In this document: in pieces, positions 1 to 24,000 of the stretch
How the letters are laid out: each line of letters begins with the position of its first letter
How positions within the stretch are numbered: the first letter of the stretch is position 1
Translations under genes and position numbers: made by a program
Source of the DNA: Kitasatospora hibisci
Lineage (GTDB): Bacteria; Actinomycetota; Actinomycetes; Streptomycetales; Streptomycetaceae
Length of the DNA: 24,000 bases
Direction of reading: 5' to 3'
Assembly: GCF_043950205.1 (NCBI RefSeq)
Contig: NZ_CP171642.1
Location: 7,356,294-7,380,293, forward strand
The notes under the pieces: model-generated
What the model was told of the DNA's origin: nothing
Database searches by the model: none
Seen by the model: the letters and a program-made list of their open reading frames with translations, nothing else

Positions 1-1104
1 GTACGGCGATGCGTCTCGGCCGGCGAGCACCTGCCGGCCTCCGTCTGGGAGGCCTTCCACGCGGCCACGGGGCGGCGGCTGGTCGACGGGATCGGGGCCA
101 CGGAGCTGCTGCACGTGTTCATCTCCGCCGCCGACGGTGACATCCGCCCCGGCGCGACCGGCCGGCCGGTCCCCGGCTACCGGGCCGCCGTGCTCGACAC
201 GGACGGCGTGCCGGTGCCGGACGGCAGCCCGGGACTGCTCGCCGTCAAGGGCCCCACCGGATGCCGCTACCTGCGCGACGAGCGCCAGCTCAGCTACGTG
301 CGCAACGGCTGGAACCTCACCGGCGACACCTACGTGCGTGACCGCGACGGCTACTTCTGGTACCAGGCGCGCACGGACGACATGATCGTCTCGGCCGGCT
401 ACAACATCGCCGGACCCGAGGTCGAACGGGTGCTGGCCGACCACCCGGACGTGCTGGACAGCGCGGTGGTCGGCGTGCCCGACGAGCGGCGTGGCAGCGT
501 GGTCCGGGCGTACGTGGTGCTGCGCGAGGGCGTGCCGGCGGGGCCCGGGACCGTCCGGGCACTCCAGGAGCACGTCAAGCGGACGATAGCGCCGTACAAG
601 TACCCGCGTGAGATCGAGTTCGTCACCGAACTGCCGCGCACCGCCACCGGCAAGCTGCACCGGGCCGAGCTGCGCCGTCGGGCGGCGGTGCACCCGGCCA
701 GCGTGGCGGTGGAGCGGCGGGTGGAGTGGTCGGACACCGACGCGGCCGGGCACTACCACTTCTCGGCGGTGCAGCGCTGGGTCGAGGCGGCGGAGGCGGT
801 GCTGCTGCGCCGGCTCGGTCTGGCCGGGCTGTTCGGCCGGATCCCGCGGGTGCACTTCGAGGCCGACTACCGCGAACGCCTCTGGTTCGGCGACCAGGTC
901 CGCACCGAGCTGCGCGTCCTGCGGGTCGGAGGCTCCTCGCTGCACTACGCCTTCGAGGTGCACGGCCCGCTGGGCCTGGCCGCGACCGGGCGGATGTCGG
1001 TGGTGCACGCCGCCGCGCAGGCCAAGGGCGCCGAACCCTGGCCCGCCGAGGTGCGCCGGGCGCTCGCCGAGTCCGGGCCGCAACGGCCGGAGGGTTACCG
1101 GTGA
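1..1104 (+). CDS. Aryl-CoA ligase (AMP-dependent; benzoate/salicylate/2-aminobenzoate-CoA ligase type), C-terminal portion, fused to a hotdog-fold (4HBT-type) acyl-CoA thioesterase domain; 5' end outside window
   Basis: Frame 1 is open from base 1 (..CVSAGEHLP..GIGATELLHVFIS..) and runs into track ORF 115..1104. It has adenylate-forming C-terminal motifs (YVRDRDGYFWYQARTDDMIVSAGYNI, PRTATGKLHR). From about nt 700 there is a thioesterase-like block (VEWSDTDAAGHYHF). Stop TGA 1102-1104 overlaps the next start. Confidence 0.85.
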   Translation, partial: VRRCVSAGEHLPASVWEAFHAATGRRLVDGIGATELLHVFISAADGDIRPGATGRPVPGYRAAVLDTDGVPVPDGSPGLLAVKGPTGCRYLRDERQLSYVRNGWNLTGDTYVRDRDGYFWYQARTDDMIVSAGYNIAGPEVERVLADHPDVLDSAVVGVPDERRGSVVRAYVVLREGVPAGPGTVRALQEHVKRTIAPYKYPREIEFVTELPRTATGKLHRAELRRRAAVHPASVAVERRVEWSDTDAAGHYHFSAVQRWVEAAEAVLLRRLGLAGLFGRIPRVHFEADYRERLWFGDQVRTELRVLRVGGSSLHYAFEVHGPLGLAATGRMSVVHAAAQAKGAEPWPAEVRRALAESGPQRPEGYR

Positions 1105-3635
1105 CCGGCGGCGTGCCGCCGGTGAACGGCGGGGGCGTGCCGGCAGGCTCCGCGGTGCGGCGGATCGCGGTGATCGGCGCGGGTCCCGGCGGTCTCTACT
1201 TCGCCGCGCTGGCCAAGAAGTTGGCGCCGCACCGGGAGATCACCGTGTGGGAGCGCGACGCCCGCGACGACGCCCACGGCTTCGGCGTGGTCTTCTCGGA
1301 CGAGACGCTGGACGGCATCGCCCAGGCCGATCCGCCCGTCCTCGCCGCGCTGTCCGCCGAGTTCGCCCGCTGGAGCGACGTCGACGTCCGCTACGCCGGC
1401 CAGGTCCGCACCTGCGGCGGGCACGGCTTCGCCGCGCTGGACCGCAACCGGTTGCGCACGATCCTGCAACAGCGCTGCGCCGCTCTGGGGGTGGACGTGC
1501 GCTACCGCACGCCCGCGCCGCCGGTGGCCCGACTGGCGGCGGGGTACGACCTGGTGGTGGCCGCCGACGGGGTGCGCTCGGCCACCCGGGCGGCGTTCGC
1601 GGAGGCCTTCCGGCCCGAGCTGGACGAGCGGCACTGCCGCTACATCTGGCTCGCCACCGACAAGGTCTTCGAGGCCTTCACCTTCATCGTCGAGCAGCAC
1701 GACTTCGGCGCGCTCCAGGTGCACGCCTATCCGTACAGCCGCCGGCGCTCGACGTTCATCGTGGAGATGGCCGAGGAGGCGTGGCGCAAGGCGGGCTTCG
1801 AGGAGCCGGCCGGCCGGGAGCCGGGGCGCGGGGAGAGCGACCTGCCGAGCGTGCTGCGGTGCGAGCGGCTGCTCGCTCCGCACCTGGACGGGCACCGGCT
1901 GATCCCCAACGCCTCGCGCTGGATCCGTTTCACCACCGTGCGCAACGCGAGCTGGCACCACCGCAACGTGGTGCTGCTCGGGGACGCCGCGCACACCGCC
2001 CACTTCTCGATCGGATCGGGCACCAAGCTGGCCCTGGAGGACGGCCTGGCGCTGGCCGCCGCACTGCACGAACACCCTTTGCTCGAAGCTGCGTTGGTGG
2101 CCTACGAGCGCGAGCGGCGGCCGGTGGTGGAGTCCGCGCAGCGGGCCGCGCAGGCGAGCCTGGAGTGGTTCGAGACCGTCGGCCGGCACACCGGACAGGG
2201 CGCCGATCAGTTCGCCTTCAACCTGCTCACCCGCAGCCGCCGGGTCACCTACGGCAACCTGCGCGCCCGGGACGCCGCCTTCGTGGACGCCGTCGACGCG
2301 GCCTTCGGCGGTGCTGCGGACGGCGCGGCGGCGGCCCGCGCGGCGAGCCCCGACAGCGCGGCCTCCCCGGCCGGGGACCCCGACGGCGGCGGCCCGGCGG
2401 GGGTTGCGCCGATGTTCCGGCCGCTGCGGCTGGGCCGGCTGCGGCTGCGCAACCGGATCGTGGTGCCGCCGCTGGCCACCTTCACCGCCGTCGACGGGAT
2501 GCCCAGCGGCTTCGACCGGGCCCAGCTCTGCGCGCAGGTCCTCGGCGGCGCCGGTCTGGTCTTCACCGGCATGACCGCGGTCAGCGCGCGGGGCCGGGCC
2601 ACCGAGCGGTGTCCGGGCCTGTGGACGGACGCCCAGGAGGCCGCCTGGCGCTCGGTGGTGCGCGCGGCCCGGGAGCTCGGTGACACCCCGGTGGGCATCC
2701 AGCTGACCCACGCCGGCCGGCGCGCGGCGAGCACCGTCCCCGGCCCGGACGGGATCGGGCGCCCCCTCGCGGACGGTTGGCCGACGCTGGCGGCCTCGCC
2801 GCTGCCATGGGCGGCGGGGGGCCCGGCGCCGCACCCGGCCGGCGCGGCGGAACTGGCCGGTGTGGTCGCCGACTTCGCGGCCGCCGCGGCCCGTGCCGAC
2901 CGGGCCGGATTCGACGTGCTGGGGCTGCAGTTCGGCCACGGGCACCTGGTCTCCGGTTTCCTCTCGCCGCTGACCAACCACCGTACCGACCGCTACGGCG
3001 GGCCGCTGGAGCACCGGGTCCGGCTGGCCCTGGAGGTGCTCGCCGCGGTGCGGGCCGCCTGGCCGGCCGGCAAGCCGATCGTGGTCCGGGTCTCGGCCGC
3101 CGACTGGGCGCCGGGCGGAACCACCGAGGCGGAGGCGGTGGCGATCTGCCGGGCACTGGCCGGAGCGGGCGCGGACGCCCTGGACGTCTCCACGGGCGAG
3201 GTGGTCGCGCACCAGGAGGTGCCCTACGGGCGCGGCTACCAGGTGCCGTTCGCCGACCTGATCCGCAACGTGACCGGGATCCCGACCATCGCGGTCGGCG
3301 CGATCTCCGGTCACGACGACGCCAACTCGGTGCTGCTGGCCGGCCGGGCGGACCTGGTCGCGATCGGCCGGGCCCACCTGTACGACCCGCTGTGGACGCT
3401 GCACGCCGCGGCCGAGCAGGGCTACGCGGGCCCCGGGGCGCGCTGGCCGCAGCCGTGGCAGCCGGGCAGCCGTCGGCCGCCCGGGCCCGGCACGGACCGG
3501 GTCGCGCCCCGGCTGCGGCTGCTGCCGGAGGCGGCCGCGCCGGTGCACCGCCGCTGGCTTCCGGCGGACGCTCCGGCCGCCGGAAGCCGGGACCAGAACG
3601 CCGGCCGGGAGCCGACCGAACCCGTGCCGAACTGA
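1101..3635 (+). CDS. Two-domain flavoprotein of the salicylyl-CoA 5-hydroxylase / 2-aminobenzoyl-CoA monooxygenase-reductase family (N-terminal FAD aromatic hydroxylase + C-terminal Old-Yellow-Enzyme-like flavin oxidoreductase)
   Basis: In-frame part of track ORF 726..3635. GTG 1101 overlaps the upstream stop (GTGA); GTG alternatives a few codons downstream are possible. Motifs: IAVIGAGPGG dinucleotide fold, GDAAHTAHFSIGSGTKLALEDG hydroxylase motif, an Ala/Pro/Gly linker, then OYE-type motifs (LRNRIVVPP, QFGHGHLVSGFLSPLTNHRTDRYGG, AIGRAHLYDP). Confidence 0.85.
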   Translation: MTGGVPPVNGGGVPAGSAVRRIAVIGAGPGGLYFAALAKKLAPHREITVWERDARDDAHGFGVVFSDETLDGIAQADPPVLAALSAEFARWSDVDVRYAGQVRTCGGHGFAALDRNRLRTILQQRCAALGVDVRYRTPAPPVARLAAGYDLVVAADGVRSATRAAFAEAFRPELDERHCRYIWLATDKVFEAFTFIVEQHDFGALQVHAYPYSRRRSTFIVEMAEEAWRKAGFEEPAGREPGRGESDLPSVLRCERLLAPHLDGHRLIPNASRWIRFTTVRNASWHHRNVVLLGDAAHTAHFSIGSGTKLALEDGLALAAALHEHPLLEAALVAYERERRPVVESAQRAAQASLEWFETVGRHTGQGADQFAFNLLTRSRRVTYGNLRARDAAFVDAVDAAFGGAADGAAAARAASPDSAASPAGDPDGGGPAGVAPMFRPLRLGRLRLRNRIVVPPLATFTAVDGMPSGFDRAQLCAQVLGGAGLVFTGMTAVSARGRATERCPGLWTDAQEAAWRSVVRAARELGDTPVGIQLTHAGRRAASTVPGPDGIGRPLADGWPTLAASPLPWAAGGPAPHPAGAAELAGVVADFAAAAARADRAGFDVLGLQFGHGHLVSGFLSPLTNHRTDRYGGPLEHRVRLALEVLAAVRAAWPAGKPIVVRVSAADWAPGGTTEAEAVAICRALAGAGADALDVSTGEVVAHQEVPYGRGYQVPFADLIRNVTGIPTIAVGAISGHDDANSVLLAGRADLVAIGRAHLYDPLWTLHAAAEQGYAGPGARWPQPWQPGSRRPPGPGTDRVAPRLRLLPEAAAPVHRRWLPADAPAAGSRDQNAGREPTEPVPN

Positions 3636-3646
3636 GGGAGGACCGG

Positions 3647-4690
3647 ATGCCCCATCTGCCCCGCTTCACCGCCGCCGCCGTCCAGGCCGCCCCCGTCTAC
3701 CTCGACGCGGACGCCACCGTCGACAAGGCCGCGGCCCTGATCGCCGAGGCGGCCGCGCACGGCGCCGAACTGGTGGTCTTCCCCGAGGTCTTCGTGCCCG
3801 GCTACCCCTACTGGAACTGGACGATGAACCCCGTCCAGGGCTCGCCCTGGTTCGAACGCCTCTACCTGGCCTCGGTCGACGTCCCCGGCCCGCACGTGGA
3901 CCTGCTGTGCGCGGCCGCCCGCCGGGCCGGGGTGGTCCTGGTGATCGGCGTCAACGAGCGCGGCGGGCCGGCACTGGGAACCCTGTACAACACGCTGCTC
4001 ACCATCGGTCCGGACGGCCGGCTGCTGGGCGTGCACCGCAAGCTCGTACCGACCTGGGCCGAGAAGCTGACCTGGGCACCGGGCGACGGCAGTTCACTGG
4101 TGGTGCACCGCACGCCGGTCGGCCCGCTCGGAGCGCTCGCCTGCGGCGAGAACACCAACCCGCTGGCCCGCTTCACCCTGCTAGCCCAGGGCGAACTGGT
4201 GCACGCCGCGAGCTACATCGCACTGCCGGTCGCGCCCGACGACTACGACATGGCGGAGGCGATCGCCCTGCGCGCGGCCGCGCACTGCTTCGAGGGCAAG
4301 GTGTTCACCGTGGTCTCCTGCTCGACGATCTCGGCCGAGATCGTCGACCTGGTGGCCGGCGGGGACCAGCAGGTGCGCAAGCAGCTCGCCCGCCCGCGCG
4401 CCGCGCTCTCCGGAGTCTTCGGCCCGGACGGGCGCCCGGTCACGGAGCCGCTGGTCGACGAGGAGGGCATCGTCTACGCCGAGATCGACCTCGCGCGCTG
4501 CGTCCGGCCCAAGCAGATGCACGACATCGTCGGCCACTACAACCGCTTCGACGTCTTCCGGCTGCACGTCGACACCGGCCCGCACCGGCCCGTGCACCTC
4601 CGTGACGGCCACCGGCCCGACGACCACCGGCCCGGCGCGAACCGGTTCCACCCCGAGCAGGAGAGCACCCACCACCAGGAGGACGCGTGA
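3647..4690 (+). CDS. Nitrilase-superfamily (C-N hydrolase) enzyme, nitrilase-like
   Basis: In-frame part of track ORF 2777..4690. ATG 3647 is preceded by GGGAGG. Catalytic Glu/Lys/Cys contexts are VVFPEVFVPGYP, VHRKLVPT and GALACGENTNPLARF. There is a His/Pro/Asp-rich C-terminal tail. Confidence 0.85.
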   Translation: MPHLPRFTAAAVQAAPVYLDADATVDKAAALIAEAAAHGAELVVFPEVFVPGYPYWNWTMNPVQGSPWFERLYLASVDVPGPHVDLLCAAARRAGVVLVIGVNERGGPALGTLYNTLLTIGPDGRLLGVHRKLVPTWAEKLTWAPGDGSSLVVHRTPVGPLGALACGENTNPLARFTLLAQGELVHAASYIALPVAPDDYDMAEAIALRAAAHCFEGKVFTVVSCSTISAEIVDLVAGGDQQVRKQLARPRAALSGVFGPDGRPVTEPLVDEEGIVYAEIDLARCVRPKQMHDIVGHYNRFDVFRLHVDTGPHRPVHLRDGHRPDDHRPGANRFHPEQESTHHQEDA

Positions 4691-5799
4691 ACGACTACGA
4701 CGACACCCGGCCTGGCCGGGCCAGGGTCGGGAGCAGCCCCGAACTCGACTCCTACTACGAGGAGTTGGCCAAGCAGGAGGCCGGCGCTCTGTGGACGGTG
4801 GCGAACGAGATCGAGCCCTGGTACCCGCAGCCCAGGTCCGTCCCGGTGCTCTGGCGCTACGCCGACCTGGCACCACTGGTCCGCAAGGCGCTGCCGCTGG
4901 TGCGGGCGGACGACGCCGGCCGCCGGGTGGTGATGCTGGTCAACCCCGGCCGGCGTGAACTGAGCGCGGCCGTCGGTCTGTTGTACACGGGCCTGCAGAT
5001 CATGGGTCCGGGCGAGGCGATGACCGCGCACCGCCACCAGGCAGCCGCACTGCGCTTCGTCCACGAGGGCACCGGCGCCTGGACGGTCGTGGACGGCCAG
5101 AAGCTCAAGGTCGGGCCGCGCGACTTCGCGATCACGCCCAACAACACCTGGCACGAGCACGGCAACGAGGCCTCGGACCAGCCGGTGATCTGGCAGGACG
5201 GGCTCGACATCCCGCTGGTCAACGCGCTCGACGCGGGCTTCTACGAGGTCCACCCCGAGCTCTACCAGCAGCCCGGCACGGTCGTGAACTCCTCGCTGCT
5301 CAGCTACGCCGGCACCCTGCTGCCGTACGGCGTCGAGAAGTGGAGCCGGCCGTACTCCCCGCTGCTCGGCTGGCCCTGGGAGCCCAGCTACGAGGCGCTC
5401 CGGCGGCTGGCCCGGGCGGGCGAAGGATCCCCGTACGACGGCGTGATCATGGAGTACGCCAACCCGGTCACCGGCGGTCCGGTGATGCCGACCATGAGCG
5501 CCCACCTGCAACTGCTGCGCCCGGGGCAGGCCACGTCGGCGCACCGGCACACCGGTTCGGTCGTCTACACCGCGGCCAAGGGCCGCGGCGTCTCGGTGAT
5601 CGCCGGGCAGCGCTTCGAGTGGCAGCAGGGCGACGTCTTCGTGGTTCCGTCCTGGGCCTGGCACGAGCACGCGAACCCCGACCAGGGCGAGGACGCCTGC
5701 CTCTTCTCGTTCAACGACTTCCCGGTGATGCGCTCACTCGGCATGTACCGCGAGGAGGCCCACCCGGACAACGGCGGCCACCAGCCCGTCCTCTCGTAA
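4687..5799 (+). CDS. Gentisate 1,2-dioxygenase (bicupin)
   Basis: GTG 4687 overlaps the nitrilase stop (GTGA). There are two cupin modules with His motifs (MTAHRHQAAALRF..TWHEHGN and TSAHRHTGSVVY..AWHEHAN). The ~370 aa length is typical of the family. Stop is TAA 5797-5799. Confidence 0.85.
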   Translation: MNDYDDTRPGRARVGSSPELDSYYEELAKQEAGALWTVANEIEPWYPQPRSVPVLWRYADLAPLVRKALPLVRADDAGRRVVMLVNPGRRELSAAVGLLYTGLQIMGPGEAMTAHRHQAAALRFVHEGTGAWTVVDGQKLKVGPRDFAITPNNTWHEHGNEASDQPVIWQDGLDIPLVNALDAGFYEVHPELYQQPGTVVNSSLLSYAGTLLPYGVEKWSRPYSPLLGWPWEPSYEALRRLARAGEGSPYDGVIMEYANPVTGGPVMPTMSAHLQLLRPGQATSAHRHTGSVVYTAAKGRGVSVIAGQRFEWQQGDVFVVPSWAWHEHANPDQGEDACLFSFNDFPVMRSLGMYREEAHPDNGGHQPVLS

Positions 5800-5810
5800 G
5801 GAGTCCTTCG

Positions 5811-6746
5811 ATGCACCTGCTCAGCTTCCACACCGGCGGCAGCGACACGCCCCGTCTCGGCGCGCGGAGCGGCGAGCGCGTGGCCGACCTGGCGGCGCTC
5901 GCCGCCGCGGCCGGTGCCGAGCTGCCCGGCGATCTGGCCGCGTTGATCCGGGCCGGCGAACCCGCCCTGTCCACCGCGCGAGCGCTGCTGGCCGGTGCAC
6001 CGGCCGACGCCTGGCTGCCGATCTCCCGGGTCACGCTCCGTGCGCCGCTACGCCCCGGCAAGATCGTCGGAGTCGGCCTCAACTACGTCGAGCACGTCGA
6101 GGAGTCGCACCGCTCGCTCGACACCGAGCGCGAACTGCCGGACCGCCCGGTGCTGTTCGGCAAGCCGGCCACCGCCGTCACCGGCCCCGGCGGGCCGATC
6201 CTGCACAACGCGGACCTGACCAAGCAGCTCGACTGGGAGTGCGAACTGGCCGTGGTGATCGGCCAGGCCGCCCGCCGGGTCACCGAGGCCGAGGCGCTGC
6301 GGCACGTCTTCGGCTACAGCATCGTCAACGACATCAGCGCGCGTGACCAGCGCCGCTCCGGGCAGTGGTTCTTCTCCAAGGGCCAGGACTCCTACTGCCC
6401 GTTCGGACCGGTCGTGGTCACCGCCGACGAGATCCCGGACCCGCAGAACCTCGACCTCTCGCTCAAGGTCAACGGTGTGACCAAACAGGACTCCAACACC
6501 CGCCACATGCTCTTCGGCATCGCCCGGCTGATCGCCGACATCTCCTCCGGCATGACCCTGGAGCCCGGCGACGTCATCGCCACCGGCTCGCCGTCCGGCG
6601 TCGGAGCCGGCCTCGTCCCGCCGCAGTTCCTGCAGCCCGGCGACGTGGTGGAGGCCACGGTCGAGCGGATCGGCACGCTCGCCAACCCGGTCGTCGACGC
6701 CCGCGGCCACGAGGCCCGCGACCACGGCGAACTGGCGGGCGCATGA
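5811..6746 (+). CDS. Fumarylacetoacetate-hydrolase (FAH) family hydrolase; candidate fumarylpyruvate/maleylpyruvate hydrolase
   Basis: In-frame part of track ORF 5340..6746. ATG 5811 is preceded by AAGGAG, which overlaps the upstream TAA. FAH-family blocks: IVGVGLNYVEH, LDWECELAVVIG, VIATGSPSGVG. Confidence 0.85.
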   Translation: MHLLSFHTGGSDTPRLGARSGERVADLAALAAAAGAELPGDLAALIRAGEPALSTARALLAGAPADAWLPISRVTLRAPLRPGKIVGVGLNYVEHVEESHRSLDTERELPDRPVLFGKPATAVTGPGGPILHNADLTKQLDWECELAVVIGQAARRVTEAEALRHVFGYSIVNDISARDQRRSGQWFFSKGQDSYCPFGPVVVTADEIPDPQNLDLSLKVNGVTKQDSNTRHMLFGIARLIADISSGMTLEPGDVIATGSPSGVGAGLVPPQFLQPGDVVEATVERIGTLANPVVDARGHEARDHGELAGA

Positions 6747-7615
6747 CCGCCTACCGGATCGGCCAGATCGTCCCGAGCTCCAACGTCACCATGGAGACCG
6801 AGGTGCCGGCCCTGCTGCGGGCGAGGGAGAGGGTCGCCCCCGAGCGCTTCACCTTCCACTCCAGCCGGATGCGGATGACCAGGGTCACGCCCGAGCAACT
6901 GCGCGCGATGGACGCCGACTCGGACCGCTGCGCGCTCGAACTCTCCGACGCCCGGGTCGACGTGCTCGGCTACGCCTGCCTGGTGGCGGTCATGAGCAAC
7001 GGGCCCGGCTACCACCGGGAGGCCGAGCGGCGGCTGCACCGGCGCACCGCCGAGAACGGCGCACCGGCCCCGGTGGTGACCAGCGCCGGCGCCCTGGTGG
7101 CGGGGCTGCACGTTCTCGGGGCGAAGAAGGTCGTGCTGGTGGCTCCCTACCTGCGGCCGCTCGCCCGGACGGTGGTGGACTACCTGGCGCACGAGGGCAT
7201 CACGGTGACCGACCACGCGGCCCTGGAGATCCCCGACAACCTGGCGGTCGCCGCCCACGACCCGGCCCGGCTTCCCGGGATCGCCGCCCGCCTGGCGCAC
7301 GCCCGGGCGGACGCCGTGGTGCTCTCCGCCTGCGTGCAGATGCCCTCGCTGGCGGCCGTCGAGGAGGCCGAGCAGCGGCTCGGCAAGCCGGTGGTCTCCG
7401 CCGCGATCTGCACCGTCCACCAGCTGCTGCGCGCGCTCGGGCTGCCCGCCTTCGCCCCCGGGGCGGGGGCGCTGCTCTCCGGCGCCTACGCGGGGAGCGA
7501 GTCACCGGTCCCGGGTCCGGCGCCCAGCACACCGCCGTCCCGGCCGCCGGCGGCCGTGCCGCAGCCGCCCGCCGTCCCGCCGTCGGGATCACTTGGCTGC
7601 GCTCCGACAGTATGA
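6743..7615 (+). CDS. maiA: Maleate cis-trans isomerase (Asp/Glu-racemase superfamily) with a Pro-rich C-terminal extension
   Basis: In-frame part of track ORF 6365..7615. ATG 6743 overlaps the upstream stop (ATGA). Motifs: IGQIVPSSNVTMETE, the first catalytic-Cys context LGYACLVAV and the second LSACVQMPS. The last ~45 aa are Pro/Ala/Ser-rich. Confidence 0.8.
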   Translation: MTAYRIGQIVPSSNVTMETEVPALLRARERVAPERFTFHSSRMRMTRVTPEQLRAMDADSDRCALELSDARVDVLGYACLVAVMSNGPGYHREAERRLHRRTAENGAPAPVVTSAGALVAGLHVLGAKKVVLVAPYLRPLARTVVDYLAHEGITVTDHAALEIPDNLAVAAHDPARLPGIAARLAHARADAVVLSACVQMPSLAAVEEAEQRLGKPVVSAAICTVHQLLRALGLPAFAPGAGALLSGAYAGSESPVPGPAPSTPPSRPPAAVPQPPAVPPSGSLGCAPTV

Positions 7616-7684
7616 TCACGCCGGACGGCCGCGGACGCCGGCGCCGCCGCGCGCCCGCGAGGCCACGACGGGAGGAGGGTCGCC

Positions 7685-8590
7685 ATGCCGGAGAACGCGC
7701 CACGCCCCAGCTCCCTGATCCACACGATCTACGGCGAGTTCGTGCGGCGGCTCGGCGGCTGGATCTCGATAGCCGACCTGATCGCGCTGATGGCCGAACT
7801 GGACGTCGACGCACCCGCCGTCCGGTCGGCGATCTCGCGGCTGAAGAAGGCCGGCACCCTGCTGCAGGAGCGGCGCGCGGGCACCGGCTACCGGCTGAGC
7901 CCGGCGATGGGCCCCGTCTTCGACGAGGGCGACCGCCGGATCTTCCACAGCCTGGCGCCCGCCGAGCTCGCCGACGGCTGGGTGGTCGCGGTCTTCTCGG
8001 TCCCCGAGTCGGAGCGGGCCAGCCGCCACCAGCTGCGGTCGCGGCTGGGCTGGCTCGGCTTCGGCAACGCCGCCCCCGGGGTCTGGCTGGCGCCCGCCCG
8101 GGTGCTGCCGGACGCCCGGCGGCTGCTGGAGCGACTCGGGCTGAGCGCGTACGTCCACCTGTTCCTGTCCGAGTACGCGGGTTTCGCCGAACTGCGGTCG
8201 GCGGTCGGATCCTGGTGGGACTTCCCGGCGATCGAGGCGCAGTACGCCGAGTTCACCCAGGTCTGGGGGCAGGTGGCCGCCGGCCTGCGCCCGCACGCGC
8301 ACGCGCCGATCGATCCGGTCGAGGCGTTCCGCGCGTACGTTCCGATGCTCACCCAGTGGCGCCGGCTGCCCTACCTGGACCCGGGGTTGCCGGCGCCGCT
8401 GCTGCCGCCGGAGTGGAACGCCGTAGCGGCCCGCGCGGTCTTCACCGAACTGCACGGTCTGCTCGCCGAACCCGGTCTCCGGCACGTCGAGCAGCTCACC
8501 GGCCTGTCCCGCCGGGCGCTCGACGCCCAGCCCCAGCCGGCGCCGGATCCCCGTCCGTCGGCCCATCCGCCGCCCGACCGGACGCCGTGA
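7685..8590 (+). CDS. PaaX-family transcriptional regulator (aryl-CoA-responsive repressor type)
   Basis: Track ORF. It has an N-terminal winged-helix region (SIADLIALMAELDVDAPAVRSAISRLKKAG). PaaX-like core: WVVAVFSVPESERASRHQLRSRLGWLGFGNAAPGVWLAP. GGAGG lies upstream of the ATG. Confidence 0.8.
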   Translation: MPENAPRPSSLIHTIYGEFVRRLGGWISIADLIALMAELDVDAPAVRSAISRLKKAGTLLQERRAGTGYRLSPAMGPVFDEGDRRIFHSLAPAELADGWVVAVFSVPESERASRHQLRSRLGWLGFGNAAPGVWLAPARVLPDARRLLERLGLSAYVHLFLSEYAGFAELRSAVGSWWDFPAIEAQYAEFTQVWGQVAAGLRPHAHAPIDPVEAFRAYVPMLTQWRRLPYLDPGLPAPLLPPEWNAVAARAVFTELHGLLAEPGLRHVEQLTGLSRRALDAQPQPAPDPRPSAHPPPDRTP

Positions 8591-8606
8591 CCGAGGAGAT
8601 ACCGCC

Positions 8607-10220
8607 GTGACCGACCACGCCCCCGCCGACCTGCTGATCCGGTCCCGCGCCGTCCACACGCTCGTCCCCGGCGAGGCTCCACGTCGTGCGCTGGCCGTCA
8701 CCGGCGACCGGATCACCGCGCTGTCCGCCGCGGCCGACGGCCTGGACCACCTGATCGGCCCGGGGACGGAGGTGCTGGACCTGCCCGGCGCCTCCGTGCT
8801 GCCCGCCTTCGACGACACCCACACCCACCTGATCCTCGCCGCACACAGCGTCCACGACGTACCGGTCCACCGGGCCCGCGACCTCGGCGAGTTCCTCGGC
8901 CTGATCCGTGAGCGGGCGGCGAACACACCCCCCGGGCAGTGGATCCGCACCACGATCAACTGGCAGGAGGTCAACCTCGCCGAACAGCGCCTGCCCCGCA
9001 CCGAGGAGTTGGACGCGGCCACCGACCGGCACCCGGTGCTGGTGCGGCGCGGCGCCTACAACATGGTCCTCAACACGCCCGCGCTGCGACTGGCCGGCAT
9101 CACCGGTGCGACCGAGCCTCCGCCCGGCGGCGTGATCGAGCGGGACGAGCAGGGCCGGCTGACCGGCCGGCTGGTCGACAAGGCGGTCGCACTGGCGGAA
9201 CGGGTACTGCCGCGCCCCGCGCTCGCCGATCGCATCGACGGCCTGCGGGCCGCGTCCGCCGACTACGCCGCGACCGGGATCGGCACCGTCCGCGACTGCC
9301 TCGTCCCGGTGGAGGACCTCGACGTGCTCGGTGCGGCCCGCCAGGCCGGTGCGCTGAGCGTGCGGGTGCGCGCCCTGGTCTCCGGCTTCGGGGCCCGCAC
9401 GCCCGCGCAGGTGGACGAACTGCTCGACCGGATGGAGCCCCGGCGCGCCGAGGGCGACGCGTGGTTGAGCGTGTGGGGCGTCAAGTTCGGCATCGACGGC
9501 GGCATCGAGGCGGGCGCCCTGGACGAACCGTACGAAGGCCGCCCGTGCTACCACGGCACCCTGCTCTGGGAGCCGGAGGAGCTGGCCGCCGCGGTCGACC
9601 GGGTGGTCGCGCGCGGCTGGCGGGTCGGCGTGCACGCCTGGGGGGACCGCGGCCTCCGCACGTTGCTGGACGTCTTCGAGCAGGTGCTCAAGGACCGCCC
9701 CGGCCTGGCCCCGGGCACCCTGGTGGTCGAGCACGGCGGCCTGGCCAGGCCCGACCAGCGAGCGCGTGCGATCGCGCTCGGCATCCCGGTCACCGTCCAG
9801 CACCCGCTGCTGCACGACGCGGCGACGGCCCAGATCCGGGCCTGGGGCGCCGAGCGGGTGCGCGGCATCTTCCCGCTGCGGGAGTGGCTGGACGAGGGCG
9901 CGCTGCTGGCGGCCGGCTCGGACTTCCCCGTCGGGCCGTACGGGGCGATGGTCTCGGTCTGGGGTATGACGACCCGGCAGACCGTGGCGGGCGCACAGGG
10001 CGCCGAGCACGCGATCACCCGGGCCGAGGCGATCGCGCTGCACACCGTCGACGCGGCCCGCCTGCTCGGCGAGAGCGGCACCCGCGGGAGCCTGCGCCCC
10101 GGCGCGCTGGCGGACCTCACCCTCTGGCCCGCCGACCCGCTGACCTGCCCGCCCGACGAGCTGGCCGAGCTGCGGCCGCTCCGCACCGTCCTCGGCGGCC
10201 GGACGGTCCACCGGACCTGA
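8607..10220 (+). CDS. Metal-dependent amidohydrolase (amidohydrolase-3 / YtcJ-like)
   Basis: Track ORF. GTG 8607 has GAGGAG 8 nt upstream. HxH metal motif AFDDTHTHL; C-terminal AAGSDFPV block; ~537 aa as in YtcJ-like enzymes. Confidence 0.8.
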   Translation: MTDHAPADLLIRSRAVHTLVPGEAPRRALAVTGDRITALSAAADGLDHLIGPGTEVLDLPGASVLPAFDDTHTHLILAAHSVHDVPVHRARDLGEFLGLIRERAANTPPGQWIRTTINWQEVNLAEQRLPRTEELDAATDRHPVLVRRGAYNMVLNTPALRLAGITGATEPPPGGVIERDEQGRLTGRLVDKAVALAERVLPRPALADRIDGLRAASADYAATGIGTVRDCLVPVEDLDVLGAARQAGALSVRVRALVSGFGARTPAQVDELLDRMEPRRAEGDAWLSVWGVKFGIDGGIEAGALDEPYEGRPCYHGTLLWEPEELAAAVDRVVARGWRVGVHAWGDRGLRTLLDVFEQVLKDRPGLAPGTLVVEHGGLARPDQRARAIALGIPVTVQHPLLHDAATAQIRAWGAERVRGIFPLREWLDEGALLAAGSDFPVGPYGAMVSVWGMTTRQTVAGAQGAEHAITRAEAIALHTVDAARLLGESGTRGSLRPGALADLTLWPADPLTCPPDELAELRPLRTVLGGRTVHRT

Positions 10221-10270
10221 CGGCCGTCCGGCCACGGCCGGGCCGCCGGCGCGCATGCGCTGATCCGCGA

Positions 10271-10292
10271 CTTCATCGGGCTGTCATCGGCC
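10271..10292 (+). promoter_or_regulatory. Copy 1 of a 22-bp element CTTCATCGGGcTGTCATCGGCC (two TCATCGG heptamers, 11-bp register); candidate activator (SARP/OmpR-type) binding site
   Basis: Matches 11179..11200 at 21 of 22 positions. It lies 86 nt upstream of the ATG at 10378. Seven nt after the second heptamer comes CACCGT (A2 and T6 of a -10 retained). Confidence 0.35.
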
Positions 10293-10377
10293 GCTGTCAC
10301 CGTCGTCCGGTGATCTCGGCCGACCGCGTGCCGCACCGGAGAGCGGGCGCGTGGGCCGACTGCGTTGGGAGGAACGA

Positions 10378-11046
10378 ATGCGAGCACGACGGATCGCGGC
10401 CGCGGCAGCCGGAATCCTGCTGACGGTCGGGCTGACAGCGGCACAGGGGGCCACGGCACAGGGGGCCACCGCGCGCGTGACGGCTCCGTGCGAGGGCACC
10501 TACACGATCGTCGTCGGGGGCACCGGCAGCTCGTGGAACAACGACGGGTTCACCGGCAACATCCAGCAGCACGTCGGGTATCCCACCCAGATCCCCAACG
10601 GTGCCAGCACGCGGGCCGGCGTCAACGAGCTGAACCGGCTGGTCCGCGACCAGCGGGCCGCGTGCCCGGGCCAGCACGTCAAGATGGCCGGGTACTCGCT
10701 GGGAGCCGGGGTGGTGCACGTCTGGGTCACCGAGAACTGGCAGACCTTCGACAACGTCAACGCCATCCTCGTCTCGGACCCCAAGCGCCAGGGCCCGCCC
10801 GGGGCCAACGGCGGGGCCGTGCCGTTCGGCGGAATCATCGGGGCTCCGCTCGCCGGTGCCGACAGGTTCTTCGGCAACGTGCCCGTCAAGACGATCTGCC
10901 ACTGGGACTACGTCTGCGACGAGTCCGCCGGCATCTGGACCTACCCGTACAACCACGTCCACAACTACCCCGAAGACTTCAACATGGACCACCACAACGA
11001 CAGTGCCAACGAGGTCTGGTACAACGGCGCCTGGTACCCCGCGTAG
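10378..11046 (+). CDS. Secreted cutinase-like serine hydrolase (divergent)
   Basis: In-frame part of track ORF 10351..11046. ATG 10378 is preceded by GGGAGGAA. Signal peptide MRARRIAAAAAGILLTVGLTAAQG. Cutinase-like layout: Cys near the N-terminus (APCEGTYTIVVGGTGSS), nucleophile elbow ACPGQHVKMAGYSLGAG, VSDPKR, C-terminal ICHWDYVCD..H. Confidence 0.65.
   Translation: MRARRIAAAAAGILLTVGLTAAQGATAQGATARVTAPCEGTYTIVVGGTGSSWNNDGFTGNIQQHVGYPTQIPNGASTRAGVNELNRLVRDQRAACPGQHVKMAGYSLGAGVVHVWVTENWQTFDNVNAILVSDPKRQGPPGANGGAVPFGGIIGAPLAGADRFFGNVPVKTICHWDYVCDESAGIWTYPYNHVHNYPEDFNMDHHNDSANEVWYNGAWYPA
10441..10470 (+). repeat. 15-bp tandem duplication (gcacagggggccacg x2, last base differs) encoding QGATA-QGATA at the signal-peptide/mature junction
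   Basis: Read directly from the sequence; in frame within the cutinase-like CDS. Confidence 0.8.
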
Positions 11047-11090
11047 GCAGTGAACGCCCGTCGGCCGGGCCCGTGGCCGCAGTCCTGCAC

Positions 11091-11130
11091 CGCCTGTCGA
11101 CGGCCGGGAACGTCCGGCCGCCGACAGGCG
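11091..11130 (+). terminator. Stem-loop, candidate intrinsic terminator after the cutinase-like gene
   Basis: Arms are CGCCTGTCGACGGCCGG and CCGGCCGCCGACAGGCG (17 nt, one mismatch) with loop GAACGT, 45 nt after the stop. There is no T-tract, which is common in high-GC actinomycetes. Confidence 0.5.
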
Positions 11131-11178
11131 GTGAGCCGTTTCCGCCGCCGTGCAGCTCTGCCGCCCCGGGGTGCGACG

Positions 11179-11200
11179 CTTCATCGGGATGTCATCGGCC
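11179..11200 (+). promoter_or_regulatory. Copy 2 of the 22-bp element CTTCATCGGGaTGTCATCGGCC; candidate activator binding site plus promoter
   Basis: Heptamers TCATCGG lie at 11181-11187 and 11192-11198. Seven nt downstream is TAGCCT (TAnnnT -10-like, 11206-11211). The ATG of the acylase gene is at 11259. Confidence 0.35.
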
Positions 11201-11258
11201 CTCCCTAGCCTGGCCGTGTTCAGTCAAACGACCGGACCGCAGGGGGAAGGACGACTCG

Positions 11259-13739
11259 ATGGCACGGAGCAGACTCGAAGCGAGGCTGCCGATCGCGGTC
11301 ATGGCCGCGATGGCACTGATGAGCACGGTGGCGGCGGCCGGGACACCGGCCGCCGGGGGCCCGGCCGCCGTACGGGGGCCGGCGCCGGACCGGCCGACGA
11401 TCCGGTACACCGAGTACGGGATCCCGCACATCATCGCCTCGACCCTGGAGGGCCTGGGCGAGGGGTACGGATACGCGGCGGCCAAGGACAACATCTGCAC
11501 CCTGGCCGACACCTACCTGATGGTCAGCGCCCAGCGGTCCCGCTACCTGGGGGCCGACGGCAGGGCGAGCCCCGGCCAGAACCAGAACAGCACCAGCAAT
11601 CTCAACAGCGACCTGTACTTCCAGCGGATGAACGACGACCGGGTGGTGGAGCGACTGCTCGACCAGCCCGCCCCCAACGGGCCGGAGCCGGAGGTCAAGG
11701 AGGCCATCCGCGGCTATGTCCGGGGGTACAACAGGTACCTGGCCGAGACCGGCGTGAACAACCTCTCCGACCCGGCCTGCCGGGGCGCGGCCTGGGTGCG
11801 GCCGATCACCGAGCTGGACGTCTACCGGCACGCGCACGCCGAGATCATCATGGGCAGCGCCGATCCGCTGCTGGACGGCGAGGTGAACGCCGCGCCCCCG
11901 GGAGCCGCCGCCGCGCCGTCCGCCGCCGCGCCGGCGGTCTCCCCGGAGGAGACCGCGGCGAAGATCCGCGAGGCCATGGCCGCGAGCCGGCAACAGGGCA
12001 GCATGGGCAGCAACGCCCTGGCGGTCGGGTCGCAGGGCCTGGCCGCGGGCACCGGCACCAGCATGCTGCTGGCCAACCCGCACTTCCCGTGGCAGGGCAA
12101 GAACCGGATGTGGCAGAGCCAGCTGACGATCCCGGGGAAGATGAACGTCTCCGGGGCCAGCCTGCTCGGACTCCCCGCGGTGAACATCGGGCACACCGAC
12201 GACGTCGCCTGGAGTCACACCGTCGCCACGGTCGCCCCGTTCGGGCTGTTCGACGTGCAGGTGGACCCGCTGCACCCGACCAACTACCTGGTGGACGGCG
12301 CCTGGCAGCAGATGACCTCGCAGCAGGTCGGCGTCGACGTGCTGAATCCGGACGGCTCCCTCGGCAGGGTCACCAGGACGCTGTGGTCCACCCGCTACGG
12401 TCCGGTCACCACCTCCGTGCTCGGCGTCGCGCTGCCCTGGGTGGTGAGTGCGCACGCGGTGCGCGACGCGAACATGGACAACCTGCGGGCCCTGAACACC
12501 TGGTTCCACCTCGACCAGGCCAAGGACGTCGACGACGTGGTGAGCACGCTGGAGACCACGCAGGGCGTGCCGTTCTTCAACACCGTCGCCTCCGACCGCA
12601 AGGGCAACGCGCTGTACGCGGACATCCAGGCCGCCCCGAACATCACCGACGCGCACGCGCAGTCCTGCCTCACCCTGACCGGCCAGGTGCTGTTCAACCA
12701 GCAACTGCGGCTGCCCAACGTGCCGCCGGTCTCCGTCTTCGACGGCAAGCGCAGCGAGTGCGACTGGCCGGACGACCCGAATGCCGTCGCACCGGGACTG
12801 CTGGACCCGCACAAGCAGCCGCGCCTGATCCGGTCCGACTTCGTGGGCAACGCCAACGACAGCGCCTGGCTGGCCAACCCCGAGCAGCCGCTGTCCTTTC
12901 CCCGGGTGATGGGCGACACCGCGGCGCCCCGCTCGCTGCGCACCCAGGAGCTGATCCTGACCGCGCAGAACCGGATCAGCGGCAGCGACGGCCTGCCTGG
13001 CCGGGGTTTCACCCCGGAGGCCATGCGGCAGTTGCTGTTCGCCGACAACAGCAGGGCGGCCGACCTGGCCCTCAACGCCACGGTGAGCATGTGCCGCAGC
13101 CAGCCCTTCGGGCTCGTCCTGGTGGACGGCAACCTGGTCAACGTGAGCGAGGCCTGCCCGATCCTGGCCGCCTGGAACCACAAGTACACCGCGGACAGCC
13201 GAGGGTCCTGGCTGTTCGAGAACTTCTGGTACCTCCTGACCAACGGCCAGGCGATCGAGAAGCTGCCGTGGCGGGTTCCCTTCGACCCCAAGGACCCCGT
13301 GCACACGCCCAACTCGCTGGACCCCGGGAGCTCCGCCGTCCGTGACGCGCTCGGCCGGGCGGTCCTCGCGCTGCGCAACGCGGGCGTTCCGCTGAACGCG
13401 CCGCTGTCGGACGTCCAGAAGATCACCCGCAACGCCGAGCAGATCCCGATCCACGGGGCGATCCACGAAATGGGCGTGCTGAACGTGGTCACTCCCGGAA
13501 CGGTCGACGGAAGGCTGGACATCACCTTCGGCTCCAGCTTCGTCCAGGAGACGCGGTTCACCGCCGACGGCCCGCCGCAGGCCGCCTCGCTGCTGGCCTA
13601 CTCCCAGTCCGCCGACCCGAACTCGCCGCACCACTCGGACCAGACCAAGCTGTTCTCGGCCGGCCAGTGGGTGACCGAACGCTACACCGAGGAGCAGATC
13701 GCGGCCTCACCGGCGCTGGAGATCAAGGTCCTGGACTGA
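11259..13739 (+). CDS. Secreted penicillin-acylase-family Ntn hydrolase (AHL acylase / aculeacin A acylase-like)
   Basis: In-frame part of track ORF 10365..13739. ATG 11259 is preceded by GGGGGAAGGA, and there is a signal peptide. Motifs: TEYGIPHI, the autoprocessing/nucleophile context GSMG-SNALAVGS, and LLANPHFPWQG. ~826 aa. Confidence 0.85.
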   Translation: MARSRLEARLPIAVMAAMALMSTVAAAGTPAAGGPAAVRGPAPDRPTIRYTEYGIPHIIASTLEGLGEGYGYAAAKDNICTLADTYLMVSAQRSRYLGADGRASPGQNQNSTSNLNSDLYFQRMNDDRVVERLLDQPAPNGPEPEVKEAIRGYVRGYNRYLAETGVNNLSDPACRGAAWVRPITELDVYRHAHAEIIMGSADPLLDGEVNAAPPGAAAAPSAAAPAVSPEETAAKIREAMAASRQQGSMGSNALAVGSQGLAAGTGTSMLLANPHFPWQGKNRMWQSQLTIPGKMNVSGASLLGLPAVNIGHTDDVAWSHTVATVAPFGLFDVQVDPLHPTNYLVDGAWQQMTSQQVGVDVLNPDGSLGRVTRTLWSTRYGPVTTSVLGVALPWVVSAHAVRDANMDNLRALNTWFHLDQAKDVDDVVSTLETTQGVPFFNTVASDRKGNALYADIQAAPNITDAHAQSCLTLTGQVLFNQQLRLPNVPPVSVFDGKRSECDWPDDPNAVAPGLLDPHKQPRLIRSDFVGNANDSAWLANPEQPLSFPRVMGDTAAPRSLRTQELILTAQNRISGSDGLPGRGFTPEAMRQLLFADNSRAADLALNATVSMCRSQPFGLVLVDGNLVNVSEACPILAAWNHKYTADSRGSWLFENFWYLLTNGQAIEKLPWRVPFDPKDPVHTPNSLDPGSSAVRDALGRAVLALRNAGVPLNAPLSDVQKITRNAEQIPIHGAIHEMGVLNVVTPGTVDGRLDITFGSSFVQETRFTADGPPQAASLLAYSQSADPNSPHHSDQTKLFSAGQWVTERYTEEQIAASPALEIKVLD

Positions 13740-13783
13740 TGCTCTCGCTCCGCGCAACGACGACACCGACGAGAGGGAACACC

Positions 13784-14866
13784 GTGACGAGGACATGGAG
13801 CCGGTGGCGCATGGTGGTGGCCCTGCTGGCCGCCGTCCTGGCGACGGCCACGACGGCGGGTACGGCACGGGCCGCCGGCGGCACCGGGGCGCCGCCGCCG
13901 ATGGCGAACGGGTTCGGCCTGACCCAGGTCGAACCCGCCGTGGGCGGTCCGACCAACTTCTACCTCACCGTGACCACTCCCGAGGTCACGGGCCGGCACC
14001 ACATCAAGATCATCCTGCCGGGCGGGTACTACGACGACCCGACCAGGCGCTACCCCGTGCTGTACTTCCTGCACGGCTCACCCGACGACCCCGTCCAGCA
14101 GAACTACCCGGCGCTGACCATGTCCGACTCGATGATCACCGTCATCCCGGACGGCGGTGCCCGGGGCTGGTACGCCAACTGGCTCGACCAGAACACCCTG
14201 CTCGGAGCCCAGAACTGGGAGAACTTCCACCTCCGGCAGGTGGTCCCGTTCATCGACGCGAACCTGCGGACCGTCGCCGCCAAGAAGGCCAGGGCCGTCG
14301 CGGGCGTCTCGATGGGCGGCTTCGGGGCCCTCCACTACGCCCAGGACCACCCCGAGCTGTTCAGCCAGACCGCGTCACTGTCGGGAGACATCGATCTGTC
14401 GGCCGACTCCATGGACCTGCGGCTGGCCGTCGTCGCCTCCCTCATCGACGCACAGGGCGCGCTCTGCGGCTCGTCCTCCGGATTCTGCGGCGACCCCGCG
14501 AACGACCCGTACAAGCCCGGCGTGGACAGCGACGCCCTGTTCGGCTCGCCCTACCCGGTCTTCAACGTGGACTGGCGGTGGAACGCGGCCGACCCGTCCC
14601 AGCACATGGACAAACTCGCCGGAGTCGGGGTCTCCATCTACGTGGGCAACGGACGCGGCGTGCCGACCGACCTGGAGTTCTGGCTCGAAGGCGCGTCCAA
14701 GCACGTCAAGGACCGGATGGACGCCCTGGGCATGTCCTACCACTACGTCGACTACGGCGACGGCTCCGGCTGGGGCACCCAGTGCAACGGCGGCCACAAC
14801 GCCGGCTGCTGGGAACAGGACCTCCGGGACCTGATCCCCCGGCTCGAACGGGCCTTCGCTTCCTGA
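13784..14866 (+). CDS. Secreted alpha/beta-hydrolase esterase (esterase D / mycolyltransferase-like family)
   Basis: In-frame part of track ORF 13667..14866. GTG 13784 is preceded by GAGAGGGAA; ATG 13739 is an alternative start. Signal peptide WRMVVALLAAVLATATTAGTARA. Motifs YPVLYFLHG and GVSMGGFGAL (GxSxG). Confidence 0.75.
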   Translation: MTRTWSRWRMVVALLAAVLATATTAGTARAAGGTGAPPPMANGFGLTQVEPAVGGPTNFYLTVTTPEVTGRHHIKIILPGGYYDDPTRRYPVLYFLHGSPDDPVQQNYPALTMSDSMITVIPDGGARGWYANWLDQNTLLGAQNWENFHLRQVVPFIDANLRTVAAKKARAVAGVSMGGFGALHYAQDHPELFSQTASLSGDIDLSADSMDLRLAVVASLIDAQGALCGSSSGFCGDPANDPYKPGVDSDALFGSPYPVFNVDWRWNAADPSQHMDKLAGVGVSIYVGNGRGVPTDLEFWLEGASKHVKDRMDALGMSYHYVDYGDGSGWGTQCNGGHNAGCWEQDLRDLIPRLERAFAS

Positions 14867-14872
14867 GCGTGA

Positions 14873-14902
14873 CCCAGGGCCTGTCCCGTGGACCGGCCCG
14901 GG
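14873..14902. terminator. Bidirectional stem-loop between convergent genes
   Basis: CCCaGGGCC-t-GTCC-cgt-GGAC-c-GGCCCGGG fills the 38-bp gap between the esterase stop (14866) and the regulator stop (14905). Confidence 0.5.
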
Positions 14903-14904
14903 CG

Positions 14905-15975
14905 TCACCGCGTGGCTGCGGTCAGGCCCGGGCCGACCTCGTCCCCGCTCAGGATCAGCCGGTGCGTCTGCCGCAGCAGCCGACTCGGCGCGACCCCCAG
15001 GTCGTCGGCCAGCCGGCGGCGGGCGCGGTCGAACACGGTCAGCGCCTCGGCCTGTCGGCCACTCCGGTACAGCGCACGCATCAGCATCGCGGCCACCGGC
15101 TCGTTCAGGGGGTGCTCCGCAGCCAGGGCGAACAGCTCGGCGGTCGCCTCGGCGCACCGGCCCAGTCGCAGCTGCCACTCCAGCTTCCGCTGGGTGACGG
15201 CGATCCTGCGCTCGGCGAGCCGCAGCCGCTCCAACTCGGCCAGCGGGCCGGGCAGCCCGGCGAGGAGCTCGCCGCGGAACAGGTCCAGGGCCCGGGCACA
15301 GAGGCGGACCGCCTCGGTCGGGTCGCCCGCCCGATGGGCGGCCCCGGCTTCGGTGACCAGGCGCTCCATGCGCGCCAGGTCCACCTCGACCGCACCCGGT
15401 ACCAGCCGGTAGCCGCACCGGGCGTGCTCGATCACCGAGTCCGGGCTGTCCCCGATGCGCAGGGTCTTGCGGAGGCGGTAGATGTGGACCGGTACCACGT
15501 TCGTGACCGGCTGGTCCGACCCCCAGACGCCGTCCAGCAGTTCCTGCTGGCTGACGGTCCGCCCCGCGTGCAGCGCCAGTGCTGCCAGCACGGCTTGCTG
15601 GCGCAGGTGCCCCAGGTCCAGGGACCGCCCGCCCCACCGGGCCTGCAGCGGTCCGAGTACGGAGATCTGCACCTTCGGCCCGGCCGCCGGGCCGGCGGTG
15701 CTGCGCGGAACCGGGCCCGCCGCCTGTGAGCGGGGGCCGCAGCCGGGGGAGACCACTCCGCAGTCGAAGGCGTGGACGATGGCGGCGGCGCGGTCGCGCA
15801 GCCCGAGCTTCCCGAGGATCCGCGCGACGTGCCCGGCCACGGCCTCCTCGGAGATCGCGAGGGCGGTGGCGATCTCGTCGTCCCGCAGGCCGCAGCCGAC
15901 CGCGTGGAGCACGTCGCGCTCGTGGGGACCGAGCGCGGCGGCGTTCGGCCGGCGGGTGGTGGCGGTCGTCGGCAT
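14905..15975 (-). CDS. Transcriptional regulator: N-terminal LuxR/GerE-type HTH fused to a SARP module (OmpR-type winged helix + BTAD)
   Basis: In-frame part of track ORF 14905..16752. ATG at 15975 is preceded by GGGAG. LuxR HTH: ERDVLHAVGCGLRDDEIATALAISEEAVAGHVARILGKLGLRDRAAA. SARP: ISVLGPLQARWGGRSLDLG..RQQAVLAALAL..IYRLRKTL..GYRL. The BTAD region follows (DLARMERL..LRLAERRI..MRALYRSGRQAEALTVFDRARRRLADDLGVAPS). Confidence 0.8.
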   Translation of the reverse strand: MPTTATTRRPNAAALGPHERDVLHAVGCGLRDDEIATALAISEEAVAGHVARILGKLGLRDRAAAIVHAFDCGVVSPGCGPRSQAAGPVPRSTAGPAAGPKVQISVLGPLQARWGGRSLDLGHLRQQAVLAALALHAGRTVSQQELLDGVWGSDQPVTNVVPVHIYRLRKTLRIGDSPDSVIEHARCGYRLVPGAVEVDLARMERLVTEAGAAHRAGDPTEAVRLCARALDLFRGELLAGLPGPLAELERLRLAERRIAVTQRKLEWQLRLGRCAEATAELFALAAEHPLNEPVAAMLMRALYRSGRQAEALTVFDRARRRLADDLGVAPSRLLRQTHRLILSGDEVGPGLTAATR

Positions 15976-16123
15976 CGCTGCTCCCTGGACTCCGGGCCGG
16001 CCGGTCCGGCGGACGCCGTCGACGGTAGTGACGGGCGCCCCGGGCCCGTAATCCGGAACGATCCGGAGGAGGGCGCACGGCGGTTCCCGCCGTGGACGCC
16101 CGGTCAGGACCGCGGGCAGCCGG

Positions 16124-17485
16124 TCAGGGGCAGTGGACGAGGGCGGGGTGGTCCTTGGTGCGGACGGCGGGGAGCCAGGCGGTGGTGGGGCCGGGGAGGT
16201 GGACGCGGTACCAGAGGGTGGAGGAGCGGTCCTCTTCGTCGATGACGGGGAGGCCGGTGGGGAGTTGGCAGTCGGCGTCGAGGAGGTCGTCGTGCCAGAC
16301 GCGGGTGGGAACGACGTTCTCGGCGGTGTAGGGGCGAAGGGGGTCGACGGCGAGGCCGAGGCTGCACCGGGGGTCGCGGTCGGCGCGGTCCTGGCAGCTG
16401 CGTTCGGCGTTGAAGACCCTGATGCGGGTGGGGTGTTCGGCCGGGCCGGAGTGCGGCCGCAACACGGCGACGGCGACCGCGGCCGCGGCGCAGGCGGCGA
16501 GGGCGAGCACGACGGTGCGCGGTCGGGGGTGACGGGTGCGGCGGCCGGACCGGTGGGCGCGGATCCGGGCGAGCAGGCTCTCGGCGGTGTACGGGGCGCG
16601 GGCGGCGTGGGTGGGGGCGAGGCAGTCGGCGGCGAGGGCGCGCCAGAACGGGGGGACCTCGGGGGCCAGTCGCAGCGCGGCGCGGCCCTGGGCGTACTGC
16701 TGGGCGGCGGCGCTGCGGGCGGTGGGGGTGGCGCCGGGGAAGGGCGGGACACCGGCGGCGAACACCTCGTGGATCACGATGCCGAGCGCCCAGATGTCGG
16801 CGGTGGGACGGATCTTGACGCCGTGTTCGCCGAGCGGCTCCCTCCAGCGCTCCGGCGGGAGGTAGTCGGGGGTGCCCATGGGGGCGGAGTGGCCGTGGGT
16901 GCCGGTGAGTTCGATGGCGAGGCCGAAGTCGGAGAGGCGGACCTCGCCGTCCTCGGCGATGAGGACGTTCTCTGGCTTGAGGTCGGTGTGGACCCAGCCG
17001 GAGCGGTGCAGGTGGGCCAGGCCCTCGCAGATGCCGGCGATGATCCGGGCGCCCCGGTCCTCGTCGACGCCGGTGGCGAGCAGGTCGCGCAGCGTGCCCC
17101 GGGCCCGTTCCATCACCAGGACGGTCGCGCCGTCGAGCGCGGGGTGGCCGGGGGAGTCCAGGGCGAGGGTGTCGAGCAGGCGGACCAGCCGAGGGTGCGG
17201 GGCGGTGCGGGCCAACTCGGCCTCGCGGCGCGCGGCGTCGGCGACCTGGCGGGCCTGGCGGGGGGCGAGTCCGGCGGTCGGCAGCACCTTGAGGGCCACG
17301 GTGTCGTCCACGCCGGCCGTGTTGTCCGAGCCGTCGGCACGAGTGGTGTCCTCGGCCCGGCGGGCGGCGTAGACGGTGGCCCATCCCCCTTCGCCGATCG
17401 GCTCGGTGACGATCCAGTCGCCGATCCGGTGGCCGGCGGGCAGCAGTTCCTGTCCGGACCCGCGGAAGGCCGGAACGTGCACCAT
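16124..17485 (-). CDS. Membrane Ser/Thr protein kinase (Hanks type, non-RD) with a Cys-containing extracytoplasmic C-terminal domain
   Basis: Track ORF. Motifs: IGEGGWATVY, VALKVL, HTDLKPENVLI (Thr instead of Arg before the catalytic Asp), SDFGLA, GTPDYLPPE. TM segment VVLALAACAAAAVAVAVL, then ~110 aa with 4 Cys. Confidence 0.85.
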   Translation of the reverse strand: MVHVPAFRGSGQELLPAGHRIGDWIVTEPIGEGGWATVYAARRAEDTTRADGSDNTAGVDDTVALKVLPTAGLAPRQARQVADAARREAELARTAPHPRLVRLLDTLALDSPGHPALDGATVLVMERARGTLRDLLATGVDEDRGARIIAGICEGLAHLHRSGWVHTDLKPENVLIAEDGEVRLSDFGLAIELTGTHGHSAPMGTPDYLPPERWREPLGEHGVKIRPTADIWALGIVIHEVFAAGVPPFPGATPTARSAAAQQYAQGRAALRLAPEVPPFWRALAADCLAPTHAARAPYTAESLLARIRAHRSGRRTRHPRPRTVVLALAACAAAAVAVAVLRPHSGPAEHPTRIRVFNAERSCQDRADRDPRCSLGLAVDPLRPYTAENVVPTRVWHDDLLDADCQLPTGLPVIDEEDRSSTLWYRVHLPGPTTAWLPAVRTKDHPALVHCP

Positions 17486-17492
17486 CGGGCCC

Positions 17493-18260
17493 CTACCCCC
17501 GGGGCCCGGCGGCTTCGGGGCGCGGCAGGAGTGCCAGGTGCTCCTCGCGAACGATGCCGAACTTCAGGGCGAGTCCCACGACGGCCTCGCGCTTGCCGCT
17601 GCGGCGGTCCGCGCGGCCCGCGTCGTCGGGCAGGTCGATGCGGAGCTTCTCGTCGGCGAGGTAGTCGAGGTGCGAACTGACCGCGCGGGCGGTGAGCCGG
17701 GCGCAGACGGGGTGGTCGCGCAGCCGCGCGACCACCTGGGGGGTGGTGGGCACGGCGGCGGGGGAGCGGTCACGCAGCCACGGCTCGCAGAGCGCGACCA
17801 GGACCAGGAAGTAGGTGGCGGTCTCGTCCAGCGAGTACGCCGTCATGGTGCGGCTCTCCCAGGAGCCGCCACCGCGGGCCTGCGGGTCCAGGTAGACGTG
17901 GTCGGGCGCGAACACCTGGAAGGACAGCGGCGTCTCACGCCGTGAGGGCAGCACCACGCGGGAGAACTCGAACGGGATCGGCGCGCCGATGCGCCGTGGC
18001 GGCACCCGCAGGTACTCGCCGGCGCCCTCCGGGTTCTCCACCAGATAGGCGTGGGTGCTGCTGAGGTTGCTCAACTGCCAGTGGTCGTCGGTCGCGTGGA
18101 TCTCGCCGGCGAGGCGGGAGACCGTCTCGTCGCCGAGTCGGAGCTCCACCGGCGTGCCGGCGGAGCCGCGGCCGAAGCGCACCCGCTCCCCCGGACCGAG
18201 CCGCAAGGTCACCGCGTCCTCGCCGTTCCCCTCCGGCAGGTGGACGAGAATCCCGCTCAC
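17493..18260 (-). CDS. FHA-like domain protein (N-terminal FHA-like, C-terminal unknown/possibly helical)
   Basis: Track ORF with a GTG start preceded by GGAGG. FHA-like pattern: VRFGRGS..VSRLAGEI..LSNLSSTHAYLVEN. Its stop is 7 nt before the kinase ATG, so the two are probably coupled. Confidence 0.6.
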   Translation of the reverse strand: MSGILVHLPEGNGEDAVTLRLGPGERVRFGRGSAGTPVELRLGDETVSRLAGEIHATDDHWQLSNLSSTHAYLVENPEGAGEYLRVPPRRIGAPIPFEFSRVVLPSRRETPLSFQVFAPDHVYLDPQARGGGSWESRTMTAYSLDETATYFLVLVALCEPWLRDRSPAAVPTTPQVVARLRDHPVCARLTARAVSSHLDYLADEKLRIDLPDDAGRADRRSGKREAVVGLALKFGIVREEHLALLPRPEAAGPRG

Positions 18261-18477
18261 CGTTCCTCCGTCCCGCGCACCGCTTCCCCGTTCGCCTGCC
18301 GATCGTTGTCGGACGGACGGAACGTTACCTCCTTGGGCATGACAATAAACCGTATGGTGGCGCAGGCCACGCGACGGTGAAGCAGGGGAACGCGCGTGCG
18401 GAGGGTCAGCGCATCGGCGCCCTCGGGTGCGGCAACGGCGCCGGCCGGCCGCCGCCCACGGCGGTACGGCCCGCGAG

Positions 18478-18522
18478 CGGGAGCACGCGTGCTCCCGCTC
18501 CGGCAGCCCGCAGCGGGCTGTG
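18478..18522 (-). terminator. Two adjacent GC-rich hairpins downstream of the lytic gene pair
   Basis: Palindrome GGGAGCACGCGTGCTCCC (about 18479-18496) and CAGCCCGC-a-GCGGGCTG (18504-18520) lie 45-90 nt after the stop at 18568. No T-tract. Confidence 0.4.
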
Positions 18523-18567
18523 CCCGCTGATCGGGGACATCGTCGCCCTCCAGGAGTTCCGGTGCGG

Positions 18568-19574
18568 TCAGGGGACGGCGGGTCCGGCGGTGGTGTTCAG
18601 CCAGGTCCAGTCGGACCAGGTGGAGAATCCGGTCTGCCACTTGTGGTGGACGCCGGCGCTGCTGGTGCCGAAGACCTCGATCCGGCCGTCGGCGTTGGCG
18701 GTGGCGACGGTCTCGGTGCCGGCGCCGCCGAAGGTGTCCCACGGGCCGTAGGGCGCGTTGACGCCGGTCTGCCAGGTGTGCTGCGCGGTGCTGCCGTTGA
18801 TGGCGAACACCTCCACCCGCCCGTCGGGCGAACGCTCACTGGTGAGTTGGGAGTCGGCGGGTCCGCCGGCGGGTTCCCAGTCGGACCAGGTGGTGGGGTT
18901 GGTCTGGTACTTGTGGAAGACGCCTGCGGGTCCGGAGGCGAGGACTTCGAGGCGGCCGTCCTGGTTGTGGTCGACGGTGAGGTCGTGGCCGCCGCCGCCG
19001 AAGGTCTCCCAGGTGGACCAGGCGCCGTTGACGGCGGTCTGCCATTGGTGTTGGAAGGTGGTGGTGTTGAGGGCGAAGACTTCGAGGCGGCCGTCGGGGG
19101 CCTTGCCGAGTGAGATGCGGCTGTCGGCGGGGCCGCCGCCGGCGGGTTCCCAGTCGGACCAGCCGCTGTTGGGTGCGGTCTGGTACTTGTGGAAGATGCC
19201 GGCGGGTCCGGAGGCGAAGACTTCGAGGCGGCCGTCCTGGTTGGAGCCGGCGGCGATGGAGTGGCCGCCGCCGCCGAAGGTCTCCCAGTCGGACCAGGTG
19301 CCGGAGGGCTGGAGCTGGTAGCGGTGCTGGAAGGTGGTGCCGTTGATGGCGAACATCTCCAGGCGGCCGTCGGGGTTCGGGCCGATCGCCAACTCGGCGC
19401 CGCCGGGGCCGCCCAGGGGTTCCCAGTCCGACCAGGCACCGCTCACGGCGGTCTGCCAGGCGTGCGAGACGCCGTCGGCACCGGCTGCGAACACCTCCAG
19501 CCGGCCGTCCGCCGAACGCGCCGACACCACCTTCCCGGACTGCGCCGGATACACCAACGGCGCCGGTCCGGGCT
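18568..19574 (-). repeat. Copy 1 of a ~1.0 kb direct repeat (propeller-coding module); internally 7 blade repeats with a ~276-bp two-blade periodicity
   Basis: Aligns with 20049..21055 at a constant offset of 1481 bp. Several track ORFs in other frames recur with the same offset, for example 19110..19346 vs 20591..20827 and 19189.. vs 20670... Confidence 0.9.
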
Positions 19575-20037
19575 CGTGGTGGCCGTGCCGGTCCGCGGCG
19601 GCGCGCGCCGCGTCCAGGTACCGCAGGTGGGCACCCGCGTTGTAGGTCGACCAGGGCTGCCAGTTGGTGCCGCCGTTGGAGATGCGGAAGGTCTCGTCGG
19701 CGTTGCACTGGGCGTCGTAGGCGCAGGCGTCGGTGACCTCGGGATGCCAGTAGTCGTTGATCTCCCACAGGCCGCGGTCGGTGGACGGCGGGGTGTTGTT
19801 CTGGACGTTGGACGCCAGCGGGTTGCAGCTGGACTCGGCCATGCCGACGGCGATCGCGGTCACCAGGGCGTCGCCCCGGAACCCCGCGTTGTAGCCGACC
19901 TCGGCGCACAGGTCGATGCCGGTGGCGGCCGGTGCGGGCGTGGCGCCGACCACCAGGCCCGCCGCCACGCCCAGTGCGGCGCATGCGGACAGCAGGACCC
20001 GGTGGGACGCCCGGCGGGCAGGTTGTGTGCTGGTCAC
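18568..20037 (-). CDS. Secreted lysozyme/SLT-like glycosidase fused to a 7-bladed Trp-rich (lectin-like) beta-propeller
   Basis: In-frame C-terminal part of track ORF 18568..21300. GTG at 20037 has GAGGAG 7 nt upstream. Signal peptide RRASHRVLLSACAALGVAAGLVVGATPAPA. Catalytic-domain motifs AIAVGMAESSCNP and STDRGLWEINDYWHPE (about nt 19588-19917). Seven ~45-aa repeats DGR[LIV]EVF..H.[WY]Q..WS.WE..GG follow (nt 18571-19566). Confidence 0.85.
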   Translation of the reverse strand: MTSTQPARRASHRVLLSACAALGVAAGLVVGATPAPAATGIDLCAEVGYNAGFRGDALVTAIAVGMAESSCNPLASNVQNNTPPSTDRGLWEINDYWHPEVTDACAYDAQCNADETFRISNGGTNWQPWSTYNAGAHLRYLDAARAAADRHGHHEPGPAPLVYPAQSGKVVSARSADGRLEVFAAGADGVSHAWQTAVSGAWSDWEPLGGPGGAELAIGPNPDGRLEMFAINGTTFQHRYQLQPSGTWSDWETFGGGGHSIAAGSNQDGRLEVFASGPAGIFHKYQTAPNSGWSDWEPAGGGPADSRISLGKAPDGRLEVFALNTTTFQHQWQTAVNGAWSTWETFGGGGHDLTVDHNQDGRLEVLASGPAGVFHKYQTNPTTWSDWEPAGGPADSQLTSERSPDGRVEVFAINGSTAQHTWQTGVNAPYGPWDTFGGAGTETVATANADGRIEVFGTSSAGVHHKWQTGFSTWSDWTWLNTTAGPAVP

Positions 20038-20048
20038 GTGGTCGCTCC

Positions 20049-21055
20049 TCAACTGACGGCGGGTCCGGCGGTGGTGTTCAGCCAGGTCCAGTCGGACCAG
20101 GTGGAGAATCCGGTCTGCCACTTGTGGTGGACGCCGGCGCTGCTGGTGCCGAAGACCTCGATCCGGCCGTCGGCGTTGGCGGTGGCGATGATCTCGGTGC
20201 CGGCGCCGCCGAAGGTGTCCCACGGGCCGTAGGGGGCGTTCAGGTTGGTCTGCCAGGTGTGCTGCGCGGTGCTGCCGTTGATGGCGAACACCTCCACGCG
20301 GCCGTCCGCGGTGGGCTGGCTGGTGAGTTGGGAGTCGGCGGGTCCGCCGGCGGGTTCCCAGTCGGACCAGGTGGTGGGGTTGGTCTGGTACTTGTGGAAG
20401 ACGCCTGCGGGTCCGGAGGCGAGGACTTCGAGGCGGCCGTCCTGGTTGTGGTCGACGGTGAGGTCGTGGCCGCCGCCGCCGAAGGTCTCCCAGGTGGACC
20501 AGGCGCCGTTGACGGCGGTCTGCCATTGGTGTTGGAAGGTGGTGGTGTTGAGGGCGAAGACTTCGAGGCGGCCGTCGGGGGCCTTGCCGAGTGAGATGCG
20601 GCTGTCGGCGGGGCCGCCGCCGGCGGGTTCCCAGTCGGACCAGCCGCTGTTGGGTGCGGTCTGGTACTTGTGGAAGATGCCGGCGGGTCCGGAGGCGAAG
20701 ACTTCGAGGCGGCCGTCCTGGTTGGAGCCGGCGGCGATGGAGTGGCCGCCGCCGCCGAAGGTCTCCCAGTCGGACCAGGTGCCGGAGGGCTGGAGCTGGT
20801 AGCGGTGCTGGAAGGTGGTGCCGTTGATGGCGAACATCTCCAGGCGGCCGTCGGGGTTCGGGCCGATCGCCAACTCGGCGCCGCCGGGGCCGCCCAGGGG
20901 TTCCCAGTCCGACCAGGCACCGCTCACGGCGGTCTGCCAGGCGTGCGAGACGCCGTCGGCACCGGCCGCGAACACCTCCAGCCGGCCGTCCGCCGAACGC
21001 GCCGACACCACCTTCCCGGACTGCGCCGGATACACCAACGGGGCGGGGCGCGGAC
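20049..21055 (-). repeat. Copy 2 of the ~1.0 kb direct repeat (propeller-coding module)
   Basis: See copy 1. Similarity ends at about 21052-21055, just upstream of the shared PAPLVYPAQSGK linker. Confidence 0.9.
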
Positions 21056-21581
21056 CGGTTCCCGGGGTGCAGGGCATGGTGATCCCGCGCTCCGCCAGGT
21101 AGGGGATCGGGTCGGTACGCACGGTCGCGTCCGGGTCGGCCCAGACCCGCAGGTGCAGGTGCGGCCCGCTGGAGGTGCCCTCGCTGCCCATCTGCGCGAT
21201 CGGCTGACCGGCCGTCACGTGGTCGCCGGTGGCGACGTCCCGCTCGCGCATGTGCCCGTACTCGGTGATGGTCCCGTCCGGGTGCAGGATGCGGATCCAC
21301 TGGCCGTAGCCCTGCGCCGCGCCGGAGACCAGTACCCGGCCGTCGCCGACCGCGTAGATCGGGGTGCCGTAGTCGTTGGCGATGTCGATGCCGTTGTGCT
21401 CCGGGGTGTAGCCCTGGGAGATGTAGCCGGCCGCCGGGCAGGACGCCGCGAATCCGTCGGCCGCTGCAGGGGTGGCCGAGGCGGGGGCGGCCGGCAGGGT
21501 GACCGGCAGCAGCAGGGTGACCGCGGCCATGGCCAGGCGCGCGGCCCGGCGGGAGGTGCGACGGGTGAAGGAGGGGAACAC
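20049..21581 (-). CDS. Secreted M23 (LytM/lysostaphin-type) metallo-endopeptidase fused to the same 7-bladed propeller
   Basis: In-frame C-terminal part of track ORF 20049..22328. GTG at 21581 is preceded by GAGGGG; ATG 21530 is a less likely alternative because it lacks a charged n-region. Signal peptide TRRTSRRAARLAMAAVTLLLPVTLPAAPASA. M23 motifs HNGIDIA, PIYAVGDGRV, TEYGHM and GPHLHLRV (about nt 21096-21428). The 332-aa propeller occupies nt 20052-21047. Confidence 0.85.
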   Translation of the reverse strand: MFPSFTRRTSRRAARLAMAAVTLLLPVTLPAAPASATPAAADGFAASCPAAGYISQGYTPEHNGIDIANDYGTPIYAVGDGRVLVSGAAQGYGQWIRILHPDGTITEYGHMRERDVATGDHVTAGQPIAQMGSEGTSSGPHLHLRVWADPDATVRTDPIPYLAERGITMPCTPGTGPRPAPLVYPAQSGKVVSARSADGRLEVFAAGADGVSHAWQTAVSGAWSDWEPLGGPGGAELAIGPNPDGRLEMFAINGTTFQHRYQLQPSGTWSDWETFGGGGHSIAAGSNQDGRLEVFASGPAGIFHKYQTAPNSGWSDWEPAGGGPADSRISLGKAPDGRLEVFALNTTTFQHQWQTAVNGAWSTWETFGGGGHDLTVDHNQDGRLEVLASGPAGVFHKYQTNPTTWSDWEPAGGPADSQLTSQPTADGRVEVFAINGSTAQHTWQTNLNAPYGPWDTFGGAGTEIIATANADGRIEVFGTSSAGVHHKWQTGFSTWSDWTWLNTTAGPAVS

Positions 21582-22018
21582 CGGGCCGCCCCTCACGCCT
21601 TGCACGGACGGCCGACGGTGCCGCCGGGCGCCGACGGGCCCGCGGCGCCCGGTTCCGGTGCGGCGACGAACCCGCCGGGGGAGTTCGGGACGCTGCTGCG
21701 GGTGGGGTGGTGCGCGGTCAACGTGACCTCCTGCGGGCGTGACGGCCACCTGTCCGGACCGCCGGGGAGTGGGGCGGTTGGGACGGTAGCCACGCACCGC
21801 ACGGCACAGAACCCGGAACCATCCGGACTGACAGGGGCTCACCGGCCGAGGAGACTGTCGTCCTCCGGACGGGGCTGTGCAGGGCACGCCGGACGGCGGC
21901 GGGAATGCGTGGTCGGCACATGCGTGGTCAGCAGGAGTCGACGGACCGGCCCCGCCCCGGCAGAGGCGGGCCTGAACGGCCGGGGACCCGTAGGGCGGGG
22001 TCAGCCGCCCGCCGGGGG

Positions 22019-22438
22019 TCAGCGCCGTGCGGCGGCCTTGTCCAGGTCGGCGGTGAACCTTGCGAACTCCTTCCGCCAAGCGAGGCGAACGTTCATCCGG
22101 GTGGGTTCGTCGTGCCCGGGGAGGGCGAACGGGAAGGAGCTCCAGAGCAGTCGGCGGCGGACCGTGCCCATCCGGCGGGCCGTTTCGTCCCGGTCGAAGC
22201 TGTAGACGAGGTCGCCCGGCCGCTGCCCTATGCCCCTGGTCTTGACCTGGTGGAAGTGGACGGACCGCGCGGTCGCGGTGACGAAGTAGGTGTCGGCGTC
22301 GAGGCCGCCGCCGAGGCAGGAGAGCCATGGGCTGTCGTCGAGGAACACGCCGAAGACGGTGAGCGGGGGATCGGTCGGATCCATCTCAAGCACCGTCTGC
22401 TCGACCTGCTTGATCGTGGCGTCCTTGCGCACTGCCAT
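22019..22438 (-). CDS. Small cytoplasmic protein of unknown function (139 aa)
   Basis: In-frame part of track ORF 22019..22720. ATG at 22438 has GGGAGG 8 nt upstream. The composition is protein-like (MAVRKDATIKQVEQTVLEMDP..), unlike the Pro/Arg/Gly-rich upstream extension. No signal peptide and no motif I can name. Confidence 0.5.
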   Translation of the reverse strand: MAVRKDATIKQVEQTVLEMDPTDPPLTVFGVFLDDSPWLSCLGGGLDADTYFVTATARSVHFHQVKTRGIGQRPGDLVYSFDRDETARRMGTVRRRLLWSSFPFALPGHDEPTRMNVRLAWRKEFARFTADLDKAAARR

Positions 22439-22845
22439 CCGTCCGTCCTCCCGTCCCGGTCGGCCCGGCGTCGGGGCCGGCCCTGTCCGTGACCGATCGG
22501 GCGCCGACTGCCGCCCGGGGTGGCCGGGCGCATCCCGTGCCCCGGCCGTGGCCCAACGTAGGGGCTGCGGGGGGCGGAGTGGATGACGGTCGGCACCGAA
22601 AGACTTGGGAGGTCCGGGACCTCTCGGTCCCGAGGGGTCGGTCCGGTGACCGGTGGCGGAGGGCGCCGGGGAGAGCCTGCGGGCGGTCCCGGTGCGCGTC
22701 GGCCCGTCGGCCCGCGTCACCGACGCGTGGCGGGGAACCGTGAGGCTGCGCCGGACGGAGGTGACGCAGGGCGGCGGCCGGGGCCGAGCCGTCGGCGGCC
22801 GAGCGGATTCACGAGTGGCCGCACGGGTGAACGGTCGTCAGATGC

Positions 22846-24000
22846 TCAACCCGCCAGTGGGAATTCGCACCAGACGTTCTTGCCGCTGCCGAGCGGCTCC
22901 ACACCCCAGTTCCCGGCGAGGGCGTCCACCAGCAGCAGGCCACGGCCCGAGGTGGCGGTCTCGCCGGGGGCCCGACGGTGAGGCAGGGCGCTGGAGCGGT
23001 CCTGGATCTCCAGCCGGATGCAGGGGGTGCTCCCGGTCCGCAGTTCCATGGTGAGCAGGGCGCCCCCGTCGGTGTGCACCAGGGCGTTGGTGATCAGTTC
23101 GTCCGCAGTCAGTTCGACGTCGGACAGCAGGTCCGTCGCGCCCCACGCGGCCAGGGCCTGGCGGAGCACGGCCCTGGTCTGAGCCAGCCCTTCCGGATCG
23201 GCCTGGTGGACGTGCTGGGTCAGCTGCCTGGTGGCGTGGGCGCCGGGTACGGCTGCGCGGTGCAGCAGCAGGAGGGCCATGTCGTCGCTGCTGCCGAGGC
23301 GGTTCGGGTGGCCGCCGCAGAGGTGGTCGGCGAGCGCCTCGGTGTCGGTCGGCCCGGCGCGCATGGCGGCGGCGAGGTCCTCGATGCCGTCCGCGATGTC
23401 CCGGCCGGGGTGCTCGACCATGCCGTCGGTGCACAGGAGCAGGGTGTCCGAGGGAGCGAGGTCGAGGCGGGTCTCGGGGTAACCGTCCTGGCCGAACACC
23501 GTGGCCACGCCGAGCGGCAGACCACCGCGGACGCTGGCCCAGCCGGTGCGGCCGGTGCTGTGCCGCACGAGTGGTTCGAGGTGGCCGGCCCGGACCAGGC
23601 GCAGTGTGCCGGTCTCCAGGTCGGCGTCGACGTAGATACAGGTCGCGGACCGCTCGGTGTCGAGCTCGGCGAGGAACCCGGAAGCGCGGGCCATGACCGT
23701 CGCGGGAGCGTGCCCCTCGGTTGCGTAGGCCCGCAGGGCTATCCTCAACTGACCCATGACGGCGGCCGCGTGGCTGTCGTGCCCCTCCACGTCGCCGACC
23801 ACGAGACCCACCCGCCGACCGGGCAGAGGGATGACGTCGTACCAGTCTCCGCCCACCTCGCGTCCGCTGCGGCCGGCGCGGTAGCGGACGGCCACCTCGC
23901 CGCCGTCGATCTCGGGGATGCGGCGCGGCAGCATGGTGGTCTGCAGCGTGGTCGCGAATTCGCGTTCCTGGTCGAAGAGCATGGCGCGTTGCAGGGACTG
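22846..24000 (-). CDS. PP2C/SpoIIE-type Ser/Thr phosphatase domain fused to a C-terminal HATPase_c (RsbW/SpoIIAB-like anti-sigma kinase) domain; 5' end outside window
   Basis: Track ORF 22846..23982; the frame stays open to base 24000 (..QSLQRAMLFDQE..). PP2C motifs GGDWYDV, VVGDVEGHD, LLLCTDGMVEH. HATPase motifs ADELITNALVH and GRGLLLVDALAGNWG. Confidence 0.85.
   Translation of the reverse strand, partial: QSLQRAMLFDQEREFATTLQTTMLPRRIPEIDGGEVAVRYRAGRSGREVGGDWYDVIPLPGRRVGLVVGDVEGHDSHAAAVMGQLRIALRAYATEGHAPATVMARASGFLAELDTERSATCIYVDADLETGTLRLVRAGHLEPLVRHSTGRTGWASVRGGLPLGVATVFGQDGYPETRLDLAPSDTLLLCTDGMVEHPGRDIADGIEDLAAAMRAGPTDTEALADHLCGGHPNRLGSSDDMALLLLHRAAVPGAHATRQLTQHVHQADPEGLAQTRAVLRQALAAWGATDLLSDVELTADELITNALVHTDGGALLTMELRTGSTPCIRLEIQDRSSALPHRRAPGETATSGRGLLLVDALAGNWGVEPLGSGKNVWCEFPLAG

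Follow-up and report, generated by a model that had tools for sequence, protein, structure and literature searches.

Two transcription units for secreted hydrolases in Kitasatospora hibisci start behind the same short direct repeat, and the question raised by this locus is which protein reads the repeat, and with what effect on the genes behind it. The window, i.e., the whole stretch of DNA that was analyzed, is 24,000 nucleotides long and belongs to a genome of 8,506,699 bp, contained in a single contig with 73% G+C. A first, sequence-only reading had interpreted the repeat as a SARP-type box. The box is real, genome-unique, under strong purifying selection, at a fixed distance from a -10-like hexamer and tied to one regulator family. 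Judging from the sequence comparisons below, it is probably the operator of the adjacent cluster-situated GerE-SARP, a regulator that would activate the weak promoters of the secreted hydrolase genes.

The first copy, CTTCATCGGGcTGTCATCGGCC (10271–10292, forward strand), is composed of two 11-bp direct repeat units, with the heptamer TCATCGG at 10273–10279 and again at 10284–10290. In the register of the afs box, it covers 10270–10291, which corresponds to approximately -40 to -19 of the predicted transcription start. The second copy, CTTCATCGGGaTGTCATCGGCC (11179–11200, forward strand), has its heptamers at 11181–11187 and 11192–11198. The sequence was re-read, and the two 22-bp copies indeed agree at 21 of 22 positions (common 22-mer CTTCATCGGG(c/a)TGTCATCGGCC) between unrelated flanks. 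The 11-bp phase of the heptamers (starts at 10273/10284 and 11181/11192) had also been read correctly, and so had the spacing between the end of each box and its gene, 86 nt to the ATG at 10378 and 59 nt to the ATG at 11259.

Box 1 is located behind an amidohydrolase gene that ends at 10220 and in front of the gene of a cutinase-like secreted serine hydrolase (10378–11046, forward strand), a protein of 222 aa with a signal-like N-terminus (Pfam PF01083, E = 2.4e-09). The cutinase and acylase units are separated by a terminator-like 20-bp stem-loop (11088–11133, forward strand; -43.9 kcal/mol, z = -3.8, equaled by none of 200 shuffles), whose inverted repeat is kept in many of the aligned Kitasatospora orthologues. 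Box 2 precedes the gene of an Ntn-hydrolase acylase of 826 aa (11259–13739, forward strand), a member of the PvdQ/MacQ-like N-acyl amide acylase family (PF01804, E = 5.5e-123). Among solved structures, this protein matches PDB 5c9i (E = 4.7e-142) and PvdQ (E = 7e-124); its 569 bits with the NCBIfam PvdQ model are under the cut-off of that model. The next gene encodes a PF00756-type esterase (13784–14866, forward strand, with an uncertain start at 13742, 13784 or 13811; E = 2.8e-29), of which the in-frame orthologues have 72–96% identity. It has no box of its own in this genome and is presumably co-transcribed with the acylase gene. The region past the regulator gene encodes a Ser/Thr kinase (16124–17485), an FHA-like protein and two lytic enzymes with FG-GAP propellers. 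Biosynthetic genes are absent from the window.

The pattern TCATCGG-N4-TCATCGG is encountered twice in the window, against 0.16 occurrences expected, and a search of the complete genome returned these two sites only. Chance is thereby excluded as an explanation for the box. With a weight matrix built from orthologous sites, the two boxes score 38.5 and 35.2 bits. The next genomic match scores 26.1 bits and is situated inside a coding region, as are the three next-best matches examined. The matrix scan revealed no further copy above 5 bits in the window, which bears out the earlier remark that the lytic genes lack a box.

Promoter architecture and likeness to afsS

Each box is followed, 7 nt past its second heptamer, by a predicted -10 hexamer on the forward strand: CACCGT (10298–10303) for the cutinase promoter and TAGCCT (11206–11211) for the acylase promoter, at the positions that the first reading had given. 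The predicted transcription starts are ~10310 and ~11218. A hexamer with A as its second and T as its sixth base (A2/T6) is present at this distance in 52 of 53 aligned sites; TAGNNT is kept in the acylase-upstream alignment, and several orthologues have CACTGT outright. A scan of 10150–11350 for promoters and terminators returned no match, and neither intergenic region has a consensus sigma-70 promoter, a result that is not informative alone and that fits activator-dependent promoters. Furthermore, a usable -35 at 16–18 bp is absent from both box promoters, so both should need an activator. The 5' UTR of the cutinase gene folds no better than shuffled sequence (z = -0.8), which gives no support to a leader RNA structure.

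SARP regulators bind direct repeats with a period of 11 or 22 bp, of which the 3' repeat lies 8 bp from the -10 element (PMC10936776, PMC10972967). The boxes are organized in the same way. They contain two heptameric direct repeats on the same strand, with heptamer columns that are invariant or nearly so over 53 sites, and the 11-bp period is found in every copy of all five promoter classes. The 3' repeat lies near the predicted -10 and the box overlaps the -35 region, the A2/T6 hexamer being present in 52/53 and, in a second set, 17/17 sites. Finally, the putative targets have a SARP gene in their neighborhood, 1–6 kb from the box and in several layouts. The SARP-box-like geometry proposed at the outset is thus supported by the 11-bp phase, by the hexamer and by a 20-bp spacing as in afsS.

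The afsS promoter of Streptomyces coelicolor is the natural structural reference, as cryo-EM models of the AfsR SARP domain on the afs box are available (8HVR, 8JKE, 8K60; PMC10936776, PMC11301090). Its afs box, 22 bp long, extends from -40 to -19 and has a poor -35, TTCAGC (-38 to -33), inside the upstream repeat; an unusual 20-bp spacer leads to a weak -10, CACTGT (PMC11301090, PMC10936776). The boxes described here are likewise 22 bp long, consist of two 11-bp repeats and cover approximately -40 to -19. Their upstream repeat contains a -35-like hexamer, TTCATC instead of TTCAGC, which is separated from CACCGT or TAGCCT by 20 bp, and the predicted -10 is weak as well (CACCGT or CACTGT, compared to CACTGT in afsS). 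In its complex, AfsR touches no more than the leading 8 bp of every 11-bp unit (PMC10936776); about the same number of positions per unit is conserved here. Unlike the afsS system, this one has a TCATCGG core, secreted hydrolases as putative targets and a cluster-situated accessory regulator.

By analogy, the regulator would place one winged-helix domain on each 11-bp unit, which reads c-K-TCATCGG and ends in two to three free bases. The box promoters offer a -10-like hexamer and no usable -35 at normal spacing, and a dimer of the regulator may replace -35 recognition there, as AfsR does at afsS, and recruit RNA polymerase carrying the housekeeping sigma factor. The binding protein, the activation and the transcription start sites at the box are what we infer from this arrangement.

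The pathway-specific small SARPs ActII-ORF4, DnrI and RedD control antibiotic biosynthetic clusters through TCGAG-type heptamers, often in three repeats. The present regulator would be comparable to them as a cluster-situated activator beside its targets, with heptameric repeats at 11-bp intervals over the -35 region and about 8 bp to the -10. In contrast to these systems, there are two repeats, the heptamer is another one and the putative regulon consists of hydrolases.

Co-inheritance of the box and the regulator gene

An exact box search with an NNTG spacer in 167 congeneric genomes yielded 25 boxes in 21 other genomes, in four cases as pairs 800–960 bp apart. All 21 genomes encode a full-length regulator orthologue (E ≤ 1e-158) 1–6 kb from the box and on its contig; such an orthologue is present in ~34 of the 167 Kitasatospora genomes (about 20%). 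Beside the regulator gene, all 28 cutinase orthologues have the box upstream, and so do 22 of the 23 acylase orthologues, the exception being an acylase gene directly behind the cutinase gene. The motif is conserved upstream of orthologues, as the first reading required. In five loci the acylase and esterase genes are missing and the cutinase box is kept, and one of these five retains a degraded second box beside the regulator.

In the orthologue alignments, the upstream flanks are unalignable and conservation begins exactly at cTTCATCGG. The consensus obtained from column counts is c-K-TCATCGG-g-n-TG-TCATCG-s, in which each unit has 8–9 conserved and two to three free positions. Exact matches to a shorter 17-mer are also found, in small number, in two regulator-less genomes, and a search of the genus with one mismatch in this 17-mer returned mostly unrelated coding matches. 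Useful detection of the box requires exact matches or matrix scores.

Regulator orthologues with 57–80% identity are encoded by 50 of 362 sampled Streptomyces genomes (about 14%) and by one further genus; other sampled families of the order yielded none. In Streptomyces, genes for cutinase, acylase, esterase and a lytic-enzyme homologue, among others, retain the box in at least five layouts, always beside the regulator. The cutinase gene can be alone, divergent from an acylase–esterase pair in which the esterase has its own box, or combined with a distant acylase–esterase operon; in other loci the acylase and esterase genes occur without a cutinase gene. The esterase's own box is found in three Streptomyces loci, with 31.6–34.0 bits, and mapping with the in-frame esterase (13784–14866) recovered the same loci. 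Variant boxes, each with a TANNNT-type hexamer 7 nt on, stand before further genes. These encode a 553-aa protein with 49% identity over 468 residues to the lysozyme-like/FG-GAP lytic enzyme of the window, a second cutinase/PE-PPE-like paralogue and a condensation-domain protein.

An independent set of 28 loci (0.82 Mb), with no 60-mers in common with the training sites of the matrix, contains 17 sites of at least 20 bits, compared to 3 in 17 Mb for the own genome. All 17 are followed by the A2/T6 hexamer.

The box is thus found essentially only beside the regulator gene, it tracks its neighbors through rearrangements and it has no other genomic site, which favors the adjacent regulator as its reader. 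The small regulon of an adjacent LuxR::SARP protein, suggested from the window alone, gains support from this co-inheritance and from an association that withstands rearrangement in both Kitasatospora and Streptomyces. Since the box travels with the regulator gene in dozens of species of the two genera, the regulator family probably activates secreted enzymes. The linkage could also merely reflect the inheritance of a single accessory island.

The GerE-SARP and the competing explanations

The regulator (14905–15975, reverse strand; start codon and ribosome binding site were read) is a protein of 356 aa in which an N-terminal HTH of the GerE/LuxR type is followed by an OmpR-type winged helix and a BTAD (PF00196, PF00486 and PF03704). 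It belongs to the SARP family, with 52 bits for PF00486 and 134.7 bits for PF03704, both over the cut-offs. Among solved structures, the AfsR SARP domain is closest to it (8hvr, E = 6e-46, ~45% identity), and EmbR is matched with E = 2e-25. Unlike AfsR, a NOD/TPR protein of ~1000 aa, it is a small SARP to which an N-terminal GerE HTH has been added. The GerE domain scores 37.2 bits (cut-off 23.5), and residues 5–81 match the HTH domains of NarL, VraR and DosR. The layout is not the typical one of LuxR/GerE proteins, in which a C-terminal HTH with basic residues in its recognition helix follows a receiver or ligand-binding domain: the HTH is N-terminal (residues ~15–75), and no sensor domain precedes it. 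NarL-type proteins have TVKVH in the recognition helix, whereas the regulator has AVAGH. The OmpR-type recognition helix, VPVHIYRLRK, is intact and hardly varies among orthologues; with VHIYRLRK, it conforms to the canonical PhoB/OmpR type.

A SARP module joined to LuxR-family-related sequence is also characteristic of the SARP-LAL regulators. PimR and SanG bind heptameric direct repeats with 4-nt spacers, and the LAL part of these proteins is C-terminal, large and without a LuxR HTH (PMC10972967). The GerE-type HTH of the present regulator is, on the contrary, small, complete and N-terminal. No protein–DNA covariation could be demonstrated, since neither the recognition helix nor the box core varies; the SARP and GerE helices hardly change in any clade, including a variant-box clade that has no palindrome (see below). 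The subfamily has 739 database matches with E < 1e-30, and only generic names occur among the 120 matches listed. A literature search found no publications on this regulator family and nothing relevant on SARPs combined with cutinases; the heptamer strings gave irrelevant primer matches.

As the box is similar to the repeat units of AfsR and PhoP, one of these global regulators could bind it instead or too. That they are its main binders, with the GerE-SARP gene as a passenger or co-regulator, is unlikely on the present evidence, but AfsR would be a real rival or a possible co-binder. Regarding PhoP, the box has 11-nt direct repeats, a TCA core and overlap with the -35 in common with PHO boxes. 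The heptamer of the E. coli pho box is CTGTCAT, which is the same as cTGTCAT in the second unit. For Streptomyces, Sola-Landa et al. reportedly described in 2008 the PHO consensus G(G/T)TCAYYYR(G/C)G, and each box unit fits 8 of its 11 positions. Moreover, AfsR and PhoP bind overlapping 11-nt repeat units (PMC6988585), and the AfsR unit given in a review, CGTT(T/C)ATCGNN (PMC10972967), is near cTTCATCGG. No genome of the genus lacks large AfsR-like SARPs.

However, AfsR and PhoP are universal, and the box is essentially confined to carriers of the GerE-SARP. A global regulator would, moreover, have no other genomic site above background. The PHO core of Streptomyces is GTTCACC (PMC6988585). 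The pstS2 promoter of the own genome contains GTTCACT twice at 11-nt spacing, whereas the box units read cTTCATC and TGTCATC, and neither pstS promoter fits the box. The non-PHO bases of the box (C/T at unit position 1, T at 6 and G at 8) are unchanged in two genera. The Pho regulon has many sites compared to two per genome here, and no receiver-domain regulator is linked to the box. A scan around a single AfsR-like gene of this genome revealed no box-like site (best score 8.4 bits), and no afsS promoter could be recognized there for comparison with the box. Of the PhoP alternative raised in the sequence-only reading, the likeness of the 11-nt repeat units stands; control by PhoP is weakened by the GTTCACT boxes at pstS and by the absence of the box elsewhere in the genome.

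It is improbable that the box is the site of another, unlinked response regulator or repressor, acting negatively over the -35 and spacer region. Such a role would agree with the coverage of -40 to -19, which is typical of repressor sites (PMC11301090), and 11-bp direct repeats are common across the OmpR family. On the other hand, promoters without a usable -35 at 16–18 bp call for an activator, the box geometry is exactly that of SARP activation, and no other regulator gene is consistently linked to the box across the layouts. Finally, an element without a role as protein site, either a duplicated promoter fragment or an alternative-sigma -35/-10 pair kept by descent, to which the near identity of the copies and the conservation of the downstream 5' UTRs among close relatives might point, is highly improbable, for the flanks are unrelated, the box is kept at ~70% regulator identity and before non-homologous genes, the 11-bp phase is maintained in every class, and the heptamer-to-hexamer distances of 7 and 18 nt correspond to neither sigma-70 nor ECF spacing.

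A palindrome at the regulator promoter and the wider subfamily

Next to the box, which is attributed here to the SARP domain of the adjacent regulator, a second element was found by aligning the regions upstream of the regulator gene. The near-palindrome TCCGGATCGTTCCGGAT (16051–16067, reverse strand) belongs to the promoter of the regulator gene itself, with TACCGT (16027–16022) following 23 nt downstream. It is genome-unique except for one near copy, TCCGGATGGTTCCGGGT (21811–21827, reverse strand), located ~230 nt upstream of an M23/FG-GAP lytic gene (GTG at 21581) and followed by CTACCGT. The pattern, TCCGGA-N4-TCCGGA, marks the promoters of the regulator and of the lytic operon, with predicted starts at ~16015 and ~21777. 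The regulator-promoter palindrome is present in nearly all orthologues of both genera, and the copy at the lytic promoter in ~20 distinct Kitasatospora genomes, the locus sets being partly drawn from the same genomes. Overall, the palindrome was found in 45 of 167 genomes of the genus, compared to no matches for a control pattern.

The regulator could be a two-headed activator: its SARP head would read the TCATCGG box and its GerE head the palindrome, centered near -43/-44, in order to control an attack secretome, possibly gated by the adjacent FHA and Ser/Thr kinase proteins. This extension is doubtful. One palindrome copy is kept in ~13 regulator-less genomes, and the GerE helix is the same in clades with and without the palindrome, for which reasons the pairing of GerE and palindrome is proposed as a hypothesis only. 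If true, a single protein would coordinate cell-wall lytic enzymes with the cutinase, the N-acyl-amide acylase and the esterase in both genera.

By definition, and in genome mining, SARPs are treated as switches for antibiotic production. The subfamily found here, widespread and uncharacterized, appears to control secreted hydrolases instead. Its apparent targets are a PvdQ-like acylase, an esterase and a cutinase-like enzyme, to which a lytic-enzyme homologue is added in Streptomyces. Genome mining that uses SARP genes as beacons for biosynthetic clusters (PMC12224297, for example) would mis-call this subfamily. The locus offers a clean two-promoter regulon, for which the operator, the -10 and the binder are all predicted. 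For the structural model of AfsR and afsS, it would provide a natural counterpart with a small SARP, a regulator that has two different DNA-binding domains.

Near-palindrome at the regulator and lytic-gene promoters

A conserved near-palindrome, TCCGGAT-NGT-TCCGGRT, is found at only two positions in the whole K. hibisci genome, both on the (-) strand of the window: within the GerE-SARP regulator's own promoter (16051-16067) and, at a distance of ~230 nt, ahead of the M23/FG-GAP lytic gene (21811-21827). The sequence CTACCGT lies 21-23 nt downstream of it. Among the 167 genus genomes, 45 carry the near-palindrome, with zero control matches, and one copy is kept in ~13 genomes lacking the regulator. 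A 42-codon ORF (21593-21721, (-)), with a TTG start and AGGAGG 7 nt upstream of it, lies in the interval from the palindrome-bearing promoter to GTG 21581, where the M23 gene begins; this ORF may encode a leader peptide or have arisen by chance.

Other repeats and degraded sites

The predicted cutinase 5' UTR contains two copies of the 12-mer GGCCGACYGCGT, 36 nt apart (10318-10329 and 10354-10365, (+)); the 12-mer is conserved in orthologues, and the predicted UTR folds no better than shuffled sequence (z -0.8). Of the two pstS genes of K. hibisci, one is preceded by canonical PHO boxes, GTTCACTctccGTTCACTtcgg (G000:C1 about 3738000, locus L069), and the other by none.

TCATCGG-N4-TCATCGG also occurs in an unrelated conserved context at loci L009, L013, L016, L017 and L030 (centre about 1500), with spacer CCSG or TTCG and flank ttgtctgtacagctc. 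As all five genomes lack the regulator, this is a different element or coding sequence. At locus L035, a degraded box, TCATCGGGGTGTCGTCGG (7159-7176, (-)), scores 27 bits against the matrix of orthologous sites, and its hexamer has decayed. It sits between the regulator and cutinase genes in a genome without acylase and esterase, and appears to be what is left of the acylase promoter that was lost there.

Box variants in the diverged clade and in Streptomyces

A diverged regulator clade (~70% identity; L095, L098, L120, L123, L137, L145 and others) lacks the palindrome and has box variants at about 8760-8930 (+) and about 1770-1900 (-). The variant upstream of a cutinase/PE-PPE paralogue reads TTTCATCGnnATKYCAACGG, followed after 7 nt by TAACGT; upstream of the gene for a condensation-domain protein, it is TTTCATCTTTnTTTCATCGC, with TAGCTT after 7 nt.

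In Streptomyces locus L117 (8844-10578, (+)), the variant TTCCATCGGTATTTCATCGG, 7 nt and TACTGT precede the gene of a 553-aa protein with 49% identity over 468 aa to the window's lysozyme-like/FG-GAP lytic enzyme. Similar sites occur at L088, L089, L099, L108, L119, L124 and L146. As the variant precedes a lytic-enzyme homologue, lytic function would belong to the putative direct-repeat regulon in Streptomyces, but not within the window.

Follow-up and report, generated by a model that had tools for sequence, protein, structure and literature searches.

A conserved Kitasatospora gene pair encoding predicted M23 and lysozyme-like wall hydrolases with a shared PLL-type propeller

Modular peptidoglycan hydrolases are tools of bacterial growth and competition and serve as templates for enzybiotics, and their wall-binding module sets the host range. 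The class III bacteriocins lysostaphin, ALE-1 and zoocin A are secreted M23 peptidases with a C-terminal SH3b or TRD module. StM23 of 'Streptococcus thermophilus' NCTC10353 is bacteriolytic on Gram-positive bacteria of the meso-DAP type and becomes more active once a wall-targeting domain is added at its C-terminus (PMC12052989). The solved members of the PLL family are lectins with sugar sites located between the blades (PMC5584973; PMC12203525). In PHL, the hydrophobic site consists of Thr, Trp and Trp, while the polar site consists of Arg, Glu, Trp, Gln and Trp (PMC5584973). The sugars preferred by PLL lectins are fucose and O-methylated ones, as typically found in fungi and nematodes (PMC6943638). 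In Streptomyces, the secreted UmbA lectins are beta-propellers that recognise teichuronic acid-WTA wall glycopolymers of other actinomycetes (PMC13274773). Neither a review of M23 peptidases nor a review of wall hydrolases lists a propeller or lectin domain among the known partners, and our literature searches found no published characterisation of the layout described below, in agreement with the original prediction. The combination of a PLL propeller with an M23 domain is abundant and already labelled in databases (PF26607 Beta-prop_PLL plus M23).

The window analysed here is a stretch of 24,000 nucleotides from Kitasatospora hibisci. Two open reading frames, B and A, were found on the minus strand where the original prediction had placed them, together with the following features of the locus (positions are those of the window).

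10264 to 14866, plus strand: secreted hydrolases, namely a cutinase-like enzyme, a PvdQ-like Ntn acylase and a PF00756 esterase (Pfam, NCBIfam, synteny)
14905 to 15975, minus strand: LuxR-HTH, OmpR-type and BTAD (SARP-like) regulator beside the kinase (Pfam; synteny in the Kitasatospora group)
16124 to 17485, minus strand: membrane Ser/Thr protein kinase with one TM segment, cassette partner (Pfam Pkinase, E 8e-37)
17493 to 18260, minus strand: U255, a conserved cytoplasmic protein of 255 aa with a divergent FHA-like N-terminus, cassette partner (weak Pfam match)
18475 to 18529, minus strand: two GC-rich hairpins directly after the stop of A, where the B-A transcript probably ends (sequence; RNA fold z -2.3)
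18568 to 20037, minus strand: gene A, secreted SLT_3 lysozyme-like enzyme with a PLL-type propeller, 489 aa (translation, Pfam, AF2)
18571 to 19566, minus strand: propeller of A, aa 158-489, seven blades (phmmer against PDB, Foldseek, AF2)
19645 to 19902, minus strand: lysozyme-like catalytic domain of A (ortholog alignment, PDB profile match, hhalign)
20038 to 20050, minus strand: B-A junction with an 11-nt spacer; GAGGAG shares bases with the TGA stop of B and lies seven nt ahead of the GTG start of A (sequence)
20049 to 21581, minus strand: gene B, secreted M23 metalloendopeptidase with a PLL-type propeller, 510 aa (translation, Pfam, PDB match)
20052 to 21047, minus strand: propeller of B, aa 179-510, seven blades (97.8% nt identity with the propeller of A; blade dissection)
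21135 to 21401, minus strand: M23 catalytic domain of B, HNGIDIA ... YGHM ... GPHLHL (Pfam and PDB alignment)
21474 to 21581, minus strand: putative signal peptide of B, about aa 1-36 (RR in the n-region, hydrophobic core and ASA before the likely cut, read from the sequence)

Both genes are read in frames with GC3 values of 0.93-0.94. The 11-nt gap and the ribosome-binding site overlapping the end of B are present in the sequence as described previously, and the tight spacing recurs in relatives, for example at loci L001 and L002. B and A are probably translationally coupled, and their arrangement points to co-transcription. A consensus scan found no T-tract terminator after A. With regard to export, the expected signal peptides were recognisable as an RR and a hydrophobic stretch at both N-termini, whereas the suggested Tat route was not borne out: neither PF10518 (TAT_signal) nor TIGR01409 matches A or B. 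The missing TAT_signal match suggests Sec export of B. In A, moreover, the lysozyme domain has four Cys that are invariant in the ortholog alignment, which points to folding after export. The Tat profile does match the GH43-propeller proteins of relatives (E 7.5e-5 and 8e-4).

In B, Pfam Peptidase_M23 covers aa 61-149 (E 4.6e-30, 104.1 bits against a cut-off of 28.7), and the motifs HNGIDIA and GPHLHL were both found. Its best solved relative is StM23 (PDB 9GY1, E 2e-36), with which HxxxD, the catalytic His and HxH align; the zinc and catalytic motifs of B (HNGID, YGHM and HLH) are thus intact. The EnvC and NlpD activators, by contrast, are M23 family members with degenerate motifs. We predict that B is a zinc M23 endopeptidase cutting the peptide cross-links of peptidoglycan. 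It resembles lysostaphin, ALE-1 and zoocin A as a secreted M23 enzyme with intact HxxxD and HxH motifs and a C-terminal module expected to bind the wall. It differs from them in that this module is a PLL-type propeller of 332 aa, the gene is chromosomal and lacks a FemABX-like immunity gene, and it is paired with a muramidase bearing the same module. The characterised StM23 construct is the catalytic domain alone, to which the authors added a targeting module, whereas B has a natural one.

The catalytic domain of A is matched by Pfam SLT_3 ('lysozyme like') at aa 46-131 (E 5e-34, 117.1 bits against a cut-off of 27), and the motifs GMAESSCNP and STDRGLWEINDYW are present. Residues E68 and D87 are invariant in an alignment of 15 orthologues and match E35 and D52 of hen lysozyme. 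A profile of the domain matches C-type lysozymes in PDB at marginal to moderate significance (E ~1e-3), and hhalign against hen and human lysozyme gave a probability of 90.8% over 46 columns, with E35 and D52 aligned. The region of the catalytic motifs aligns with that of C-type (GH22) lysozymes (AESS...STDRGLWEIN in A, FESN...STDYGILQIN in the latter), whereas the Cys pattern differs and Pfam files the domain as SLT_3. Modelled alone with AF2, the domain is poorly predicted (pLDDT 63.6) and Foldseek of that model returned no meaningful match; within the full-length model of A (mean pLDDT 80) its pLDDT is 44-86. The domain had been described earlier as lysozyme/SLT-like; its closest relatives appear to be C-type (GH22) lysozymes and not SLT lytic transglycosylases. 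A is a predicted GH22-like muramidase that would cut the glycan strand.

The C-terminal module of 332 aa is shared by both proteins as proposed. The two copies differ at 22 positions in ~993 nt (97.8% identity), with one run of 647 nt free of any difference, and at 9 of 332 aa. Each is divided into seven blades of 45-47 aa, close to the ~45 aa expected, and every blade contains DGR[LVI]E, [WY]Q and WSxW. TRF detected a 135-nt period and a stronger two-blade period of 276 nt in the propeller DNA. For the propeller of A, phmmer against PDB retrieved PLL2 (E 9e-58) and PLL (E 1e-44), in addition to PHL and PLL3. The AF2 model (pLDDT ~90) consists of seven four-stranded units and aligns with whole PLL propellers over ~340 columns; the top 22 Foldseek matches all belong to the PLL family (TM 0.80-0.85). 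Homologues carry the precomputed PF26607 Beta-prop_PLL annotation, and scores against NCBIfam lectin models stay below the cut-offs of those models. With phmmer, AF2 and Foldseek in agreement, sequence and model place the module in the PLL/PHL lectin family and indicate a closed propeller with seven blades, the fold against which the original prediction had asked to be checked.

The propellers share with Photorhabdus PLL, PLL2-5 and PHL (PropLec7A) the seven blades (~47 aa), the blade motifs and 34-36% identity over the whole propeller. In Photorhabdus, a Gram-negative insect pathogen, these lectins stand alone, whereas here the propeller forms the C-terminal part of enzymes secreted by a Gram-positive actinomycete, and its blades alternate between two subtypes. 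The residues of the PHL polar site (R, E, W/Y, Q, W) are kept in nearly all blades of A and B. In the hydrophobic (fucose/O-methyl) site, unlike that of the PLL family, the first Trp is replaced, mostly by Phe and otherwise by Ser, Ala or His, and the Thr varies; the ligand therefore cannot be carried over from PLL. Lectin-type wall targeting, with a predicted sugar-binding activity and a putative wall ligand, is supported by the homology and the models. Compared with the Umbrella toxins, in which UmbA carries a trypsin-like domain and assembles with UmbB and UmbC, and the UmbA4 propeller is six-bladed, the payload of A and B is the fused hydrolase itself. An assignment of A and B as UmbA subunits was rejected, as neither has a trypsin domain and the neighbouring genes are unrelated to umbB and umbC.

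For 91 of 120 propellers, the nearest relative was the paralogue encoded by the same genome. These comparisons indicate that the two propellers are held alike by recurrent gene conversion between the adjacent genes, which would also keep their predicted specificities alike. The propellers do not diversify faster than the catalytic domains, with a median conservation of 78-79% against 81% and 73%. Elsewhere in actinomycetes, proteins combine this propeller with Amidase_2, GH25, Phage_lysozyme2, a second lysozyme-like domain or, with a weak match, NlpC/P60; at least six kinds of wall hydrolase are joined to it in these bacteria, so that enzymes of this type are its usual associates. More distant PLL-like propellers occur on enzymes that do not act on the wall, for example a matrixin protease and a PIG-L deacetylase. 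Among 50,697 phage records, no actinophage endolysin with this propeller was found.

Across related species, the M23-propeller gene lies directly upstream of the lysozyme-propeller gene in 64 of the 72 loci, so the paired arrangement, for which a survey of homologues had been suggested, is conserved. A GH43-propeller gene belongs to the same cassette in 53 of 69 loci, usually following the pair, and has been lost in the K. hibisci lineage. U255 is encoded downstream of the hydrolase genes in 63 of 69 loci, always together with the membrane Ser/Thr kinase, and is the most conserved protein of the cassette. It has a weak match to Pfam Yop-YscD_cpl, of FHA fold (E 0.004), and some sources name its homologues 'FHA domain-containing'. 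The Cys-containing kinase ectodomain (~110 aa) matches no family. Over a thousand protein clusters show the tight linkage to the FHA protein and the kinase. Judged from this synteny, the pair is the core of a larger conserved accessory cassette with the GH43-propeller enzyme (in most relatives), the FHA-like protein and the kinase. The cutinase-like, PvdQ-like and PF00756 genes travel with the cassette in relatives, a tie to the pair that is one of association only.

The distribution of the cassette is patchy, with 260 matching stretches among 185,579 species genomes, and it is absent from most species of Streptomycetaceae. In Actinocorallia, a member of another family, the cassette proteins show near-equal identities, which suggests horizontal transfer. 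The cassette has been partly lost, without replacement, at loci L003, L011, L015, L022, L076 and L078. The locus is chromosomal and was not found on plasmids. No FemABX-like immunity gene (such as Lif/Epr or Zif) was found among the window ORFs, as noted originally, or in the related loci, nor was any other immunity gene found.

The PLL fold, the conserved pairing and the gene conversion fit the proposal of a shared lectin-like targeting module. In our preferred account, B and A would be co-transcribed, and probably translationally coupled, to yield two Sec-exported peptidoglycan hydrolases, each joined to a copy of the PLL-family propeller by a short linker rich in Pro. As a multivalent binder of a cell-wall glycan, the propeller would concentrate both activities on one surface, where cuts in strands and cross-links together may dissolve the sacculus faster than either alone. 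We give this account as a whole, a lectin-targeted and gene-converted two-enzyme pair used most probably for lysing the walls of other bacteria, a probability of about 0.55. The enzymes most likely act outside the cell to lyse the walls of other bacteria, whether alive or dead; a role in the growth of the producer itself is less likely. A non-self target is suggested by the patchy distribution, the apparent transfer to Actinocorallia and the secreted-hydrolase neighbours, including the PvdQ-type acylase. It is further suggested by StM23, the closest solved M23 domain, which lyses foreign Gram-positive bacteria (PMC12052989), and by Streptomyces beta-propeller lectins that aim toxins at the wall glycopolymers of competitors (PMC13274773). 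The narrower claim of an interference-competition weapon fared less well, given the lack of an immunity gene and a propeller as conserved as the catalytic domains, unlike arms-race lectins.

A genomic link with a kinase and an FHA protein is likewise characteristic of envelope and morphogenesis control, which counts against a non-self target and leads to a competing explanation: the enzymes may be autolysins that remodel the wall of the producer itself while it germinates, branches, forms septa or matures its spores, retained on its glycopolymers by the propeller and controlled by the FHA-like protein and kinase. The near-universal presence of U255 and kinase, the rank of U255 as the best-conserved cassette protein, a propeller conserved as for a stable self ligand and the missing immunity gene all agree with it, and many modular autolysins bear wall-binding repeats (review PMC6403190). 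A core growth function, however, would be expected to be more universal than this cassette, which most Streptomycetaceae lack, which appears to have been transferred to Actinocorallia, which several lineages have partly lost without replacement and which sits among secreted scavenging or antagonism enzymes. We therefore consider own-wall remodelling a serious but doubtful explanation.

Because GH43 enzymes do not hydrolyse peptidoglycan, the target shared by the cassette could be a wall polysaccharide or something that is not bacterial at all. The propeller could be a scavenging carbohydrate-binding module for fungal, nematode or plant glycans or microbial necromass instead of living bacteria; the lysozyme-like enzyme would then attack chitin-type chains together with GH43, esterase and cutinase. 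The GH43-propeller gene, the CE1-type esterase and cutinase-like neighbours, the sugar preference of PLL (PMC6943638) and the distant propellers on a protease and a deacetylase are in line with such a use. It is nevertheless improbable, as peptidases of family M23 specialise in peptidoglycan, the enzymes fused to close relatives of the propeller are mostly peptidoglycan hydrolases, and the GH43 propeller is clearly more divergent than those of A and B. Least of all do we expect a propeller that binds no sugar and serves as a protein scaffold, inhibitory pro-domain or spacer, its near-identity being a neutral by-product of conversion. Conversion by itself can account for the homogeneity, and the canonical fucose-site Trp is partly replaced; yet the homology to proven lectins is strong across all seven blades, the polar-site residues are kept in essentially all of them, and a C-terminal position on many wall hydrolases is the usual place and pattern of wall-binding domains.

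A wider reading, which we regard as unlikely, is a 'lyse-and-sense' unit. The M23 enzyme and the muramidase, plus GH43 in most species, would shave fragments from the walls of neighbours or of the producer itself; the kinase ectodomain would detect them, and U255 and, in Kitasatospora, the SARP-type regulator would trigger a response such as antibiotic production. PknH-EmbR of mycobacteria would be a loose analogue of the proposed kinase-FHA pathway. If true, wall fragments would here be sensed by a route other than that of PASTA kinases.

Returning to the lectin-targeted pair, if the propeller binds a defined wall glycan, it would represent a targeting domain of a new class, give the PLL family a physiological role beyond insect pathogens and explain the gene conversion that keeps the adjacent propellers alike. 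The linkage to the FHA protein and the kinase may provide an entry point to the regulation of secreted lytic enzymes, or the response to their products, in Streptomyces and its relatives.

Two adjacent reverse-strand genes, B and A, encode an M23 endopeptidase and a lysozyme-like protein that end in the same 332-aa propeller. The ORF coordinates, the Pfam domains, the 11-nt gap and the common module agree with the gene pair described in the original prediction, and this finding is solid.

Features of the window (coordinates, strand, description)
20049-21581, minus: ORF of gene B, 510 aa, GC3 of 0.93-0.94 in the frame used
18568-20037, minus: ORF of gene A, 489 aa, GC3 of 0.93-0.94 in the frame used
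about 18835-18850 and 20316-20331, minus: leading loops of blade 6, with gene-specific residues despite conversion elsewhere
18475-18529, minus: two strong GC hairpins immediately 3' of the gene A stop, with stems of 8 bp and about 11-13 bp
16124-18260, minus: FHA-like protein U255 (255 aa, 17493-18260) and membrane Ser/Thr kinase (16124-17485), downstream of the hydrolase genes in 63 of 69 related loci
10264-14866, plus: cutinase-like gene, PvdQ-like Ntn acylase and PF00756 esterase, adjoining the cassette in Kitasatospora relatives too
1-8590, plus: cluster for aromatic-acid catabolism, with no relation to the finding

The window is high-GC actinomycete DNA (70-78% GC). A GAGGAG motif overlaps the TGA of gene B and lies seven nt ahead of the GTG of gene A. 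The hairpin pair at 18475-18529 is not followed by a T-tract and probably terminates the B-A transcript. A scan for promoter and terminator consensus sequences found none, as expected at 72-75% GC, and nothing in the window matched Rfam, so no ydaO-type or other riboswitch precedes gene B. Upstream of B, a 437-nt non-coding stretch (21582-22018), likewise without an Rfam match, separates the gene from a 139-aa ORF (22019-22438, minus) that matches no family and was found in none of the related loci. At the N-terminus, both A and B have RR in the n-region ahead of a hydrophobic core; the RR had prompted the suggestion of Tat export. The Pfam TAT_signal model matched neither protein, and it did match the GH43-propeller proteins of relatives. 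Since gene A also carries conserved cysteines, Sec export appears the better guess for both enzymes.

In gene B, Pfam Peptidase_M23 covers aa 61-149 (E 4.6e-30), and the domain retains the HxxxD motif, the catalytic His and the HxH motif. Its nearest solved relative is StM23 (PDB 9GY1; E 2e-36 against aa 46-166), an enzyme shown to lyse Listeria and Bacillus whose peptidoglycan is of the meso-DAP type; fusing a wall-targeting domain to its C-terminus raised its potency (PMC12052989). Lysostaphin and LytM scored far weaker in the same search (E 6e-14 and 6e-10). The 9GY1 protein is reported from "Streptococcus thermophilus NCTC10353", and such closeness to an actinomycete enzyme is unexpected for a Firmicute protein.

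Gene A matches Pfam SLT_3, "lysozyme like domain", at aa 46-131 (E 5e-34), with Glu68, Asp87 and four Cys invariant among 15 orthologues. The domain-only AF2 model was of low confidence and a Foldseek search with it meaningless, so the assignment was made by profile comparison. C-type lysozymes were the only relatives in a profile search of solved structures (E about 1e-3), and hhalign against hen and human lysozyme aligned 46 columns, Glu35 and Asp52 among them, at 90.8% probability. The domain had been called lysozyme/SLT-like; it does match SLT_3, yet these comparisons suggest that it is closer to a GH22-type muramidase than to an SLT lytic transglycosylase.

The propeller belongs unambiguously to the PLL/PropLec7A family by sequence and by predicted fold. 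In a phmmer search of the PDB, PLL2 was the best match (E 9e-58), closely followed by PHL, PLL and PLL3. In the full-length AF2 model, the propeller has a pLDDT of about 90, and with this model the first 22 Foldseek structures were all PLL-family (TM 0.80-0.85, 34-36% identity, about 340 columns), ahead of an E-value gap of 11 orders of magnitude. This outcome matches the lectin-like propeller that had been proposed for such a check. The module consists of seven blades of 45-47 aa each. TRF detected periods of 135 nt (one blade, 64-68% matches) and, more strongly, 276 nt (two blades, 79-80%), the latter reflecting two alternating blade subtypes. Blades 1, 3, 5 and 7 follow A[AS]G..G..H..Q, and blades 2, 4 and 6 follow A[IL]N..T.QH..Q (18571-19566 and 20052-21047, minus).

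PLL-family lectins bind L-fucose and O-methylated sugars at sites between the blades. Essentially all blades of the window propeller retain the PHL "polar" site residues, namely Arg and Glu in DGRxE, the W/Y-Q pair and the leading Trp in WSxW. At the "hydrophobic" fucose site, four blades have Phe in place of the first Trp, and the others have Ser, Ala or His. Sugar binding is likely; the particular ligand cannot be inferred.

About 2,000 homologues were found. The combination of M23 and propeller occurs commonly among Streptomyces and Kitasatospora, under the database label "peptidoglycan DD-metalloendopeptidase family protein" and with the PF26607 Beta-prop_PLL domain; SLT_3 with propeller is rarer. 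Other fusion partners of the propeller include Amidase_2, GH25, Phage_lysozyme2, a weak NlpC/P60 and a second lysozyme-like domain. An SLT_3 scan using one genome per species returned 260 relatives, the nearest by this domain being Kitasatospora sp. A2-31 (98%) and K. aburaviensis (96%). No public assembly contained the exact sequence of gene A. We mapped 80 of these loci, and the counts cover those with enough DNA. The pairing, for which a survey had originally been proposed, is conserved: in 64 of 72 loci the SLT_3-propeller gene is immediately preceded by an M23-propeller gene, and a GH43-propeller gene is present downstream in 53 of 69. The Kitasatospora group nearest the window is without the GH43 gene and otherwise has exactly the window order, down to the SARP-type regulator, the PF00756 esterase, the PvdQ-like acylase and the cutinase-like gene. 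The whole block recurs in Actinocorallia, a member of another family, at identities similar to those of Streptomyces-Kitasatospora comparisons, which suggests that the cassette was transferred as a unit. The propeller had no match among 50,697 phage records, leaving no endolysin precedent. Propellers in the plasmid collection were all distant (<50% identity) and joined to other enzymes, so that none of those plasmids carries the cassette.

The propellers of A and B are nearly identical. Their last ~993 nt differ at 22 positions (97.8% identity; 9 of 332 residues), with the differences clustered 141-271 nt from the 3' end. A stretch of 647 nt has none, which is not expected by chance at about 20 differences per 900 nt and indicates a recent conversion tract. 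An assembly artefact as the source of the duplicated propeller was ruled out by the 22 differing positions, the different N-terminal domains and the same arrangement in >60 genomes. When nucleotide distances between A-type and B-type propellers were compared across 60 species genomes, the nearest neighbour was the paralogue in the same genome for 91 of 120 propellers. Within-genome distances ranged from 0.1% to 18% (2.1% in the window); in one Streptomyces subclade conversion has stopped and the propellers group by gene type. Homogenisation is strongest in blades 1-5. The loop at the start of blade 6, before DGR, is gene-specific across species, with SERSP in the lysozyme gene and SQPTA in the M23 gene, and may contact the catalytic domain or the linker.

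The repeat has left its mark on several loci. In L015 (Kitasatospora sp. NPDC053057) the M23 gene is lost and the lysozyme-propeller protein P0001 begins with a gene-B-like signal peptide, an apparent deletion through recombination of the two paralogues. In L075, an M23 domain without its own propeller lies just upstream of the SLT_3 domain and may represent a fusion. Among the closest relatives, contigs of 1-1.6 kb end within the propeller (L005, L006, L007, L038 and L045); short-read assemblies break at this near-identical repeat, so draft genomes probably under-report the pair.

No cassette protein is more conserved than U255, whose family has >1,300 clusters. It is FHA-like by a weak Pfam match and by source names, is often misnamed "serine/threonine protein kinase" in source annotations, and had no match in the PDB. 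In genomes without SLT_3, U255 and the kinase still follow the M23-propeller, a different lysozyme-like-propeller and the GH43-propeller genes. The kinase ectodomain (about 110 aa, four Cys) matches no family, and PADLOC returned generic kinase matches only, with no defence-system assignment. A 27-codon ORF at 18257-18340 (minus), whose stop overlaps the GTG start of U255 (GTGA), was rejected as a peptide gene, as its conservation in Kitasatospora loci is at the DNA level only, with frame changes; a conserved 5' leader is the likelier explanation. The PvdQ-like acylase scores E 1e-170 to the PvdQ model, yet under its cut-off. It adjoins the cassette together with the esterase in Actinocorallia and some Streptomyces as well. 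The 1-8590 cluster encodes an AMP-ligase/thioesterase (cut by the window edge), an FAD and old-yellow-enzyme hydroxylase, a CN-hydrolase, a bicupin dioxygenase, an FAA hydrolase, an Amdase/maleate-isomerase-like protein and a PaaX-type regulator.

Lysostaphin, ALE-1 and zoocin A likewise join M23 to a C-terminal targeting domain and work alike. The window pair is not a member of that group, given its different targeting fold, the absence of an immunity gene and the paired muramidase. The characterised Photorhabdus PLL/PropLec7A lectins are stand-alone, whereas the window propeller is an enzyme module in a Gram-positive bacterium, a context that is new relative to them. In two broad reviews, one on M23 enzymes and one on bacterial wall hydrolases, neither propellers nor lectin modules appear as partner domains, and no characterisation was found in the literature on PF26607, PF18896, PLL-like fusions or M23 plus lectin in Streptomyces, in line with the original statement that no such system is characterised. 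Hundreds of these fusions are already annotated in databases.

As proposed here, A and B would be co-expressed, secreted peptidoglycan hydrolases that cut glycan strands and peptide cross-links. We put the probability that they attack foreign or dead walls at roughly 55%. The accessory, patchy and apparently mobile distribution of the cassette and the other secreted hydrolases nearby, including the PvdQ-type acylase, point in this direction. So do the bacteriolytic activity of the closest solved M23 enzyme and the precedent of the umbrella toxins of Streptomyces, which beta-propeller lectins aim at competitors' teichuronic acid-WTA (PMC13274773). Remodelling of the producer's own wall is a less probable but serious competitor, favoured by the near-obligatory link to the FHA protein and membrane kinase, by the missing immunity gene and by a propeller that is conserved, not diversifying: an arms-race signature, sought as accelerated propeller evolution relative to the catalytic domains, was not seen (median identity 0.79 and 0.78 for the propellers, 0.81 for SLT_3, 0.73 for M23). 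The weapon role originally suggested for the pair is unproven; foreign or dead walls rank above self-remodelling as the target, and the lack of immunity and of diversification speaks against a weapon. A non-bacterial or scavenging target is improbable, and a non-lectin role of the propeller more improbable still. A lyse-and-sense circuit made up of the hydrolases together with the linked kinase/FHA pair is a speculative, rather unlikely extension.

The best-supported reading is that the propeller binds both hydrolases to the same wall glycan. A multivalent PLL-type lectin would anchor the two enzymes there, and gene conversion would keep the propeller identity of both.

What the first reader, a model, noticed from the sequence alone, without database searches (positions are those of the whole stretch)
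18568..21055. ~1 kb direct repeat (period 1481 bp) with mosaic identity: a near-perfect 733-bp tract next to a diverged 3' end, as expected from gene conversion
Seen: with an offset of exactly 1481 bp, 18839-19571 and 20320-21052 look identical by eye. The one exception is a synonymous T/C (19486 vs 20967, Ala codon). This is corroborated by identical translations of track ORFs in three different frames, for example 18758..19321 vs 20245..20802, and 18597..19439 vs 20240..20920. In contrast, the 3'-terminal ~270 bp of the two genes (18571-18838 vs 20052-20319) carry about 20 substitutions, both synonymous and nonsynonymous. The amino-acid differences are SERSPDGR/SQPTADGR, TGVNAPYG/TNLNAPYG, TETVATANA/TEIIATANA and AVP/AVS, all in blades 6-7. 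Similarity stops abruptly at the linker (about 19572/21053), where the unrelated catalytic domains begin. Inference: either a recent duplication with domain swapping, or ongoing gene conversion that homogenises blades 1-5 and spares blades 6-7. The repeat is a substrate for RecA-mediated deletion of 1481 bp, which would leave a single M23-propeller gene without the lysozyme-like domain. It is equally a substrate for amplification. It is also a place where short-read assemblies can collapse or create chimeras.
Basis: seen in the sequence. Interest (0 to 1): 0.7.

Follow-up and report, generated by a model that had tools for sequence, protein, structure and literature searches.

The report
Two wall-lysis genes sharing one lectin domain
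Two neighbouring genes for secreted cell-wall-cutting enzymes carry nearly the same sugar-binding propeller domain because recombination keeps copying one copy onto the other; this is a clean but ordinary case of concerted evolution, with one tiny stretch that stays gene-specific.

Summary
The repeat is real. At an offset of 1481 bp, 18568-19572 matches 20049-21053. A 722-bp tract (18839-19560) has one synonymous mismatch. Then comes a 131-bp island with 17 differences (18708-18838), then 134 identical bases, then a different last codon.

The repeat encodes the C-terminal seven-bladed PLL-type lectin propeller of two adjacent minus-strand genes: M23 endopeptidase-propeller (21581..20049) and SLT_3 lysozyme-like-propeller (20037..18568). 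They lie 11 nt apart.

The pair is old. I found the same pair, in the same order, in 38 other Kitasatospora and Streptomyces species. Yet 68 of 78 propellers are closest to their partner in the same genome, and third-codon-position identity is 0.87 within genomes against 0.63 between species. There is no orthology signal except in the island. There, four codons are gene-specific across genera: E-R-S-P in the SLT gene and Q-[P/R]-T-A in the M23 gene.

This is recurrent gene conversion, not a recent duplication. Single M23-propeller loci that differ by exactly one repeat unit exist, and 11 of 80 related assemblies have gaps inside the repeat. It is a new member of a known kind and of moderate interest.

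The parts
20049..21581 (-). Gene B: secreted M23 metalloendopeptidase with a C-terminal PLL-type propeller (510 aa, GTG start at 21581). The Peptidase_M23 domain lies at about 21135-21401.
   Evidence: Pfam PF01551, E = 4.6e-30, above the curated cutoff. GC3 is 0.94. The start agrees with the annotated ortholog P0001. AF2 gives pLDDT 89.6. The M23 domain is 52% identical to StM23, PDB 9gy1.
18568..20037 (-). Gene A: secreted SLT_3 lysozyme-like enzyme with a C-terminal PLL-type propeller (489 aa, GTG start at 20037). The SLT_3 domain lies at about 19645-19902.
   Evidence: Pfam PF18896, E = 5e-34. GC3 is 0.93, and a GAGGAG Shine-Dalgarno sequence overlaps the TGA stop of gene B.
20038..20048 (-). 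The 11-nt intergenic gap, which implies co-transcription and translational coupling of the two genes.
   Evidence: Read directly from the sequence. The same 11-nt gap occurs in the complete genome L081.
20049..21053 (-). Repeat copy B: linker end, seven propeller blades and the stop codon of gene B.
   Evidence: The propeller matches PHL/PLL lectins by sequence at E = 6e-55 and by fold at TM 0.80-0.86.
18568..19572 (-). Repeat copy A: linker end, seven propeller blades and the stop codon of gene A.
18839..19560 (-). Recently homogenised tract in copy A (partner 20320-21041): 722 bp with one synonymous mismatch at 19486.
   Evidence: In this segment the nearest relative of each window copy is the other window copy (0.999, against at most 0.923 for any other species).
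18708..18838 (-). Unconverted island in copy A (partner 20189-20319): 17 differences in 131 bp.
   Evidence: In propeller nt 721-870 each window copy is closest to the same gene in another species: B to L011_PB at 0.953 and A to L008_PA at 0.920, against 0.887 for A vs B.
18826..18837 (-). Gene-specific four-codon patch, E-R-S-P in gene A (partner 20307-20318, Q-P-T-A in gene B). It corresponds to propeller residues 244-247.
   Evidence: The patch is gene-specific across 39 species: residue 246 is S 28/39 vs T 34/39, and residue 247 is P 32/39 vs A 31/39. In the AF2 model it lies at the end of strand 418-423 plus the turn before the DGR strand.
18574..18707 (-). Homogenised tail in copy A (partner 20055-20188): 134 bp, 100% identical. 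It is followed by a different last codon (18571-18573, CCC, vs 20052-20054, AGT).
18455..18530 (-). Two GC-rich hairpins about 40-110 nt downstream of the stop of gene A. They are probably the terminator of the two-gene unit.
   Evidence: Folding gives -50.5 kcal/mol, z = -3.46. The simple T-run terminator scan found nothing.

Best explanation
The repeat is the coding DNA of one domain present twice. That domain is a 332-residue, seven-bladed PLL-type beta-propeller lectin, which forms the C-terminus of two adjacent, co-oriented and probably co-transcribed genes for secreted peptidoglycan hydrolases: an M23 endopeptidase and an SLT_3 lysozyme-like enzyme.

The gene pair predates the split of the Kitasatospora and Streptomyces species sampled. 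Despite that age, the two propellers do not diverge, because homologous recombination between the two direct repeats 1.48 kb apart repeatedly copies stretches of one onto the other. This could be non-reciprocal gene conversion, possibly with unequal exchange between sister chromosomes.

Conversion is confined to the propeller because homology begins in the linker (P-x-P-L-V-Y-P) and ends at the stop codon. In the window, the latest event or events left 722 bp with a single synonymous difference.

A short island at the start of blade 6 keeps old, gene-specific alleles: E-R-S-P in the SLT gene and Q-[P/R]-T-A in the M23 gene, plus V/L at residue 269. The most likely reason is that converted alleles at these positions are usually selected against. 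Ten of 39 species have nevertheless been homogenised across the island, in either direction.

Reciprocal recombination between the same repeats would delete one 1481-bp unit and leave a single M23-propeller gene. Loci with that structure exist in related species.

Shown here: the anatomy, the age of the pair, concerted evolution, the segment-wise phylogenetic discordance and the gene-specific patch. Inferred: the recombination pathway, selection on the island, the lectin function and co-transcription.
For: Anatomy:
- The propeller matches PHL/PLL by sequence at E = 6e-55 and by fold at TM 0.80-0.86.

Age of the pair:
- 38 of 80 species-representative loci have the full pair in the same order, with periods of 1460-1708 bp, nine of them exactly 1481.
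- The complete genome CP107964.1 has the same pair, the same gap and the same mosaic.

Concerted evolution:
- Within-genome propeller identity is 0.82-0.999. It exceeds the best ortholog in other species in nearly all cases.
- 68 of 78 copies have their own paralog as nearest neighbour.
- Third-codon-position identity has a median of 0.867 within genomes and 0.633 between species. Ortholog and cross comparisons are equal at 0.633.
- The orthology signal is about 0 in every 90-nt window except 721-810, where it is +0.021 (51% vs 5% of species pairs).

Mosaic:
- The run test gives P <= 2e-4 for the window and for most of the 12 other species tested (all 12 have P <= 0.013).
- Nearest neighbour by segment: in the 5' segment it is the own paralog in 70 of 78. 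In the island it is the same gene in another species in 42 of 78.
- The gene-specific codons are 244-247 and 269.

Bidirectional full-length conversions:
- L020, L054 and L062 carry the M23-type patch in both genes.
- L036, L060, L063 and L048 carry the SLT-type patch in both genes.

Deletion products:
- In single-gene loci the flank after the stop is collinear with the flank of the SLT gene at offset 0. For L016 this is 93% identity to the window, at 0 relative to the stop of gene A and 1481 relative to the stop of gene B.
- The single state is scattered through the tree. It includes a clade of 8 species containing two complete genomes.
Against: - No conversion event was observed directly. 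The inference is comparative.
- Most related genomes are drafts. Bubble-popping by assemblers could inflate paralog identity, and repeat collapse could mimic deletions. Eleven loci have N runs in the repeat. The complete genomes still show the effect: L048 0.999, L069 0.939, L041 0.904, and L081 with 43 mismatches in 1011 nt.
- Selection on the island is not proven. Ten of 39 species tolerate an identical patch in both genes, and a cluster of 7 mismatches in 12 nt could by itself hinder heteroduplex extension.
- Five species pairs (L032, L037, L060, L066, L070) plus one of the two L071 copies are not each other's nearest neighbour, so conversion is not equally frequent everywhere.
- No sigma-70-like promoter or T-run terminator was found, so the operon structure rests on spacing and hairpins only.
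Confidence: 0.85

Rival explanations
1. The propeller module was duplicated recently in this lineage, or the SLT gene recently acquired it by domain swap. On this view the identical tract simply has not had time to diverge.
For: Within the window alone, 722 bp with one difference next to unrelated catalytic domains looks like a fresh duplication.
Against: - The same two-gene architecture, order and spacing occur in 38 other species and two genera.
- The SLT and M23 domains are orthologous, at 64-96% aa identity to the window.
- The island retains old gene-specific alleles shared with other species. A fresh duplication could not produce that.
Confidence: 0.03
2. The near-identity, or even the tandem arrangement, is an assembly artefact. 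A short-read assembler could have collapsed or consensus-merged two diverged copies, or created a chimera.
For: - The locus does break assemblies: 11 of 80 related records have 93-100-N runs inside the repeat.
- Apparent 'short propellers' in L006, L007 and L009 are gap artefacts.
- A 647-bp exact repeat exceeds short-read length.
Against: - The tandem pair and the same mosaic occur in the complete genome CP107964.1 and in other complete genomes: L048, L069 and L041.
- The window retains 20 resolved differences and one isolated SNP (19486) between the copies, and no N runs.
- Read-level data are not available here, so a few lost isolated SNPs in the 722-bp tract cannot be excluded.
Confidence: 0.06
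3. Gene conversion occurs, but the island is neutral. Its dense mismatches (7 in 12 nt) simply block heteroduplex extension or trigger rejection. Tracts therefore end there and the divergence perpetuates itself without selection.
For: - Divergence peaks sharply at nt 721-750 (0.203, against about 0.05 background).
- Ten of 39 species carry the same patch in both genes with no obvious loss of either gene.
Against: - The 134-bp tail beyond the island is homogenised. That is hard to achieve if the island blocks tracts, because no homology exists beyond the stop codon.
- The same amino acids, not just any divergent sequence, are kept in each gene across two genera (S/T at 246 and P/A at 247, specificity 0.42-0.51).
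Confidence: 0.25
4. Strong purifying selection or codon bias alone keeps the two propellers similar, with no recombination.
For: The domain is conserved, and GC3 is 0.93-0.94, which limits synonymous choices.
Against: - Selection and codon bias act equally on orthologs, yet third-position identity is 0.867 within genomes against 0.633 between species.
- Orthologs are no closer than cross-comparisons.
Confidence: 0.01

Closest known systems
Concerted evolution of bacterial paralogs by gene conversion. Examples from my own knowledge: tufA/tufB in Salmonella, and the Helicobacter pylori bab and hom outer-membrane protein paralogs. bab intragenomic recombination is described in PMC3444412 and PMC4552749, and hom in PMC2795765; these appeared in the listing and I did not read them.
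   Same: - Paralogs are more alike within a genome than orthologs are between genomes.
- The genes are mosaics in which one segment is homogenised and another keeps a gene-specific identity.
- The mechanism is homologous recombination between repeats.
   Different: - Here the homogenised unit is one protein domain shared by two otherwise unrelated enzymes, not a whole gene.
- The copies are tandem, 1.48 kb apart, in one transcription unit.
- The unconverted part is only about 130 bp, with a four-codon core.
- There is no link to antigenic or phase variation.
[quoted passage not shown]
   Same: - Sequence similarity at E = 6e-55, 34-37% identity.
- Fold TM-score 0.80-0.86.
- The DGRLEVFA...W.Q...WS.W blade motif.
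- The R/E/H/W/Q residues of the PHL second ('Gal-type') site are largely kept.
   Different: - The domain is fused behind a peptidoglycan hydrolase domain rather than standing alone.
- The first Trp of the two-Trp fucose pocket (PHL W199 position) is S, F, A or H in all seven blades, so fucose specificity is doubtful.
- NCBIfam lectin models score far below their cutoffs, at about 40 bits against 200-350.
- Ligand unknown.
Modular bacteriolytic peptidoglycan hydrolases with a catalytic domain plus a C-terminal cell-wall-targeting domain, such as lysostaphin and StM23 with an added CWT domain (PMC12052989).
   Same: - An M23 catalytic domain 52% identical to StM23 (9gy1), with TM 0.85.
- An N-terminal signal-like segment.
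- A C-terminal non-catalytic binding module.
- Different catalytic modules share one targeting module.
   Different: - The targeting module is a lectin propeller, not SH3b, LysM or CWT.
- The target organism (self or competitor) and the ligand are unknown.
- No activity was tested.

Membership tests
Concerted evolution by gene conversion | The duplication predates speciation: the same paralog pair is found in syntenic position in several species. | tested here: met
   38 other species and the complete genome L081 have M23-propeller followed by SLT_3-propeller.
Concerted evolution by gene conversion | Paralogs within a genome are more similar than orthologs between genomes, including at synonymous sites. 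| tested here: met
   68 of 78 copies have their own paralog as nearest neighbour. Third-position identity is 0.867 within genomes and 0.633 between species.
Concerted evolution by gene conversion | Mosaic structure: significant runs of identity, and segments with discordant phylogeny. | tested here: met
   The run test gives P <= 2e-4. The 5' segment groups by genome in 70 of 78 copies. The island groups by gene in 42 of 78.
Concerted evolution by gene conversion | Direct observation of non-reciprocal transfer and its dependence on the recombination machinery. | not testable with these tools
   This needs experimental evolution or fluctuation assays in recombination mutants.
PLL-family seven-bladed propeller lectin | Sequence homology to PLL/PHL. 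| tested here: met
   phmmer against the PDB gives E = 6.3e-55 to PHL and 8.6e-45 to PLL. Orthologs carry precomputed PF26607. The NCBIfam lectin models score below their cutoffs.
PLL-family seven-bladed propeller lectin | A seven-bladed, four-stranded propeller fold. | tested here: met
   The AF2 model has pLDDT 89.6 and 28 strands in residues 191-489. Foldseek gives TMt 0.80-0.86 and rmsd 2.7-3.1 A to PLL, PHL, PLL2, PLL3 and PLL5.
PLL-family seven-bladed propeller lectin | A two-Trp fucose pocket between blades (PHL T194/W199/W214 positions). | tested here: not met
   By alignment to PHL and the residue list in PMC5584973, the W199-equivalent is S, F, F, F, F, A and H in the seven blades. 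The T194-equivalent is not conserved.
PLL-family seven-bladed propeller lectin | Demonstrated carbohydrate binding. | not testable with these tools
   This needs a glycan array or ITC with the recombinant domain.
Peptidase family M23 | A Pfam match above the gathering score, and the zinc ligands H-x3-D and H-x-H. | tested here: met
   PF01551 scores 104 bits against a cutoff of 28.7. H62, D66, H141 and H143 are invariant in the ortholog alignment.
SLT_3 lysozyme-like domain | A Pfam match above the gathering score. | tested here: met
   PF18896 scores 117 bits against a cutoff of 27 and covers model positions 2-89 of 89. The catalytic residue was not examined.
Two-gene operon | Co-transcription of the two genes. 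| tested here: inconclusive
   There is an 11-nt gap, a Shine-Dalgarno sequence overlapping the upstream stop, conserved adjacency, and hairpins only after gene A. The consensus scan found no promoter or terminator, and there are no RNA data.

The most novel reading that the evidence does not exclude
Homogenisation is not just tolerated but useful. The two enzymes form a lytic cassette that must dock on the same wall glycan. Gene conversion keeps six of the seven inter-blade pockets identical, so that any change in targeting spreads to both enzymes. Meanwhile selection holds one pocket, around the blade-6 patch and the residue-269 loop, different, so that each catalytic domain is positioned or tuned separately. 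The island would then be a mapped specificity determinant of an undescribed actinomycete wall-targeting lectin module.
Probability: 0.15. Interest if true: 0.6.

Novelty: new member of a known kind. Interest (0 to 1): 0.4.

Why it matters
- It is a very clean natural example of domain-limited concerted evolution in bacteria. The boundaries are set by the limits of homology, and a four-codon stretch resists homogenisation across two genera. That points to residues worth testing for function in a lectin module that has not been characterised in actinomycetes.
- There are practical consequences. The locus is a recombination hotspot that can lose the lysozyme-like gene. It breaks or misleads assemblies: 11 of 80 related records have gaps there.
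- It also misleads orthology calls and trees built on the propeller.
- It does not reveal a new kind of system.

Tried and rejected
1. Exact-sequence look-up of gene A in public assemblies found nothing on record. The source genome could not be identified, and no independent assembly of it could be compared.
2. I first read the 'shortened propellers' next to M23 in L006, L007 and L009 as out-of-register deletions in the window's closest relatives. I rejected this because they contain runs of 96-99 N, that is, scaffold gaps or masks. L001, L005, L013, L021, L023, L044, L045 and L055 have the same problem.
3. Consensus scans for sigma-70 promoters and T-run terminators in 18200-22100 found nothing. 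This was expected in a high-GC actinomycete. Hairpins were found by folding instead.
4. Literature searches for PLL-type propellers in Streptomyces and for gene conversion among Streptomyces paralogs returned only general lectin reviews and unrelated papers.
5. NCBIfam lectin models hit far below their cutoffs. I therefore did not file the domain as a CV39L or beta_propeller_lectin equivalog.
6. The structure model gives no coordinates through these tools. I could not measure whether the patch touches the catalytic domain or a sugar pocket. Only its secondary-structure position is known.
7. I looked for amplification (three or more repeat units) in the 81 related loci and found none.
Full report
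**Observation**

A direct comparison of the window with itself at an offset of 1481 bp confirms the repeat. 18568-19572 matches 20049-21053, and outside these limits identity falls to background.

The differences, in copy-A coordinates, are:
- 18571-18573
- 18708 and 18710
- 18754, 18760, 18762, 18764 and 18765
- ten sites in 18817-18838
- 19486
- 19561, 19564, 19567, 19569 and 19570

It also confirms that 19486 is a synonymous Ala change.

Two corrections are needed. First, the near-perfect tract is 18839-19560 (722 bp), not 18839-19571. Second, the 3' part is not evenly diverged. All internal differences lie in 18708-18838, the next 134 bp (18574-18707) are identical, and only the last codon differs (CCC vs AGT).

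The uneven distribution is not chance. Fisher's test of 3 differences in the first 725 nt of the propeller alignment against 17 in the last 268 gives P about 5e-11 (the P = 1.5e-10 printed used 1 vs 19, miscounting two edge sites). In a Sawyer-type permutation of 657 polymorphic alignment columns, the observed run of 422 concordant sites was never reached in 5000 trials.

**What the repeat encodes**

Both copies lie in minus-strand genes with GC3 of 0.93-0.94.
- Gene B (21581..20049, 510 aa) has a Peptidase_M23 domain (E = 4.6e-30).
- Gene A (20037..18568, 489 aa) has an SLT_3 lysozyme-like domain (E = 5e-34).

Each continues, after a short Pro-rich linker, into the same 332-residue domain. 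That domain matches the seven-bladed Photorhabdus lectins PHL, PLL, PLL2, PLL3 and PLL5 by sequence, with E down to 6e-55. An AlphaFold model of gene B (pLDDT 89.6, pTM 0.82, 28 strands in the propeller) matches them by fold. The TM-score is 0.80-0.86 and the rmsd about 3 A.

The M23 domain is 52% identical to StM23 (9gy1). StM23 is a bacteriolytic enzyme active on meso-DAP-type peptidoglycan, and its activity improves when a wall-targeting domain is fused to its C-terminus (PMC12052989).

Only 11 nt separate the two genes. A GAGGAG ribosome-binding site overlaps the stop codon of gene B. Strong GC-rich hairpins (-50.5 kcal/mol, z = -3.46) follow gene A. The two genes are therefore most likely one transcription unit, although this is inferred.

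**Age of the pair**

I scanned one genome per species with an alignment of the M23 catalytic part. This returned 80 loci from Kitasatospora and Streptomyces.

tblastn with the four window domains showed that 38 of them carry the complete pair in the same order. The repeat periods are 1460-1708 bp, and nine are exactly 1481. The complete genome of Kitasatospora sp. NBC_00374 (CP107964.1) has the same pair with the same 11-nt gap, followed there by a third gene with a GH43 domain and a more distant PLL propeller.

A recent duplication or domain swap in the window's lineage is therefore excluded.

**Concerted evolution**

Although the pair is old, the two propellers of one genome are nearly always each other's closest relatives.
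- Within-genome nucleotide identity is 0.82-0.999. The best ortholog in another species reaches 0.81-0.93.
- 68 of 78 sequences have their own paralog as nearest neighbour.
- Third-codon-position identity has a median of 0.867 within genomes and 0.633 between species.
- Between species, M23-linked and SLT-linked propellers are no closer to their own kind than to the other kind, at 0.633 for both.

Purifying selection or codon bias cannot produce this. Repeated homologous copying between the two repeats can.

The effect also holds in complete genomes: L048 0.999, L069 0.939, L041 0.904. In CP107964.1 the copies show 43 mismatches in 1011 nt, with the same clustering as in the window. It is therefore not an assembly artefact.

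**The island**

Across 90-nt windows, the orthology signal is zero everywhere except propeller nt 721-810. I measured it as like-with-like identity minus cross identity between species. In that window it is +0.021, and 51% of species pairs favour orthology against 5% the other way.

Within-genome divergence peaks at nt 721-750 (0.203, against about 0.05 background), with a second peak at 841-870.

Nearest-neighbour counts by segment tell the same story:
- In nt 7-720 the nearest sequence is the own paralog in 70 of 78 cases.
- In nt 721-870 it is the same gene in another species in 42 of 78 cases, and the own paralog in 29.
- In nt 871-993 the own paralog leads again, with 43 cases.

For the window itself, the two copies are 0.999 identical in the 5' segment. 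No other species exceeds 0.923 there. In the island, gene B is closest to L011's M23-linked copy (0.953). Gene A is closest to L008's SLT-linked copy (0.920). A against B is 0.887.

The core of the island is four codons (propeller residues 244-247). They read E-R-S-P in most SLT-linked copies and Q-[P/R]-T-A in most M23-linked copies. Residue 269 (V vs L) adds a weaker signal.

The differences in the window are therefore old alleles that were not overwritten. They are not new mutations.

Ten of the 39 species have the same patch in both genes. The overwriting went in either direction (M23-type in L020, L054, L062; SLT-type in L036, L060, L063, L048). Conversion can therefore cross the island, and both outcomes are viable.

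**Why the island persists**

I favour selection, for two reasons. The same residues are kept in each gene across two genera. Also, the 134-bp tail beyond the island is homogenised, which is hard to reconcile with the island acting as a simple block, because no homology exists past the stop codon.

The neutral alternative remains possible, and I give it about 0.25. Under it, seven mismatches in 12 nt stop heteroduplex extension and the divergence maintains itself.

In the model, the patch sits at the end of strand 418-423 and the turn before the 'DGR' strand 429-434. In PHL, the Arg and Glu of that DGRLE motif, and the loop equivalent to the window's T-[NL/GV]-NAPYGPW, belong to the second, galactose-type site. 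That site lies on the face opposite the termini (PMC5584973; alignment). This hints that the island alters one sugar pocket, but I could not measure distances.

The two-Trp fucose pocket of PHL is not conserved in any blade, so the ligand is unknown.

**Deletion, amplification and assembly**

Many related loci have only an M23-propeller gene. In these, the DNA right after the stop codon is collinear with the DNA right after the stop of the SLT gene in tandem loci, at offset 0. For L016 against the window this is 93% identity over 1206 nt, at 0 relative to the stop of gene A and 1481 relative to the stop of gene B.

These single-gene loci are scattered among tandem-bearing lineages on an M23-domain tree. 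They carry either patch type, as expected from crossovers on either side of the island. One clade of eight species, including two complete genomes, is uniformly single.

The caveat is serious, however. Eleven of the 80 records have runs of 93-100 N inside the repeat. The 'short propellers' I first saw in the window's nearest relatives (L006, L007, L009) are such gaps. Some single-gene loci in draft assemblies may therefore be collapsed repeats.

No locus with three units was found.

**Context**

The rest of the window holds ordinary chromosomal genes:
- an aromatic-acid catabolic cluster with a PaaX-type regulator
- an amidohydrolase
- a penicillin amidase
- an esterase
- a SARP/BTAD regulator
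- a Ser/Thr kinase
- a SpoIIE-type phosphatase

Nothing suggests a mobile element.

**Comparison with known systems, and novelty**

Mechanistically this is concerted evolution by gene conversion, a well-established process in bacteria. From my own knowledge, examples are tufA/tufB and the Helicobacter bab and hom paralogs; papers on these appeared in the listing, which I did not read.

What is particular here:
- The unit is a single domain shared by two otherwise unrelated enzymes in one operon.
- The process is visible across dozens of species.
- A four-codon gene-specific core survives.

I found no paper describing this module or its evolution in actinomycetes.

I rate it a new member of a known kind, with interest 0.4. 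It is solid, tidy and useful for annotation and assembly, but not surprising to a specialist.

Noticed in passing
L001, L005, L006, L007, L009, L013, L021, L023, L044, L045, L055 (e.g. L006 6504-6599): Eleven of 80 related genome records have runs of 93-100 N exactly inside the propeller repeat. Apparent truncated propellers in these loci are gap artefacts, and the SLT gene is probably missing from the scaffolds.
   Followed up: partly
L081 7012-9060; also about 1 kb downstream of the pair in most loci (e.g. L008 9890-10837): A third gene with a more distant PLL propeller (35-40% aa identity) follows the pair in most relatives. In Kitasatospora sp. NBC_00374 it is a GH43 domain plus propeller. 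It is absent from the window: L008 carries about 1.9-2.0 kb of extra DNA after the SLT gene relative to the window.
   Followed up: partly
L004 6001-7230: This is an N-free M23 gene with a five-blade propeller (blades 1, 2, 3, 6, 7) carrying the SLT-type patch, still in frame. It is either an out-of-register recombination between similar blades of the two copies or a misassembly.
   Followed up: no
window 18859-19510 and 20340-20991: Within each propeller, the blades form DNA repeat families of 135-141 nt (65-73% identity) and 270-276 nt (60-64%). They could support out-of-register recombination.
   Followed up: no
window 18455-18530 (-): Two perfect GC-rich hairpins lie downstream of gene A (-50.5 kcal/mol, z = -3.46) with no T-run. 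They are a likely actinomycete-style terminator that the consensus scan misses.
   Followed up: partly
window 18568-21300 (-) and other frames over the repeat: Very long ORFs occur in non-coding frames (e.g. 910 aa). They are by-products of high GC content. Their 'identical translations' only restate the DNA identity and are not independent evidence.
   Followed up: yes
window 17493-18260 (-) and 22019-22531 (-): Two probable genes flanking the pair have high GC3 but no Pfam match. The first lies directly upstream of a Ser/Thr kinase gene (16124-17485) on the same strand.
   Followed up: no
P0031 / P0054 (Actinocorallia longicatena, one contig): A genus outside the Streptomycetaceae carries both genes on one contig, at about 68-71% identity to the window proteins. 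That is as close as many Streptomyces species, which suggests possible horizontal transfer of the pair.
   Followed up: no
L027, L039, L047, L069, L073, L076 (about 2-3.3 kb upstream, opposite strand; 4.3-5.3 kb in L047): A further full-length propeller paralog (61-68% aa identity) sits upstream on the opposite strand in several Streptomyces loci. It is a possible extra donor or recipient for conversion.
   Followed up: no
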